From positions 753,713 through 817,712 of the forward strand of contig PLZJ01000002.1 of assembly GCA_003152105.1 (NCBI GenBank): 64,000 nt of DNA. Direction: 5' to 3'. The notes under the pieces are model-generated. The model saw only the letters and a program-made list of their open reading frames with translations. It made no database searches and was not told where the DNA came from. The DNA is from Candidatus Levyibacteriota bacterium. GTDB lineage: Bacteria > Patescibacteriota > Microgenomatia > Levybacterales > UBA12049. Both the position numbers and the translations under genes were made by a program. Below are positions 1-64,000 of the stretch, piece by piece. How positions within the stretch are numbered: position 1 is the first letter of the stretch; every line of letters starts with the position of its first letter.

Positions 1-98
1 AACAACAGTTAATCAAATGGAAAAAATATATCTTCATTTAATAATGACAAATCGAAAAAGGTTATCGCTAAAAACTCCTAAAAAGATTTTAAGAAGAG

Positions 99-611
99 TT
101 GCAAATAAAATCATCTTTACTCCATAACACGGAAAGCATCTTATTATGTTATACTTTCGTTCCTATGATGAAGTATAAGAAAAAAATGAGAAAACAGCTG
201 TCAAAATCAAATAAACAACATGCTTATGCTCTATCTTTACAAAAACTATTCAACTATATTGATATACGAGAATCTTATGTCAGTCTCATCTTGGGAGTTG
301 CAACGGTATTTTTAATTACCATTTCGTTATTTCTGGCAGTTCTTGGAAAAAATATTCATTTTACATTTTTTACTCCAACTTACCATACTAAATCGATCTA
401 TACACAAGGCATACAAACGGTTAATAAACAAAAATTACCTTCTAGCTCGATTTTGGGCAATTCTTACCTAGTAAAAGATGGAGATACGTTATGGGATATT
501 TCAATAAGAGCATATGGACGAGGAGACAAATGGGAGGATATTGTAAATGCAAATAATATTTATGACTCAGACTATATAATGGTTGGACAATCACTTGCTA
601 TACCTCGGTAA
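99..611 (+). CDS. LysM domain protein with an N-terminal TM anchor
   Basis: The C-terminus GDTLWDISIRAYGRGDKWEDIVNANNI...GQSLAIP is a typical LysM peptidoglycan-binding module, and a hydrophobic helix (VSLILGVATVFLITISLFLAVL) precedes it. The true start may be an internal Met. Confidence 0.5.
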   Translation: MQIKSSLLHNTESILLCYTFVPMMKYKKKMRKQLSKSNKQHAYALSLQKLFNYIDIRESYVSLILGVATVFLITISLFLAVLGKNIHFTFFTPTYHTKSIYTQGIQTVNKQKLPSSSILGNSYLVKDGDTLWDISIRAYGRGDKWEDIVNANNIYDSDYIMVGQSLAIPR

Positions 612-614
612 GCA

Positions 615-642
615 TTGACACTTATTGGTTAATAAGTATAAT
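615..642 (+). promoter_or_regulatory. Sigma70-like promoter for tRNA-Gly
   Basis: TTGACA at 615-620, a 16-nt spacer and TATAAT at 637-642 lie about 9 nt upstream of the tRNA 5' end. Confidence 0.4.
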
Positions 643-650
643 TGGTGTAT

Positions 651-722
651 GCGGTGGTAGTTCAGCGGTAGAATGTCTCCTTCCCAAGGAGAAGGTCGAG
701 GGTTCGACTCCCTTCCGCCGCT
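651..722 (+). tRNA. tRNA-Gly (anticodon CCC)
   Basis: The cloverleaf was folded by eye. The acceptor is GCGGTGG/CCGCCGC with discriminator U, the anticodon arm is TCTCC-TTCCCAA-GGAGA, and the T-loop is GGTTCGACTCC. Confidence 0.8.
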
Positions 723-744
723 CTTATTGACTACCCACAACAAT

Positions 745-1680
745 ATGAAAAACACCTATTTACTAATTATCCTATTAATTGTTATAGCTTTTTTTGGTGT
801 TTCAAGTAAATTTTTTAGAAATCAGAAACCAATTACCACTGTTATTAAATCTTCAGTTATAACAACTCATATCTCTAAAAATTTTTTAAAACCAACAATA
901 ACACCCATAGACCAAGAGTTATTCGGAAATGAAATAGCATTATCAGTATCACAACCGGCTGATAAATCTTCTGTGACGTCACAAAACATTGTTATTTCAG
1001 GAAAAACTGTGCCTGATGCAGACGTTTTTGTAAATGCAAATAATGTTAATGTAGATTCTTCAGGAATTTTTTCAACAAACATTTCTTTAAGTGAAGGTGA
1101 AAATAATATCTTTATTGATTCAAATGATGCTACAGGAAATACTAATGAAAAAATTATTTCTGTAAATTATTTGCCAACGATCGAGAGCACTTCAGCTATA
1201 TATTTACCAAATGTTAAGGTTGTAGCACTAGGTCTTTCTTCTATTAGCGTAAATAATAATTCAGCAACAGTAGTAATATCACCTAATTCTCAAACTATCT
1301 TTAAAAACAACTTCTGGGATCAAATACAATTCCAGAAAATTAGCATTGGTGATTTACTGAGTGTTTATGGACTGTGGGATGATGCTACGCATACTAAAAT
1401 CAATACCTCATTTATTAGAGATGATTCCATCACAACAAGAACCGCAGTTGTATACGGCGTAGTAGAACGTTCCAATGTAAATACTATGGAAATAGCAACA
1501 CGTACACTTGGAAATACATCAGTTCTTATTAGCAGTTCTATTATTTATTACAATTTACAGAATAAAATTATTTTATATAATCAGTTAGAAAAAAACGATA
1601 AGGTTAGAGTATCAGGGGTTTTAGATGCTGCAAACCATCAGATAAGCGCAGTAATGAATATTAAAGATTTTGCTAGGTAA
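745..1680 (+). CDS. membrane-anchored secreted hypothetical protein (Ig-like / OB-fold-rich)
   Basis: The ORF-track start (673) overlaps tRNA-Gly. The first ATG after the tRNA encodes MKNTYLLIILLIVIAFFGVSS, a signal/TM sequence. The rest is Ser/Thr/Asn-rich beta-type sequence with no enzymatic motif. Confidence 0.5.
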   Translation: MKNTYLLIILLIVIAFFGVSSKFFRNQKPITTVIKSSVITTHISKNFLKPTITPIDQELFGNEIALSVSQPADKSSVTSQNIVISGKTVPDADVFVNANNVNVDSSGIFSTNISLSEGENNIFIDSNDATGNTNEKIISVNYLPTIESTSAIYLPNVKVVALGLSSISVNNNSATVVISPNSQTIFKNNFWDQIQFQKISIGDLLSVYGLWDDATHTKINTSFIRDDSITTRTAVVYGVVERSNVNTMEIATRTLGNTSVLISSSIIYYNLQNKIILYNQLEKNDKVRVSGVLDAANHQISAVMNIKDFAR

Positions 1681-1737
1681 ATTGCCATGAATATTATTCA
1701 CTGTTGACGTATATGTGCTGATTTGATAATATAAATC

Positions 1738-3408
1738 GTGCCCCAATCAAAAGGAAACAAGACAAAGTATATTTTTGTTTCAGGAGGCGTAATTTCAGGA
1801 ATAGGTAAAGGAATTACAGCAGCCTCGATTTCTCTTCTTTTAAAATCTTCTGGTTACACTGTCGCACCAATTAAATTTGAAGGCTATTTAAATATAGATG
1901 CTGGTACTATAAACCCTATTGAACACGGAGATGTTTTTCTGTGTGATGACGGTGCAGAAACTGATATGGATATTGGAACTTATGAGAAGTTTTTGCAAGA
2001 GAACATGGGTAAAGAAAATTTTGTAACAATGGGTCAGATCTATAAAACGATTATCGATAAAGAGAGAAGATTTGAATATAACGGAGAGGATGTGGAAGCT
2101 GTTCATATTACCGAGGAAATTATTTCTCGAATTAATAAACTAGCATCAATTAAAAAGGCAGATATCGTTGTAATTGAACTTGGTGGAACAGCAGGAGAAT
2201 ATTGGAATGTATTTTATTATGAAGCAGCTCGATTATTAGCATTTCATAATCCAGGTGACGTTATCCATATTCATGTAAGTTATGTACCCACTCCAGGACA
2301 TTTAGGAGAACCAAAGACAAAACCCACACAACTTTCTGTTAGAACATTAAATTCAATGGGTATTCAACCGGATTTTATCGTTGCAAGATCAGAAAAACCG
2401 CTCGACCAAAGAAGAAAAGACAGATTTGCACTATTTTGCAACATGCATAGAGAAGATGTTATATCAAATCCAGATGTAAAATCAGTTTATGAAGTTCCAT
2501 TAGTTCTTGAAAAACAAGGTATTACTAAAAAAATAGTTGATAAACTCCACTTATCCGACAAAAAGCCTGAGATGAGTACTTGGGAAAACTTAGTTCAAAA
2601 AGTTTTGAAAAAGAAAGATCATACCGTTGAAATTGCTATTGTTGGAAAATACTTTGGAACAGGAGATTATCAGCTCAAGGATTCATATGCAGCACTTTTT
2701 GATGCTTTAGACCATGCAGGATTTGCCAAAAATACCAAAATTCATACTAAATGGATTGATGCAGAAAAAATCACAGATCAGAATATTGAAGAAATAATCG
2801 GTCAACCAAATGGTATAATTGTGCCTATTGGTTGGGGAGAAAGAGGAGCGGAGGGCATGATAAAAGCAGCAAACTACGCCCGAGTAAAACAAATTCCTTA
2901 TTTAGGTTTATGTTATGGAATGCAACTTGCTTGTATCGCGTTTGGAAGGTATGTGATTGGATTAACTGATGCAAACAGTGATGAAAATACCAAAACTATT
3001 AATAATATTATCCATTTTATGCCTGAACAAAAAGCAATTACTGAAAAGAGAGCATATGGTGGAACAATGAGACTTGGAGCTTGGGAAGCAATTATTAAAG
3101 AAAATACATTAGCATATCAATTATATGATACTTATAATGGTTTTATTGATAAAGCAAAAAGATTAACAAGCGAAAGGCATCGACATAGATATGAATTTAA
3201 CGATACATTTGTTTCTCAGTTTGAAAATGCAGGTTTCATATTTAGTGGTAGATCAGTTGAAGAAAATTTAGTGGAAATTATTGAACTTCCTAAATCACAA
3301 CACCCTTTTTATATAGGAACTCAGGGTCATCCAGAGTATAAAAGTAGACCTCTTTCTCCTCACCCGATTTTCTTAGGTTTTATTCAAGCATGTATAAATA
3401 CGTCCTGA
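1738..3408 (+). CDS. pyrG: CTP synthase
   Basis: The N-terminal synthetase motif YIFVSGGVISGIGKGITAASI is present, and the C-terminal class-I glutamine amidotransferase carries the GLCYGMQ catalytic Cys. The start is GTG and the stop is TGA. TTGACG-17-TAATAT lies immediately upstream, giving a near-leaderless mRNA. Confidence 0.9.
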   Translation: MPQSKGNKTKYIFVSGGVISGIGKGITAASISLLLKSSGYTVAPIKFEGYLNIDAGTINPIEHGDVFLCDDGAETDMDIGTYEKFLQENMGKENFVTMGQIYKTIIDKERRFEYNGEDVEAVHITEEIISRINKLASIKKADIVVIELGGTAGEYWNVFYYEAARLLAFHNPGDVIHIHVSYVPTPGHLGEPKTKPTQLSVRTLNSMGIQPDFIVARSEKPLDQRRKDRFALFCNMHREDVISNPDVKSVYEVPLVLEKQGITKKIVDKLHLSDKKPEMSTWENLVQKVLKKKDHTVEIAIVGKYFGTGDYQLKDSYAALFDALDHAGFAKNTKIHTKWIDAEKITDQNIEEIIGQPNGIIVPIGWGERGAEGMIKAANYARVKQIPYLGLCYGMQLACIAFGRYVIGLTDANSDENTKTINNIIHFMPEQKAITEKRAYGGTMRLGAWEAIIKENTLAYQLYDTYNGFIDKAKRLTSERHRHRYEFNDTFVSQFENAGFIFSGRSVEENLVEIIELPKSQHPFYIGTQGHPEYKSRPLSPHPIFLGFIQACINTS

Positions 3409-3463
3409 GTAAAGATTTCCTTACTTACTTGAGCTTTGATTTTAAATTTAGTATAATAGCTTC

Positions 3464-3748
3464 ATGTTACAAAGTGTTACATTTAATCCCGGTGATATAG
3501 TACAGGTATATCAAAAAATATCTGAGGGTGAAAAAACTCGAATTCAGATATTTGAAGGCACGGTACTTGGTATTCGTGGTAGAGGTGAAAATAAGATGTA
3601 TACTGTTCGAAAAGTTGTAGACGGCATTGCAGTTGAAAAAATATTTCCTCTCTTATCTCCAAGTATTGAAAAAGTTGTCATAAAAGGACACCAAAAAAGA
3701 AGAGTTAGAAGAGCAAAGCTTACTTTTATGAGATCTTCAATTAAATAA
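3464..3748 (+). CDS. rplS: 50S ribosomal protein L19
   Basis: It has the full-length L19 signature IQIFEGTVLGIRGRG...YTVRKV..GIAVEKIFPL.SP.IEKV. TTGAGC-17-TATAAT ends 6 nt before the ATG, so the mRNA is leaderless. Confidence 0.85.
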   Translation: MLQSVTFNPGDIVQVYQKISEGEKTRIQIFEGTVLGIRGRGENKMYTVRKVVDGIAVEKIFPLLSPSIEKVVIKGHQKRRVRRAKLTFMRSSIK

Positions 3749-3807
3749 TAGCGCTGCAGTAAGCTTCTTTTTCTAGTACAATATAGTAAGATTAGTTATT
3801 TTTCTAC

Positions 3808-5208
3808 ATGTTAGATAAAAAAGTTAAAATCATTGCAACTATTGGCCCCTCATCTCAAAGTAGTGAAATGATTCAAGCATTAGCAGAAAAAGGTACAGAT
3901 ATATTCCGTATTAATTTATCTCATGCTACAGAAAATCAATTAAGCTCTGTAGTATCAAATGTTAGGCTTGCAGAGACTAAACTAAATAAGCATTTATCAG
4001 TATTAGTTGATTTACCTGGACCTAAGATTAGAATAGGTTCAGTTATTGATGGGGCAAGTCTTAAGATCGGAGATACACTTAAAATACATTATAAGGATAT
4101 ACAAGGTACAGAATCAGACACATCATTAAATTATCCATCTATTCTTAAAAATATAGCTCCAGGAACCATTATGTATATTGATGATGGAAATATAAAATTG
4201 CTAGCTGAAGAAAATAATAATGAATATGTAAGAGCAACAGTACTTGTTGGTGGACCGTTAATTTCATATAAAGGATTTTCTGCAGAAGGTATTTCATATA
4301 CTAAAAATGGTGTATCTGAAAACGACAAAAAAAGCATCGAGCTACTTTTAAAATATGATGTTGATGCAATCGCAATTTCTTTCACGCAATCTGCAGCTGA
4401 TGTTACAGACATTAAAAATTTACTTCCATCAAATTCCACAAAACTTCTAATTGCAAAAATTGAAACAGAAGCAGGAGTTGAAAATGCAGAGGAAATTTTA
4501 AAAGTAGCGGATGGATTAATGGTTGCAAGAGGAGATCTTGGTCTTTCAGTTCCATTTGCTACAGTACCAAATATACAAAAACAACTTATAAAATTATGTA
4601 ATAAAAAAGCTAAACCAGTAATAACTGCAACGCAAATGCTGGAATCAATGATAAATAAACCTCTCCCTACTCGTGCAGAAGTAACTGATGTAGCAAATGC
4701 AATTATTGACGGGACAGATGCAGTAATGCTGTCTGCTGAAACAACTATTGGAAAATATCCATTGGAATCTGTGGATACTTTAGTTAAAATAATTTTGGAA
4801 ACGTTAAAACACTCACTGTTTTCTGAAGAAAATGCTGATATTGAACTTGGCAATGCAGTTTCTCATGCAGCAGGTATAATCGCGGATCAAATCAACTCCA
4901 AATTAATTATCGCATTTACGCAAAGCGGAGTAACAGCACAAAGAATTGCCAAATATAGACATAAACAGCCAATAATTGCCGCCTCTCAAGAACTTTCAAC
5001 ACTTAGGAACTTAAATTTCAGTTGGGGAGTGTATCCATTTCAAATAAGTAAAACAGAAGGATTTTCAGATTTAAGAAAACAAGCGCTCGAAATTGTTACT
5101 AAAAATGAATTTGTTACAGTTGAGAAAAATGATACCTATGTTATTGCAGCAGGAATGCCTTTTGGTCAAAGTGGGACTACAAATATGATTTTTATAGATA
5201 AAGTCTGA
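3808..5208 (+). CDS. pyk: pyruvate kinase
   Basis: Motifs KIIATIGPSS, MVARGDLG and the KPVITATQMLESM family pattern are present at 466 aa. Confidence 0.9.
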   Translation: MLDKKVKIIATIGPSSQSSEMIQALAEKGTDIFRINLSHATENQLSSVVSNVRLAETKLNKHLSVLVDLPGPKIRIGSVIDGASLKIGDTLKIHYKDIQGTESDTSLNYPSILKNIAPGTIMYIDDGNIKLLAEENNNEYVRATVLVGGPLISYKGFSAEGISYTKNGVSENDKKSIELLLKYDVDAIAISFTQSAADVTDIKNLLPSNSTKLLIAKIETEAGVENAEEILKVADGLMVARGDLGLSVPFATVPNIQKQLIKLCNKKAKPVITATQMLESMINKPLPTRAEVTDVANAIIDGTDAVMLSAETTIGKYPLESVDTLVKIILETLKHSLFSEENADIELGNAVSHAAGIIADQINSKLIIAFTQSGVTAQRIAKYRHKQPIIAASQELSTLRNLNFSWGVYPFQISKTEGFSDLRKQALEIVTKNEFVTVEKNDTYVIAAGMPFGQSGTTNMIFIDKV

Positions 5209-5217
5209 TTGCTTTCT

Positions 5218-7233
5218 TTATTTTGCTTCAACAATTTTAATTCTATCTCTAAGCATCGCAGCGGTTTCAAAATCTAAATCCTTTGCAGCTTGTCTCATAT
5301 GAGATCTCAGCACTTTAATAATTTTTATTTTTTCGTCAGGTAAAATAACTTCTTTTTCAGTAAGCTGTAAGATTTCATTATCAGGTTTCTTTTCATTTTC
5401 TTCCTCTAGTGTGACGAGCTTTGCTCGAATTGATTTTTGGATACCAAGTGGAGTAATAGAATGTTTTTTATTATACGCGGTTTGAATTTTTCTTCTTCTT
5501 TCTACTTCAGACATTGCTTCTTGCATTGATTTTGTCACTTTGTCAGCATACATAATTACGCATGAATCTAAATTCCTTGCTGCTCTTCCCATTGTTTGAA
5601 TCAAAGCACTGCGTGACCTCAAAAAACCTTCTTTGTCTGCATCGAGTATAATTACTAAAGAAACTTCTGGTAAGTCTAATCCTTCTCGAAGTAAGTTTAT
5701 TCCAACAATAACATCATAGTCACCAAATCGTAGTTTATCTAATACATCTTGCCTTTTAAGCGTTTCAATATCTGAATGTAAATAAGCAACTTTAACTTTT
5801 CTTTCCTCTAAAAAGCTTGCTAATTCTTCTGCCATTCGTTTTGTAAGCGTTGTGACAAGAACCCGTTGCCCTTTGTCACTTCTTTTTTTGATCTCATCCA
5901 TTAAATCAGGTATTTGTCCTTCTGATTTTCTTACTTCAATTATTGGATCAACAAGCCCAGTAGGTCTTATTAGTTGCTCGATAACACCGTTATCTGATTC
6001 TTTTGATAAAGAAATTTCATACGGATTTGGGGTTGCCGATATATAAGTAACTTGGTGTACTCTTTGCATAAACTCATCAAACCTAAGAGGTCTATTATCT
6101 AAAGCAGATGGTAATCTAAATCCATAGTCAATTAACATTTCCTTTCTTGCACGATCACCGTTATACATACCTCGTATCTGTGGTAATGTCATGTGTGATT
6201 CATCAATAAAGAGTAGCCATTCTTTATTATTTTGTTCAAAATAATCGAGTAGACTAAATGGTGGATCTCCTGGTTTACGTCCATCAAAATATCTAGAATA
6301 ATTTTCAATTCCATTTACAAATCCAAGTTCATTTATCATTTCTAAGTCATATTCAGTACGTTGTTTTAATCGATGAGCTTCGAATAGTTTGTTTTGCTTC
6401 TTAAATTGCTCAACGCGTTCTTCCAAATCATGCCTAATTTGTGCAAAAACTGATTTATAGGAAGCAGGATCAGTCATGTAATGTTTTGCAGGGTATATAA
6501 CACTTTCTTTTCTATCTTCTAAAGTATCGCCAGTTATTGGGTCAAAATCTATAAGTTTTGTAATTATGCTATCTTCAATTTCTATCCTAAGTCCAATATC
6601 CGTATATGCAGGGAATACATCTAAAGATTCACCACGTATTCTAAAACTTCCTCGTTTGAATCCATAATCATAGCGCTCATACTGTAAGTCTGCTAATCTG
6701 AGTAAAATATCTTTTTGGGATATTTCCATTTGTTTTGATAAATGAAGTATAAATTTACCATATTCAGCAGGTGACCCAAGATTATATATGCAAGATACCG
6801 ACGAAACTACAATTACATCTTTTCTTGTTAATAGATTCGTGGTAGATGCGAGTCTTAACTTATCTATTTCTTCATTAATCTCAACTTCTTTCTCAATGTA
6901 TGTATCTGATTGCGGAATGTACGCTTCAGGCTGATAATAATCATAATATGACACAAAATATGAAACAGCGTTGTGAGGAAAAAAATCTCTAAACTCTTGA
7001 TACAATTGTCCTGCAAGTGTTTTATTGTGAGAAATAATCAGTGTTGGCCTCTGTAAGTTTTGAATAACGTTGGCAATCGTAAATGTTTTTCCACTCCCAG
7101 TAACACCAAGAAGTACTTGATTCTGTACATTATTTTGTAAGTTTTCAGTTAAGTTTTTAATTGCTACCGGTTGATCACCGGTAGGTTTAAAATCTGATAC
7201 AAGCTTAAAATTCATAGAGTTATTGTAGCACAA
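5218..7233 (-). CDS. uvrB: excinuclease ABC subunit B
   Basis: The N-terminus FKLVSDFKPTGDQPVAI is UvrB-like, followed by the Walker A GVTGSGKT, helicase motifs and the C-terminal UVR domain DFETAAMLRDRI. Confidence 0.9.
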   Translation of the reverse strand: MCYNNSMNFKLVSDFKPTGDQPVAIKNLTENLQNNVQNQVLLGVTGSGKTFTIANVIQNLQRPTLIISHNKTLAGQLYQEFRDFFPHNAVSYFVSYYDYYQPEAYIPQSDTYIEKEVEINEEIDKLRLASTTNLLTRKDVIVVSSVSCIYNLGSPAEYGKFILHLSKQMEISQKDILLRLADLQYERYDYGFKRGSFRIRGESLDVFPAYTDIGLRIEIEDSIITKLIDFDPITGDTLEDRKESVIYPAKHYMTDPASYKSVFAQIRHDLEERVEQFKKQNKLFEAHRLKQRTEYDLEMINELGFVNGIENYSRYFDGRKPGDPPFSLLDYFEQNNKEWLLFIDESHMTLPQIRGMYNGDRARKEMLIDYGFRLPSALDNRPLRFDEFMQRVHQVTYISATPNPYEISLSKESDNGVIEQLIRPTGLVDPIIEVRKSEGQIPDLMDEIKKRSDKGQRVLVTTLTKRMAEELASFLEERKVKVAYLHSDIETLKRQDVLDKLRFGDYDVIVGINLLREGLDLPEVSLVIILDADKEGFLRSRSALIQTMGRAARNLDSCVIMYADKVTKSMQEAMSEVERRRKIQTAYNKKHSITPLGIQKSIRAKLVTLEEENEKKPDNEILQLTEKEVILPDEKIKIIKVLRSHMRQAAKDLDFETAAMLRDRIKIVEAK

Positions 7234-7276
7234 TACTTAGTTGACGCATTTTTGAGAAATAAAAATTGATATATTT

Positions 7277-7325
7277 TGTATACATATGTTCTCTTGACAA
7301 GGTTCTAGTATTTTTCGTATAAAAT
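7277..7325 (+). promoter_or_regulatory. lexA promoter region with a palindrome and GTTC direct repeats (candidate SOS operator)
   Basis: TGTATACA (7277-7284) overlaps CATATG. GTTC-N10-GTTC at 7288-7305 flanks the -35 TTGACA (7294-7299). The -10 TATAAAAT lies at 7318-7325 in the divergent uvrB/lexA intergenic region. Confidence 0.3.
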
Positions 7326-7355
7326 AATAGTATTCTTTTTAAGATACAAATCAAT

Positions 7356-7985
7356 ATGCCAGGAGTATTATATAAAAAAGAAAGAGAAGTATTGGAGTAT
7401 ATTGCTCAATTTCAAAAACATCATGGGTATTCTCCTACGTTAAAAGAAATTGCCCAAGCAACAGGTCATCGTGCTAATTCAACTATCCATACACTTATTA
7501 GATCTTTAGTAGAAAAAGGTTATATTCAAAAAGTAGATGGAAACACAAGAGTGCTTAAGATTCTCGATCAAAAAACTGCAGATAGAATGCTAGGTGCAGA
7601 ACCTTCTTTGGAGCTACCATTAATGGGATATATAGCTGCAGGAAAACCTTTAGAGCCACATACAGATCCTAATGCTACTTTTCAAGTAAGTGCATCAATG
7701 ATTACAGGTAAAAAAACTGCTTATGTTCTTCAAGTTAAAGGAAACTCGATGATTGAAGATGGTATTTTAGATGGAGATTTTGTCGTAGTTGAAAGAACAA
7801 ATCAAGCATATAACGGAGATATTGTCGTTGCACTCGTAGATAATAACTTGGCTACGTTAAAACGATTTTATAAAGAAGGAGAAAGAGTTATCCTTAAGCC
7901 TGCTAATGCTACTATGGAGCCAATTTACCCAACATCTTTAACAATACAAGGCAAAGCAGTAGGTGTTATAAGAAAATATCAGTAA
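7356..7985 (+). CDS. lexA: LexA repressor (S24 peptidase)
   Basis: An N-terminal winged HTH (LTLKEIAQATGH...) is joined by an AG cleavage region to the S24 motif VKGNSMIEDGILDGDFVVV and a downstream Lys. Confidence 0.85.
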   Translation: MPGVLYKKEREVLEYIAQFQKHHGYSPTLKEIAQATGHRANSTIHTLIRSLVEKGYIQKVDGNTRVLKILDQKTADRMLGAEPSLELPLMGYIAAGKPLEPHTDPNATFQVSASMITGKKTAYVLQVKGNSMIEDGILDGDFVVVERTNQAYNGDIVVALVDNNLATLKRFYKEGERVILKPANATMEPIYPTSLTIQGKAVGVIRKYQ

Positions 7986-7988
7986 TTT

Positions 7989-8894
7989 CTATTTTTTACT
8001 ACATAAATGTATTAATTGACTTATTGCTTCTTCAAAAGTAAATCCTGCTGCTTCTACTGCTTTTGGAAATAAACTTTGATTCGTAAGGCCTGGTATACTA
8101 TTTATTTCTAAGACATAAATTTGATCTTTTGTAATAATAAAATCAGTTCTTGAAAGATATTTAAATCCTAACTCTCTATGAATGCGTAGTGCTATTTTTT
8201 TAATTTTTTCTTGCAAGGCAGGTAAGAGAGAAGGAGCAAAGGGAATCTCTTTCGTCTTTCCATTATACTTATTATCATAGGTAAACAATTCTTTATTGGG
8301 AGTTTGAATTTCAATTAACGGAAGAACTTTTTTTTCTAAAATCCCTACGGTTACTTCTATGCCAGTTATATATGATTCAATCATAACTTCATGATATTTA
8401 TCAAATATATAAGTAGCAATATTATTTAAATCTTCTTTATTGCCTACAATCTGCACGTCTATGCTTGATCCGTTTTCAAGTGGCTTAATAATGACAGGGT
8501 AAATAAATGGCATATTATTAATGGTTTTTCTTGTTGCAATAAACCAATCTGGTGTTTTAATACCAAGAGATTTACATATATTTTTAAATGTACGCTTATT
8601 CCAACTTTTATGACATGTACTTGATGTTGGACCAATAAATTGCAATTTATTTTTTTCCAAAAAGTACGATAATTTTCCATCTTCGCCTTCAAAACCATGT
8701 AAAACAGGAAATATGACTGTATATTGTAAAAGAAGTGGTAATAAGTTATATAAGCCTAAACGAATATCAAATATTTTTACCCGGTAGTCTAAATTTTTAA
8801 TTGTTTCAAATATATTTGTAGCAGAAAGTAATGAAATTTCTTTTTCATCACATGTACCTCCAGTTAGAATAGCAATTGATGGTGGTTTATTCAT
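7989..8894 (-). CDS. ddl: D-alanine--D-alanine ligase
   Basis: The N-terminus IAILTGGTCDEKEISLLSA matches the pattern LFGG.S.EHEVSL.SA and is followed by an ATP-grasp C-terminus. Length is 301 aa. Confidence 0.75.
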   Translation of the reverse strand: MNKPPSIAILTGGTCDEKEISLLSATNIFETIKNLDYRVKIFDIRLGLYNLLPLLLQYTVIFPVLHGFEGEDGKLSYFLEKNKLQFIGPTSSTCHKSWNKRTFKNICKSLGIKTPDWFIATRKTINNMPFIYPVIIKPLENGSSIDVQIVGNKEDLNNIATYIFDKYHEVMIESYITGIEVTVGILEKKVLPLIEIQTPNKELFTYDNKYNGKTKEIPFAPSLLPALQEKIKKIALRIHRELGFKYLSRTDFIITKDQIYVLEINSIPGLTNQSLFPKAVEAAGFTFEEAISQLIHLCSKK

Positions 8895-8930
8895 AGATAA
8901 AAGAATATCCAGATAAGCCTATGTAGGAGA

Positions 8931-9557
8931 TTATTTTTTAAACTTTTTAGTAAGTTTTAATTTATGTTCAATATAAAAAAGTATAAGAAGCACTAAGGCA
9001 ATGACAATTCCAATTTCGAATTTATGGAATATTGGTCCAAGGGTAGTCCATTTACTGCCAACATAGTAACCAAAATAAATTAAACATGCACACCATACTA
9101 GGGAACCAGTAAGGGTATAGATGCAAAATCGCTTTAAATTCATTTTAAAGGCTCCAGCAGGTAATGAAATAACGTAACGAAGGCCTGGCAATAGTTTTCC
9201 AATAAACACGATTTTACTGCCGTATTTATCAAACCAGATTTCTGCTTTTTTATATTCATGTTCAGAAAGCAATATAAATTTTCCATATTTTCGAATTAAG
9301 GTTAAGATCACATGATCTTCTAAAAAATAGCCAATACCATAACCAATTAAGGAGCCCGTTAAGTCACCAAGTGAAGCTACTAAAACTATTAGTGGGAAAC
9401 TAAATACACCGTTGTGAGTTAGATATCCAGTAAATGGGAGAGTGATTTCAGAAGGTACGGGAATTAACGCAGAACCGAGTGCCATTAAGAAAAAGACGCC
9501 AAGATAGCCAGTTGAGTGAATAATTTGTATAATAAGGGACGAAAGTAGTTCAACCAT
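8931..9557 (-). CDS. DedA/SNARE-associated family membrane protein
   Basis: GYLGVFFLMALGSALIPVPSEI... is the DedA core and the protein is multi-TM. Its start abuts the rsmI start with no spacer. Confidence 0.6.
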   Translation of the reverse strand: MVELLSSLIIQIIHSTGYLGVFFLMALGSALIPVPSEITLPFTGYLTHNGVFSFPLIVLVASLGDLTGSLIGYGIGYFLEDHVILTLIRKYGKFILLSEHEYKKAEIWFDKYGSKIVFIGKLLPGLRYVISLPAGAFKMNLKRFCIYTLTGSLVWCACLIYFGYYVGSKWTTLGPIFHKFEIGIVIALVLLILFYIEHKLKLTKKFKK

Positions 9558-10250
9558 ATGGGAATATTATACATTGTAGCTACCCCAATTGGCAATTTAA
9601 AAGATATAACAATCCGTGCAAAAGAAATTTTGGAGAAGGTTGAGTTTATAGCGTGCGAAGATACACGAAGAACAGGATTACTAATTAAACAGTTAGGAAT
9701 AGAAAAAAAAGCAAGGTTCATTTCTTTTTATGAAGAAAATGAACAGATTAAAATGTATGAGATTATTGCTTTATTACAAAAAGGAAACAATGTGGCGCTC
9801 GTTTCAGATGCAGGAACTCCTACAATTTCTGATCCAGGATTTAAGTTAGTAAGAGAATGTATAGCTATTGGTATTGCAGTTGAATCTATTCCAGGTCCAA
9901 GTTCAGTAATAACTGCACTGACAGTATCTGGGCTTCCTACTGATAAGTTTTTATTTATTGGTTATTTACCTAAAAAACCTGGTAAACGATTAAAATTACT
10001 TGAAGAATTAAAAAAAACACATCAAAACACAGATCAACTAAAATCGACAATTATTTTACTTGAATCACCACACAGACTAATCAAAAGCTTAGAAGAATTA
10101 CGTGTTGCTTATGGTAATATCTACATCGTGATTGCAAGAGAATTAACAAAAATGTATGAAGAAGTAAGACGAGAAGAAATTATAAATAGCATTGCACATT
10201 TTAGTAAAACTCCTCCAAAAGGTGAATTCGTATTGCTTTTTATTCTTTAA
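9558..10250 (+). CDS. rsmI: 16S rRNA (cytidine1402-2'-O)-methyltransferase
   Basis: It starts MGILYIVATPIGNLKDITIRA and has a tetrapyrrole-methylase fold at typical length. Confidence 0.8.
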   Translation: MGILYIVATPIGNLKDITIRAKEILEKVEFIACEDTRRTGLLIKQLGIEKKARFISFYEENEQIKMYEIIALLQKGNNVALVSDAGTPTISDPGFKLVRECIAIGIAVESIPGPSSVITALTVSGLPTDKFLFIGYLPKKPGKRLKLLEELKKTHQNTDQLKSTIILLESPHRLIKSLEELRVAYGNIYIVIARELTKMYEEVRREEIINSIAHFSKTPPKGEFVLLFIL

Positions 10251-10877
10251 TTACACTGTATTCTTTTTGGCTTGACGAATGTCCTTATCTTCAATAGTAC
10301 CATTTGAAGAGATTTTATACACATATACTTGGCCAGTACTTATTTCTAAATGAGCAATTTTATCATCAGGAATATGTTCTAAATATTTAACAATTGCACG
10401 TAGTGCATTACCTGAACTTACAACGAGTACATTATTTCCTTCCATAACTTGCTTTAGTATTGTGTCTTTAAAAAATGGTATTTCTCTTTCGTATACTTGT
10501 TTCAAGGATTCTCCCTCAGGTATAGGATAATCCCATGACCTTCGAAGAAGTAAAAAATTTTTTTCTCCAATCTCTTTTTCAATTTCCCATTTGTTTTTAC
10601 CGTTATAAACACCGTAGTTTCGCTCATTAATTCGCTTATCTACTATAGTTGGTAAATCTTTTTGTTTAATTTCTTTTTTAATCTCTTCTAATGTATCTAT
10701 TGCTCTTTTAAATACAGAAACGTAGGCTGTTGTAAAATGAATATCCTTCAATTCCTTTCCCGCACGTTTTGCTTCATCTATTCCGATTGAAGTTAACTCT
10801 GGATTATCCCATCCTGTCCACCAACCTTTTTGGTTATATGTCGATAAACCGTGTCTAACTAATACTAATAATCCCAT
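10251..10877 (-). CDS. gpmA: 2,3-bisphosphoglycerate-dependent phosphoglycerate mutase
   Basis: LVLVRHGLSTYNQKGWWTGWDNPELTSIGIDEAKRAGKEL matches the dPGM N-terminus (RHG...TGW). It belongs to the histidine phosphatase family. Confidence 0.8.
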   Translation of the reverse strand: MGLLVLVRHGLSTYNQKGWWTGWDNPELTSIGIDEAKRAGKELKDIHFTTAYVSVFKRAIDTLEEIKKEIKQKDLPTIVDKRINERNYGVYNGKNKWEIEKEIGEKNFLLLRRSWDYPIPEGESLKQVYEREIPFFKDTILKQVMEGNNVLVVSSGNALRAIVKYLEHIPDDKIAHLEISTGQVYVYKISSNGTIEDKDIRQAKKNTV

Positions 10878-10885
10878 AAAATTAG

Positions 10886-12139
10886 TTACGCTTTGTGAAG
10901 CTCTGAATATATTTCGAGTAATCTATTATATTTTACGACTCTTTCACCTCTGGCAGGTGCACCAAATTTAGTAAAATCTGAATTCACGGCAATTGCAAGA
11001 TCAGCAATAAAATCATCTGTTGTTTCTCCACTCCTATGAGAGATTATTGTTTTTATATTATTTTTTTTAGCAAGTTCAATAACTTGTAAGGTTTCAGTTA
11101 CGGTTCCAATTTGATTTACTTTAATTATAACTCCTGTTATTGCCTTTGCATTAATTGCTTTTTGCAGTAATGTACTATTAGTTGAAATTATATCATCACC
11201 AATAATTACACAAGATGCAGGTAAGGTTTTAGTTATTTTTGCAAAACTATCAAAATCTTCTTCATAAAACGGGTCTTCGAAGTAACGAAGTGGGTATTTC
11301 TCATAAATTGATTTATAGAATACTAATAATTCTTCTGGGGTTATTTTTTTACTTTCACTTTTTAAGTTATATATACCGTCATCATAAAAACTTGAAGCAG
11401 CAACATCCATACCAATTTCTACATCTTTTTGGAACACATATCCTGCTTTTTTAATTGCGAGTAACAAATAGTCCAGAGCTTCGGTGTTTTTTGAAAAATT
11501 TGGCGCAAAGCCGCCTTCATCTCCTAGTAAATTACTGAAGCTATTTTCATGCAAAAGTTTTTTAAGTTGTGTATATATGGTTACTGCTTGTTCTAAGGCT
11601 TTTGGGAATATTTTAGTAGTGGGTAAAATCATGAATTCTTGAAAGTCAATATTTCCACCAGCATGCATTCCACCATTTAAGATATTAAAAGCAGAGATTG
11701 GTTGTTCATAAGAGTCGTTATGTGAAGTTAGATTTCGTAAATATTTGTATAATGGAATTTTTTGCTCTTGAGCAGATACTCTTGCTAGTGCTAAAGAAAC
11801 CGGCAATATTGCATTAGCTCCAAGTTTCGTTTTATTCTCAGTACCATCAAGTTTATTCATTAATAAATCTAGTTCATTTTGATAAGAAGGATCTTTTCCT
11901 ATTAATGATGGACCAATCACTTCGTTAACATTTTCTACTGCTTGCAGCACTCCTTTTCCACCATAAACTGATCGATTATTATCTCTTAATTCTAAAGCCT
12001 CGTGTATAGAAACAGATGCACCGCTTGGACAAGATGCAACCGCGTTTATGTTCGTATCTAATGAAATTGTAACTTCTACAGTAGGGGTGGCTCTACTATC
12101 TAGTATTTGTCTTGCATGTATCGAAGTTATTTTAGCCAT
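10886..12139 (-). CDS. eno: enolase
   Basis: It starts MAKITSIHARQILDSRATPTVEV and is enolase-like along its full length. Confidence 0.9.
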   Translation of the reverse strand: MAKITSIHARQILDSRATPTVEVTISLDTNINAVASCPSGASVSIHEALELRDNNRSVYGGKGVLQAVENVNEVIGPSLIGKDPSYQNELDLLMNKLDGTENKTKLGANAILPVSLALARVSAQEQKIPLYKYLRNLTSHNDSYEQPISAFNILNGGMHAGGNIDFQEFMILPTTKIFPKALEQAVTIYTQLKKLLHENSFSNLLGDEGGFAPNFSKNTEALDYLLLAIKKAGYVFQKDVEIGMDVAASSFYDDGIYNLKSESKKITPEELLVFYKSIYEKYPLRYFEDPFYEEDFDSFAKITKTLPASCVIIGDDIISTNSTLLQKAINAKAITGVIIKVNQIGTVTETLQVIELAKKNNIKTIISHRSGETTDDFIADLAIAVNSDFTKFGAPARGERVVKYNRLLEIYSELHKA

Positions 12140-14363
12140 TTTTATCTAACAATTTGTGTTCGTAACTTGCAATAACTCTTCGGGTTTGTTGTAAATCCTC
12201 AGGAGGAACAGTTATGCTTGATATTCCACATTGTACCATAAATTCAATTCCCGCTAATGAGGATACAGATGAGGAAATGTAACATGTTTCAATCTTATGT
12301 TTTTGAGCAACTTCAATGCCTTGCGATAATAACCAATTTGTTGACTTATTTTGATCTGAAAATCCTTGTGATAATTCTAAATTGTTTTTATCTATTCCAA
12401 ACATAAGTGAGGATAATGTTGCAACATCAAAACTAACCCCATCGAGTCCAGAAGAAACGAACATATCCAACTCAGCGATATTTGCTGGAAGCTGTGCCAA
12501 TAGCCATATTTTGAATAATGGAGAACTTTGTAATCCATTTGCATAAAGAAGTTTTTTAATTGATTGAAATTCAGAAACTGTTCTTACAAAGGGCAGAAGA
12601 ACTCCGATATTTTTACCTGTTGCTCTTTTTCTAATTTCCTTAATTACATCGATTTCAATTTTTAACAAAATATTGTCATCCAAATAGCGAAGAGCACCTC
12701 TGTAGCCTAAAAATGGATTTTCTTCTACTTCTTCATATGCTTTTCCAAAAGAAAGAGTTCTAAGCTGTGAAGAAGTGAATTCAGAGAATTTATATAAAAC
12801 AGGCATGGGATAATATTGATCGCATAGATTTTGTAAGGTTTTTACCATTGTATTGATAATCACATTTCGATTCTCCTTTTTAAAAAGCTGTTTTGGATGA
12901 AGATTATATTGTTTAAAAAAGATTTCTCCATAAATAATACCGACTCCATCTGCATAAGGAACTGTTTCTTTATGAAAATCAGTTTTAGTTGATATAGTTG
13001 TAAGTAGTTTAGTAGCAGTTATCGAGTGACTTTTCGATAATTTACTAAAGTCAGCACTACCATGATAAACAGTGCCTTTTTGACCATCTACAAGCACTGC
13101 TTGACCAGTTTTTAGAATATCGAGTGCATTTTCAGAATTGGCGATGACAGGTACACCAATTTGTTTAAATAACAATTGAGTACTTGGAGAAGCTGCTTCT
13201 TCTACAATAATTGCATTTGCTTTCTTTAATACACTTGCAGTTTCTAAATCTATTTTTTGCGTTACTAACACATCACCTTGCTTTACTAAAGGTAAATCTT
13301 TTTTATTTTTAATAACTCGAACATTTCCTTTAATTATTCCAACTCCATGAGGAGTACCAACAAGGAGGGGTTTAAACGCATCATGCATGTCAGTTTTGCC
13401 AGTATTTTCAGATAGTTCTCTTGTGTTTAGAAGAAACAGTTTATTGTCTTCATACGCAAAAAAAGCTTCTTGTGGAAAGTAAAAGTGTTTTTCTAACTTT
13501 TTTGCCAGTAGCGCCACTTCAATAATTTGTTTATCGCTTAATTTTTGCTCATAGCTTTCCTCGGCTGTGAGGGTATTAATTTTTGTATGGGTGCCAATAG
13601 TTGACTGCATAACTTCTTGATTTGCAATTCTTTTTGTTTTAATTTCTAGCGATAACTTATCAACCTCATAATAATCGGTTTTTTCACCATGTAATATGTA
13701 TCCAGGTAGTCCATATGCTGCTTCTATGAGTATAAGCTTTTTATTGCTACTATCTGGATCTTTGGTAAATAGTCTTCCTGAAATATCAGCGTTTATTGAT
13801 GCTTGAACAATTGAAGCAAGAGAAAGTGTTTTGTAAGAGACTTTTTCTTCATTCATTCGAAGTAACATTGATGTATCAAAAAGTTTGGCAAAGCTTTCTT
13901 TAATTCTTTGCAGTAGGTTTGCATCACCAACAATTTGCATAAAACTACTGGTAGAATCTGATAGACGAAAAAGAGTATTTCTGTTGCCAATTGAAGCTGA
14001 TATAACATTAACCGATGGCAATGAATGCTGAGTATGAATTTTTTTGTATGCTTTAATTATCGATTCTGCTAATTCTTCCGGATAGGATGAATACAAAATA
14101 ATTTTTTTAATTGCTTGTGATACTTGCTCAACTGAGGAATGATCGGAATAGGTTATTGTTGATAGAAGATTATCAATTTTGGGTTTAAGCTTATTACTTT
14201 CAATAAACGTAAACCAAGCTGCAGTTGTTATAACAAACGCATTTGGCACGGTAATATCTGAAGCAAGCATACTTGCAAGGTGTAATCCATAAGTACCGGT
14301 CAGTTCTACGTCTTCTTTATCAATTTCTTTTAGCCACAATACAAATGGCTGTTTGGACAGCAT
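12132..14363 (-). CDS. phosphoenolpyruvate synthase-like protein (PEP-utilising enzyme architecture; phospho-His motif not conserved)
   Basis: It has a PPDK_N ATP-grasp N-terminus (VPNAFVITTAAWFTF; GRLFTKDPDSSN..ILIEAAYGLPGYILHGEKTDYYEVDK). The C-terminal TIM barrel carries ENPFLGYRGALRY and the Cys region CYISSSVSS. The central mobile domain reads AIIVEEAASPSTQLLFKQIGVPVIAN where [19 protein letters not shown] is expected. Confidence 0.6.
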   Translation of the reverse strand: MLSKQPFVLWLKEIDKEDVELTGTYGLHLASMLASDITVPNAFVITTAAWFTFIESNKLKPKIDNLLSTITYSDHSSVEQVSQAIKKIILYSSYPEELAESIIKAYKKIHTQHSLPSVNVISASIGNRNTLFRLSDSTSSFMQIVGDANLLQRIKESFAKLFDTSMLLRMNEEKVSYKTLSLASIVQASINADISGRLFTKDPDSSNKKLILIEAAYGLPGYILHGEKTDYYEVDKLSLEIKTKRIANQEVMQSTIGTHTKINTLTAEESYEQKLSDKQIIEVALLAKKLEKHFYFPQEAFFAYEDNKLFLLNTRELSENTGKTDMHDAFKPLLVGTPHGVGIIKGNVRVIKNKKDLPLVKQGDVLVTQKIDLETASVLKKANAIIVEEAASPSTQLLFKQIGVPVIANSENALDILKTGQAVLVDGQKGTVYHGSADFSKLSKSHSITATKLLTTISTKTDFHKETVPYADGVGIIYGEIFFKQYNLHPKQLFKKENRNVIINTMVKTLQNLCDQYYPMPVLYKFSEFTSSQLRTLSFGKAYEEVEENPFLGYRGALRYLDDNILLKIEIDVIKEIRKRATGKNIGVLLPFVRTVSEFQSIKKLLYANGLQSSPLFKIWLLAQLPANIAELDMFVSSGLDGVSFDVATLSSLMFGIDKNNLELSQGFSDQNKSTNWLLSQGIEVAQKHKIETCYISSSVSSLAGIEFMVQCGISSITVPPEDLQQTRRVIASYEHKLLDKNG

Positions 14364-14455
14364 ACAATTATTATCTAGACTTTTACTAGTTTCTGCAAGT
14401 GTTATTTATAGAAAACTTGCTTGACATGAGTAATGTATATTTATACAATCAGTTT

Positions 14456-14881
14456 ATGGAACCACAACCTAAAAAGATCTTAGTTGTAGAAGACGACGTC
14501 TTTTTAAGTGAAATTTATGTCGATACATTAACAAAAGAGGGATATAATATCGACCGAGCAATTGATGGTGAACAGGCAACACAAAAAATAAAACAAGGTG
14601 GATATGATTTAATACTTCTTGATATCATTATGCCAAAAATGGATGGCATTTCAGTAATGGAAAACTTAAAACAAGATCCTAGTTTTAAGTTAACCTGTCC
14701 GCTTGTATTTTTAACTAACTTGGATAATGAAGAGCAAATGAAAAAAGCATTATCTTTAGGAAACGGCTATTTAATTAAAAGCCTTATGACACCTGGTGAT
14801 TTAGTAACTGAAGTCAAACAATATCTTTCAATGCAATTTGCCCCTCTTACGCAGACGCCACCAACGACACAACAGAATTAG
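14456..14881 (+). CDS. stand-alone response regulator receiver (CheY-like)
   Basis: The receiver fold is KKILVVEDD...DLILLDIIMPKMDG...K with no output domain. The track start 14399 lies inside the promoter TTGACA(14421)-17-TACAAT(14444), and the ATG at 14456 sits exactly 7 nt after the -10, so the mRNA is leaderless. Confidence 0.7.
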   Translation: MEPQPKKILVVEDDVFLSEIYVDTLTKEGYNIDRAIDGEQATQKIKQGGYDLILLDIIMPKMDGISVMENLKQDPSFKLTCPLVFLTNLDNEEQMKKALSLGNGYLIKSLMTPGDLVTEVKQYLSMQFAPLTQTPPTTQQN

Positions 14882-16298
14882 TTATTGGAAATGTGCTTGC
14901 TTCAATCGTTTTTTGATCTTTTACTATTTTTAGACTAAACGAAAAAGTCGAACCTTTATCAATTTCTGAATTTACCCAAATTTTGCCTCCATGCATTTCA
15001 ATAATTGATTTAGTAATATATAATCCGAGACCAGTTCCTTCCATAGTAATCTTTGTTAAATAACTATCTCCAACACTGCTAAATTTTTGGAATAATTTAT
15101 CAAGATCTTCTTTTGTCATACCTTTTCCTGTATCGGTAAGATTTGTAATAATCATATCGTTTTCAATTTTAAAGGAAACAGTAATTGAACCACCAGGAGG
15201 AGTGAATTTAATTGAATTACCTGCTAAATTAATAAATACTTCTTTCATTTTATCTGGATCTGCCATAACTTGTATATTTTCTGCTCCACTTGCATCGACA
15301 TGTAGCGTAATTTGCTGACCAGATGCAAAAGGAGTAAGTTCTGTAAATGTGTCTTGTGCAAGTTTAGCTAAGTTAATTTCTTTTTGACGTATAACATAAC
15401 GACCAGCTTCAATTCTTGATACATTTAACATATCATTTACTAGATTAATTAATCTATTCGTAGCATCTAAGGCATGCTCAAGATAGGTAGTATCTTTTTC
15501 ACTTGGACTGCCATTCTTTTTATTCTCGAGATACATCCACAAATATGATTTTATAGCTGTCATTGGAGTTCGGAGTTCATGTGATGCTAAAGAAACAAAC
15601 TCATCTTTCATTTTATCAAGTTGTTTTAAGCGATCATTAGCATCCTCAATAGATTTATATAAAAGTGTATTGTCTAAAGAAATGCCAATAACACTACTTA
15701 GTCGCTTAATTAAATCTTGTGAATAAATATCAATAGATGCTTCATCTTGTGCCAAACTTATAATTAATATACCAAAACATTGACCACGAATTACAAGTGG
15801 ATATACTACCGTTGATTTAATTTGAAGAATCGAAGCAAATGTATCAATATTTTTTTTATTTTCAAAAGTAGCAAATACATCTAAAAGCGTATTTGTAATA
15901 TATGCCCGTTTAGTTCCTAATGCTTTAACGAGAAGATTATTGGTACTTGAAAAAGGCATAGAAGTAACATAAATAGGTAATACGTCATTTAACTTAGCTT
16001 GAATTTGCTCATCTAAATGAGAAAAAGCTATTTGCTCTAAAGAATTTAATTTAGAATTTGATAAATATATTGAAGCTGTTACAAAATCGGAATTTTCTAT
16101 TACCGCATCTACAATACTTTTTGCAACCTGCATGACATCTGTTATGGAGTTAAGTGTAATTTCATCAATCTTTCTAAGCAAAGTTAATGTTTTATTTGTT
16201 TGAGATAACTCATAATTTTTTTTATACATTTCTTCTGTAATATGAGTTAAATCATTAGCTACAGAATTATCAGATTTTGAAGAATTATTGGGATCCAT
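14847..16298 (-). CDS. soluble sensor histidine kinase (GAF-HisKA-HATPase)
   Basis: The H-box HELRTPMTAIKSY is followed by N/G boxes (GTGLGLYITKSI) and preceded by an N-terminal GAF-like region. No TM segment is present. The 3' end overlaps the convergent receiver gene by 35 nt. Confidence 0.75.
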   Translation of the reverse strand: MDPNNSSKSDNSVANDLTHITEEMYKKNYELSQTNKTLTLLRKIDEITLNSITDVMQVAKSIVDAVIENSDFVTASIYLSNSKLNSLEQIAFSHLDEQIQAKLNDVLPIYVTSMPFSSTNNLLVKALGTKRAYITNTLLDVFATFENKKNIDTFASILQIKSTVVYPLVIRGQCFGILIISLAQDEASIDIYSQDLIKRLSSVIGISLDNTLLYKSIEDANDRLKQLDKMKDEFVSLASHELRTPMTAIKSYLWMYLENKKNGSPSEKDTTYLEHALDATNRLINLVNDMLNVSRIEAGRYVIRQKEINLAKLAQDTFTELTPFASGQQITLHVDASGAENIQVMADPDKMKEVFINLAGNSIKFTPPGGSITVSFKIENDMIITNLTDTGKGMTKEDLDKLFQKFSSVGDSYLTKITMEGTGLGLYITKSIIEMHGGKIWVNSEIDKGSTFSFSLKIVKDQKTIEASTFPITNSVVSLVASA

Positions 16299-16321
16299 TA
16301 TTTAATTATATACTTAAGAAT

Positions 16322-16600
16322 TTATTTGAGTAAAGATGGCACTTGCTCTTGAGGTAACTTTGAAAGAATATCTTTTGCAGCATGCCTACAAACTTCTACT
16401 GAGGTCTGTCCAAAAATAATTTCGTATTTTGCGACCAATTTTTCAAGAATTTCTTTTTCATTTCCTGTTAATGCTACCTCATTATTGCTTACATTAATCT
16501 TTAAGCCAGATATTTTTTGAGCTTGTTCTAACGCAATAGGTCCTATTATGCCCTCTTGAGCTTTTATTATTTTTAATACTGCTTGTGAATATACATCCAT
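16322..16600 (-). CDS. small hypothetical protein (92 aa), cotranscribed with the kinase
   Basis: The ORF lies 23 nt upstream of the kinase and 2 nt downstream of the membrane protein. I recognise no family. Confidence 0.4.
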   Translation of the reverse strand: MDVYSQAVLKIIKAQEGIIGPIALEQAQKISGLKINVSNNEVALTGNEKEILEKLVAKYEIIFGQTSVEVCRHAAKDILSKLPQEQVPSLLK

Positions 16601-16601
16601 A

Positions 16602-17426
16602 TTATGACTCCCTATATTCCTTTAAAGCGGTAAATAGTTGAAAAATTCCAAAACCAAGTAAAGTGTAAGAAACGGCATATATATAATCTAAAATACTTCC
16701 AGGATAATAAGTATTTTGAAAAATAACAAAACAATATTCAGCTAAAAATTGAGCCACAAACGCTATAATTATAAATAGTATTTTACTTCGCATTAATCCT
16801 CCAAGGCTATTTCTAGTAAGTGAATAAGTTAGTAGTGCAATAGAAATATAAATTATCGGACCTGTTGGATAACCATAATTTAGAAATGTTTCAACAGGGT
16901 GCTTAAAATCTATAGAATAATTTTTTAAAACGAGCCAGTAAGAAACTACCAAAATTATTAGAGGAATAAAAATAACTTGTACTTTAGAACTTATTGAGTT
17001 TAAGGAAAATCTTACACCTGAAGCTTCTGCTAATAAGATTATGCCATAAATATAAAAAGGGATAGTACCAAAAAAACCAATATCTCCAATTGAAGGATAC
17101 GGTACAGCTATATGTAATACAAAAATATAATAACTATATGCAAGTTGTCCAAATTCTTGAAATAGTAAGCCAAATGAAAACATGATTATGGCTCTTCCCA
17201 TTAAACTTCTCCAACCACCCCATGATTTGGCAATAGAGAATCCAAATAATGCTGACCATGCAGCTATTACGCCATATAAATTGCCGAAATACCCAAAAGC
17301 AGAGAAAGGATTTTCACTTTGACTCTTATTTAGAAAAAAGGTTAAATAAAGCCACCAAATACTAAAGAAAATAAATAAACCCACTAATACTTTTGCTGGC
17401 CAATAATATTTTATAGTTTTTAACAT
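16602..17426 (-). CDS. polytopic membrane protein (candidate membrane sensor partner)
   Basis: About 8 hydrophobic helices run throughout. It is the first gene of the membrane protein/small protein/kinase string. Confidence 0.5.
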   Translation of the reverse strand: MLKTIKYYWPAKVLVGLFIFFSIWWLYLTFFLNKSQSENPFSAFGYFGNLYGVIAAWSALFGFSIAKSWGGWRSLMGRAIIMFSFGLLFQEFGQLAYSYYIFVLHIAVPYPSIGDIGFFGTIPFYIYGIILLAEASGVRFSLNSISSKVQVIFIPLIILVVSYWLVLKNYSIDFKHPVETFLNYGYPTGPIIYISIALLTYSLTRNSLGGLMRSKILFIIIAFVAQFLAEYCFVIFQNTYYPGSILDYIYAVSYTLLGFGIFQLFTALKEYRES

Positions 17427-17498
17427 ATAGTACTATATAAGCAAAGCACAGTATGCATAACTTGTCAATATTCATCCTAATCGGTTACAATAAATAAA

Positions 17499-18461
17499 AT
17501 GATTGACACAATTGATCCTGACAATCAACTTGCAATAAACAATTTAAACAACAAATATCCAGAATTCCCAAACTCCAAAAAATTGGAATTCCAGGACAAA
17601 GAGTTAATAGAAAAACTCTTACTTAACTTTCCACCCTATTCTGATTTTAACTTTTTAAGTTTATGGAGCTATAACACAAAGGATGATATAGAATTTTCAA
17701 TACATAACAATAATATAATTTGTAAAATGAGAGACTATATCACTGGCGAATTTTTTTATACGTTTGCTGGATCAAATTCTCCATTTTCAACAATAGAAAC
17801 AATATTTAAATACTTACAAGAACATAAATTACCGTTACTTTTAAAGATAGTTCCGGAAACAAGTATTGACCAAATCCAAGTAAAGCAGAGATTTAATATT
17901 ATTGAGGATAGAGATCAATTTGATTATATTTACTCTATTGAGGGCTTCGCGAACTTAAAAGGAGGAGATAATGTTAAAATTCGAAATTATTGCAATAGAT
18001 TTAAAGAACTTTATTCAACTATTAACCAAAAAACTTTAGATCTATCTAATTTAAACGATCAAGTAATTTTTTTATCAATATTTGACAGATGGAGACAATT
18101 TAAAAATCAAGATAAAGAAGCAATTACCGAAAGACTTGCCCTAGAAAGACTTTTTCAAATATCAAGTCAGGTTGATAATTTATATAATATTGTATTGTAT
18201 GACGTTGATAAGCCAATAGGTTTTTTTATCGGGGAACAATGTAAATCAGAATATGCGATCAGCCATTTTGCTAAAGCTGATTCTCAAAATTACCATGGCA
18301 TCTATGCTTACTTATATCATAAATCTTCAATGGATTTATTCAATCTTGGTTATAAATATGTTAATTATGAGCAAGATTTAGGCATTCCAGGGTTAAGAAG
18401 ATCCAAAGAGCAAATGCACCCTGTTTACTTTTTAAAAAAGTATTCTATTTCACCTTCTTAG
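17499..18461 (+). CDS. hypothetical protein, DUF2156-like (GNAT-fold, MprF C-terminal-like)
   Basis: The pattern NFPPYSDFNFLSLWSYN...NIICKM...FAGSN resembles the DUF2156 N-terminal half, and FFIGEQ...HFAKAD is acyltransferase-like. The call rests on memory of the family pattern. Confidence 0.35.
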   Translation: MIDTIDPDNQLAINNLNNKYPEFPNSKKLEFQDKELIEKLLLNFPPYSDFNFLSLWSYNTKDDIEFSIHNNNIICKMRDYITGEFFYTFAGSNSPFSTIETIFKYLQEHKLPLLLKIVPETSIDQIQVKQRFNIIEDRDQFDYIYSIEGFANLKGGDNVKIRNYCNRFKELYSTINQKTLDLSNLNDQVIFLSIFDRWRQFKNQDKEAITERLALERLFQISSQVDNLYNIVLYDVDKPIGFFIGEQCKSEYAISHFAKADSQNYHGIYAYLYHKSSMDLFNLGYKYVNYEQDLGIPGLRRSKEQMHPVYFLKKYSISPS

Positions 18462-19056
18462 TTATTGTATTTTTCTTTTTAAATAAAATTCCAATTTTGT
18501 ATTGTACTAAAACATAAACTAATACGTTTATTATTAAATAATATAAAGGGAAAGTAATGTTAGCGAAGTTAGAGTTTTTTATAGTTAACAAAGTAATAAA
18601 ACCACTAGATCCAGCCGCTAGCCATGGCCAAGCACTTTCAGTTTGTGGTTTATTGTATGATTTTACAAGTGTTGGCACATATGCTGCTGCGTCAGCTAGA
18701 ATACTAAACATAATTGCTATGTTGCCATTGTTGGTAATATACCAAAGTATAATTCCAAGTATCGAAAAAAATGCACAAATAATATCTAACTTTTGAATTT
18801 TTGCATAGGATTTCTTGTTAATAAAAGTGGCTAAGAACACAAAAAAGGGAATTAATCCTACACTTAGGGGCATTATTGCTTGAAATCCTACTCCCTGATT
18901 TAACTCTGCAAAAAATGTAATAATAGGAGGAATTGACCAAAGAAAAAAAGATACTCTGTTTGGTTGAATTTTACCTTTTATCGTATCATTTACATAACTA
19001 ATAAATCCAAGAAGGTTTAGAGCAATGCCAACATAAATGAAATTGGGGTTTAACAT
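18445..19056 (-). CDS. hypothetical integral membrane protein
   Basis: It has 6 predicted TM helices and no motif. Confidence 0.4.
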   Translation of the reverse strand: MLNPNFIYVGIALNLLGFISYVNDTIKGKIQPNRVSFFLWSIPPIITFFAELNQGVGFQAIMPLSVGLIPFFVFLATFINKKSYAKIQKLDIICAFFSILGIILWYITNNGNIAIMFSILADAAAYVPTLVKSYNKPQTESAWPWLAAGSSGFITLLTIKNSNFANITFPLYYLIINVLVYVLVQYKIGILFKKKNTITKKVK

Positions 19057-19093
19057 AAAATGAATGCTATATATTGAATACTAACTCATCAAT

Positions 19094-19582
19094 TTACCAT
19101 TCATCTGCCCTGTATACTGCCATAACCAGTGCACAAGTTGGAGAGTTTTTTACATGAGCCGAGATAATTTGCATTTGTAGTCTCCTTGGATGAAATTGAA
19201 TATTTCTAGTCTTACATAAATCAATTAATGAATTAGTAATATCAGTTTTAAGGACTGCATCGACAATACGCATAGATTGGCCTTCAATTTCGTGTTCAAC
19301 AAAGAGTCCGCTACCATCTTCTAATTGATACCAGCCTATTCCAGCCCCCACTGCTTTTCCAGCATGATCACTTCTTTTTTCGGCTTTTACAACATAAAGT
19401 CTATGACCGAATTCATTTTCTTGTGTTTTATATTTGGCTATTTTAATTTCAGACCCGACAGGAATTATTGAAGAAAGGGGGATAATATTATAATTTGCCA
19501 CTCCAGCAGTATTTAATGCGGCATCAAAAGAAGAAAGTAACGTTTTTCCATAACCAATTCCTTTTGTAACGGTAATAATCAT
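19094..19582 (-). CDS. pdaD: pyruvoyl-dependent arginine decarboxylase (archaeal-type)
   Basis: SFDAALNTAGVANYNIIPLSSIIPVGSEIKI aligns with M. jannaschii PdaD [31 protein letters not shown], including the Ser-Ser self-cleavage site. Length is about 160 aa. Confidence 0.7.
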   Translation of the reverse strand: MIITVTKGIGYGKTLLSSFDAALNTAGVANYNIIPLSSIIPVGSEIKIAKYKTQENEFGHRLYVVKAEKRSDHAGKAVGAGIGWYQLEDGSGLFVEHEIEGQSMRIVDAVLKTDITNSLIDLCKTRNIQFHPRRLQMQIISAHVKNSPTCALVMAVYRADEW

Positions 19583-19632
19583 TTAAATAATTTCGTAATT
19601 CTAATTATCTATATAGTTCAAATCTTTGTCAA

Positions 19633-20679
19633 CTATGCTTCAGCTAATTTATTCTTAAAATAATCTACCCAAGGATTTATCGCAGGGTTTTGATTATAAT
19701 ATAAGGCCAAATAGAGCGTAACATAACTTCCATAAAGTAACATTTCAAAAAAATCATCATACATTGATGCACCTGAGGTTTCGTATTCTTCAATCGTTCT
19801 TTTGTTTTGCTTAACCACTTCAGTTGTAAGTTTTACCCTTTTTTGTATTTTAGGAGAATAATTTGGAGAAAAAAAGGAGATAAATGCCAAAGGAGCTTCT
19901 GTTGGAAAAAGTAATCCCTCCATTAAATGGTGATTTAAATCTGGAATTAGATAGAAAGCAGAAAATGATTTACTTGTTTCATTAAATTGATTTCTAAATA
20001 TCTGCGCGTTTCCCGCTAAATGTTCCGCTGCAAAAATTACTGGAATTTTATTAATATATTTTTGGTAATCTTTTCGTGCATTTTCTCGAATTGAAAGTTG
20101 ATTCTGAGAAAGTCTTTTTAACGCATCTTCTAATTCTTGTTCTTCCAAAGAAAGTATTCCCGTCTTATCTATAAGTCCAAGCAATCCTAAAATAGTATAT
20201 CCCGCACCAAGTCTTGGAGTACCCGAAGGATTTAGTTTTCCATCAAAAATATATGCAGTGATATTATGTTTTTTCGCAAATTCTGCAAGTTCTCCTCCTT
20301 TTGTTAAAATTACCATTTTTGCTTGTTTTGACAATGCCTCTTCTGCACAAGATAATACCTCTTCAGTAGACCCTGAATAACTAGTTAGAACAACAAGCGT
20401 TTGATGATTAACATATTCAGGCAAGTGGTAATCTGAAATTACCTCAGAAGGATATTTCATAAATTTACCCTGTAAAGCTTTTAAAACTAAAGCCCCATAT
20501 ATTGAAGCTCCCATGCCACAAAAAACAATATTTTTAATATCTGAGAATTTATGCGTAACAGTGACTTCATTCACTTCTTTCCATGCTTGTTCTAATTGTT
20601 TTACTAAGTTTTCAGTTGAAAGAACGGTATTTTGAGGATCAATTTTTTGGAGTTCTTCTTTATTATCAAAATCTATCAT
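19633..20679 (-). CDS. bifunctional phosphoglucose/phosphomannose isomerase (SIS domain, archaeal-type)
   Basis: The SIS fold has VFCGMGASIYGA and SYSGSTEEV, matching the PGI/PMI signature SYSGNT.E. It is about 330 aa. Confidence 0.55.
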   Translation of the reverse strand: MIDFDNKEELQKIDPQNTVLSTENLVKQLEQAWKEVNEVTVTHKFSDIKNIVFCGMGASIYGALVLKALQGKFMKYPSEVISDYHLPEYVNHQTLVVLTSYSGSTEEVLSCAEEALSKQAKMVILTKGGELAEFAKKHNITAYIFDGKLNPSGTPRLGAGYTILGLLGLIDKTGILSLEEQELEDALKRLSQNQLSIRENARKDYQKYINKIPVIFAAEHLAGNAQIFRNQFNETSKSFSAFYLIPDLNHHLMEGLLFPTEAPLAFISFFSPNYSPKIQKRVKLTTEVVKQNKRTIEEYETSGASMYDDFFEMLLYGSYVTLYLALYYNQNPAINPWVDYFKNKLAEA

Positions 20680-20683
20680 TTAC

Positions 20684-21118
20684 TTATACTTCCTTTCGTT
20701 CTAATTTTCTTTGCGCTTCTGTTTCATCAGGACGATTAAAATCATCTTCCAATCGCATCGTTGTACCAATTTCTGGCGTAGACACTTCAACTATATCACA
20801 ATCCGTAACTGCAATATGTCTATGTTTTTGCCCTACGATTGTCGTATATCCTCTTCCTTTTTCCATATGTAATGTTATTAGATTTTTTTCTTTGTTTTCA
20901 ATAATAAGATCACACTCTCCATTTAACAACCAATATGATTCTTGTTTTTTATCATGAACTTGTAAAGATAGACGTGCGCCTTTGTTAATATGAAGAATTT
21001 TCCCCATATAAGGAAGTCCTTCTGGAACCCAATGAAGTTCATAACCCCAAGGTTTATCAATTTTTTTAACATATGAAGAGGTAGAAAACGTTGAAGAATC
21101 AAAGGTTGAAAAATCCAT
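20684..21118 (-). CDS. cupin domain protein (mannose-6-phosphate isomerase type II-like)
   Basis: KPWGYELHW...LSLQVHDKK.ESYWLLNGE has cupin His residues and is PMI/GMP C-terminal-like. Confidence 0.45.
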   Translation of the reverse strand: MDFSTFDSSTFSTSSYVKKIDKPWGYELHWVPEGLPYMGKILHINKGARLSLQVHDKKQESYWLLNGECDLIIENKEKNLITLHMEKGRGYTTIVGQKHRHIAVTDCDIVEVSTPEIGTTMRLEDDFNRPDETEAQRKLERKEV

Positions 21119-21124
21119 AAATAG

Positions 21125-22507
21125 TTATTTTGCCACGTTTGTAATCTGATCTTTTAAAATTTTTACTTTTTCATCTAGAACATTCTTATCTAATGCTTCA
21201 ACATTTAAACGAAGTAATGGTTCAGTGTTAGAAGTTCTCATATTAAATCTCCAGTTATTATAACTAATTGAAATACCATCAATTTCTGATAACTCACCAT
21301 CTTTGTAGATATTTTTTATTGTTTCAAGTATTTCGTTAGCATTTGTGACTTTAAAGTTAGTTTCACCTGACTCGAAAGATCTTCTCACTTCTTCGACAAG
21401 CTCAGACAACGTCTTACCTTCTTCACTCAATACTTTTAAGACAGTAAGTATTATAGGTAGTTGTGACTCAGCATTTCCTGTATCTCGAAAAAAATAGTGA
21501 CCTGAGGATTCTCCTGCAAAGATACCTCCAGAAGCATTTAATGCCTCAGTGATAAAAGCATGACCTACTTTTGTAATAAGCGACTTACCCTTATTTTCTT
21601 CCACAATTTTTGAAGGAGTTAAAATATATCTAATATCAAAAAGTATTGTTTCACCTGGATTGTTTTTTAAAAATTCACGTGCAACTAGTGCAGTTATCAT
21701 TGATGCTGATACTACTTGGCCCTTTTCGTCAATAAAAAATAATCTATCGCCATCTCCATCTGGAGCTAAACCAAGATCAGCTTTTTCCTCAATTACTCTG
21801 TTTTGCAAACTCTCTAAATTAGTAAAATCTAATGGATCTGGTTGATGAGCTGGAAAATTTCCGTCTAAGTCAAAATTCATTTTGATAAGTGTTGCTGATA
21901 CAGCGTTAAATAATGCTTCGATATATGTTGCTCCCATGGCATTTGCGGGATCTGCAACTATCTTAAAATTTTTAATTGTTGGGTTGTTTAGCATTTGTAA
22001 ACTACTTTTCACTTCATCTGGCAAAATATTATTTTTTGGCGTTAATAATCCTTTATATTTTGGAGTATAAGTTATAGTTTTTTGTGACATTTCCTTAATC
22101 ATATCCATACCAGTTGATTTGCCAATTTTAATTAGTCCTTTTGGACTATTTATTACAAACTTTAACCCATTCCACTGCGGAGGATTATGAGACGCAGTAA
22201 TTTGAATTCCACAATCATAATGGTAATGTGAAACAGTGTAGTAAAATGAAGGAGTTGATAATTTACCAGTATCTATAACTTCTGCACCAAGATCAACTAA
22301 TGTCTTTTTAGCTACAGCAAATAATGAATCTCCTGATAGCCTCATGTCATAACTTAACACGACCTTTAATTGCCTATCATTTGAAATTTTTTCAGTAAAG
22401 AAAACGTAGATTGCCTTTATAACTATTGCAATATTTTCTTCATTAATATCTGTTGGATAAATGCCACGAATATCGTATGCTTTAAAGATTTGTGAATTTA
22501 TTTGCAT
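21125..22507 (-). CDS. phosphoglucomutase/phosphomannomutase
   Basis: The active-site loop ITASHNPPQWNGLKF (TASHNP) and the metal-binding DGDGDR motif are both present. Confidence 0.85.
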   Translation of the reverse strand: MQINSQIFKAYDIRGIYPTDINEENIAIVIKAIYVFFTEKISNDRQLKVVLSYDMRLSGDSLFAVAKKTLVDLGAEVIDTGKLSTPSFYYTVSHYHYDCGIQITASHNPPQWNGLKFVINSPKGLIKIGKSTGMDMIKEMSQKTITYTPKYKGLLTPKNNILPDEVKSSLQMLNNPTIKNFKIVADPANAMGATYIEALFNAVSATLIKMNFDLDGNFPAHQPDPLDFTNLESLQNRVIEEKADLGLAPDGDGDRLFFIDEKGQVVSASMITALVAREFLKNNPGETILFDIRYILTPSKIVEENKGKSLITKVGHAFITEALNASGGIFAGESSGHYFFRDTGNAESQLPIILTVLKVLSEEGKTLSELVEEVRRSFESGETNFKVTNANEILETIKNIYKDGELSEIDGISISYNNWRFNMRTSNTEPLLRLNVEALDKNVLDEKVKILKDQITNVAK

Positions 22508-22516
22508 TTAGTAATC

Positions 22517-23212
22517 TTAGAACTCGAGCAAAAAAAAGTCAAGGCTCTCCAACAAAGGGAGGGGAAGATTGCCAGTCTTTTGAGCTACATCAAGCAAAAA
22601 TAATTTTGCATATACTTTTTTTAATAGGCTCTCTGAAAGATTTTGTGAAATTGTTTGAATTTTTTTTGTTTGCCAAGGTGCTAACCGTAATAATTCATCA
22701 ATTTTTTTGGCATCTTGCTGTTTAGAAGAAAGCAGAAGTCTCACTTGTCGAATTAGCATAAAAAATATAAATTCAACTTCACTATTTTGCATTGCTTTGT
22801 GAAAAAGCTTTATTCTATCATTAGTAGATGCTGAGAATAGTGAATCTATAAACGCAAAAATATCCATTGGTAAAGGATAATGTGTAACTTGTGCTCCTTT
22901 TATAAGTTTTAGCTGAACAGAAGTTAATTGTTTTCCTTCCCAGAAATTAACAGTTACAGATTTTGGAGCATTTGTTACGTAGCTTATAATATCTTTACTT
23001 TCACTACTTGTGGCTTTTTTCTTTGTAAAAAAATCATCTATAAAGACAGCAACACTCGAAGCAAATAAAGAACCACCTTCCATTAGTTGCTTTAATTCTG
23101 TAAGTGTTATTGTATCTGCTTGTAAAACATAAAAATTTTTAAATTGAGTCTTTAGACTATTGTAGTAAGCTCGAGATGCAACAATATCTTCTCCGTGAAT
23201 TATAGTAATCAT
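22517..23212 (-). CDS. hypothetical protein, possibly DNA polymerase III delta subunit-like (HolA-like, reduced)
   Basis: The N-terminus IIHGEDIVASRAYY and the C-terminus LAPWQTKKIQ...LLDVAQKTG loosely resemble delta-subunit motifs. The call is weak. Confidence 0.3.
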   Translation of the reverse strand: MITIIHGEDIVASRAYYNSLKTQFKNFYVLQADTITLTELKQLMEGGSLFASSVAVFIDDFFTKKKATSSESKDIISYVTNAPKSVTVNFWEGKQLTSVQLKLIKGAQVTHYPLPMDIFAFIDSLFSASTNDRIKLFHKAMQNSEVEFIFFMLIRQVRLLLSSKQQDAKKIDELLRLAPWQTKKIQTISQNLSESLLKKVYAKLFLLDVAQKTGNLPLPLLESLDFFLLEF

Positions 23213-23215
23213 ATA

Positions 23216-23617
23216 TTAGCCTTTTTGCTTTTTGTATTGTTTAAAGAGTTGATTCGCTAAGCTGCCTAAGTGCCTACTTCGTGTGTTGTGTGGAAGTAGT
23301 GCGCCTGAAAAATTTTTAGGAATATGAAGCAATTCATGTATAAGAACTTTTTGCTTTTCGTCACTTGTTAGTTTATCAAAATGTTTTGATAATACCTCAA
23401 TAACATATGCTGGTTCAATCTGTAGGGCGTGTTGAAATATCTTTGGAAATGACCAAATTCTTGCATAAGCTCTGGCCTTAGAACCATCTGTTCTATAACA
23501 ATATAGCTTTGTACTATCGATATAGGGAAGATCTATTACACCCAATATTTCAACAATATCATTTTTAACATCTTCAGCTTCGCTCCATTCGAGTTTAAGT
23601 GACTTCTTTTTAGGCAT
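23216..23617 (-). CDS. putative HExxH zinc metallopeptidase-like protein (SprT/DUF45-like)
   Basis: LIHELLHIPKNFSGALLPHN carries an HExxH...H arrangement in a 133-aa protein. Confidence 0.35.
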   Translation of the reverse strand: MPKKKSLKLEWSEAEDVKNDIVEILGVIDLPYIDSTKLYCYRTDGSKARAYARIWSFPKIFQHALQIEPAYVIEVLSKHFDKLTSDEKQKVLIHELLHIPKNFSGALLPHNTRSRHLGSLANQLFKQYKKQKG

Positions 23618-23620
23618 AAA

Positions 23621-24166
23621 TTAGGTATGTTTATCAGCTATATTCGAAGCACCATATGCAAAAGGTTTTGTTTTTGCAACATAACCACTTCCAGTTACCA
23701 TTCCAACTACTTCCTTAATCATAGATCTTGTTTCACCATGCTCGCCAACATCAATATGAATTTCCAAGTTATATTTTGGCATTTTCCCATTTAGCGATTT
23801 TTGCAGTATTGGCACAAATACTGAGGCAAATTCTAATGAAGTAGAAGTTTCTTCGTACACTTTTTGACGAAGTGTATGAATATCACTTGCAAACTTTCTT
23901 TTCCAAAAATATCTACCTCCATACCCACGTCTATAAACAACAAGTGCAGTTACTAGATGAATTTGTTTTTTTCCTGTTGATTGATGAATTCTTTCTTGAG
24001 AATCAGTTCCAATAACTAAGCTATATGTTGCACTTGGATCTTCTTCTAAAAATGATTTAATATGGGAAACAATATCACTTGTTAAAACCTTTCCGTGTGT
24101 TAAACTCTCGAACTCTTCTTCTATTATGTTAGTTGTTTTATTCATATTTATATATGCAATAGCCAT
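23621..24166 (-). CDS. YkuK-like RNase H-fold protein (DUF458)
   Basis: HIKSFLEEDPSATYSLVIGTDSQ resembles the YkuK family N-terminus (..IGTDSQ). Confidence 0.4.
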   Translation of the reverse strand: MAIAYINMNKTTNIIEEEFESLTHGKVLTSDIVSHIKSFLEEDPSATYSLVIGTDSQERIHQSTGKKQIHLVTALVVYRRGYGGRYFWKRKFASDIHTLRQKVYEETSTSLEFASVFVPILQKSLNGKMPKYNLEIHIDVGEHGETRSMIKEVVGMVTGSGYVAKTKPFAYGASNIADKHT

Positions 24167-25314
24167 TTTAACATTGTTTTAACATTTTTTGGAACAGTAA
24201 GGATAAGTGAATGGGAATTTTCATTGTTATTAAAGTTTTCAACTGGAAGACTACTTGCTTTTACTGATATGCCAAGTACTTCTTTTTTTCCTATTACAGG
24301 GTTCCCTTTAATTTTAATATAACTCTTTATTGTAGTATATACAGGAGTTGGATTGTGCGAACTGTCCATCAAAGACAAATCTGCAAACGGACTACCACTT
24401 CCTTGCAACAAAAAAGGAGTTATTGCAACAATACTTGGATCAGTCCATACAGAAGAAAACGCAGTTTGATAATAAGAAGAAATAGTTGCGTTACTAAGTA
24501 TTTTGTTTGACCATCCGGTTTCGGTTATAAAAATAGGAAGTTGCTTATTACTCATCTGCGCTGCTAATTGCTGCTCAAAGCGATAACTTGCAATACTTTC
24601 ACCATCTTGTTTTTGAGGAGAAGCTGAAAATGCAGGATTTGGATATGAATGACTAGCAATGCCATCAATTTGATTAAAAATACCAGGAACAGCATCGTTC
24701 ATAGCTTTCATATAATCAAATTCATCCATTGAGTCAGTCCCATTTGTAATTGCCGCGTTATCAAATCCAGCTGATATAATAAAAAAATCAGGATTTTTTG
24801 ACTTAAATACATTTACTGCGTAACTGAGAAGCGTTGCATATTCTCCAGGGTTTGGTGTTCCCCCCCATTCATCACCTCGATTAGGCTCATTAAAAATGAT
24901 TACATATCTATTTTTTGTAGGCCAGTTTAATGAATTTAAAAAGTTTGCAAAATCTTGAATATCCAAATAGGTAGGCTTTCTCCAAACAGTAGTGTTAAAA
25001 TAGTCATCATCTGTTGATATTCTAACAATTGGAATAATATGCATTTTAGCTGCATCATCCATGAATTTTTGCCAAATTACCAAATCTTTATTTCCAGCTT
25101 GAATTGGGATAGTTACGTACCCCCAATCTCCACCTGAAGAATTTACTAAATCGCTTGCTTGAGATATTTCAGTAGGAAAAAGTATATGTACACCAATCTT
25201 ATTATTTGGTTTATCCAAAGGATTTACTATAGCAAAACAATTACCAGTAAACAAAATAGTGCACAAAAAGAAAATGGTTAGAAATGTTAGTAATTTCATA
25301 GTGGTCTCAAACAA
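24148..25314 (-). CDS. secreted TIM-barrel glycoside hydrolase (GH5-like)
   Basis: A signal peptide MKLLTFLTIFFLCTILFTGNCFA is followed by a candidate acid/base FNEPN and a nucleophile ITETGW, about 130 aa apart as in GH5-clan enzymes. Confidence 0.45.
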   Translation of the reverse strand: MFETTMKLLTFLTIFFLCTILFTGNCFAIVNPLDKPNNKIGVHILFPTEISQASDLVNSSGGDWGYVTIPIQAGNKDLVIWQKFMDDAAKMHIIPIVRISTDDDYFNTTVWRKPTYLDIQDFANFLNSLNWPTKNRYVIIFNEPNRGDEWGGTPNPGEYATLLSYAVNVFKSKNPDFFIISAGFDNAAITNGTDSMDEFDYMKAMNDAVPGIFNQIDGIASHSYPNPAFSASPQKQDGESIASYRFEQQLAAQMSNKQLPIFITETGWSNKILSNATISSYYQTAFSSVWTDPSIVAITPFLLQGSGSPFADLSLMDSSHNPTPVYTTIKSYIKIKGNPVIGKKEVLGISVKASSLPVENFNNNENSHSLILTVPKNVKTMLKWLLHI

Positions 25315-26491
25315 CTATACCAAGTGTCTCAAGGCATGACTTAACAAGCGCAACATTTGTTAAAGACTCTGTAGTATTCGAGTCTGTTATGCGTGAACAA
25401 ATAGTTTTAATATATTCGAGCGCTAGAGGTAAGTTTAAGTCATTAAGTAAGATTTGGTCAAAATCATGTCTATTTATAGCAACAGCTTTTTTTGTACTAA
25501 ACTTAGAAAGAATAGATAGTATAGTATTAATTTCTAATGCAGCTTTTTCTAAATCTTCTTCCTGATAGGCAAATTCGTTTCTATACTTTTTACTAAGCAA
25601 ATACCATCGTAGTTGATTGCCAGTATATTTTTGTAATACATCTTTAATCAATATTAAATTTCCCAAAGATTTTGACATTTTATCTCCTTTATACATAACC
25701 ATTGCAGTATGCATCCAGACATTTACAAAAGGTGCATTATTCGTATAAGCTTCAGATTGAGCAATTTCACTTTCATGATGGGGAAATAGCAAGTCTCTAC
25801 CTCCTCCATGAATATCAATTTGATTTCCTAAATACTGTAATATAATTGCACTGCATTCTATATGCCATCCAGGCCTGCCTGGTCCGTATCTGCTTGGCCA
25901 ACTTGGTTCATTATGTTGGGATTTAAACCATAATACAAAATCAAGAGGATGTTTTTTGTTTAGATCTTGAGTATTATTTCCTCTTTCTTTTGAAAGCAAT
26001 AATAATTCCCTGTCTGAAAAATGATCTAAGATTCCATATACCTTGTGTTTTTGAGTATCAAAATAAACGAATCCGTTTTTTTCATAAGCGTAATTTGTTT
26101 CAACTAATTTTCCTATAATTTCGAGAATTTTTGGCATAACGTGAGTTGCCTTAATAAAGTCGTTTGGTCTTTGTACGTTTAACTCATCCATGTATTGCAA
26201 ATAATCATTTGTCCAATAAGTTGCTACTTCTTGCCACGTTTTATGTGTTTCATTTGCTTGTTTAATCACATCATCGCTATCATTAATGTCGGTTACGTTT
26301 TGTACATATTTTACGTTGTAGTCTAAATAACGTAAAAACCTAATTAAGACATCAAACGATACATAGGTAAATGCATGACCTAAATGAGCAGCATTATTTG
26401 GCGTAATACCACAAACATACATTGTTATACTTTTTTTACTTTGTGGCAAAAATTCTTCTACACTTCTAGTTCTTGCGTTATATAATTTCAT
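25307..26491 (-). CDS. cysS: cysteinyl-tRNA synthetase
   Basis: It reads MKLYNARTRSVEEF...MYVCGITPNNAAHLGHAFTYVSFDVLIRFLR with HIGH and KMSKS (KMSKSLGN) motifs. I chose the ATG at 26491, aligned to the E. coli N-terminus, rather than the track's TTG at 26509. Confidence 0.85.
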   Translation of the reverse strand: MKLYNARTRSVEEFLPQSKKSITMYVCGITPNNAAHLGHAFTYVSFDVLIRFLRYLDYNVKYVQNVTDINDSDDVIKQANETHKTWQEVATYWTNDYLQYMDELNVQRPNDFIKATHVMPKILEIIGKLVETNYAYEKNGFVYFDTQKHKVYGILDHFSDRELLLLSKERGNNTQDLNKKHPLDFVLWFKSQHNEPSWPSRYGPGRPGWHIECSAIILQYLGNQIDIHGGGRDLLFPHHESEIAQSEAYTNNAPFVNVWMHTAMVMYKGDKMSKSLGNLILIKDVLQKYTGNQLRWYLLSKKYRNEFAYQEEDLEKAALEINTILSILSKFSTKKAVAINRHDFDQILLNDLNLPLALEYIKTICSRITDSNTTESLTNVALVKSCLETLGIVV

Positions 26492-26783
26492 CAACATATT
26501 GTATAACAAATTGTAAAATTAGTGTAATTTATGCTTTAAAACTCATCATTGACTCTTACAACAATTTGTATTACGTTATCTAGGTGAGACCAATTGAAAG
26601 AAGGATAATGTCTGAATTAACAAGACGACGAGGAGAAATTTTTTTTCAATCTACTCGAAGCATACAATATACTTATGAAGAAGTTCCAGAAGAAACTACA
26701 ACGCAAACTGAGCCTTCGAGAAATGTTCAGTTGCAACTACCTAATTTTAACCAGGAGTTATACGATCAAAATAATACCTTAAG

Positions 26784-26856
26784 TGACCCCAACGGGAGTC
26801 GAACCCGTGTTGCCGGGATGAAAGCCCGGCGTCCTAGGCCACTAGACGATGGGGCC
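26784..26856 (-). tRNA. tRNA-Glu (anticodon TTC)
   Basis: The reverse complement reads GGCCCCATCGTCTAGTGGCCTAGGACGCCGGGCTTTCATCCCGGCAACACGGGTTCGACTCCCGTTGGGGTCA. It forms a clean cloverleaf with anticodon loop CTTTCAT. Confidence 0.8.
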
Positions 26857-26900
26857 GCACTAGAACAAGTCTTGTAATTATACAGTAAATGCTAAGCGTA

Positions 26901-26931
26901 AACAATAAAACCACCCTAAAAGTTAGGGTGG
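26901..26931 (-). terminator. Rho-independent terminator after the membrane-protein gene (minus strand)
   Basis: The hairpin CCACCCTAA-aag-TTAGGGTGG (26911-26931) is followed on the minus strand by TTTTATTGTT. Confidence 0.5.
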
Positions 26932-26945
26932 AAATAGAAGCCTAT

Positions 26946-27683
26946 CTATTTTTTAGATGATCTCTGACCTGCTGTTTTATTCTCAGACTTAGTATGTAGC
27001 GTGGTATCACTTATATTTTTCTTTAAATTATCTAATAGCTCTGAAGCAGTTCTTTGACCACCAAGACCAAAAGCTATTCCTCCAGCAATCGCTATCATTG
27101 CTACAAATCCTTGAAATAATATTTTTATCAGATCTGAAGCTACATTTAATTGAGTTAAAACAACTAGTATGGTAAATATATTTACTGCATACTGCGTTGA
27201 TACTGCAAGCATTCGAGATGTATTACTAGATACTTCTTGCGTTGAAGCAAGCACAATATCATAGGCAAGTTTACCAAAAACGAATCCGACCAAACCGATA
27301 ATCACTGCAATAAACACATTTGGTAAATATAATAAAAACGAACGAAGGATAGTATCAACTTGTGATAAGCCCCATACTTCAGCTGTTGGCATCAAAAAGA
27401 CTATTATAATAAACCAACGGGATATTTCAGCTAAGATATTTGTCCAAGTAAGTTCACTTCTTGCTTGAGGAACATTATATCTTCGAAGAAATTTTTCAAT
27501 ATTTAATGCTTTTAATACGCCGACTATTATTTGCTTAACAATTGATGCAATGATAATACCGATTAGAAGAATAACTATTCCTGCGATAAAACGTGGAATA
27601 AATGTAACTAAAGCAAATAGGGCATTATTAAGAGAAGCTAGCAATATTTGTCCAATATTAGGTAAGTTAGTAGATGAGTACAT
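26946..27683 (-). CDS. membrane protein with repeated conserved-TM-helix segments (MscS-associated 'TM_helix'-like)
   Basis: Four to five TM helices carry repeating ...L.n....AlvtfiPrfiagivillIG... patterns, and the C-terminus is basic. Confidence 0.4.
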   Translation of the reverse strand: MYSSTNLPNIGQILLASLNNALFALVTFIPRFIAGIVILLIGIIIASIVKQIIVGVLKALNIEKFLRRYNVPQARSELTWTNILAEISRWFIIIVFLMPTAEVWGLSQVDTILRSFLLYLPNVFIAVIIGLVGFVFGKLAYDIVLASTQEVSSNTSRMLAVSTQYAVNIFTILVVLTQLNVASDLIKILFQGFVAMIAIAGGIAFGLGGQRTASELLDNLKKNISDTTLHTKSENKTAGQRSSKK

Positions 27684-27770
27684 TTAATTGTCACCTCCTT
27701 TCATACAAAGATACATTTGGACTGAATTTAAAGGCAGTTTCTACTGTAGTGTAAATAATATCTGTGCGTA

Positions 27771-27799
27771 TTGTCAATAGGAAGAATGATTGTTATAAT
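27771..27799 (+). promoter_or_regulatory. promoter for tRNA-Lys(TTT)
   Basis: TTGTCA at 27771-27776, a 17-nt spacer and an extended -10 TGtTATAAT (-10 at 27794-27799) lie 15 nt before the tRNA. Confidence 0.45.
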
Positions 27800-27814
27800 T
27801 GTCATACGTTTTAT

Positions 27815-27886
27815 GGGCCGTTAGCTCAGCGGTAGAGCAGGAGCCTTTTAAGCTCTTGGTCGCAGGTTCGAATCCCGCACGGCTCA
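27815..27886 (+). tRNA. tRNA-Lys (anticodon TTT)
   Basis: GGGCCGTTAGCTCAGCGGTAGAGCAGGAGCCTTTTAAGCTCTTGGTCGCAGGTTCGAATCCCGCACGGCTCA has anticodon loop CTTTTAA. The T-stem has one A-C mismatch. Confidence 0.75.
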
Positions 27887-27977
27887 CATGAAAGTACAGA
27901 TTATTTTGTAGTTAATAAAGTTATTTATCTAAACTTAGTAGAAGCTATAAATAATGTGGTATTTTAAAAAATAGAAG

Positions 27978-28103
27978 TTACTGTTTTCTTTTGTGTTTAC
28001 TTTCTTTTAATTTAAGCATTTCCTTTTTAGCTTCTCTTCTTTTTTGAGTTTTGCGTGGATGTGATTTTTTCTTACTGCCAACTCCTGTATTTCTTTTTGC
28101 CAT
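27978..28103 (-). CDS. small highly basic protein (41 aa), possibly a ribosomal-type or nucleic-acid-binding protein
   Basis: This ORF is not in the supplied track because it is under 60 aa. Hand translation gives MAKRNTGVGSKKKSHPRKTQKRREAKKEMLKLKESKHKRKQ. It lies in the same orientation, immediately downstream of the pilin/PgeF genes. Confidence 0.35.
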   Translation of the reverse strand: MAKRNTGVGSKKKSHPRKTQKRREAKKEMLKLKESKHKRKQ

Positions 28104-28176
28104 ATTATAATTATACACTAATTTAGTTAATCTTGAAATCCTATAAATTTAATAGATTTCAATACATAAAAATAAA

Positions 28177-28743
28177 TTAATTAGGACTCATAATTAAATA
28201 ACCACCGATTCCGGTTGGTCCTAAATAATTGCCGCACACTCGTAACGCAGATGGATTAGCGTCTGGACATATGGCTCCAGGAGTAGGTTGTGTTTCTAAA
28301 CATGCTTTTAAACAGTAATGTGGATAATACGTATTTGAACCAATTACTATTGCTGGTCCATAACCAATATATTGATAAATATTATAATTGGTATTTAGTG
28401 GATCACATGGCATAGTTTGTAAATACACTATTCCATTTGCATCATGAAAACTGTTTCCAGTTCCACAATTATCAATATAAAAAAAACCACCTGATCCACT
28501 TTCATTAAAGTTACTCGCGCTAGGATATCCTTTATTTTGAGATCGAAATTCTTCCAGGGCATACTGAATTTTTGCTAAATCAGCTTTTCTTTGAGCATCT
28601 CTACCTTTTTCTAGTAAATATGGTGGGTTAATAATTACAATTGTGAACGTAGCTAAAATTCCAAGAATTGCGATTACAATAATAACTTCAACTAACGTAA
28701 ATCCAAGTTCTAATTTATTGTTAAAAAAATTTCCTGTTTTCAT
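28177..28743 (-). CDS. type IV pilin-like protein (prepilin N-terminal cleavage/methylation domain)
   Basis: The leader MKTGNFFNNKLELG is followed by the FTLVEVIIVIAILGILA class III signal, and the globular part is Cys-rich. Confidence 0.7.
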   Translation of the reverse strand: MKTGNFFNNKLELGFTLVEVIIVIAILGILATFTIVIINPPYLLEKGRDAQRKADLAKIQYALEEFRSQNKGYPSASNFNESGSGGFFYIDNCGTGNSFHDANGIVYLQTMPCDPLNTNYNIYQYIGYGPAIVIGSNTYYPHYCLKACLETQPTPGAICPDANPSALRVCGNYLGPTGIGGYLIMSPN

Positions 28744-28768
28744 TTCTTAGTTTACTATGAACTATTTT

Positions 28769-29521
28769 TTAATTAATTTCAATATCTGGATTACTTTTTA
28801 ACCCAATTAGTGCCATCATGGTACTAAAATTGTAACCCCCATCTCTTCTATAGGAAAAATATGTATCTTTTAAACAATAGGTGCATTCATTATTAATTTC
28901 AATATTTTCTTTTTTAATACCATTTTCTATCATTTGTAACTTCGCAATCGACTTAAGAGACAATGATTTGGTATTATTTTTTATCTTTCCGGCATTTTTG
29001 TAAGCCCTAAATTTAGCATAAACATCCTCTTTTACCAAAAAATGGCATTCTTCTATGCCTGGGCCGATTCCTGCCAGGAGTAATGAAGGATTAATAAAAA
29101 ACTTTTCTTTAAGCATCAAAATAGCATTGTTTATAATTTCTTTATCAAGCCCTTTCCAACCTGCATGCAAAATACCAATTATGTTTGTTGGAGGATAATA
29201 AAAAAAGATAGGCAGACAATCTGCTACTGTCACTGATAAGTATAATTCATTTTCTGTAGTTACTAAGCCATCTACTTGAGGAATAAAGGAAGTAGTATCT
29301 TTGGTTACTATAGCTACAATATTTTGTTGCGCAAGCAAAGCTGAAACTAATGAAGTTTTTTTTATTTTTACCTTACGCAAAAATGTAGCTCTGTTCTTTT
29401 CATTTTTTATTTTATAATTTTTTGCTTGTAATTTCATTGAACCATCTTGTTTAGTTGATATTTCTGTTACCAAATTTGGGTAAGGAGAAAAAATGGAAAA
29501 TTGAAGAGAACTTTTATGCAT
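28769..29521 (-). CDS. YfiH/PgeF family purine-nucleoside phosphorylase/peptidoglycan editing factor (DUF152)
   Basis: The HAGWKGL motif and the C-terminal CTYCLKDTYFSYRRDG (Cys-x-x-Cys...FSYRR) are characteristic of PgeF/YfiH. Confidence 0.7.
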   Translation of the reverse strand: MHKSSLQFSIFSPYPNLVTEISTKQDGSMKLQAKNYKIKNEKNRATFLRKVKIKKTSLVSALLAQQNIVAIVTKDTTSFIPQVDGLVTTENELYLSVTVADCLPIFFYYPPTNIIGILHAGWKGLDKEIINNAILMLKEKFFINPSLLLAGIGPGIEECHFLVKEDVYAKFRAYKNAGKIKNNTKSLSLKSIAKLQMIENGIKKENIEINNECTYCLKDTYFSYRRDGGYNFSTMMALIGLKSNPDIEIN

Positions 29522-29533
29522 AAAATATGGCGG

Positions 29534-29746
29534 TTAGTTATTTTGACCTAGTTTATAGCCAACAATTATTCCAACAACCGCGCCTACTGTATTGCCAACA
29601 AGTGATTCAATAGATAAAAATGAATACCCAAAGAATACAGGGATATATCCACCGATAAAAGAACCAACAGTAACTGCTATCCAAATCAATGTATTTTGAG
29701 ACATACTGTTATAATAACATAGTCTTTCCATTCTATCAGCACTCAT
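29534..29746 (-). CDS. GlsB/YeaQ/YmgE-family small membrane protein
   Basis: It has the Gly-zipper TM pattern IWIAVTVGSFIGGYI...VGNTVGAVVGIIVGYKLG. The real start is probably the internal Met (MSQNT), which gives 29534..29704. Confidence 0.4.
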   Translation of the reverse strand: MSADRMERLCYYNSMSQNTLIWIAVTVGSFIGGYIPVFFGYSFLSIESLVGNTVGAVVGIIVGYKLGQNN

Positions 29747-29811
29747 TATAATAAATTGCTATTTATGTATTTTTTTAATATAATAGATGATCAATAATTA
29801 CTTCATATTTT

Positions 29812-32724
29812 ATGGATTACATAACAATTAAAGGAGCCAGGGAACATAATTTAAAAAACATAGATGTTCAAATTCCAAAAAATAAATTAGTAGTTTTTAC
29901 TGGTTTATCTGGTAGCGGAAAATCAACACTAGCGTTCGATACTATTTACGCCGAAGGACAAAGAAGATATGTAGAAAGTCTTTCTTCTTATGCAAGACAA
30001 TTTCTAGGAGTAATGAAAAAGCCTGATATAGATGTTATTGAAGGACTCTCTCCTGCTATTTCAATAGACCAAAAATCTGCATCACATAATCCCAGGTCAA
30101 CTGTTGGAACCGTTACTGAAATTTATGACTATTTTAGATTGCTTTTTGCAAGAATAGGTCACCCACATTGTCCAAATTGTGGAAGGGAAATTACTCATTT
30201 AACTAAAGATGAAATTACAACTATTATCATGCAAATGCCAAACAACAAAGGCAAATCGATTAAAGAAAGCATAAAACTTCTAATACTTGCACCAATAGTT
30301 AAAGACAGAAAAGGTGAATACGCAGAACTTTTTAAAGACTTAAAAAAACGTGGATATAAAAAGGTTCGTATAGATAACATGTTGTATGATTTACAAGACA
30401 ATTTTAATCTTATTAAAACCAATAAACATACTATTGAAGCAGTTATTGATCAAGTTATGCTCGGTTATGATACAGACAGGCTACGAATTGCAGGAGACGT
30501 TGAACAAGCATTGGCACTAGGTAATGGAGAAATGGTTGCTTCAACAGTACTTGATAAGGGGTTTACGTTTCCTAAAAGCCCAAAATCAATGGAGGATGAG
30601 CTGTTTTCTGAAAAATTCGCTTGCATATATTGTAAAATATCAATCCCTGAAATTGAACCAAGAATTTTTTCTTTTAATACACCACACGGTGCATGTCCTG
30701 ATTGTAATGGACTTGGATACGTATTAACGGTTGATAAAGATTTAGTTTTTAATAAAAATCTATCAATTAGAGAAGGAGGAATACTTCCCTTCTTTTCTCT
30801 TTATGATAATGACACATGGTTTTCTAGAACATTTAAGACATTTTTAAAAGAGAATAACATTGCTGATAACAAAGAAATTAGTACTCTTTCTGAGGATAAG
30901 CTCCATTTAATTTTGTATGGAACAGGTACTGCAAATTATGAAGTTACAGGAGAAAATAGATTTGGCAGATCAACTGCCATTTACGAACAGTTTCATGGCA
31001 TAATTGAAATTCTAAAAGAACGATTTACGTCTACAGACTCAATGATGGTTCGCTCTCAAGTAGAAAAATTTATGAGAAATGAAACGTGCACCACTTGTCA
31101 TGGTACGAGACTTAAAAATGAAGCGTTATCAGTAACTATTGATGATAAATCAATAGTTGATGTCACATCAATGTCAATTGCAAATACGTTACTTTTTACA
31201 CAAAAATTACCGTCAATAATATCACAAAGAGAAAAAGAAATTGCAAAATTAATTGTTAAAGAAATAATTCTTAGATTAACTTTTCTGGTAGATGTAGGGC
31301 TTGAATATTTAACACTGGCAAGAGGAGCTCATACATTATCAGGAGGAGAGGCTCAGCGAATTAGATTAGCTTCTCAAATTGGAAGCGGCTTAACAGGTGT
31401 TTTATACGTATTAGATGAGCCTTCGATTGGCTTACATCAACGTGATAATCAAAAACTAATTGAAACACTTAAAAAATTAAGAGATTTAGATAATTCTGTT
31501 ATTGTTGTAGAGCATGACGAAGAAACAATGGAGGCAGCAGATTATATTCTAGACTTTGGACCTAAAGCAGGCGAATATGGAGGAGAAATTATTGCAAAAG
31601 GAACTATTTCTGAAATTAAAGAAAACGCTAAATCATTAACAGGACAATTTTTATCCAAAAAAAGACAAATCCATGTTGATTCGTTTTCACCTGAGGTTGT
31701 TAAAGAATACGAAACCTATCAATCACAAAAAGGAAAAAAACTTACACTTTATGGTGCGCAGGAACATAATTTAAAAAACCTAACTGTTGATTTCCCACTC
31801 AATTCACTTATTGTAGTTACAGGTGTATCAGGAAGCGGAAAATCAACATTAATTAACGATATTCTGTTTCATTCTTTAATGACAATGAAAAACCCATTTC
31901 ATCGAGAAAAACCTGGAAAATTTTTACGCTTAGACGGATATGAAAACATTAAGCACATATATCAAATCGACCAATCTCCGATTGGTAGAACACCAAGAAG
32001 TAATCCAATCACATATACTGGCGCGTTTACATATATTAGGGAATTATTTGCAAAAACAAAAGAGGCGCGCATAAGAGGTTATCACCCGGGCAGATTTTCG
32101 TTTAACGTCAAAGGGGGAAGATGCGAAGCTTGTGAAGGAGAGGGTCAAATTAAAATAGAAATGCAATTTATGCCAGATGTTTACATAACATGCGAGGTAT
32201 GCCAAGGGAAGCAATACAATGCAGAAGCACTTGAAATACTTTTTAACGATAAAAATATTGCAGACATTTTACGAATGAGCGTTGAAGAGGCATTACATTT
32301 CTTTGGCTTTTCCAAAACTCTATCTCATAAATTGCAGGTTCTTTCAGACGTTGGTTTGTCATATATTAAACTCGGACAACCAGCACCAACACTTTCTGGC
32401 GGAGAAGCACAACGAGTGAAACTTGCAACTGAGCTTTCAAAAAGAGGAAAAGATAGTCTTTATTTACTTGATGAACCTACTACTGGTCTTCATTTTGCAG
32501 ATTTAGAAAAATTACTATTTGTATTAAAACGTTTAGTTTACCAGGGCAATACCGTAATAGTCATAGAGCATAATTTAGATATTATTAAAAATGCAGATTA
32601 CATAATTGACCTTGGTCCGGAAGGTGGAGATAAAGGTGGAGAAATTATTGCAATGGGAAGTCCTAAACAAGTTGCAGAAAATGACCGCTCATACACTGGA
32701 AAAGTTTTAAATAAAGTGCTTTAA
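29812..32724 (+). CDS. uvrA: excinuclease ABC subunit A
   Basis: It starts MDYITIKGAREHNLKNIDVQIPKNKLVVFTGLSGSGKSTLAFDTIYAEGQRRY and has two ABC ATPase modules with Zn-finger Cys clusters. Length is 970 aa. Confidence 0.9.
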   Translation: MDYITIKGAREHNLKNIDVQIPKNKLVVFTGLSGSGKSTLAFDTIYAEGQRRYVESLSSYARQFLGVMKKPDIDVIEGLSPAISIDQKSASHNPRSTVGTVTEIYDYFRLLFARIGHPHCPNCGREITHLTKDEITTIIMQMPNNKGKSIKESIKLLILAPIVKDRKGEYAELFKDLKKRGYKKVRIDNMLYDLQDNFNLIKTNKHTIEAVIDQVMLGYDTDRLRIAGDVEQALALGNGEMVASTVLDKGFTFPKSPKSMEDELFSEKFACIYCKISIPEIEPRIFSFNTPHGACPDCNGLGYVLTVDKDLVFNKNLSIREGGILPFFSLYDNDTWFSRTFKTFLKENNIADNKEISTLSEDKLHLILYGTGTANYEVTGENRFGRSTAIYEQFHGIIEILKERFTSTDSMMVRSQVEKFMRNETCTTCHGTRLKNEALSVTIDDKSIVDVTSMSIANTLLFTQKLPSIISQREKEIAKLIVKEIILRLTFLVDVGLEYLTLARGAHTLSGGEAQRIRLASQIGSGLTGVLYVLDEPSIGLHQRDNQKLIETLKKLRDLDNSVIVVEHDEETMEAADYILDFGPKAGEYGGEIIAKGTISEIKENAKSLTGQFLSKKRQIHVDSFSPEVVKEYETYQSQKGKKLTLYGAQEHNLKNLTVDFPLNSLIVVTGVSGSGKSTLINDILFHSLMTMKNPFHREKPGKFLRLDGYENIKHIYQIDQSPIGRTPRSNPITYTGAFTYIRELFAKTKEARIRGYHPGRFSFNVKGGRCEACEGEGQIKIEMQFMPDVYITCEVCQGKQYNAEALEILFNDKNIADILRMSVEEALHFFGFSKTLSHKLQVLSDVGLSYIKLGQPAPTLSGGEAQRVKLATELSKRGKDSLYLLDEPTTGLHFADLEKLLFVLKRLVYQGNTVIVIEHNLDIIKNADYIIDLGPEGGDKGGEIIAMGSPKQVAENDRSYTGKVLNKVL

Positions 32725-32769
32725 GTGTTTAGTTTCCTCTGTTATTATTAATAAATCCACAAAAACCTT

Positions 32770-34587
32770 ATGGTAAGAAAAATACTAATTATTTTTTCAT
32801 TTCTTTTTTTGCTCGCTGCGTTCCACAACGTTGGTACAGTATATGCTAAACGAGATATTATCTCTTCTTATGATGTTACGTATCGTGTAAATGAGGATGC
32901 TTCGACTCATGTTACGTTTCTTGTAACACTTACAAATGAATCAAGTCAATCTTATGCTTCTTCTTATAAACTGTTGCTAGGATTTTCAAATATGAGCAAT
33001 ATTAAAGCTTCAGATCCCATTGGTTCTCTAATCCCAACTATTATTGAAGATTCAAAAGGTAAAACAGTCCAACTTGATTTTAACAAACATGTTGTTGGTG
33101 TAGGCAAACAACTCATTTTTACTCTATCATTTGATACAACTGACGTTGCGCAAAAAGAAGGGCAAATTCTTGAGGTAAATATTCCCGGTATTGCCAACGC
33201 TTCCCAATTTGAAAATTTTAATGTACATCTGATAGTTCCTCCTGAATTTAAACAACCAACGTATATAAAGCCAAATATTGCATTTAGTACATTTGATTTC
33301 ACAAAAACGCAATTAGGTACTTCAGGAATCTCGTTAGCTTTTGGGAAACAGCAAGAATTTGTTTTCTCGTTAACGTATCATCTGCAAAATAACAATATAT
33401 TTCCGCACACACAATCTATCGCTCTTCCTCCAGATACTAATTATCAAAAAATTACTATTGGTTCTATAAATCCTCAACCAGAAAGCGTAACCAAAGACAT
33501 AGATGGAAATTGGATAGCTACATTTAATCTAAACGGAGTTGGTACTAAAACAATTCTTGTAAAAGGAAAAGCTTTTATTACTCTACGTCCGAAAAATGAA
33601 CAAATTACCGATCAACAAAAGTTATTATATACACAAAACCAGCAGTATTGGGAAACACAAACGCCACAAATTCAACAAATTGCTAGATCCCTCAAAACAC
33701 CAAAAGCAATATATGATTATGTAGTCAAGACATTACATTATGATTTTTCTCGTGTAGTTGATAGCAAAAATAGACTTGGGGCTGCTTCGCTTATATCAGA
33801 TCCTAGTTCAGCTGTATGTTTAGAATTTAGTGATCTGTTTATTGCAATTGCCAGAGCAAACGGAATTCCAGCTCGAGAACTTTCAGGATATGCATATACG
33901 CAAAATACAAAAGAAAGACCACTATCGCTTGTTAAAGACATATTGCATGCTTGGCCAGAATATTATGATTTTTCAAAAAAAACGTGGATAATGGTTGACC
34001 CTACATGGGGCAATACTACAGGAGGTATCGATTATTTTGATACATTGGATTTTGATCATTTTGTTTTTGCAATTCAAGGAGCTAGCAGTACGTACCCCAT
34101 TCCAGCTGGAGGTTATAAAACAGAAGCAAGTAAAAATGTAAAAGACGTTTCGGTTTCGTTTGGAAATGATGTGCAAAATAATAATTTTACTCAATCTGTG
34201 GAAGTAAAAATGCCTGCGCATGCTTATGCTGGACTTCCTCTTTTTGGAACAGTAACAATCAAAAATGATGGTGGCGTTTCTATGCCTGCGCAAAATATCA
34301 GTATCTTATCAAACAAAATTGACCAAAAGGGTCAACCTGTATCTTATAGAGAAATACTACCGTTTGGCTATGAAACTGAACAATTCTTACTTCCCCAAAC
34401 ATCACTTTTGACAAATGAATCTGATACTCTTACAATTAAATCCTATAATGAGTCGGTGAGGCTACAATTTAACGTTTCACCTATTCCATTATCATTTTTA
34501 GCAATAGGAGGCATATTTGTTGCAATATTTAGCACAGCAATACTTATTATTACCAAAAGAACCTGGCGTATATCTCTTTTTAAATAA
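32770..34587 (+). CDS. surface-anchored transglutaminase-like (cysteine protease superfamily) protein
   Basis: It has an N-terminal signal/TM and a C-terminal TM anchor. The core AVCLEFSDLFIAIARANGIPARELSGYAY provides the Cys, DILHAWPEYYD provides the His and WIMVDPTWG provides the Asp, forming a transglutaminase-like triad. Confidence 0.55.
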   Translation: MVRKILIIFSFLFLLAAFHNVGTVYAKRDIISSYDVTYRVNEDASTHVTFLVTLTNESSQSYASSYKLLLGFSNMSNIKASDPIGSLIPTIIEDSKGKTVQLDFNKHVVGVGKQLIFTLSFDTTDVAQKEGQILEVNIPGIANASQFENFNVHLIVPPEFKQPTYIKPNIAFSTFDFTKTQLGTSGISLAFGKQQEFVFSLTYHLQNNNIFPHTQSIALPPDTNYQKITIGSINPQPESVTKDIDGNWIATFNLNGVGTKTILVKGKAFITLRPKNEQITDQQKLLYTQNQQYWETQTPQIQQIARSLKTPKAIYDYVVKTLHYDFSRVVDSKNRLGAASLISDPSSAVCLEFSDLFIAIARANGIPARELSGYAYTQNTKERPLSLVKDILHAWPEYYDFSKKTWIMVDPTWGNTTGGIDYFDTLDFDHFVFAIQGASSTYPIPAGGYKTEASKNVKDVSVSFGNDVQNNNFTQSVEVKMPAHAYAGLPLFGTVTIKNDGGVSMPAQNISILSNKIDQKGQPVSYREILPFGYETEQFLLPQTSLLTNESDTLTIKSYNESVRLQFNVSPIPLSFLAIGGIFVAIFSTAILIITKRTWRISLFK

Positions 34588-35812
34588 ATCAGGAGATATT
34601 TTATATGTTGGGAAAGCAAAGAATTTAAAAAGCAGAGTATCTTCATATTTTGTAAATAAAAATAATTTAGGAGAAAAAACAAAACTTTTAGTTTCACAAA
34701 TTCATAAAATTTCATATGTTATTGTTGCATCAGAAATAGAATCACTGCTTCTGGAAGCAAAATTAATTAAAAAACATAATCCTAAATTTAATATTCGACT
34801 AACTGATGGGAAATCTTATCCGCTAATTAGAATAACAATAAAAGAACCTTATCCTAAAGTATTAATTGCAAGACGAATTGATGACAATACATCAATCTAT
34901 TTTGGCCCTTTTCCAAACACTGGTGCAATGAAACTTGTACTAAGAACAGTTAGAAAAATATTTCCTTTTGAATCAGTCAGAAATCATCCGAAACGATTTT
35001 GCCTCTATCATCATCTTAATTTATGTCCGTGTGCAGAGGTTTATAATACTGACACTAGCCGTAAGGAATATCTAAAAACTATCCGATATGTAATATCCTT
35101 TTTAGATGGAGATGTGAAAAAAGTTGTCAATGATTTGATAAAAGAACAAAAACTAGCCAGTACAAATGAAGAATTTGAAAAGGCAAGCTATATACAAAAA
35201 CAATTACATGCAATAGATATAGTTACAAGTCCAATTCATAAACCCTTTGATTACGAATCAAATCCAAATCTAGTAGAAGACAAAAGAAGCCAGGAATTAT
35301 TATATTTGCAAAAAGTACTTGTAGATAACAACATACGAGTTGCGTATCCAACTCGGATAGAATGTTACGACATTTCAAATATTCAAGGCACAAATGCAGT
35401 TGCATCAATGGTAGTTTTTACTAACGGAGAAAAGGATGCAAAATGGTACCGAAGATTTAAAATGAAAATCGAAGGTAAACCAAATGACTTTGCTATGATG
35501 AACGAAGTCATTACAAGAAGATTAAAACATGAAGAATGGCCCTTTCCACAGCTTATTGTTGTAGATGGCGGTAAAGGGCAAGTAGGAAGCTCACAAGATG
35601 CTTTAAATGTAAGTGGCAAAGATATACCATTAATTGGACTTGCTAAGCGTTTAGAAACAATAGTGCTTCCAAATTCTAAAGAAATAAAATTGCCTGATGA
35701 TACACCTGCTTTGCATTTACTAATGAGATTAAGAGATGAAGCGCATCGTTTTGCCATCACATATCATAAAAAAATACGATCTAAAAACGCCTTATTGACT
35801 GCAATTGGGTAA
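34517..35812 (+). CDS. uvrC: excinuclease ABC subunit C, short form (GIY-YIG + UVR + RNase H-like; no C-terminal HhH)
   Basis: GVYLFLNKSGDILYVGKAKNLKSRVSSYF matches UvrC [30 protein letters not shown]. The C-terminal RIECYDISNIQGTNAVASMVVF...RDEAHRFAITYHKKIRSKN is the endonuclease domain. The protein ends at 431 aa without the (HhH)2 tail. Its start overlaps the upstream gene by 71 nt. Confidence 0.75.
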   Translation: MLQYLAQQYLLLPKEPGVYLFLNKSGDILYVGKAKNLKSRVSSYFVNKNNLGEKTKLLVSQIHKISYVIVASEIESLLLEAKLIKKHNPKFNIRLTDGKSYPLIRITIKEPYPKVLIARRIDDNTSIYFGPFPNTGAMKLVLRTVRKIFPFESVRNHPKRFCLYHHLNLCPCAEVYNTDTSRKEYLKTIRYVISFLDGDVKKVVNDLIKEQKLASTNEEFEKASYIQKQLHAIDIVTSPIHKPFDYESNPNLVEDKRSQELLYLQKVLVDNNIRVAYPTRIECYDISNIQGTNAVASMVVFTNGEKDAKWYRRFKMKIEGKPNDFAMMNEVITRRLKHEEWPFPQLIVVDGGKGQVGSSQDALNVSGKDIPLIGLAKRLETIVLPNSKEIKLPDDTPALHLLMRLRDEAHRFAITYHKKIRSKNALLTAIG

Positions 35813-35832
35813 TAGTGGCAGCAATACTGTAA

Positions 35833-37191
35833 TTATTTTTTAGTGAGAGAATATACGTAGGGGTAATATAAAAACGATGCGGGAGCTCCATCAATTAAAT
35901 ACTTTTCAAAATCTGCATATATTATTTTTCTGGCATTTACATCAATAGTTTTTCTTCCATCCTCTAGTAATTGGTCAATTCTCAAATCTCTGAAGTTTCC
36001 AATATTCAAGGGTTGACCGGAATGCCATAACGAATATTGATCTGGATCTTTCGGTGGATTAAACGCATATAAGAATACTTGAAAATTTCCTGGTATGCTA
36101 TCAACTATTACAATATTTGACTTAACATTAATCTTTTCCCAATTTCTCTGTATTATTTTTGCGGTTTGAACATATTCTGGAAAAGTTGTAATAGTCAGCG
36201 TCATTGGACCATTAATATTTGCTGCTTTTAACAGTAATTGGGAATGAGTAAAATCTTGTAGCCTTTGAAAATCAGGGTCATTTATTGCAAACCACATTTG
36301 GGGAGGATAGGGAGTGTAAGTACGAGAACCGTAAGGAAATGTATTGGGCAAAGCATAGGTTAATGCATCTCGTATTCTTTTATCCGACAAGTATTTACTA
36401 TCTGAAGTATTGTAAAACAACGTGACTAAATTATTACTATCTAAACTTTTTATAATTTCAGTATTTGGAAATTTTGAAAACGTTGTTTTGTTATAATCAA
36501 TATCCGTTAATCCAATTACTTTATTTATTTCTCCAAGCACATACGCAGTCTTTAATGCATCTTGTGTTGGATAAAATTGATATGTTTTTGTCATATAGGA
36601 ATTTTTAGAAGCAATTAATTTTATTGTTTGAACAAAATCTCCATTTAAAGTAACATTTTGTATGCGGTACTTACCGACACCAATATTGCTGTTTTTTAAT
36701 ATTGGGTGAGAAAGTGTGACTAAAAATGGTGAATAAGAATCTTTAAGATGAAATATCATAGCATAAGCTGATGGGCGAGAAATGGTTACATCCTTATAAG
36801 AAAGATTAATATCTTTTGAGGTAACATTTGTACCGTCTGAAAAATATAAATTATTAAAGAGATCAAATTTATAAGTTTTTCCATCACTTGAAACTACCCA
36901 TCTTTTCGCAATTCCTGGTTTTGGTGTACCATCTGGAGCTAGCGTAGTTAAACCAACGGACACATCCTGAAGGATAAAGGTTGGAAGAGAATCGAGTGTA
37001 TATGCTCCTACAATTCCAATTCTTTGTTGTTCTGATATTGCAAGTTTGGCAAGAAGAAAATCTGCGGAAAATTTTAGAAATAAAAATAATGCTAATCCTA
37101 TAATGAAAAAGAATAGTAGAGATTTCCCCTTTTTTTTAAGATATGCTCTAATCAGCCATATAAACAGGCGTCTGCGACGTAAAAATATCAT
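35833..37191 (-). CDS. membrane-anchored solute-binding protein, family 5 (peptide/nickel SBP-like)
   Basis: An N-terminal TM is followed by GLTTLAPDGTPKPGIAKRWVVSSDGKTYKFDLFNNLYFSDGTNVTSKDI, the typical SBP_bac_5 N-lobe pattern. No ABC partner genes are adjacent. Confidence 0.45.
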   Translation of the reverse strand: MIFLRRRRLFIWLIRAYLKKKGKSLLFFFIIGLALFLFLKFSADFLLAKLAISEQQRIGIVGAYTLDSLPTFILQDVSVGLTTLAPDGTPKPGIAKRWVVSSDGKTYKFDLFNNLYFSDGTNVTSKDINLSYKDVTISRPSAYAMIFHLKDSYSPFLVTLSHPILKNSNIGVGKYRIQNVTLNGDFVQTIKLIASKNSYMTKTYQFYPTQDALKTAYVLGEINKVIGLTDIDYNKTTFSKFPNTEIIKSLDSNNLVTLFYNTSDSKYLSDKRIRDALTYALPNTFPYGSRTYTPYPPQMWFAINDPDFQRLQDFTHSQLLLKAANINGPMTLTITTFPEYVQTAKIIQRNWEKINVKSNIVIVDSIPGNFQVFLYAFNPPKDPDQYSLWHSGQPLNIGNFRDLRIDQLLEDGRKTIDVNARKIIYADFEKYLIDGAPASFLYYPYVYSLTKK

Positions 37192-37198
37192 ATTTTAC

Positions 37199-37417
37199 TC
37201 AATGAGGAAAAAGTAATGCAATAGATAATATTGCAAACAGAATTACAAGTCCCATTGTTATCCATACAAGAAATTTTTCAACGCTTCTTTTGCTTCTATA
37301 AAATTCTCCGCCGCCTCCAAAAGTAGAAGAAATACCTGCACCTTGCATTTGGAGTAAAATGCATGCAATAAGTCCTATTGCAACGATTAATTGAAGAATT
37401 TGTAAAAATGTACTCAT
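37199..37417 (-). CDS. secG: preprotein translocase subunit SecG
   Basis: The 72-aa protein has two TM segments and a central Gly-rich loop LQMQGAGISSTFGGGGEFYRSKR, the SecG pattern. Confidence 0.7.
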   Translation of the reverse strand: MSTFLQILQLIVAIGLIACILLQMQGAGISSTFGGGGEFYRSKRSVEKFLVWITMGLVILFAILSIALLFPH

Positions 37418-37425
37418 CAGTAGTA

Positions 37426-38391
37426 TTATAACTGCTTTATAACTGCCTTTGCAAGCTTATCGCTGTTGTGATACAGAGGAAATTCTTCATCAATTAAATC
37501 ATGCGTTACGACGTTGTAGGCAACTTTTTGTGGAAGGGTAAGAGGAACAAATGAATATTGCTTTTTAAATTTTTTTGGAATTACCGCATCAATTTTATTA
37601 TTAATAAAAAAAGTATCAAAAATATGAGATTTTGTATGTTTTTTAATGGCATTTGCAAAATCCGAAATTGTATAATTTTTTGTCTCAAAACTCTTATTTG
37701 CAACATTTACAACAAAAAACTTTTTGGCTTTTGCATCAATTACTGCTTGTAAAATAGCAGGTATGAGAAGTACTGGCATAATTGTGGTGTATAAATCACC
37801 TGGTCCTGCAATAATACAATCTGCATTTCTTATAGCAGTAATAACTTCCTTGGGTACTCTTGGATCCTTTGGTTGTAAATACAATTTTCTAATTTCACCT
37901 TTAAATAATCCTTTATCTATATTTTGTTCTCTTTTTACAATATGATGCGTTGAAGTTTTTGCCTCTATCCCTATCTGATCTAGTGTTGAGGGATAAATTT
38001 TGCCTTTTGTGTTAAACATTTTTTCAAGTTCTGCAATTGTTACTAATACATCACCAGTAATATCCTGTAGCGAAGCAAAGAGTAAATTTCCTATTTTTTG
38101 ACCATATATTGATTTATCAGCTCCGTATCTATTTCCTGGAAATCTATATTGAAGTAAGTTTTGCATGCGATCATCTGCTTCTGACAATGCTATCATGCAG
38201 TTAATAATATCTCCAGGAGGTAAAATATTAAATAATCTTCTCAGTCGTCCAGACGAACCACCATCATCAGCCATTGAAACTACTGCGGTTATGTTAGTTG
38301 TATACGCTTTTAATCCACGGAGTAAATTAGCAGTTCCCACGCCTCCGCCTAGACAAACAAATCGTGATTGACTTATTTTTTTGTTATCCAT
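37426..38391 (-). CDS. yvcK: gluconeogenesis factor YvcK (CofD-like, UPF0052)
   Basis: CLGGGVGTANLLRGLK and VVSMADDGGSSGRLRR are signature YvcK motifs. Confidence 0.75.
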   Translation of the reverse strand: MDNKKISQSRFVCLGGGVGTANLLRGLKAYTTNITAVVSMADDGGSSGRLRRLFNILPPGDIINCMIALSEADDRMQNLLQYRFPGNRYGADKSIYGQKIGNLLFASLQDITGDVLVTIAELEKMFNTKGKIYPSTLDQIGIEAKTSTHHIVKREQNIDKGLFKGEIRKLYLQPKDPRVPKEVITAIRNADCIIAGPGDLYTTIMPVLLIPAILQAVIDAKAKKFFVVNVANKSFETKNYTISDFANAIKKHTKSHIFDTFFINNKIDAVIPKKFKKQYSFVPLTLPQKVAYNVVTHDLIDEEFPLYHNSDKLAKAVIKQL

Positions 38392-38777
38392 GACATGAAT
38401 GCGTCTAAAACTGCAAGCATTCCTGCAGTAACTATAAACGCAATAAGCGTATTCATATGAAGTCTAGGAATAATAAATCCAGCAGAGGAAAATCCAGGGT
38501 AGGTAAATGCCTTTACAGATATTTGCGGTATTATTACAGTAAGACCATATAAAATAAGTCCATTACTAATAAACGAAAAGAGACCCAGACTTACAAGGTT
38601 AAGAGGTAATGAAACTATGTTAATAATTGGTTTAATAAAAATAGATACTAATGAAAGTATAAATCCTCCTATTATAAAAACTAGTATTCCCCCCTGTACC
38701 TGTACACCAGGAAAGGCAAGTGTAAGGAGAAAGAGAGATAACGCATTAAAAAATGTCATGCGTAATATTTTTTTCAT
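38373..38777 (-). CDS. DUF360/YvlD-type 4-TM 'phage holin superfamily IV' membrane protein
   Basis: FFNALSLFLLTLAFPGVQVQGGILVFIIGGFILSLVSIFIKPIINIVSLPLNLVSLGLFSFISNGLILYGLTVI matches the DUF360 consensus layout. The call is from memory. Confidence 0.45.
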   Translation of the reverse strand: MKKILRMTFFNALSLFLLTLAFPGVQVQGGILVFIIGGFILSLVSIFIKPIINIVSLPLNLVSLGLFSFISNGLILYGLTVIIPQISVKAFTYPGFSSAGFIIPRLHMNTLIAFIVTAGMLAVLDAFMSWITKK

Positions 38778-38885
38778 GGCAGCCTCTCGTACTGGACATT
38801 ATACAGCTTAACCAAGAATTTGTATAGGTATGTCAGAACTTGTAAAAAACGAAAATACTTTGTATAGTACGTAAACAATATATTT

Positions 38886-40046
38886 ATGGATACTATTTTA
38901 TGCCCAAACTGTAATCAATCCATCGAAATCAGTCAAGCTATTCGCCATCACATCGAAGAAGAAGTAATTTCAGCTGAAAAAAATAAACACAAAATTGAGC
39001 TCGAACAACTAGATAGAAAAATTCGAGATGAAGAGAGAAAAAAACTTACAGAAGAAATTGATTTTAAATTAAAAGATAAAGAAAATCAGCTCGAAGAAAC
39101 AAAACTACAAAACAAAGCACTACGAGATCAATTACTCGATTTAAATAAAAGCATAAGACAGTTACAAGAATCGGAAGATAAAAGGGCTTTAGAAAATGAA
39201 AAGAGGCTTCAACAAGAGCGTTTAAACATTAAGCAAGAGGCCATGAAACAGGAAGAAGAAAAGTCTCAACTTGTAATATCAGAATTAAAAAAACAATTGG
39301 AAGATCAAAAAAAACTCTTAGTAGATGCACAAAGAAAAATGAATCAAGGCTCTCAACAATTACAAGGAGAAATTTTGGAGTTAGAACTAGAATCAAGATT
39401 ACGATCGACTTTTTTATATGATGAGATACTTCCTGTTCCTAAAGGAGTAGAAGGAGCTGATATCTTACACAAAGTATATTATAAACCAGAAGTATACAGC
39501 GGTTCTATTGTTTGGGAGCTAAAACGAACTAAAACATGGAACAAAGATTGGTTGGCAAAACTACGAGAAGACGCTAGAAAACTAGGCACATCTACTGCAG
39601 TTCTTGTTTCAGAAGTTTTACCTGATTCCATAACACATTTTGGGTTATTAGATAGAGTTTGGGTTTGTTCTTTTGAATATGCAATTCCACTTGCCTCAGT
39701 ACTTCGAGTAAACTTAGTACAAGTAACGCATGCAAAAGCTACAGCAGAAAATAAAGACAAAAAACTTGAGTCACTCTATACTTATTTAACAAATGATGTT
39801 TTTAGAGGAAGATTTGAGTCTCTTGTTGAAAGTATTGTGGAACTACAGGTTGATGCCGAAGCGGAAAAACGAGCACTTCAACGCTTATGGAAAAAGAAAG
39901 AAATTCAATTAAATAGATTAATTAATAATACGTCTTTTATGTATGGAGAATTACAGGGAATTTTAGGTTCTGCTTTGCCAACTATCAGAGGACTTGATAA
40001 TCCTCAAATCGAATCTGGTGATTATGATGAAAGCAAAACAGATTAA
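38886..40046 (+). CDS. DUF2130/RmuC-like protein: N-terminal zinc ribbon, long coiled coil, C-terminal PD-(D/E)xK-like nuclease domain
   Basis: The N-terminus has CPNCNQ and is followed by about 150 aa of E/K/Q-rich heptads. The C-terminal domain has PKGVEGADILHKV...SIVWELKRTK, a D...ELK arrangement. Confidence 0.5.
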   Translation: MDTILCPNCNQSIEISQAIRHHIEEEVISAEKNKHKIELEQLDRKIRDEERKKLTEEIDFKLKDKENQLEETKLQNKALRDQLLDLNKSIRQLQESEDKRALENEKRLQQERLNIKQEAMKQEEEKSQLVISELKKQLEDQKKLLVDAQRKMNQGSQQLQGEILELELESRLRSTFLYDEILPVPKGVEGADILHKVYYKPEVYSGSIVWELKRTKTWNKDWLAKLREDARKLGTSTAVLVSEVLPDSITHFGLLDRVWVCSFEYAIPLASVLRVNLVQVTHAKATAENKDKKLESLYTYLTNDVFRGRFESLVESIVELQVDAEAEKRALQRLWKKKEIQLNRLINNTSFMYGELQGILGSALPTIRGLDNPQIESGDYDESKTD

Positions 40047-40052
40047 CCAGTC

Positions 40053-40676
40053 ATGACACTGCCTACTTTTAATGAGGAACGTTCTCTTTGGAAAAAAGAC
40101 TATTCATTTATATCTGGAATTGATGAGGTAGGAAGAGGTAGTTTTGCTGGTCCTTTAGTTACGGCAGCAGTAATTTTCCCTAAAAATTATAACAATAGAC
40201 ACGGTATAAATGATTCAAAACTCCTTACGCCAAAACAAAGAGAAGAACAAAGTAATATTATCAAACAAGTAGCAATGTGTTTTTCTATTTCGACAATTTC
40301 AGTTTCCGTAATAAATAAAGTAGGGATAGAAAAAGCCACTCAAATGGGATTTAGGAAAAGTATAAAAGAACTTTCTGTAATGCCAGATTATGTATTAATA
40401 GATGCATTTAAAATAAAACAATTCGCAAACACAAAACAAAAAGCAATAATAAAAGGGGATAGAATCTCAGTTAGCATTGCAGCTGCTTCTATTATTGCAA
40501 AGGTATACAGAGATTCACTTATGAATACACTGCATGAAAAATTACCACAATATGATTTTCAAAACAATAAAGGATACGGAACAAACTTCCACAGGAAAGC
40601 TATATATGAATTAGGATTAACAAAATGGCATAGAACATCATTTAATTTAAGCAAGTATATAAATACTAAAGCTTAG
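40053..40676 (+). CDS. rnhB: ribonuclease HII
   Basis: The GIDEVGRGSFAGPLVTAAVI DEDD motif starts a 207-aa protein. Confidence 0.85.
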   Translation: MTLPTFNEERSLWKKDYSFISGIDEVGRGSFAGPLVTAAVIFPKNYNNRHGINDSKLLTPKQREEQSNIIKQVAMCFSISTISVSVINKVGIEKATQMGFRKSIKELSVMPDYVLIDAFKIKQFANTKQKAIIKGDRISVSIAAASIIAKVYRDSLMNTLHEKLPQYDFQNNKGYGTNFHRKAIYELGLTKWHRTSFNLSKYINTKA

Positions 40677-40698
40677 ATAATCTCATAATAGAGGAGTT

Positions 40699-41667
40699 TT
40701 ATAAAGCACTAAATGCTTTGTTTATCTTTATTGTTAAAGCGTGGATACTCTTTTCGTTATACATAGAATACGCAATTACCGATAACCCCATTTGTGTTAA
40801 GAGTTTTATTTTTTTGTTGAGTGTTTTTTCATCAATTAAATCAATCTTAGTTAAGACAATAATTTCTGGTTTAGTAAGGAGCAGTGGATTATAGTTTTCA
40901 AATTCAGATCTGACAATTTCATACGTTTGTTTAATGTTTTCATCAGTACTATCAATTAAGTGAAGTAATATTTTTGTTTTCTCAATATGCTTAAGAAACG
41001 TTATTCCTAAGCCTTTACCTTCCGAAGCACCTTCTATGAGTCCTGGTATATCAGCAATTGGGTATGTATTAAGCATCCCGATATTGGGTTCAAGTGTTGT
41101 AAAGGGATAATTACCAATTTTTGGAGTAGCATTTGTAAGAACTGAAAGCAAACTACTCTTGCCTGCATTTGGTAAACCTACCAAACCTATGTCTGCAATT
41201 AACTTTAATTCCAGTAGTAGATTTTTGGCTTCTCCTTTTGTACCTTCTTCTGAACTAAGTGGAGTTTGATTTGTAGCTGATTTAAAATAAGCATTTCCTT
41301 TTCCACCGATTCCTCCTTTAGCAAGTAAAACTTTATTATTACTATTTGTTATTTCGTATATATTTCCTGTATCAGTATCAGTAATAATCGTACCAAGTGG
41401 CACTAGTATTGTCATGTGATCTGCATTTTTTCCAAATAATTTAAATTTTTTCCCAGGAATACCGCTATTTGCAATTATCTTTTTTTTATATCTAAATTCT
41501 TTAAGATCAGTAATATTATTTGAGCCTTGAAAATAAATACTGCCTCCATTTCCACCATTTCCACCATCTGGTCCTCCTCTTGCAGTTTGACCGTTTCTTA
41601 AAAAAGTGGCGGCTCCATTTCCACCATCTCCTGCCTTAATATATAGTGTGACATTATCAACAAGCAT
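40699..41667 (-). CDS. obg: GTPase Obg
   Basis: The Obg fold has a Gly-rich N-terminus GDGGNGAATF...GGPDGGNGGNGGSIYF and the G domain GLVGLPNAGKSSLL. It ends after the G domain with no C-terminal TGS/OCT. Confidence 0.85.
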   Translation of the reverse strand: MLVDNVTLYIKAGDGGNGAATFLRNGQTARGGPDGGNGGNGGSIYFQGSNNITDLKEFRYKKKIIANSGIPGKKFKLFGKNADHMTILVPLGTIITDTDTGNIYEITNSNNKVLLAKGGIGGKGNAYFKSATNQTPLSSEEGTKGEAKNLLLELKLIADIGLVGLPNAGKSSLLSVLTNATPKIGNYPFTTLEPNIGMLNTYPIADIPGLIEGASEGKGLGITFLKHIEKTKILLHLIDSTDENIKQTYEIVRSEFENYNPLLLTKPEIIVLTKIDLIDEKTLNKKIKLLTQMGLSVIAYSMYNEKSIHALTIKINKAFSAL

Positions 41668-41777
41668 TGTTGCATTATAGTACAGATATGGTTTGTTAGA
41701 TAGTTTTTTGACATAAAGTAGCTAGAACCTGACTACTTTATTGACAGAATAAAGTTTTACAATTACTATGTCTGCAA

Positions 41778-42809
41778 ATGCCAAGAGAATTTGGTCCTGC
41801 AATTACTAGTATTGGGAAGGGATTACCCGAACATGCGTTTAGCAATCAACAAATAATTGATGATTTCGGCGTTGATAGTTCTGATGAATGGATAAGAACC
41901 AATGTCGGCATCAAGCAACGATATATTGCAGGCCCTGAACAAGCAACTTCTGATTTCGCAGTTGCTGCGGCAACAAATGCACTTGAACGTGCCCGTTTAA
42001 AAGCATCTGATATAGATCATGTTATCGTAGCTACTGCAACGCCCGATTATCTATTTCCTTCAACTGCAGTACTTGTACAAGATCGTTTAGGCGCAAATGC
42101 AGGCGCACATGATGTAATGGCCGCATGTACAGGAGGTATTTATGCACTTGCAGATATGTGTTCTATGCATGAAGCCGATTTAATCGAAATTAACAAGTCG
42201 CTAGTTATTGGAGCTGAAACTCTTACTAGGCATGTTAATTGGGAAGATAGGGGAACTGCAGTTTTATTTGGCGATGGAGCAGGTGCAGTAGTTATTGAAA
42301 ATATTCCAAATCCTGGACTTATGAAATTTGTTCTTGGTGCTGATGGGTCACAAGCGAAAAGTTTATATATACCCTCAGGTGGAAGTCGGAATCCTATTAC
42401 AGAACAAGTACTAGAAGAAGGTAATGATGCAATTATTATGAATGGGCCAAAAACATTTAAACATGCTGTTAACCGAATGAGTGAAGCGGCTGAAGAAGTA
42501 ATGCAAAAAGCACATTTAACAGATGCGTTAGGAAATATTGATACAAGACATATAGATCATGTTATCCCACATCAAGCAAATGTTAGAATTATGAATGCAG
42601 TATGGAATCGTTTTGGTCTGCCAGTCGAAAAAAGAGTATCGAAAATTGAAAAATATGGAAACACATCTGCTGCTTCTATTTTTATAGCAATGAATGATGC
42701 ATATGAAGATGGGACCATAAAAAAAGATGACGTATTACTACTTGTGGCATTTGGCGCTGGTTTTACGTATGGAGCAGCTGTTTTACAATGGCAATTAGAA
42801 AATAAATAG
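41778..42809 (+). CDS. fabH: 3-oxoacyl-ACP synthase III (FabH-like KAS III)
   Basis: SDEWIRTNVGIKQRYIA is present, with Cys in AACTGGIYAL, His in VIPHQANVRI and Asn in GNTSAASIFIA. The catalytic triad is complete. Confidence 0.75.
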   Translation: MPREFGPAITSIGKGLPEHAFSNQQIIDDFGVDSSDEWIRTNVGIKQRYIAGPEQATSDFAVAAATNALERARLKASDIDHVIVATATPDYLFPSTAVLVQDRLGANAGAHDVMAACTGGIYALADMCSMHEADLIEINKSLVIGAETLTRHVNWEDRGTAVLFGDGAGAVVIENIPNPGLMKFVLGADGSQAKSLYIPSGGSRNPITEQVLEEGNDAIIMNGPKTFKHAVNRMSEAAEEVMQKAHLTDALGNIDTRHIDHVIPHQANVRIMNAVWNRFGLPVEKRVSKIEKYGNTSAASIFIAMNDAYEDGTIKKDDVLLLVAFGAGFTYGAAVLQWQLENK

Positions 42810-42818
42810 TGCTATTTA

Positions 42819-43676
42819 TTACGAAACAAATATATCTTTATTTGCTTGTCTTTTTCCGACAAGTTGCATCCAGTCTCTTGGAAATGATTCTAGTTTTCCT
42901 GCCTTTTTCAATTTAACAAACATTTCATGTGCCGATTCTCTTAATACTTTTCTCGCCACTTCAACTGGAACTCCCGGCAATGTTCCTCCTGCAAAATCAG
43001 CATAATCACAAATTGCATCTACGTCACCCTCGTTCATTTCCACAGCTACTGTTTCTGCTGCAACATCAGTAATTCCTTTTGCTCTTGCAATTCCTACATA
43101 CTCTTCTTGCGTATGTTTAAAATAATTAAGAGGCTTTCCAGGAGAGTATCCCAAAGCTTGTGCTTTTTGTTTACCTAGAACCGCAAGTTCTCCCCATACT
43201 CGTGCTCTATTTCTTGGTGTATTTATATATCCACAACTTATGACAATTACTCCATCAGGACGTAATACACGAGCTGTTTCTTCAAATGCTTCTTCCACAT
43301 CGGTTAAGTGAATACTATTTGCAAAAACGACTACATCAAATTTACCGTCTTCTGCTGGAATTTCTTCAGCTTTACCAACTGCGAATGTTACCTCAGGACG
43401 AAAAGCAAATTTACGCCTTGTTGAAGCAATTGCACTTTCATCTGGATCTACTTCAAGAATTGTCCCACCTGCCAATACTTTATCCTCCTCTAGCAAGAGT
43501 TCAGTCATTGCTCCTTTTCCAGATCCAAGATCTAGTATATGTAGCGCTTGAGGAGCAAGTTGAATAGTCTGTCGATTAATTTCTCTATAAAAACGACGTC
43601 TAGTAAATCGCTCATAAGTATGATCAAAATCAGTAGGAACAGGTGGTGGTGTTTGATGTGTTTGTTCTGGGCTCAT
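42819..43676 (-). CDS. class I SAM-dependent methyltransferase
   Basis: Motif I ILDLGSGKGAMTELL is followed by the post-I acidic ILEVD and motif II FDVVVFANSIH. Confidence 0.65.
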   Translation of the reverse strand: MSPEQTHQTPPPVPTDFDHTYERFTRRRFYREINRQTIQLAPQALHILDLGSGKGAMTELLLEEDKVLAGGTILEVDPDESAIASTRRKFAFRPEVTFAVGKAEEIPAEDGKFDVVVFANSIHLTDVEEAFEETARVLRPDGVIVISCGYINTPRNRARVWGELAVLGKQKAQALGYSPGKPLNYFKHTQEEYVGIARAKGITDVAAETVAVEMNEGDVDAICDYADFAGGTLPGVPVEVARKVLRESAHEMFVKLKKAGKLESFPRDWMQLVGKRQANKDIFVS

Positions 43677-43797
43677 AATTAATTTAGACTGATAATAGTA
43701 GCTTTATCAATGGAAGTCAACAACTATTCCTTGAAAGATCTTGCAAAATAAAATAAAAACTGCTATTGTCTCAAAAGATTAGATCAACTCAACAATA

Positions 43798-45324
43798 ATG
43801 AATAAATCTGCAGAATATCTTGAAGCAAGAGCAGAAACATTGGGTGCACATCTTCATAAAGAACCTTCAAGTGGCGTTTCGATTACTGGATATGCTGCAT
43901 TAACTCCACTTGGTGACACGCAGGAAACTTTTGAAGGAATGTTAAATGGGCAGTCAGGTGTGGTTGAATTTGATGCAAATAATTTTGCGGTAAATGTAGC
44001 AGCACCTGTAAAACATTTCGACCCACTAGAACATTTTGATAGACGCGCACTCCGAGGTGTATCGTACGTTACTGCAATGGCTGATGTATTAACACAAAGA
44101 GCTGCCTTAGATGCTGGACTTATTCAGAGCACAAATGAAATGTTGGGCGACGAATTACCAAGTGGACAGAAACAAGATAGACATAAAATAGGAAGCTCAA
44201 TTGGAAGTGGCATTGGTCCAACCCCTAATATATTACGTATTTATCAACAATTATATAAAGATGTTGAAGGATTGGAAAGTAAATTAAGGCAAACAATTAA
44301 TCCTGAAGAAAGAAGTGAATTAGAAGGTGAAATAAAAGCAAAAATTAGAAAAAACTCTGAAAGAGTAGGACCATTGTGGGGACTGGAAATGTTCCCTGAA
44401 GAAGTAAATTCAGATCCATCTATGAAACTTGGTTATTCTGGACCAGGTATTAGCGATACTGCAGCATGTGCGACTGGACTTTCAAATGCAGTCGAATCTG
44501 TTCGAAAAATAAAAGAAGGTGAAAGTGAAAAAGATTTTGGTGGAGGTGTAGAAGCTATCTTAACTGATCCAAATAATATTCATATTGGTGACATTGGAAT
44601 TGCGTCATTTGCAGCACTTCGCCTTGTGCTTTCTACAGAATATTTTAATATTTTAAAGAAAACAATAACTAGTCCTGAAGAATCTAGCCGGCCTTATGAT
44701 CGAAATAGAGATGGATTTGTTCTGGGCGAAGGTGGAGCAGTTGTTTTATTTGAAAGATCTGATTTAGCAGCAGCAAGAGGAGCAAACGTACATGCAGAAG
44801 TTGTCGGATACAGTAAATCACTGGATGGTAAAGGTCAAACAGATTTGGATGTTGATAATGTTGCAAGAACTATTCTTGAAGCGTGCGAAAACCGTTGGAC
44901 TTATGAAATAGAAGTTCCTGATGTTATATTTGCCCATGCAACAGCTACAAAATCTGGCGACAGAGCAGAGGCAAAAGCATTGTATAAAGCATTTGGAAAG
45001 TTACTGCAAGACATTCCCATTACTGCAAATAAAAGTAATATCGGTCATTTAGCTGGAGGAGCGGGAAGTGTAAATCTAGCAATGGCGATAGAAGCACTTC
45101 GCCAACAACAAATTCCTCATATTTTAAATTTAGTTAATCCTAGATTAAATTTAGAAAATCCGGAAGAAGAAGATGATGAAGAAATAAACCATGTCGTTTT
45201 TGTTAGAAATGAGCCGCTTAAAGGAAACTTTCAAAAAGCACTTATACTTGGGTATGGTTTCGGGGGAAATAATGCTGCAATGTTGATTAGAAGACCAAAG
45301 CTTCATAACTTACTAGTTTATTAG
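43798..45324 (+). CDS. beta-ketoacyl-ACP synthase I/II-like ketosynthase (FabF/FabB family) with insertions
   Basis: The N-terminus VSITGYAALTPLGDTQETFEGMLNGQSGV leads to the active-site Cys DTAACATGL, then HATATKSGD and NIGHLAGGAG, a CHH triad. At 508 aa it carries a charged insert and an acidic C-terminal stretch EEEDDEE. Confidence 0.7.
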   Translation: MNKSAEYLEARAETLGAHLHKEPSSGVSITGYAALTPLGDTQETFEGMLNGQSGVVEFDANNFAVNVAAPVKHFDPLEHFDRRALRGVSYVTAMADVLTQRAALDAGLIQSTNEMLGDELPSGQKQDRHKIGSSIGSGIGPTPNILRIYQQLYKDVEGLESKLRQTINPEERSELEGEIKAKIRKNSERVGPLWGLEMFPEEVNSDPSMKLGYSGPGISDTAACATGLSNAVESVRKIKEGESEKDFGGGVEAILTDPNNIHIGDIGIASFAALRLVLSTEYFNILKKTITSPEESSRPYDRNRDGFVLGEGGAVVLFERSDLAAARGANVHAEVVGYSKSLDGKGQTDLDVDNVARTILEACENRWTYEIEVPDVIFAHATATKSGDRAEAKALYKAFGKLLQDIPITANKSNIGHLAGGAGSVNLAMAIEALRQQQIPHILNLVNPRLNLENPEEEDDEEINHVVFVRNEPLKGNFQKALILGYGFGGNNAAMLIRRPKLHNLLVY

Positions 45325-46971
45325 CTTAGGAATAATTGATCGCTTTACTACAGTCGCTTGCAAATCTTTTATGCCTCCGATAATTGTTCCTTCAGAAGAA
45401 ATAACGATATTACTACCAAATGTGCGTTTATCTAATTGAACAGTTTCTGCGTCATAACAAATTCCATCTCCAGCTCTGACTGTATGATTATCAAAAAAAT
45501 CTGTTTCCCCAATTCTTAAAAATAATGGCATTACATTTGTATCAATTTTTTCAAGATGAACAATGCCAGCTGCTTGGGCAGCACCTTCTATCAACTGATC
45601 TTCAAGTAAAGCAACAACTTCATCATTAGTAACTTGCTTAACCTTTAATCCTTTAATGCTCGCAGTAATTTTATTGTCATGTTCTCGAATTATAGAAACA
45701 TTATATGTGCCATCATCACAGAGCTGCGGTTCAACCCGCAATACTGTTTTTCCATCAGCAGATACAATTTCTTTAAACTCAACTTCTCTAAAGCCTACTA
45801 ACTTAAGATTTCCATCTCCTAATCCTAAATGAGATGAAATTAAGCCAATTGTTTCAATTGCTGCTCTAATTTGTTTGTGTCCTGGAAGTATTTTTGGCAA
45901 TCCACTTTCTGGAGCAAAATGCCCTTCTGCTAATAACTGATCAACATGAACGACACCATAATATGCGCTAGGATCGCCTTCTTTTTGTTTTACCGTTGTC
46001 ACAAGTTGCTGATCATTTTCTCTTGTGACTTGATTTTTTGTTGCTATTGCTCTTCCAATTCCAGATTTTCTATCTTCATCTTGATTATTTCTTTCCATAG
46101 TTTGTACGTAAACCTGTTGTGTTCCATACCACTGCTCAAGCATTGTTTGCGCATCTTCGATATCATTAAAAAATTCAGTATAACCGCTTGGAACTGATGG
46201 ATTTTTTAATAAAGCGATAACTTTTTCTCCTACCTCTGATGTTGGTACAGTTCTTGGGAGTCCAAGTTTATCCGATATAACATTATGCATATCCTCCGCA
46301 GAATACTGACCATTTGACTCTCTTTTTGCTGCTATATTAAATACCATAACATTTGCAGTATCTGGTACGATTGGTGGCGTTACTTCTAAAAATCGTATAC
46401 CCCGCTCTGCCATTTCTGCTTGTCGCTTATGAAGTGATTGTAAATCTTCATATTTGTGTCTGGCAACATTGTCGTATTGTGAAACTATTGATATGGCACC
46501 TCTGAGTTGTGGGTCAAAATGACCTGGCACACTTTGCAATCTAATGATTACACCTCCGTCATTCATGATAGGCAAAAATTGAGTTACTAAATCATTTGAA
46601 GCGTCACTGTTTAGCGCTTGAGTTGATCCAGATGTTACAAGAACTACATAATCTACTTTACCATTAAGCTTTTCTGCTGCTTCTTGAAATAACTGCTTTC
46701 TCCCTTCAGAAGTCGACATATCAGCAGATAAACCATAAGCTGTACCATTATTTTCTGAAACATCATGCAGCACCGTATTTGCCCGCTTTTGCTTATCTCT
46801 AAATGAAAATGCTACCGTTACTTTTTCAGCTGCCAATGCTTTAACGATTGCAGCTCCAATATCTCGATTACCACCAGATACAAAAGCGGTCTTGTCAACT
46901 AAAGAAAGTTCACGATTTATCTGCCTGTCTTGTATTATTTGATCTAATGTTACTGCTTGTTCTGGACTCAT
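45313..46971 (-). CDS. fusion protein: N-terminal SDR with Y-x6-K (enoyl-reductase-like FabI/FabL spacing) + FabZ-like hot-dog dehydratase + extra C-terminal region
   Basis: The N-terminal Rossmann fold has AFVSGGNRDIGAAIVKALA and YDNVARHK (Tyr-x6-Lys). The middle has HFAPESGLPKILPGHKQIRAAIETIGLI, matching the FabZ GHFP...PG...EA.AQ pattern. Total length is 552 aa. Confidence 0.5.
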   Translation of the reverse strand: MSPEQAVTLDQIIQDRQINRELSLVDKTAFVSGGNRDIGAAIVKALAAEKVTVAFSFRDKQKRANTVLHDVSENNGTAYGLSADMSTSEGRKQLFQEAAEKLNGKVDYVVLVTSGSTQALNSDASNDLVTQFLPIMNDGGVIIRLQSVPGHFDPQLRGAISIVSQYDNVARHKYEDLQSLHKRQAEMAERGIRFLEVTPPIVPDTANVMVFNIAAKRESNGQYSAEDMHNVISDKLGLPRTVPTSEVGEKVIALLKNPSVPSGYTEFFNDIEDAQTMLEQWYGTQQVYVQTMERNNQDEDRKSGIGRAIATKNQVTRENDQQLVTTVKQKEGDPSAYYGVVHVDQLLAEGHFAPESGLPKILPGHKQIRAAIETIGLISSHLGLGDGNLKLVGFREVEFKEIVSADGKTVLRVEPQLCDDGTYNVSIIREHDNKITASIKGLKVKQVTNDEVVALLEDQLIEGAAQAAGIVHLEKIDTNVMPLFLRIGETDFFDNHTVRAGDGICYDAETVQLDKRTFGSNIVISSEGTIIGGIKDLQATVVKRSIIPKLIN

Positions 46972-46975
46972 ATTG

Positions 46976-47872
46976 CTATTTAATAAGCGTCATCGCTTGA
47001 ACAACTTCAGGTTCTCTATGCGTTACTAAATATACTATCGCTCTCGCTGCATCTTCTGGAGTAAGATCATCGGAAGAGTTAAGAGAATCTCTTAAAAATG
47101 TTCTTTGCTCATCAGTTAAATCAGCTGTCAATGGAGTATCTACTAATGCAGGTCTTAGTATGCTTGTATAAATATCTCGTTTTACGTTTAACTCCGATGC
47201 AGTTCCAATTGCTATCGCTTCCATGGCACTTTTTGAAGCACTATAATTTGTTTGTCCAGGCAACATTGCATGTTTTCCAATGCTGGAAACGTAAACAATG
47301 TCTCCTCCTTTTGGATCTCTATTTCTAACCATTTTTTTGACTGCTGCTCGAGTTACAAAAAAAGCACTATCGACATTTGTACGCATCACATCATACCATT
47401 GATTCGTTTTCATTGTTAATATAAGGTTATCTTGTTTTGTGCCAACATTATTTACAACAACATCAATTCGTCCAAAAACATCAACTACTCCATTTATTAA
47501 TGCCTCTGCTCCTTCTTCTGTAGTAACATCAGCCGGAATAAAAACAGCATCCGCTCCGTCTCCAATCGCTTTTATTTCTTGAGCAGATAATTCACCCACT
47601 TCTTGCCTTTGAGGTCTGCCATTAATTACTACTTTCATACCCATTTCACCAAATAGCCGTGCGGTAGCAAAACCAATTCCTTGCGTAGAACCAGAAATAA
47701 CAGCCACTTTTCCAGCTAGTTTTTCTCGATCAACTGGAGGAAGCATATCAGGAGAGATACTGTTACCAAGTACACTTGAGATATTTTCTGGCGCAAGACT
47801 TATATTTATTTTCTGCGTAAGTGCTACATTACTTTGATTAGAGGATGATTCACGATCTTGTTCTGAGGTCAT
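46976..47872 (-). CDS. SDR-family 3-oxoacyl-ACP reductase-like (FabG-like)
   Basis: It has KVAVISGSTQGIGFATARLF, NVG and YSASKSAMEA (classical Y-x3-K), with a roughly 50-aa N-terminal extension. TTGACT-17-TATCAT lies upstream at 47890-47930 on the minus strand. Confidence 0.7.
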   Translation of the reverse strand: MTSEQDRESSSNQSNVALTQKINISLAPENISSVLGNSISPDMLPPVDREKLAGKVAVISGSTQGIGFATARLFGEMGMKVVINGRPQRQEVGELSAQEIKAIGDGADAVFIPADVTTEEGAEALINGVVDVFGRIDVVVNNVGTKQDNLILTMKTNQWYDVMRTNVDSAFFVTRAAVKKMVRNRDPKGGDIVYVSSIGKHAMLPGQTNYSASKSAMEAIAIGTASELNVKRDIYTSILRPALVDTPLTADLTDEQRTFLRDSLNSSDDLTPEDAARAIVYLVTHREPEVVQAMTLIK

Positions 47873-47952
47873 ATATTAGTTTTGAAAATGATACTACTGA
47901 GTAATAGTTGAGTCAATATGTAGTTTTATAAAAAATTGACAAGCTATTTTCA

Positions 47953-50900
47953 ATGTGCAATAACTTATATATGAGCAAAATTGCTAATAACTCATTACGT
48001 GAAAATAGCTCACATTTAGTAAGAAACTATTGGGATAAATTTTTAAAACTACCGACAATAATTAAATACGCAGTAGTAATAATGGTTTTTATTCTACTTT
48101 CTATTCCAACTGGACTATTAACAAGACAAAGTTTATTTAATTTTGCTTCACAAACCCAAGGATTTCATGTCATTTCTAATACACTTTATTATAATGACAA
48201 GCCATTTAAAGCATGGGGATTTAATATGGTTGGTGCTTTAGGACAAGCAAATTGTGGAGATGGAACAAGTTCTGATCCAAATGGAAAAGTTGCTGCTCAA
48301 AATTTTAACAATAATGAACTCTCTTATATGGAAAAAAATTGGGGTGCTCCAACTATTATTAGAATTCAGGTCTCTCAACCGGCATTAAGCGGTAAATTAT
48401 CTTCTATTAGCTGGCAAAATTACGCAAGTCAGATAGAAAATGATATTAAATTAGCAGAAAACAATAAGGTCAATGGGATTATAATTGCCATGCAAAATGG
48501 ACAAAATGGCTGTGGAAATAGTGCATCTTATCCTTCGAATGATACAAATGTAGCATGGATGAATTTAATATCAAATACAACAATTAAATCAGATCCTCAG
48601 GTTCTTCTTGAACTATATAATCAGCCTCAAAATAACGGAAATAATAGTAATCAATGGCTCACTTGGAAATATGGGAATATGCGAAAAGGAAGTACTTGTC
48701 GAGCTTACTCTGGAAATATCTTTGGAATGGAATGCTTGGCAGAAAATATTAGAAATAGAGGAGTAAGCAACGTATTAATTGCAGATGGAGCAGACAAAGC
48801 ATCAAATTTCCTAGGAATTAGCCAAAAAGACACCAATACAAATTCTCCAAATTACAATCAAAACTATTTGTTGGACGACCAAAATACTGTTTACGGAATT
48901 GAACCATATGGGCAAGATATCAATTCAAATAATAACACATCGAAGATTATATGGGATGCGAATTTTGGTACGCTTTCTCAAACTAAACCTGTGTTAGTTA
49001 CTGAATGGAATATGACGTTACAAAGCTGTACTCGAAACGCCTTAACAACTCAAGAGGTACAAGCACTTGGGTATCCAACTCCAAATAGTAACCAAACATA
49101 TTACCAATATAATGGGGAAGATAATACATCACCATTTTTCTCATACTTAAGTGCTCACAATATCGGATTAATTGTTAATAGTTTTGACTCGTCAAATACA
49201 ACAATAAGAACTACAAATGCTTCTACTGGTAACTGGAATAATTGGTATCCAAGTAAATGTGAGATGGCAGTTGGAATTAACAATAACCTACCAAATAGCA
49301 GTGCAGGAAACATATTGCCTTCTGGACTTATATATAATATTGGCGTAGGATGGGATGTTTTGCAACAATTCCGACAGTGGGCAGTTTTAACAGACAGAGC
49401 ATTTTTACCTCATATTATTGCTGGCTATTGGCTAACAAATCCACAAGATATTAAAATAGCCGCGAAAGAAAAAGTACAATTTATTCATACGTATGGTGAC
49501 TTCAATAATTTACCAGGAAATGCTTATCCTATACTTAAATCAAATAATATGAAAGTTATTTCTTCAGATTTATTAACACCCCTTAATGATTATGGTTGTT
49601 GGCACTATAGAATGTATCATCCAACCTATAATTCATACATTGCATCATGTAAATCTATGCCAAACGGGTATGCTAATTTTCAAGCCAATGCTTACGGACT
49701 CCAAAGCGCAAATAATTTATTGCTAACAAGAATAAAAAATAAATTAATTGCAATTAGAAACAATACCAAATACGCTTCTTATTTATCTTATCTTTATGTA
49801 ATCGATGACTGGGGTAGCGGAGATTTTAAAAGTGCAAAGACACCTCTGAAAGAAATTAATGGCTTAATTCATACCATTATTCCAGGCGTACAAAGTATTT
49901 GCGGATTTTCGTTTGGGAGCGTACCATTTAAATCACACGCAGGAACAGTAAGTTATTTTGCTAATCCCTTAAATAATTATTCACCGGAAGGTTGTGATAA
50001 TGTCAGTGGATATGGATATGCGGTCAGATATAAAACAGATAGTGCCAAAAATTATGATTGGAAAATGCCAGGCATAATGGAAGCATGGCAAAAACAGTTA
50101 ATAGCAAACGGAATAAGTGATTATCCGAATTGGAATAAAATAGTAAATGTAATTGGTACGGGCCAGGTATTTGGAAGCTACACAGGTAGTTACGTTATTC
50201 CTTTATATGACACTGCAACCGCTAAAAAATTAAATGTACCAATTTATCAACCAATAATTGATCAGGAAACAGATTTTTGTAAGTTAGGAATGTCTTTATT
50301 TTTTTATGACTATCATGCTAGTGGAAGTTATTATACTCCTGCAAACAATACAAGTATTGATGAAGGAGTTAAACAATCTATAATACAATGTAATCAAATC
50401 TGGAACACGATTACTGTTGTCACCCCTACTTTTACTCCAACGCCAACGCTTACACCAACGCCAACGCTTACACCTACACCTACCCCAACCCTATCTCCAA
50501 CGCCTTCTCCAACGCCAACGCTTACACCTACACCCACTTTAACACCTACCTCTACGCCAACTCCACCTCCGGGATGTTTTTATAAACAACAAGAATGCAA
50601 TATTCACAAAGGTCAGGTTAGTTGCGGGCCAGAAATATTAATTTGTACAACTCCAACACCAATTACAGTTATAAATCCTGTACAAAACAAATTAATTAAT
50701 GGGTCATTTGATTTTGGTAATTTAACCGGCTGGACAACGTTTAATAAATCAGTGAATTCTAATACGGTTGCTATTGACCCATCAACATTCGTAAATGGCA
50801 ATTATTCTGTTAAAGCAACTATTAATCAGCCTGGAAAAAAAGAATGGTACTTTCAGTTAATGCAAGGTCCAGTACAGCTTAGCTTAAGCACAAACTATAT

Positions 50901-51162
50901 GATATCTTTTTATGCCAAGGCTTCTCAAAATAGGAGATTACAAGTATTTGTGCAAAACTCAAATCACATTCCATATTCAACGCAAAACTTTATATTGACA
51001 ACTACTTGGCAAAAATATTCATTTAATTATTTTCAACCTTCAACAGATGACAACGCAGCGCTAAAGTTTAATCTAGCTGATGCAGCAGGAAATATTTGGA
51101 TTGATAAAGTATCATTATCCCCGGTTCTGGTTAATATTGAGAATAAAGATACTTTACCGTAA
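47953..51162 (+). CDS. giant secreted/anchored CAZyme-like protein: N-terminal TM, glycoside-hydrolase-like domain, Pro/Thr linker, C-terminal CBM4/9-like domain
   Basis: [18 protein letters not shown] is present. ...LELYNQPQ... and LVTEWN are reminiscent of GH5-clan acid/base and nucleophile positions, but the assignment is weak. The PT linker reads [52 protein letters not shown]-terminal beta-sandwich has [14 protein letters not shown]...WYFQLMQ. The start may be the ATG at 47971, because 47953 lies in the spacer of TTGACA (47936). Confidence 0.55.
50424..50572 (+). repeat. tandem 6-9 nt coding repeats (ACNCCNACN..CTT) encoding a (T-P-T-L)n linker
   Basis: The degenerate repeat reads acgccaacgcttacaccaacgccaacgcttacacctacacc... 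Comparable PT tracts occur at about 52966-53020, 54780-54840 and 55188-55300. Confidence 0.6.
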
Positions 51163-51255
51163 CTGTTCACAAACTCAACTTATTTGATTATTTCTCTTGT
51201 AATTTGGTTGACATGCAAGATATTTTGATCTAGACTCAAAAAAGAAAGAATATAC

Positions 51256-52140
51256 ATGAATTATTTCTTTAAACATAAAATCCCTTTGTTTAAACAAAAA
51301 TTTTCATCATTAGATAAATTCCATAAGCTGAGCATAGGGATTGTATTATTGTTTATATTTGTAACCCCCTCGCTTGCACTTGTCACAAACTTATTCACTA
51401 ACGCCTCTTCCCTTGACTCATTCAGACTAGAGGCAGAACCAACTTCTACAAATAGTAATAGGTTATCTGGAAATGTTAGTGTGGTAACCGATACTAGTTC
51501 ATCTAACGGACAGGCTATACTATTTGGATCTAATGGAGTAAATGGTGCCAATGTTACTTTTAATCCATCAGTTATTCCCTTTTCTGCACCAGAGATAGGT
51601 AATCCATGGCACGGACAATATGAGTGGCAACAAGGACAACTGATCCCTTCACCATGGCCTGTTACAGATTCCTATCTTCGCTACGATACTGCGCCAACGG
51701 ATATAGGCTCTTGGGCTACTCTTGAACCAACACAGGGAAATTATGACTTCTCTTCAATTGATACAGCTTTGGCACAGGCAAAAGCAAATGGAGGCAAACT
51801 TGGAATAACAATTGCTGCTGCAAGAGGAGATATTACGGGTCAAGCATTTATACCAAATTATTTAATAAGTGATATGGCTGGAGATTCACAATCATACTGG
51901 AGTGGAGTTTCACCGGGAAATGGAGTATATGTGCCGGATTGGAATAATAGTTTTTTTATGACACGAGCGCAGGCTCTAATTAATGCGTTGGCTGCAAAAT
52001 ATGCAAATGACCCACGTCTTGGATGGATTGAAACCGGAATTTATGGAAATTATGCAGAGTGGATAAATGATGGTCTTCCAAATGGTCCAAGTGGTCAAAC
52101 ACCTGCTGTAATTACCGATGCAAATAAAAAAACATCATAG
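51256..52140 (+). CDS. N-terminal fragment of a frameshifted giant surface protein (TM anchor + DUF4874-like glycoside-hydrolase-like region)
   Basis: It has the TM IGIVLLFIFVTPSLALV. LRYDTAPTDIGSWATLEPTQGNYDFSSIDTALAQAKANGGKLGITIAAA is typical of the DUF4874 TIM-barrel family. It stops right after an A7 tract. Confidence 0.5.
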   Translation: MNYFFKHKIPLFKQKFSSLDKFHKLSIGIVLLFIFVTPSLALVTNLFTNASSLDSFRLEAEPTSTNSNRLSGNVSVVTDTSSSNGQAILFGSNGVNGANVTFNPSVIPFSAPEIGNPWHGQYEWQQGQLIPSPWPVTDSYLRYDTAPTDIGSWATLEPTQGNYDFSSIDTALAQAKANGGKLGITIAAARGDITGQAFIPNYLISDMAGDSQSYWSGVSPGNGVYVPDWNNSFFMTRAQALINALAAKYANDPRLGWIETGIYGNYAEWINDGLPNGPSGQTPAVITDANKKTS

Positions 52141-52223
52141 ATTGGTGGGTCAACTCTTTTCCTAAAACTAGAATCTTAGCAGTTATTGAAGAAGATGGAG
52201 ATCAATATGGATTTAAATATGCC

Positions 52224-55200
52224 ATGAGCTTAACTCCAAAACCTGGCTCTCCGGCTATTGGGTGGCGGTATAACAGTCTTGGGACCCTTGGACCAACTGC
52301 TAGTTATCTAACAGGACTTCAATATTGGGAAACACCACCACCAGCTGGTGCAGATGGAACAATACTATCGGAGCGATGGAAAACTGCTCCTGGTATAGTA
52401 GAATTTGGTGGTTTATCACCTTCTTCAACTACTGACTCACTTAATGATGCCTATACAGACGTGCTTCGTTACCACATTGATATGGTTGATGGAAGTTATT
52501 TTGATAACTGGAATAATTACTCAAGTGCTGAGCAGGCAACTTTGCAAAATATTATGGAACACTCGGGCTACAGAATTAGTCTTGATTCCCTAACACTGCC
52601 CTCAGTAGTCAGTCCAGGGAATAATTTTACAGTTTCTACTAATTGGTCTAATCTTGGTTCTACACCTGCATATAATCCATGGAATATCATGATTGAGCTT
52701 AAGGACTCATCTGGAAATGTTGCGTGGCAAGGAAAATCAAGTTTAGATTTTCAAACTCTACTTCCTACTAACTCAACAGGAACAGATATTCCAAATACTA
52801 CAACTGATACTTTCACAGTTCCTTCCAGTATTCCTTTGGGAACTTATTCTGTTTCTGTAAAAATAGTAGATCCAACAGGCTATTATAATCCAATGAATTT
52901 AGCAAATTCGGCAAAACAATCGGATGGAAGTTATTTACTTGGTCAAATTTCAGTTGGTAGCTTGGCTCCAACACCAACACTATCACCATCTGGAACTCCA
53001 ATAACTCCTACACCTATTACGAACTCGTCATTTCTTTGGCCAAATATACAAGGTAAAGTAGGAGCATTTTTTATAGGATTAAATAATAATTCAGATGTTG
53101 CACTAACTGCTGGGCAGGGTTTAAATCAAACTGTGCTTGATACAGTAAATCCAGGTAGTAGATTGGAAAATTTATATAATCAGTACAATTTTAAATACTA
53201 TGATTATTATGTCTGGAACCAAATCTACGGCAACTGTCAAACAAACCATGCAGCAGGATACGTTTGTCCATATTATCAAAACTCATCAAATCTACAGTCT
53301 GCATTAAGCGCAATTCAATCACATATTAATAGCAATAGTATTGCGACAGATAAAGCGGTAAGTGGATATGTCATTTTGGACGATTTTCCTGGAATTATTC
53401 CTCAAACATTCTTTGATCAAGTTGCAACTATGATACACAACGCCAATGCTGGATCAAATGGTATGACAAAATCAGCGATTTCCAGACCAACCATATGTGA
53501 CTTCGGAGGGTGGTTGGATTATAAGACAAGTGTAAACGGAGCTTGGAACCATAATGATAACGATATTACAAAACAATCTACAAATTTCTATCCTGCTGAT
53601 TGTGACATGGTCGAGCTTTATCCAGAATGCTACAACGAACCAGCAAATTATTCACATGGGGATTGGTGTGATTGGACAATGCAGGACACTACAGGAGGAA
53701 ATACGCCAAAAATAACTAGAGAATATAACATATTACAAAGTAAAGGTTGGGATATTACTAAAGAACCATTAATTGCCAATGCTCAGTCATATGGCTATAC
53801 CGCCGCCTACCAATCGGGAAGCGGAGTATATATTATTCCTCCTACAGGAATAGAGGAAAGTACTTTAATAAAGTCATATTGTGATACTGGAGCAACTTCT
53901 GTAAATGATTTTGCCTGGGATGATCCTGCTCATGCCTCAAATATTAAATCTGAACTTGCTAACGATTCAGGCATGTATAGCGGATTTTTGAGTGGTGTAA
54001 ATTACTGCAAATCTAAGTGGGGAATAGCTATGGGCCCTTCCTCATCCAAAATAGCAAATGTAAATTCATCATTTAATTTAATATCAATGCTTGGTAAGCT
54101 TGTGCAACATTTTACTTCTATGTTCAGTGCACACGCGCAAACCCTAACACCAACCACAATTCATTTGATTTCAGGTTACTCCGGCACCAATACTGGGGGT
54201 AACACAATTGTTTTTGGACCTCCAAGTGGATACTCAGCAGATGATGTAATGATTGCGCAAATTACAACCCAAGGAACACCAGGAATAACACCTCCTGATA
54301 GTAGTTGGAACGGTATTAAACGTACAAACACAGCTTCAAACTCTTTGGTTCAAGAATTATATTATCATGTAGTAAAAGCTAGTGAACCATCGACCTATAC
54401 ATTTACCTTCACATCCCCAGAACAAGCTTCTGGAGGAGTTGCTGATTATAGTGGAGTTAATACTTCAAATCCAGTAGATCAGGTTAATCAAGGATCAGCT
54501 CTTAACTCTAGTAATATTTCAGCCGCAAGCATAAATGTTAATGCAACCGGAGAAAGACTTATGTTTTTTGGAGGATCACTTTCGAATACATCCTTTACAC
54601 TTCCAACTGGCATGTCACAAGTATGGCAAAAAGAAAATACTGCCATTTCATCTAATTTAGCGGACTTATATACCAATGCTGGCTCAACTGGGGTTATAAA
54701 TGAAAGCAGTGCAGTTTCAGCAGATAATGTTGCACAAGATTTATTACTTCAACCAGCAGGTTCAACTTTTACAAATCCCACGCCAACTTCTACTCTTTCA
54801 ATATCTCCTACCCCAGTCTCAGCTTCACCTACACCCAGTTGTTCTCCTTTACCTAGTGGAAAAGGTACAGATGTTATTACCTTTACAGTACCAACAGGCA
54901 CTAACTCTTATAACGTCTGGTTTAGAATGAAAGTACCAACTTCTGGCGACTCAATTTATTCACAACTTACGGACAATTCCGGCAATGCATTTGGATGTCC
55001 ATCACAAATTATTGATAATAATACAGTAGATGGAAACTGGCACTGGATTCCTCAAGGTCAAAATTCCTTAACCCAGGGACAAACTTACACATTTACTTTG
55101 ACTGGAAATCAAGATGGAGTTAAAGTTGATGAAATAATATTGTCTCAAACATGTGGACCAACAGGAGTAGGCGATAACTGTCTAGCTGCTCCTACACCAA

Positions 55201-55385
55201 CACCTACCTTAACACCTATTCCTTCACCTACAGCTGTTCCAAGCCCAATTACAACATCTACTCCTACGCCTGTCAGACCTACTCCAACATCTACACCTCT
55301 AAGTTGCAAAAAACTTTCTATTAATTGCTATTATACAAATTTAAGTACCTGTTCTTATGTTTGCGGAGACACAAAACATAAGTAG
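52224..55385 (+). CDS. C-terminal part of the same surface protein (DUF4832-like + PT linkers + C-terminal CBM-like domain)
   Basis: The frame is open from 52128 (coding-like NIIDWWVNSFPKTRILAVIEEDGDQYGFKYA) upstream of the first ATG. It has PAIGWRYNSLG...W.TAPG and then multiple PT linkers. The C-terminus has NWHWIPQGQ..TYTFTLTGNQDGVKVDEIIL, a lectin/CBM-like sandwich. Confidence 0.55.
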   Translation: MSLTPKPGSPAIGWRYNSLGTLGPTASYLTGLQYWETPPPAGADGTILSERWKTAPGIVEFGGLSPSSTTDSLNDAYTDVLRYHIDMVDGSYFDNWNNYSSAEQATLQNIMEHSGYRISLDSLTLPSVVSPGNNFTVSTNWSNLGSTPAYNPWNIMIELKDSSGNVAWQGKSSLDFQTLLPTNSTGTDIPNTTTDTFTVPSSIPLGTYSVSVKIVDPTGYYNPMNLANSAKQSDGSYLLGQISVGSLAPTPTLSPSGTPITPTPITNSSFLWPNIQGKVGAFFIGLNNNSDVALTAGQGLNQTVLDTVNPGSRLENLYNQYNFKYYDYYVWNQIYGNCQTNHAAGYVCPYYQNSSNLQSALSAIQSHINSNSIATDKAVSGYVILDDFPGIIPQTFFDQVATMIHNANAGSNGMTKSAISRPTICDFGGWLDYKTSVNGAWNHNDNDITKQSTNFYPADCDMVELYPECYNEPANYSHGDWCDWTMQDTTGGNTPKITREYNILQSKGWDITKEPLIANAQSYGYTAAYQSGSGVYIIPPTGIEESTLIKSYCDTGATSVNDFAWDDPAHASNIKSELANDSGMYSGFLSGVNYCKSKWGIAMGPSSSKIANVNSSFNLISMLGKLVQHFTSMFSAHAQTLTPTTIHLISGYSGTNTGGNTIVFGPPSGYSADDVMIAQITTQGTPGITPPDSSWNGIKRTNTASNSLVQELYYHVVKASEPSTYTFTFTSPEQASGGVADYSGVNTSNPVDQVNQGSALNSSNISAASINVNATGERLMFFGGSLSNTSFTLPTGMSQVWQKENTAISSNLADLYTNAGSTGVINESSAVSADNVAQDLLLQPAGSTFTNPTPTSTLSISPTPVSASPTPSCSPLPSGKGTDVITFTVPTGTNSYNVWFRMKVPTSGDSIYSQLTDNSGNAFGCPSQIIDNNTVDGNWHWIPQGQNSLTQGQTYTFTLTGNQDGVKVDEIILSQTCGPTGVGDNCLAAPTPTPTLTPIPSPTAVPSPITTSTPTPVRPTPTSTPLSCKKLSINCYYTNLSTCSYVCGDTKHK

Positions 55386-55539
55386 ATTAATAGAGTGAGT
55401 AATAAAACAGGATAAACATAATTATATTTATAGTGAGCCAACCGCACTTTCTATCAAATCATTCCTGGAATTCATAACTAAATTTTTGGACATATATCAA
55501 GTAAGAAGCAATTAATTTAAAATAGAATTTACCTTCTAA

Positions 55540-55812
55540 CTATTTTAGATTATCCAATATCCACATTCTAGCAAGAGTTGTTGGTCCTATTCCTTGTTTA
55601 AATGCTTTATTTCTAATCTCTTGTAAATGTTTTGGCTGAATTCGAATTGTAATTGTGCTTGTTTTATTTGCTTGATGAAATCCAACAAGAGTACCGTCAT
55701 TAATCTCATCAACCGCAGAATGAGTATCCCAAAAGTTAGCTTCTTCCTCGTATGTTTTAAATGGTTTTAGTGGAATAAATTGATGTTCTTTTACTATTTT
55801 AACTTTTGTCAT
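55540..55812 (-). CDS. brnA: BrnA-type antitoxin (CopG/RHH-like)
   Basis: It reads MTKVKIVKEHQFIPLKPFKTYEEEANFWDTHSAVDE...TSTITIRIQPKHLQEIRNKAFKQGIGPTTLARMWILDNL. The FWDTH...RI...G.pyQtL layout is BrnA-like. I set the start at the internal Met because the longer ORF would overlap the toxin gene by 120 nt. Confidence 0.6.
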   Translation of the reverse strand: MTKVKIVKEHQFIPLKPFKTYEEEANFWDTHSAVDEINDGTLVGFHQANKTSTITIRIQPKHLQEIRNKAFKQGIGPTTLARMWILDNLK

Positions 55813-56020
55813 TATCTTCACCTCCTTCAAGAGTATATTCGTTATAAAAACTTTTTTCTTCTTTTCTGGATGGTCTTGCAGTAATAAGACCATACGTGTT
55901 TTTGCTTTTTCGGTGCCCAATTACGATACTTAAATATCTTTTGCTTTTTGTACGACCGATTAAAATCCAGCGATCAAATTTACCTTGAATAAAAACATAA
56001 TCATGGGATATAATCTCCAA
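55799..56020 (-). CDS. brnT: BrnT-type toxin (DUF497), N-terminally disrupted
   Basis: The C-terminus LSIVIGHRKSKNTYGLITARPSRKEEKSFY matches BrnT ...RIISARKATKKE...Y. The reading frame upstream reads ..VEEDR*EHIAKHNISLNEVLEI.., which is BrnT-like (..EWD..KA..N..KHGVSFEEA) but is interrupted by TAA at 56060-56062. No ATG is present, and the track starts at TTG. Confidence 0.5.
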   Translation of the reverse strand: MEIISHDYVFIQGKFDRWILIGRTKSKRYLSIVIGHRKSKNTYGLITARPSRKEEKSFYNEYTLEGGEDNDKS

Positions 56021-56120
56021 AACCTCATTTAAACTAATATTATGTTTCGCAATATGTTCTTATCTATCTTCTTCAACTATTAAAGTATCAATTACAATGT
56101 CTTTAATCACTTTAAATAGT

Positions 56121-56137
56121 GTAAGACATTGTCTTAC
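56121..56137 (-). promoter_or_regulatory. perfect 17-bp palindrome (candidate BrnA operator) overlapping the predicted brnTA promoter
   Basis: The palindrome is GTAAGACA-t-TGTCTTAC. On the minus strand, TTGACA-17 nt-TACACT sits with the palindrome covering the spacer and -10. Confidence 0.35.
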
Positions 56138-56378
56138 TTTTGTCAATATCGTAAAAATTACTTGCCCAAATTTTTATGATACAGGTTTAAAGGATAAAAT
56201 AGATTATCCTATTCTAGGGAAAAGTTTATAAGGCTATTCGTGATTGCGAGAACAACACTGTTCCCTTCGGTGAACAATTCGTCTGGTGGATGGAACACCT
56301 TCTTCGAGTATATCATAATTTAATAAATACAGGAGCAATTTATGACAATTATATAAATTAATTTGTTATACTCAAATT

Positions 56379-58253
56379 ATGGATGATTCATTAATATCTG
56401 AAGAAAATAAACCAGTTGATTATTTAATTGAAGGCGAGGGTCAAAATGCAACGATTTCTAGTCCTGAAAGAGTAATAAATGATATACCTGAAGCAGCTGT
56501 AGAAAAAGCAAAATCAAGTAGAGAACTAGTTGAGACAAAACTTCGCCCACAAGATATTCAAGATCAAGCGGGTTTTAGTCGAAGAATATATTCTTTTATT
56601 ACTTTAACTGGAAAAGAAACTAAATTTTCTCTTAGAGGAAGATACGAATTACCAGAAACTGATAGTTCATTTAAAGATATAGGTACAAAACCTCTTGATG
56701 ATGTATTTGTTGGTAATGAGTTCCAAAGTTATAAATCATCACATCGTAGTGAAGCTGAAAGAATTCAAACTACAAAAGATTTCGAAGGCTTCATTGCACT
56801 TTCTGACCAGTTAATTCCTGATAATCCAAGAGTTGAGCAGGCAAAACAAGACATACAAAATGGTGTATATAGCGATGATACCATTACATTTATTAATGAG
56901 CTGGTAGCTACTAGCATAATAGATGACAAAGGTTTAGTTAACAGTGAAATCAATGCTGATGCAGAAGCCTTAATGATACTAGCTTTAAGTGGTAACGCAG
57001 AAGCTCAACGTTTAGTTCAAAGTAAGTCAGAAGCACTTCTTAGAATGGATGATGAGAAAAAACAAAGGGCAATAACAGAAGGAAAATTAAGAGTAGAAGG
57101 AGAATTGAAAGATGTTCCAGATGCGGATATGTCAAGACATTCTCTGGTTCATATTTACGAAGGTCCAGTTGAAAGAGACGAGCATGGAAATGTTATTTTA
57201 AGATCAACTGCATACAGACCAAAAGCCGCCCCATTTGGTCAAGTAATCTTAAGAGACACTATACATACTTCAATAGATGGACCTGTCGGAGAACATGATT
57301 TAGGTAGCTGGGATGATATTGATACTGTAGTAGTTGCTAAAGCAAAAAACAATATTGATAAGGCAGATACAATTAGGCCAGAAGATACCTACTTTCATAT
57401 ATATCCACATCAGGCATTAACCCTTGAAGAAGCAACGGGTATTGTTCCAGGAGAAGTGCCTGAAGATGCGATTATATCAAAGCTGCCTGATGGTAAAACA
57501 ATACTATATAGACGAAATGGATTTACTGTCAGACATTTACAAGAGTATTTGAAATTAAACCCAGAAGCACCTCATGCTCTTACTTCCATTTTAAATAATG
57601 AAACATTTGTTGATTTAGGAAGCATAACAGAAACCGTAAACGCTCTTACGCAATCTTTAAATGAAGACGATGCTTCTTTAAGAGCTGAACCTGCATTAAC
57701 TAAAGGATTAATCAATGTTTATTCAAAAGCTGGAGTAGAAAGATTACAATCGAAATCTAAGAATCCTAGTGACTCCGAATTCCCCACGCTAAGTCGTGAA
57801 GAAATTGCTAAAAGAATAGCTCATTTAATTATTGGAAGGCTGCCTACAGAAATAAGAAATACTGCTGTCAAAGAAGCTATTAGGGATCAAGGCAGCGAAA
57901 TGCATACTATTATGGCTCATGGATGGCAAAACGAACATGATATTGAGATAATTAAATATGCTCTAGAAAGAGGTATAAGTACTGGCGAACACATAAATAC
58001 AATTGCTAGTGAAACTACTGATAAAATCGCTGATGCTTTTGAGTCTGCTGGCACAGAAGGAGGAATTGATAATAATTACATGCCATCATGGGGAGATGCA
58101 ACAGACGATGAAACAAAGGTTGTAGATGTAGTAAAATATGGATACAATTGGAAAAAATATTCATATTCACCTACTCCTAAAGAGATACTTGAATTAGCTC
58201 CACAAACTAGAGCAGATATCTACGATTCCGGAGTATTAACAGCTAGGATATAG
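56379..58253 (+). CDS. orphan acidic hypothetical protein (624 aa, no TM, no recognised domain)
   Basis: It is a long clean ORF rich in D and E. It lies between the BrnTA module and tRNA-Lys(CTT). Confidence 0.5.
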   Translation: MDDSLISEENKPVDYLIEGEGQNATISSPERVINDIPEAAVEKAKSSRELVETKLRPQDIQDQAGFSRRIYSFITLTGKETKFSLRGRYELPETDSSFKDIGTKPLDDVFVGNEFQSYKSSHRSEAERIQTTKDFEGFIALSDQLIPDNPRVEQAKQDIQNGVYSDDTITFINELVATSIIDDKGLVNSEINADAEALMILALSGNAEAQRLVQSKSEALLRMDDEKKQRAITEGKLRVEGELKDVPDADMSRHSLVHIYEGPVERDEHGNVILRSTAYRPKAAPFGQVILRDTIHTSIDGPVGEHDLGSWDDIDTVVVAKAKNNIDKADTIRPEDTYFHIYPHQALTLEEATGIVPGEVPEDAIISKLPDGKTILYRRNGFTVRHLQEYLKLNPEAPHALTSILNNETFVDLGSITETVNALTQSLNEDDASLRAEPALTKGLINVYSKAGVERLQSKSKNPSDSEFPTLSREEIAKRIAHLIIGRLPTEIRNTAVKEAIRDQGSEMHTIMAHGWQNEHDIEIIKYALERGISTGEHINTIASETTDKIADAFESAGTEGGIDNNYMPSWGDATDDETKVVDVVKYGYNWKKYSYSPTPKEILELAPQTRADIYDSGVLTARI

Positions 58254-58380
58254 AATCAATTTTTTCTATTTTAGTTTTGTGTTCGATTCCCATTGGGTTA
58301 TGAAGCTAACACTTTTCACAACGATTTTAGAACGCAAAAGATTAGACTGTTAAATCAAGCTAAATGAAGTTATTTTTCAC

Positions 58381-58453
58381 ATCTGAATCTGTGAGCCGCC
58401 GGGGAATCGAACCCCGAACCGACTCCTTAAGAGGGAGTTGCTCTGCCAATTGA
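58381..58453 (-). tRNA. tRNA-Lys (anticodon CTT)
   Basis: The reverse complement reads GGGCCGCTAGCTCAATTGGCAGAGCAACTCCCTCTTAAGGAGTCGGTTCGGGGTTCGATTCCCCGGCGGCTCA, with anticodon loop CTCTTAA. Confidence 0.8.
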
Positions 58454-58540
58454 GCTAGCGGCCCGTTCTTACAAATTCCATCTACATTATAACAATGACA
58501 ATTAACAATAACAACAAAATGCAGCTTTTTCGTAATCTGT

Positions 58541-58765
58541 CTATTTTCCGTTTATTGAAGCCAGCAGAAGCAACGATATAAAAAGCATTGATGAAAGACT
58601 AACAATAAGCTGTAGCTTAGATAATCTTTGAATGCTAATTGGCGTTTTTAAGTGAATCGAATGTTCGGCATTTTTAGCACCGTGGAGATACAATAAGTTA
58701 AATATTACAGAACTTAGTATAGTAAAAATACTAAGTGCATAAAAAATTGTATATATATTCATCAT
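58541..58765 (-). CDS. small 2-TM membrane protein
   Basis: The 74-aa ORF overlaps the upstream gene end by 4 nt, suggesting an operon. Its two hydrophobic helices could equally be chance hydrophobic sequence. Confidence 0.3.
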   Translation of the reverse strand: MMNIYTIFYALSIFTILSSVIFNLLYLHGAKNAEHSIHLKTPISIQRLSKLQLIVSLSSMLFISLLLLASINGK

Positions 58766-59385
58766 GTAAATGTTTCGTCAAAATAAGCAAAATTATTTCG
58801 TCGACTTGTATCTCTATACCACATTTCTCCTTGTGGATAATAGTGACCACGCTGCGCATACTCATTTGATAAATGAATCCCGATAACTCTTGAGTTTCTA
58901 ATATTTTCCAAATAAAAGATATCATGGTGCGTAGGACGATCAAAAGTTATAGCAATATTACCCATATCTATAAAATCCGATATTAATCCACTTTTTAACG
59001 TATCTATTTCAGTGCATTTAACTTGATCTAAAAGTACTTGATCTTGATTAAAAGATGCAAGTGGTGAATATCTTACCTCAAGTATTTTTCTCGTTGTTGC
59101 TATATACAAATTAAAATACCAATCAATAAATATTTTAATCAGTAATGAAATAAAAACATTTACTATTGTTATAACAACGGTAAATGCAATCAGCTCTGAT
59201 GAAAAAGATATTATAAACAAATAGACAGAAGCAACAATTCCTAAAAGACTGATAAATGCTAGTGAAAGAAGGGGACCAAGAAGTATAAGGGGATGTTTTC
59301 TAGTAACAACAAGGAGTCGCTCATTTGGCATTGTCAGAAATTTTCGCCAATCTCCCGAGATCACATATTTATTTACATCTTGCAC
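58762..59385 (-). CDS. membrane-flanked bacterial PH-domain protein (bPH_2/YdbT-like)
   Basis: Two TM helices (LILLGPLLSLAFISLLGIVASVYLFIISF; AFTVVITIVNVFISLLIKIF) are followed by a soluble region with the ..YRITnrRi... style pattern (YIATTRKILEVRY). Confidence 0.4.
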   Translation of the reverse strand: MQDVNKYVISGDWRKFLTMPNERLLVVTRKHPLILLGPLLSLAFISLLGIVASVYLFIISFSSELIAFTVVITIVNVFISLLIKIFIDWYFNLYIATTRKILEVRYSPLASFNQDQVLLDQVKCTEIDTLKSGLISDFIDMGNIAITFDRPTHHDIFYLENIRNSRVIGIHLSNEYAQRGHYYPQGEMWYRDTSRRNNFAYFDETFT

Positions 59386-59522
59386 CCAAGCCTCCTTTCT
59401 TTAATAATTTAGACCAAATTAATAGTCTATGGATAAATACGTAATTATTAGTAGTATAAACTTATATTGTAAATTTTGATTAAGAGTAAAGAAAGAGTTA
59501 TGTAATAAATTATAGTACTCTG

Positions 59523-59596
59523 TGCAGCCCCGACAGGGATCGAACCTGCAACCTACGGTTCCGAAGACCGTCGCTCTATCCAATTGAGCTACAGGG
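59523..59596 (-). tRNA. tRNA-Arg (anticodon TCG)
   Basis: The reverse complement reads AGCCCTGTAGCTCAATTGGATAGAGCGACGGTCTTCGGAACCGTAGGTTGCAGGTTCGATCCCTGTCGGGGCTG, with anticodon arm ACGGT-CTTCGGA-ACCGT. Confidence 0.7.
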
Positions 59597-59693
59597 CTAG
59601 AGGATATCTAGTATTCTAGCAAAACATTGTCAGAACTTCAATAAAACTTAAGGACAAGATACTAAAAATAGTATATAATGTTGAGATAATTTT

Positions 59694-62042
59694 ATGAAAG
59701 AGGCGTATCAGAAAATTAAATTTTTCATAGGTTGGCCTTTATCACTTTTAGCCATATATTTCATTTATAAATTAATCTCCTCGAAATTTTCAGATATTAT
59801 TCCAAATATTTTACATAGCAATTTCTATTTATTAACACTTAGTTTACTAAGTTTTATTTTGTACTATTTTATTCGAGCATATATATGGCAAGAACTTATA
59901 CAAAATGAGGCTACTAAAATTCCACTTAAGCATGTGTCATTTTATTGGGCTATATCTGAGGCCAAGCGCTATATCCCAGGAAATGTGTGGTCTTTTTTAG
60001 GAAGAGTAAACCAATTTGAACGGTTTAAATTAAGTAATAAAAAAATTCTTACGCTTATGTATTACGAAATACAACTTATACTACTGAGTTCAGTACTACT
60101 GTCGTTACTTAGCTTACCAATTGCATATATTTTTTTTCATATTACAATTAATAGATCACTCTTTTACTCCTTAGCAACGCTTCTTGTAACACTAATTGCA
60201 CTTTTGACAGTTTGTGGCAAAGCTTTTACTTCCAGAATAAGTTCTCGTTTTCTTTTGCCTTATTCAAAAACTGAAAACTTTAGATTATTGGCTTTATATT
60301 CTGTTGCATTTTTACTGTATGGGATTGGCACTTATTTTTCGATTGTTGCGATACTTCCTTTAACTCCTAGGTATTTTTTTGAATTTTGTGGTTTTTTTAC
60401 TTCATCACTGCTTATTGGCTATGTAACATTAATAACTCCTACAGGACTTGGTGTTAGAGAAGCAGTTACAACTGCTGGTTTATCTTTATTTCTCCCAACC
60501 AGTAGTGCGGCTCTGGCATCATTGTTTTCCCGTTTAATGCTTATCATTGGAGAATTATTGTTCATAGGCATTGCATTTTTATGGCATAAATCAAAAACAA
60601 TACTTTTGACAAAAGTTGAAAAATTTGTTTCTAACAACAAGCAGCTGAGCATACTTTGCTTTTTGTTCATACTATTTGTTTTATATTTTAGCGTACTTAG
60701 TATATTAAGATATAATAATTTTTATACTGGACGATTTGATTTAGGTAATATGGATCAAGCTGTATGGAATACAGCACATGGAAGAATTTTTCAAATCACC
60801 GATCCAAATGGGACTGATATAATATCACGACTTGCTTATCATGCAGATTTTCTTTTAATATTATTTGCCCCTTTTTATTATATTTGGTCAGATCCACGAA
60901 TGCTTTTATTGCTACAAACAGTAATTGTTGGCATTGGATCGTTTTATTTATATTTTTTTGCTCAATCTATTTTAAAAAACAAAAATCTGGCACTATTAAT
61001 TGCTTTTACATATCTTATGTATTCGCCTCTCGAAAATTCTATTCTTTTTGACTTTCATGCAGTAACGGTTGCAACTACTTTTCTCATTGCATCATTTTAT
61101 TATCTTGAAAAAAAGAAGTATATTTTCTTTTCATTATTTCTTATACTTGCGTGTCTGTCTAAAGAAGAAATATGGTTAATAGCCTCATTATTTGGGTTGT
61201 ATATATTACTTAAAAAACCTTTTAAAAAAATTGGCTTCATAATGACTGTAGTTTCATTTGCTATATTTTATTTCTTAGTAGACTTCGCAATACCACATAG
61301 TAAAGGTACGCAACATTTTGCGTTGTCTTATTATTCAGATTTTGGAGACAAACCGTCTAATGTAATTCGAAACATTTTACTCAATCCTATAAAAACATTT
61401 GGCATTTTATTTCAACAAGAACAATTATCGTATGTTTTTAAACTTTTACTGCCACTTGGATTTTTACCATTACTTTTTCCAGCAGCAATTATTTTTGCAG
61501 CCCCAGACTTACTTATCGATCTTCTTAGTAATAATTCAAATGCACACCAAATATACTATCAATACACTGCACCTATTACTCCATTTTTATTTATTGCTTC
61601 TATATATGGCGTATTTCACTTTTTAAAAAAGTTTCCCAAGATTCCACCACTTGTAATTGGTTTATATCTTTTTATTACAACCATTTTTTCCGCATACACG
61701 CTTGGACCATTACCACAATCACTCAAACCAAACATAGATATGCTTATAAAACCACTCTGGTATGCACACGATATAGATAAGTTTCTTTCTCAAATTCCAA
61801 AAAGCTATTCAATAGCCGCAACTAATAATCTTGGCTCTCATTTATCCAGAAGACAAAAGATTTTTACTATACCAGTTGGCGTTGAAAAGGCAGATATTGT
61901 AGCTTTTTTATTAAATGACCCATTTGCGCAACCTTCCTTAAAACAACAAAAGGCTATGGCAGAAGATCTCAAGACAAAGGAAGATGACAAATATACCTTA
62001 TTATATGAAGAAAAAGATTTTATCGTTTTTACTGCAAAGTAA
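59694..62042 (+). CDS. polytopic membrane fusion: N-terminal lysyl-PG-synthase-TM/flippase-like (YbhN/UPF0104) domain + C-terminal DUF2079 (GT-C-like) domain
   Basis: The N-terminus has WAISEAKRYIPGNVWSFLGRV and PTGLGVREAVTTAGLSLFL, the UPF0104 hallmark. The C-terminus starts at RYNNFYTGRFDLGNMDQAVWNTAHGRIF, the DUF2079 N-terminal pattern. More than 20 TM helices are predicted. Confidence 0.5.
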   Translation: MKEAYQKIKFFIGWPLSLLAIYFIYKLISSKFSDIIPNILHSNFYLLTLSLLSFILYYFIRAYIWQELIQNEATKIPLKHVSFYWAISEAKRYIPGNVWSFLGRVNQFERFKLSNKKILTLMYYEIQLILLSSVLLSLLSLPIAYIFFHITINRSLFYSLATLLVTLIALLTVCGKAFTSRISSRFLLPYSKTENFRLLALYSVAFLLYGIGTYFSIVAILPLTPRYFFEFCGFFTSSLLIGYVTLITPTGLGVREAVTTAGLSLFLPTSSAALASLFSRLMLIIGELLFIGIAFLWHKSKTILLTKVEKFVSNNKQLSILCFLFILFVLYFSVLSILRYNNFYTGRFDLGNMDQAVWNTAHGRIFQITDPNGTDIISRLAYHADFLLILFAPFYYIWSDPRMLLLLQTVIVGIGSFYLYFFAQSILKNKNLALLIAFTYLMYSPLENSILFDFHAVTVATTFLIASFYYLEKKKYIFFSLFLILACLSKEEIWLIASLFGLYILLKKPFKKIGFIMTVVSFAIFYFLVDFAIPHSKGTQHFALSYYSDFGDKPSNVIRNILLNPIKTFGILFQQEQLSYVFKLLLPLGFLPLLFPAAIIFAAPDLLIDLLSNNSNAHQIYYQYTAPITPFLFIASIYGVFHFLKKFPKIPPLVIGLYLFITTIFSAYTLGPLPQSLKPNIDMLIKPLWYAHDIDKFLSQIPKSYSIAATNNLGSHLSRRQKIFTIPVGVEKADIVAFLLNDPFAQPSLKQQKAMAEDLKTKEDDKYTLLYEEKDFIVFTAK

Positions 62043-62052
62043 GATAAATAAT

Positions 62053-62862
62053 CTATTTTGTTAGTAAAAGAGGAGAGAGTGCTTTAGCCAATTTTTCTGC
62101 AATACCTTTTTCTCCTATGACAACACTATAAACATATTTTCCAGACTCTTGTTTCATATCTGGTGGTTTTGAAATATATACACAAGAAAGCCCTGCTTCT
62201 TGAGCAATTAAAACGGGGGCTGCAATATCCCAAATTGCTTCATTTAGCATCATAGTTATATCCATTCTTCCAAGTGCTGTCATGGCTCCATGAAAACAGG
62301 TAGCGCGATAATTTGCTGGAACTCCACAAATTGCAGAAACGGTTTCTATAACTTTTACTTTAGTCTTCGTATCACCAATAAATCCGAAAGTGATAAAGGG
62401 TTTTGGTTTAACAAAACTTTTTCGAAGTACTTTTTTTCCATTATAAAACATACCTTTGCCTGAAAATGCATGAATAGTTTCCCTTAATATTGGAAAAGAA
62501 ATAATACTATAAATTGGTTCATTGCCCTTCCAAAGTGCAATCATCGTTCCAAAAATTGGAATATTATGTGCAAAATTGTTCGTTCCATCAATTGGATCTA
62601 TAATCCAGTTATATTCTTTGATGTTTTGTTTTCCTTCTTCAGTAATAAAACCAATTTCTTTTGAAATCTTACGTAAGCTAGTTCGAAGATAGGAATCTAT
62701 TTCTTTATCAGTTTTTGTTAAAATTGCATTTGAAAACGCATATCCTTTTTTCCATTCAAGTGTAGTTTCTTCTTGAAACGCCTTATAAATGAGCTTATCT
62801 GTCTTTTTAAGAATTGCAGAAACGCTTCTGTGTATTTCTTGGAGTGGAACTGGAGTATTCAT
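62053..62862 (-). CDS. inositol monophosphatase family protein (SuhB/CysQ/FBPase-like)
   Basis: The metal-binding motif WIIDPIDGTNNFAHNIPIFGTMIAL (W..DP.DGT) is followed by the C-terminal WDIAAP.LIAQEAG. Confidence 0.8.
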   Translation of the reverse strand: MNTPVPLQEIHRSVSAILKKTDKLIYKAFQEETTLEWKKGYAFSNAILTKTDKEIDSYLRTSLRKISKEIGFITEEGKQNIKEYNWIIDPIDGTNNFAHNIPIFGTMIALWKGNEPIYSIISFPILRETIHAFSGKGMFYNGKKVLRKSFVKPKPFITFGFIGDTKTKVKVIETVSAICGVPANYRATCFHGAMTALGRMDITMMLNEAIWDIAAPVLIAQEAGLSCVYISKPPDMKQESGKYVYSVVIGEKGIAEKLAKALSPLLLTK

Positions 62863-62894
62863 TATGTAGAGTATAGCAAAAATGATACTATCTT

Positions 62895-63332
62895 TTATTT
62901 TTTATGAATAGTAAGTGAATGAAGCTTTAATTTTTCTAAATATGAGTTTATATATTTTCTATGTATGGTGTGTATTTGCTTTTTAACAAATTTTCTGGGT
63001 ATCAAGCATATAAAAGACGCAATACCTGCTATTATCAGGTTATCTATGTTTGCACTTACTGAATCTACTCCATTACTAAGCAAAGCTATAAATCCAAATA
63101 TAATCGAAGCAGTTACAGCAGCTCTGATTCGATTTATTTTTTTGATTTTTGATGTATTTTTCTTAGTAAATAGCCTTGAATCACCAATAGCATAGCCAAT
63201 AAAGGTAAAAAGAAGTAAATTTACAAAAAATAAGGCAAAATGCATAGTTGGCAGATAATAGCAAAGAAATGACCAAAAATCAACTATAGGTTTAGTTTGC
63301 TTTGTGCCTAATCGTGCCTGTAAACATAGCAA
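62895..63332 (-). CDS. hypothetical membrane protein
   Basis: It has three or four hydrophobic helices and no motif. Confidence 0.35.
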   Translation of the reverse strand: MLCLQARLGTKQTKPIVDFWSFLCYYLPTMHFALFFVNLLLFTFIGYAIGDSRLFTKKNTSKIKKINRIRAAVTASIIFGFIALLSNGVDSVSANIDNLIIAGIASFICLIPRKFVKKQIHTIHRKYINSYLEKLKLHSLTIHKK

Positions 63333-63381
63333 TTACTCCCTTGAATTGCTATTTATCCTATAAAATGCTATTATATATAGA

Positions 63382-63400
63382 CCGCGGGAGCGGTTTTTTT
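63382..63400 (+). promoter_or_regulatory. GC hairpin + T7 run immediately upstream of typA (terminator-like/attenuator-like element)
   Basis: CCGCGGGAGCGG (stem CCGC/GCGG) is followed by TTTTTTT and ends 7 nt before the typA ATG. Confidence 0.3.
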
Positions 63401-63407
63401 ATAGACT

Positions 63408-64000
63408 ATGCAAATTAGAAACGTCGCAATCATCGCACACGTTGATCACGGAAAAACTACCTTGGTTGACGCACTTTTGAAGCAATCAAAAACCAAACTA
63501 CACAAAGATTCTTCTGAATCTCTTATTATGGATTCAAATGAACTTGAAAAAGAAAGAGGAATAACGATATTTTCCAAAAATGCCTCAGTCATCTTTAATA
63601 ATACTAAAATTAATATTATAGATACTCCAGGACATGCAGATTTTGGTGGAGAAGTAGAAAGAGTCCTTAAAATGGCTGATGGCTGCTTGCTACTTGTTGA
63701 TGCAAAAGAAGGACCAATGCCGCAAACACGCTTTGTCTTAAAAAAAGCCCTCCAAATGAAGCACAAAATTATCGTTGTGGTAAATAAGATAGATAAAAGT
63801 GATCAAAGAGTACATTATGTATTAGATAAGACGCTTGATTTATTCTTAGAACTGGGCGCAGATGATGTAACTGCTGATTTTCCAATAATTTACGCTTCAG
63901 CAAAAAGAGGCGTTGCAGGTCTAGATGATAATTTGGAAAATATGACTGATATTACACCAGTATTTGACACTATTATTAAAGAAATTCCAGCTCCCTCTGG
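63408..64000 (+). CDS. typA: translational GTPase TypA/BipA (N-terminal part; continues beyond the window)
   Basis: [27 protein letters not shown]...[22 protein letters not shown]...[44 protein letters not shown] matches BipA almost residue for residue. Confidence 0.85.

Follow-up and report, generated by a model that had tools for sequence, protein, structure and literature searches.

A probable recently decayed BrnT-type toxin-antitoxin operon with an intact, predicted ribbon-helix-helix antitoxin in a Levyibacteriota genome

The closest described counterpart of the locus analyzed here is the BrnT/BrnA system of Brucella abortus, in which the toxin gene comes first and is followed by the gene of a ribbon-helix-helix (RHH)-type antitoxin. 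The catalytic residues of BrnT, as listed in PMC5086665, are Asp6, Glu7, Lys9, Arg41 and Glu78, and the BrnT-BrnA complex acts as a repressor at its own promoter, to which it binds (Heaton et al. 2012, as summarised in PMC5086665). The BrnT fold (PDB 3U97) is taken here as a four-stranded antiparallel sheet packed on two short helices, with a RelE-like topology. Two further groups are relevant for comparison. RHH repressors such as CopG, Arc/Mnt and MazE7 act on palindromic operators placed over promoters, while orphan antitoxins and degraded chromosomal type II toxin-antitoxin (TA) loci have been surveyed in Klebsiella (PMC7192599) and reviewed more generally (PMC7354431). The chromosomal CcdA of Erwinia is cited in these two papers as an example of an anti-addiction module.

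The locus lies in a 64-kb window (the whole stretch of 64,000 nucleotides that was analyzed) of a Candidatus Levyibacteriota contig. The host chromosome has a low GC content, and the genome is roughly 1.15 Mb in size. As in Brucella, the toxin gene is the first and the antitoxin gene the second, both on the minus strand, and the two overlap by 14 nt, an arrangement conserved in relatives. The coordinates of all features are collected in Table 1. In our judgement the locus is quite probably a recently decayed type II TA operon of the BrnT (DUF497 RNase)/RHH antitoxin kind, of which an autoregulated orphan antitoxin remains.

Table 1. Features of the toxin-antitoxin locus (positions refer to the window).
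Feature	Position	Strand	Basis or remark
-35-like hexamer TTGACA	56141..56146	-	pattern scan and conservation
Putative operator, palindrome GTAAGACA-A-TGTCTTAC	56121..56137	-	between -35 and -10, overlapping the first three bases of -10
-10-like hexamer TACACT (family consensus TACAAT)	56118..56123	-	pattern scan and conservation
BrnT/DUF497-type toxin pseudogene, 103 codons	55799..56110	-	homology to intact relatives and profile link to 3U97
Predicted toxin start GTG	56110-56108	-	7 nt after the -10 hexamer; aligns where relatives have ATG
Premature stop TAA, codon 17	56060..56062	-	GAA (Glu) in closest intact relatives; one G>T change at 56062
73-aa TTG-initiated ORF, annotated in the source genome (P0005)	55799..56020	-	C-terminal toxin remnant, probably not a real product
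Natural toxin stop TAA	55801-55799	-	
Shine-Dalgarno sequence GGAGG of the antitoxin	55821..55825	-	inside the invariant Gly-Gly codons of the toxin, 8 nt before the antitoxin ATG
Intact antitoxin, 90 aa, CopG_antitoxin family, predicted C-terminal RHH (about residues 52-85)	55540..55812	-	PF12441 and full-length alignment

The membership of the toxin in the BrnT family was examined with a 103-aa protein reconstructed across the interruption. This protein aligned end to end (100% coverage, 72% identity) with two intact homologues, P0001 and P0002; intact copies, which the preliminary description had proposed to look for in related genomes, therefore exist. The 81 homologues found are all 100-124 aa long except for the 73-aa P0005, and the intact relatives (100-117 aa) come from Patescibacteria-type metagenomes and share a conserved N-terminus. 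The alignment against BrnT profiles suggested earlier also gave a positive result, since Pfam BrnT_toxin (PF04365) matched the window toxin with an E value of 6.4e-7 over profile positions 6-77 of 77, spanning the stop codon, at a score of 30 bits, which lies below the gathering cut-off of 34.5. The same profile was matched by all 26 of the 26 members of the toxin clade (best E 2.3e-8). An NCBIfam search of the toxin returned nothing, and the clade profile alone, searched against PDB sequences, gave no direct match to 3U97 or to any other BrnT, which is why the link to BrnT was drawn through an intermediate, broader DUF497 profile. The clade profile aligned with this broader profile at an hhalign probability of 99.9% (E 2e-35); 39 of the 40 members of the broader set match PF04365 (best E 1.6e-12), and the broader profile in turn aligned with Brucella BrnT 3U97 (E 5.8e-8) in register with W5-D6-E7-K9, R41 and E78. 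Through this chain of profiles the toxin is homologous to the Brucella protein, from which it differs in belonging to a divergent, Patescibacteria-type clade.

The equivalents of all the BrnT catalytic residues (E13, E14, D15/R16, R47 and E85) are encoded in the reconstructed ORF. The stop codon separates those of Asp6, Glu7 and Lys9 from those of Arg41 and Glu78, and the complete catalytic set would have stood in a single polypeptide in the ancestral gene but does not in the present one. An AlphaFold2 model of the intact relative P0001 was poor (pLDDT 59), and at this low confidence its element order, beta-alpha-alpha-beta-beta-beta-(beta)-alpha, is compatible with the BrnT fold. The top two Foldseek matches of the model in the PDB were 7vd7_A and 3u97, both weak (E 0.2, TM 0.39-0.51); because the predicted structure is poor, this search is suggestive only. 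The better of the two (TM about 0.5), chain A of the Salmonella Typhimurium toxin-antitoxin complex 7VD7, was also matched weakly (E 0.057) by the broader DUF497 profile. Literature searches on 7VD7, and on DUF497 in combination with CopG, found nothing useful. A BrnT(DUF497)-type identity of the toxin is supported by these sequence comparisons, and the clade is an uncharacterised, Patescibacteria-centred branch of the BrnT family.

The preliminary description had reported that the BrnT-type frame stays open upstream of the annotated TTG start, runs into an in-frame TAA and offers no ATG, and all three observations were confirmed. Upstream of the TTG the frame reads EHIAKHNISLNEV. Beyond the TAA, 16 further in-frame codons, VIKDIVIDTLIVEEDR, lead up to a GTG and match the N-termini of intact relatives; since homology continues upstream of it, the TAA is an internal nonsense codon. 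The alignment places the native toxin start at this GTG and the lesion at codon 17, as a single nonsense substitution (GAA to TAA) in a complete gene. The earlier view that the toxin is either N-terminally truncated and inactivated or uses an odd start can accordingly be kept with regard to the interruption and the near-certain inactivity, but not with regard to the truncation or the odd start. In the stop column of the alignment, 14 of 24 relatives have Glu, the closest ones included, and L012 and L013 carry GAA at this position. By inspection, all 14 invariant residues of a 45-sequence family alignment are still encoded in the window toxin, as are 19 of the 24 near-invariant ones, the other five being conservative replacements. 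Judged from this state of preservation, the decay of the toxin appears recent. The interrupted toxin is almost certainly inactive, a further difference from Brucella BrnT.

The antitoxin ORF was found to be intact, as described earlier. It matched CopG_antitoxin (PF12441) with 33.2 bits (cut-off 28), residues 17-85 aligning with profile positions 5-76 of 79, and precomputed annotation places the partners of P0001 and P0002 in the same family. BrnA_antitoxin (PF14384) gave no match at E<=1, the only profiles to do so being PF12441 and, weakly, a NikA-like one. The former label "BrnA (RHH/CopG-like)" is thus supported in naming an RHH antitoxin and wrong in naming the BrnA family, and in this the antitoxin differs from that of Brucella. 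The only NCBIfam match, CotZ_rel at E 0.027, is at chance level and not meaningful, and the antitoxin, searched singly, matched no PDB sequence. When a profile of 32 antitoxins was compared with the PDB, the best matches were the RHH domains of NikA, MazE7 and CopG, in register over residues 48-83 at marginal E values of 0.06-1.1. The protein aligns over its full length with its relatives and has all of their invariant residues. Its C-terminal half resembles the known RHH repressors; it differs from them in that the predicted RHH domain follows an N-terminal region with the pattern FK(T/S)xEEEAxFWDTHS, and its DNA binding is putative. The GGAGGN hexamer that contains the antitoxin Shine-Dalgarno sequence encodes Gly-Gly of the toxin in 36 of 41 distinct relatives, and its spacing to the ATG is the same in most of them; the ribosome-binding site thereby constrains the Gly-Gly codons of the toxin. 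Separately, a candidate RNA hairpin in the YGLITARP codons (55870-55893) was rejected as a functional element, as relatives retain it inconsistently and the codons of the peptide largely dictate it.

The region upstream of the toxin had been described as a perfect palindrome lying in a promoter. The palindrome, GTAAGACA-N-TGTCTTAC, is present as a single copy in the window, and so are the two hexamers, with a spacer of 17 nt. The perfect form is, however, one variant only: the family consensus is imperfect, with one mismatch, at a central G/A pair, in 28 of 47 distinct sequences. The window has 12 perfect palindromes (arms of at least 8 bp, loops of at most 3 nt) versus 10.3 +/- 3.9 in simulations, and promoter-like sites in the region number 4 versus 6.9 expected; as neither exceeds chance on its own, the significance of both comes only from conservation in relatives. 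This conservation is strong. The family consensus TGTAAGACAWTGTaTTACA, with 1.3-2.0 bits per position, precedes the toxin in about 50 distinct related loci, and the whole element of ~30 nt, TTGAca-N3-TGTAAGACAWTGTaTTACAAT, is found in about 50 loci, including those of high-GC hosts, and its conservation ends sharply at the -35 T and the -10 T. The operator motif has the form GTAAGACAWTGTNTTACAAT, and dyad symmetry holds in 84% of cells. The TTG of the -35 hexamer reaches 0.9-1.6 bits versus about 0.2 bits immediately upstream, while the terminal T of the -10 hexamer, beyond the edge of the palindrome, reaches 1.5 bits; TACACT occurs in L016 and L047 as well. The start codon lies exactly 7 nt after the hexamer in seven of the eight sequences of the window's own clade. 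In about 17 relatives the predicted ATG is only -2 to +4 nt from TACAAT, which makes this hexamer hard to reconcile with a -10 box there; in L003 and L007, for example, the ATG directly adjoins TACAAT. The conserved element fits a sigma-70 promoter with an embedded, putative operator. The position of the dyad across the -35/-10 spacer recalls the operators of RHH repressors, and it agrees with the earlier expectation of an autoregulatory site and with the self-repression known for Brucella BrnTA.

The working of the locus may be pictured as follows. A sigma-70-type promoter (TTGACA, 17 nt, TACACT) would drive a two-gene transcript of the minus strand, whose toxin cistron is probably leaderless or nearly so, because the GTG start comes so soon after the -10 hexamer. 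Translation of the toxin would stop after 16 residues, yielding no active RNase, the loss of activity being judged from homology. The antitoxin should still be translated, because it has its own GGAGG inside the Gly-Gly codons of the toxin. Its C-terminal RHH dimer most likely acts as a repressor of its own promoter by binding to the palindrome, as suggested by the family-wide conservation of the element and by Brucella BrnTA. Three counterpoints to this decay model may be noted: polarity from the premature stop could lower antitoxin expression, initiation at GTG may work poorly on a leaderless mRNA, and the TAA may be read through at a low level.

Decay of the toxin is not confined to the window. 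In nine distinct related loci of uncultured bacteria the toxin is frameshifted, stopped or deleted, while every readable antitoxin frame is free of damage and the operator has been retained where it was detected. In two of these loci (L081 and L083) the toxin has suffered large deletions; both still have the operator and an antitoxin that is either intact or free of damage up to the end of the contig. Such loci resemble the orphan antitoxins of Klebsiella and Erwinia in that an antitoxin has no working toxin in its original TA context, and the same explanations come into question, namely remnant, cross-neutralisation, anti-addiction and regulator. They differ in family and host group, and the window differs further in that decay has taken only its first step, one nonsense codon, with nine further independent cases in the family.

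The most serious alternative to simple decay is that selection keeps the orphan antitoxin and its operator, as anti-addiction immunity against BrnT-like toxins brought in by mobile elements, or to neutralise or regulate another toxin. We regard this as possible but unlikely. In its favour, the nine relatives lost toxin function by different lesions and retained the antitoxin. Other bacteria commonly carry orphan antitoxins, for which an anti-addiction role has been proposed (PMC7192599, PMC7354431). For pairs of antitoxins that involve orphan loci, dN/dS is 0.06-0.16, and the closely related L009 (frameshifted toxin) and L008 (intact toxin) differ in the antitoxin by 4 non-synonymous and 10 synonymous changes. 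The cassette is found in many genomic contexts and in hosts of various GC contents, which suggests horizontal movement. Against this, nearly all pairs have saturated dS values (about 1-2 or undefined), so that selection before and after toxin loss is inseparable and the dN/dS values are uninformative on the latter. Moreover, toxin-first decay is expected even without a new function, because a cell does not survive if the antitoxin is lost first. No further close paralogue of the toxin was found on the 1.15-Mb contig, P0005 being its sole representative among the 81 homologues, and the 64-kb window holds no second copy of toxin or antitoxin. No marks of mobile elements were seen among the flanking genes, which are surface or glycan-related. 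An extension of the same idea, more speculative still, is that promoter-operator and RHH antitoxin form a self-contained unit, repeatedly kept by selection in Patescibacteria after toxin loss for immunity against related toxins on elements exchanged among ultra-small bacteria; in it, the toxin would normally be made from a leaderless mRNA, and the toxin-to-antitoxin ratio would be set by leaderless versus strong Shine-Dalgarno initiation.

It is improbable that the system is still active through low-frequency readthrough or suppression of the TAA or through reinitiation to a working product. Apart from the stop, the ORF has no damage and all family-invariant residues are present, the allele does not vary between four sequencing runs, and low expression is enough for toxins. 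However, TAA ends 25 of the 43 long ORFs in the window and is the main genuine stop codon there, there is no suppressor among the five tRNAs in the window, and no recoding signal was seen. Relatives carry plainly destructive lesions of the same gene, and simple decay is for this reason the economical reading.

The possibility that the palindrome acts as an RNA or DNA hairpin, a plus-strand terminator or a 5'-UTR stem, instead of a protein-binding operator is very unlikely. Read on the plus strand it does look like a terminator, a stem followed by TTTTGT, but no plus-strand gene ends upstream of it, and in relatives its place is always ahead of the toxin gene, flanked by the conserved -35 and -10 hexamers. 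Its sequence is conserved more than its pairing, given the frequent central mismatch, and the arms covary weakly (a score at least as high in 20 of 500 shuffles), which favours neither a hairpin nor a strict dyad requirement. Rfam gave no credible match in 55300-56500, and the 229-nt upstream intergenic region showed no unusual folding (z-scores -0.9 and -1.7).

There is even less reason to regard the 73-aa protein initiated at the TTG as a natural, functional short form of the toxin. The ORF is called in the source genome and a GAGG lies just upstream of its start, but at a distance of 2 nt, and a Shine-Dalgarno-like GAGG so close to the start codon would probably not allow efficient initiation. 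The check for natural short forms proposed earlier showed that no relative starts at the equivalent of "LEIISHD". The product would lack residues 1-30, and with them the nearly invariant E13, R16, H19, K22 and H23 and the equivalents of Asp6, Glu7 and Lys9. Finally, although the sequence seems to come from a metagenome and one wrong base would suffice, an assembly or sequencing artefact can hardly be credited, as ~1 kb around the stop (861-1001 nt aligned) is identical in an ENA scaffold and in four Logan assemblies, each made independently from one run (SRR7151522, SRR7151497, SRR7151530 and SRR7151495); the premature stop is real.

Taken as decay, the module is an ordinary decaying type II pair in which the stop codon in the toxin arose from one base change, and TA decay commonly passes through an orphan antitoxin. 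The locus does not challenge the present picture of type II TA systems. The annotation of the source genome should be corrected, as what is listed as a 73-aa "gene" forms the tail end of a toxin pseudogene; the module would be better recorded as a BrnT-type pseudogene with an intact CopG-type antitoxin. For this branch of the toxin family the analysis provides a clean promoter-operator footprint, TTGACA-N3-TGTAAGACAWTGTATTACAAT, and, counting the window, ten natural cases of toxin-first decay. These comparative data may help in planning binding assays or in studying TA turnover in unculturable organisms.

The 103-codon toxin frame was rebuilt with its stop codon masked and then used in searches. 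It matched the Pfam profile BrnT_toxin (PF04365) over profile positions 6-77 of 77, crossing the stop, with an E-value of 6.4e-7 and a score of 30 bits, which is below the 34.5-bit gathering cut-off. A search of ~5.8 billion proteins identified 81 toxin homologues, the best showing 72% identity over 100% of the query. The preliminary description had considered that relatives might naturally begin at LEIISHD; instead, the homologues are 100-124 aa long with a conserved N-terminus, the sole exception (73 aa) being the ORF annotated in the window genome itself, on its 1.15-Mb contig. In the protein alignment, relatives start M-[VT]-K-D where the window has V(GTG)-I-K-D. The GTG start is confined to the window within its own clade, and is also used by more distant relatives. 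The column of the stop holds Glu in 14 of 24 relatives, the closest ones included, and the codon here is GAA in L012 and L013, the nearest two intact loci, so a single G>T change at 56062 accounts for the TAA. The interruption noted earlier was confirmed: the TAA is in frame and the profile match spans it. The proposed N-terminal truncation or odd start overlooked the homology that reaches beyond the TAA on its upstream side: a single nonsense codon interrupts an otherwise complete toxin gene. All coordinates proved correct when the minus strand was re-read. No close toxin paralogue was found in the window or, by the 81-homologue search, on the same 1.15-Mb contig.

Features of the toxin-antitoxin locus (window numbering) and of related loci (L handles)
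Feature	Position or loci	Strand	Remark
-35-like hexamer TTGACA	56146-56141	-	sequence reading
Palindrome GTAAGACA-A-TGTCTTAC	56137-56121	-	inside 17-nt spacer after TTGACA
-10-like hexamer TACACT	56123-56118	-	after 17-nt spacer
Toxin-frame GTG	56110	-	7 nt beyond TACACT
VIKDIVIDTLIVEEDR	from GTG 56110 up to TAA	-	open toxin frame
Premature TAA	56062-56060	-	in toxin frame, after VIKDIVIDTLIVEEDR
EHIAKHNISLNEV	between TAA 56062-56060 and TTG 56020	-	toxin frame
TTG	56020	-	annotated start; frame runs on to TAA 55801-55799
GGAGG before antitoxin ATG	55825-55821	-	8 nt from ATG, in toxin's Gly-Gly codons
Antitoxin ORF, 90 aa	ATG 55812 to TAG 55542-55540	-	14-nt overlap with toxin frame
ATG abutting/overlapping -10-like hexamer	L003, L005, L042		TACAATATGGAT
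ATG abutting/overlapping -10-like hexamer	L007, L010, L057, L061, L066		TACAATGGAT
Frameshifted toxin	L009/L074, L071/L072, L073
Stop in toxin	L069, L070
In-frame toxin deletion	L010, L066		conserved residues taken out
Large N-terminal toxin deletion	L081, L083		operator fused to toxin tail

The premature stop is genuine: four independent per-run Logan assemblies and one ENA scaffold contain the TAA-bearing sequence with 100% identity over 861-1001 aligned nt. Recoding of TAA is unlikely, since TAA ends more of the window's long ORFs than any other stop codon (25 of 43) and, read with the standard code, the window is filled with such ORFs. By inspection of a 45-sequence family alignment, the window toxin retains all 14 invariant residues and 19 of the 24 near-invariant ones, the remaining five being conservative replacements, which implies that the toxin was probably inactivated very recently relative to the divergence of the family.

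No NCBIfam model matched the toxin, and the profile of its own clade gave no direct match to Brucella BrnT. When 1.84 billion representatives were searched exhaustively by profile, 435 toxin relatives emerged at E<=1e-3. Forty of the more distant ones carry the classic motif LIWDxxNxxHIA(R/K)H, and 39 of these match PF04365 (best E 1.6e-12). The clade profile aligned with this 40-member set with an hhalign probability of 99.9% (E 2e-35), and the profile of the set matched the Brucella abortus BrnT structure 3U97 with an E-value of 5.8e-8. For a poor AlphaFold2 model (pLDDT 59) of the intact relative P0001, the two top PDB fold matches were TA toxins, 7vd7_A (Salmonella Typhimurium) and 3u97, both at E 0.2. 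The initial BrnT assignment is therefore upheld by the sub-threshold Pfam match together with the profile chain to 3U97, and it is concluded that the toxin belongs to the BrnT/DUF497 family, in a divergent branch centred on Patescibacteria.

The BrnT residues reported as important for RNase activity are Asp6, Glu7, Lys9, Arg41 and Glu78 (PMC5086665). When the two alignments were chained (clade profile to distant set to 3U97), BrnT W5/D6/E7/K9/R41/E78 corresponded to V12/E13/E14/(D15 or R16)/R47/E85 of the window toxin. The stop at codon 17 splits the equivalents of Asp6, Glu7 and Lys9 from those of Arg41 and Glu78, so on this mapping the complete predicted active site cannot be present in the 16-residue peptide or in the annotated 73-aa product.

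The antitoxin had been named BrnA; its role stands but the family does not, as the product matched CopG_antitoxin (PF12441) with 33.2 bits, above the cut-off of 28, and did not match BrnA_antitoxin (PF14384) at E<=1. The best PDB matches of a profile of 32 antitoxins, with residues 48-83 in register, were the ribbon-helix-helix domains of NikA, MazE7 and CopG, and were marginal (E 0.06-1.1). The gene is indeed intact: the 90-aa ORF aligns over its full length with the partners of related toxins and keeps every invariant residue. In 36 of 41 distinct relatives the invariant Gly-Gly near the toxin C-terminus is encoded by GGAGGN, located 7-8 nt ahead of the antitoxin ATG, with equal spacing in most. 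The conservation of this GGAGG indicates a separate ribosome-binding site for the antitoxin, which should still be translated in spite of the stop in the toxin, although polarity from that stop may reduce its expression. Because the Gly-Gly codons coincide with the antitoxin Shine-Dalgarno sequence, the same bases would serve two functions, and it appears to be partly this sequence that keeps the glycines invariant.

On their own, the palindrome and promoter features are not significant: the window contains 12 perfect palindromes with 8-bp arms versus 10.3 +/- 3.9 by chance, and promoter-like hexamer pairs are no commoner than in shuffles. The proposed promoter-operator, which gains no significance from the window sequence, is nevertheless strongly conserved in relatives. 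Among 80 related loci taken from genome and metagenome collections, using only the protein as anchor, ~50 distinct ones have TTGAca-N3-TGTAAGACAWTGTaTTACAAT directly before the toxin gene. Within the element, information content reaches 1.3-2.0 bits, versus ~0.2 bits immediately outside; the conserved block extends from the TTG of the -35 hexamer to the final T of the -10 hexamer, and is AT-rich even where the host is high-GC. Dyad symmetry was observed in 84% of position pairs overall, with a G/A mismatch as the central pair in 28 of 47 sequences and weak covariation between the arms. The sequence is thus conserved more than the pairing, which favours a putative protein-binding site over an RNA hairpin. 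The palindrome described as perfect is so in the window, but this is a minority variant (11 of 47 sequences have G-C as the central pair). Compared with the consensus, the window has A instead of T ahead of the left arm, C instead of A within the right arm, and TACACT instead of TACAAT; all three variants are also seen among relatives whose toxins are intact.

Within the window's clade, 7 of 8 sequences place the start codon exactly 7 nt past the -10 hexamer, a spacing compatible with a toxin mRNA that would be leaderless or have a 1-nt leader. In ~17 relatives the predicted, conserved ATGGAT start is found at -2 to +4 nt from TACAAT, so near that transcription from a standard sigma-70 promoter would begin past the start codon and miss the ATG. 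Either the toxins or transcription must start elsewhere in these relatives, possible causes being non-canonical starts, another transcription start or unusual promoter architecture; this tempers the promoter model, leaving the window's clade unaffected. A second dyad is present between operator and toxin start in three loci (L008:1036-1047, L009:2430-2441 and L047:1178-1189), as the perfect 12-nt palindrome CTACAATTGTAG in the first two and as CTACAGTTGTAG, with one mismatch, in L047. This second dyad could represent a further operator or the duplication of a half-site.

Damaged toxins were found in nine distinct related loci. In L081 (161-330) and L083 (1183-1300) a deletion joins the operator directly to the last 35-45 toxin codons, so that in these two loci the same decay has reached an older stage. 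As far as the contigs run, none of the loci showed a lesion in the antitoxin: the antitoxin is full and intact in six of the nine cases, L081 included, is cut by the contig end in L071/L072 and L083 (undamaged over q1-55 in the latter), and the L070 sequence is without the downstream part. Losing the antitoxin first is lethal, and therefore toxin-only damage is expected; the asymmetry alone is no evidence of a new function. Saturation of synonymous sites prevented the detection of purifying selection following toxin loss; the only close pair, L009 and L008, has 4 non-synonymous versus 10 synonymous antitoxin differences, too few to interpret.

The relatives come mostly from MAGs of Microgenomates-type Patescibacteria (Levy-, Davies- and Curtissbacteria). 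The same cassette and operator occur in two contigs labelled as 'uncultured Gammaproteobacteria' MAGs (L006, CAZRWL010000010.1; L007, CAYLXC010000011.1), reflecting either horizontal transfer or mis-binned contigs. Genes neighbouring the window locus encode large surface or glycan-related proteins (DUF4832, CBM_4_9, Glyco_hydro_42-like, DUF2079), and no mobile-element marks were found among them. The GC content of the window is ~32%; positions 42000-56000, which code for very large secreted/glycan-related proteins (CBM_4_9, Glyco_hydro_42-like, DUF4832), reach 0.36-0.38, versus 0.30-0.33 elsewhere. Between the TA promoter and a divergent 624-aa gene of unknown family lies a 229-nt intergenic region (56150-56378) that includes a GC-richer patch (roughly 56230-56330) and, at 56375-56348 (-), another promoter-like site, TTGAGT-16-TATAAT; this region had no Rfam match and its folding was unremarkable. 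An 8-9 bp hairpin in the YGLITARP codons (55870-55893), flagged as terminator-like on the plus strand, is perfect in ~10 relatives, absent from many, and lacks covariation at wobble positions. The G-L-V/I-T-A-R-P codons are inherently self-complementary, and the hairpin is probably a by-product; a weak Rfam 'Histone3' match (55847-55896, E 0.06) is the same hairpin.

Brucella BrnTA, a complex of 2:2 stoichiometry, is a repressor of its own promoter (PMC5086665). The window locus works like a BrnT-type type II TA operon and descends from one, but, unlike BrnTA, it has a CopG-type antitoxin and has only just begun to decay, standing at the first step. Well-studied bacteria contain many degraded TA loci and orphan antitoxins, for which roles as remnants, cross-neutralisers or anti-addiction modules have been put forward (PMC7192599, PMC7354431). 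The observation itself holds and, once corrected, its original interpretation is mostly right. As a decayed TA locus it is biologically ordinary; the conserved promoter-operator and the constraint of a Shine-Dalgarno sequence within toxin codons are its modest by-products.
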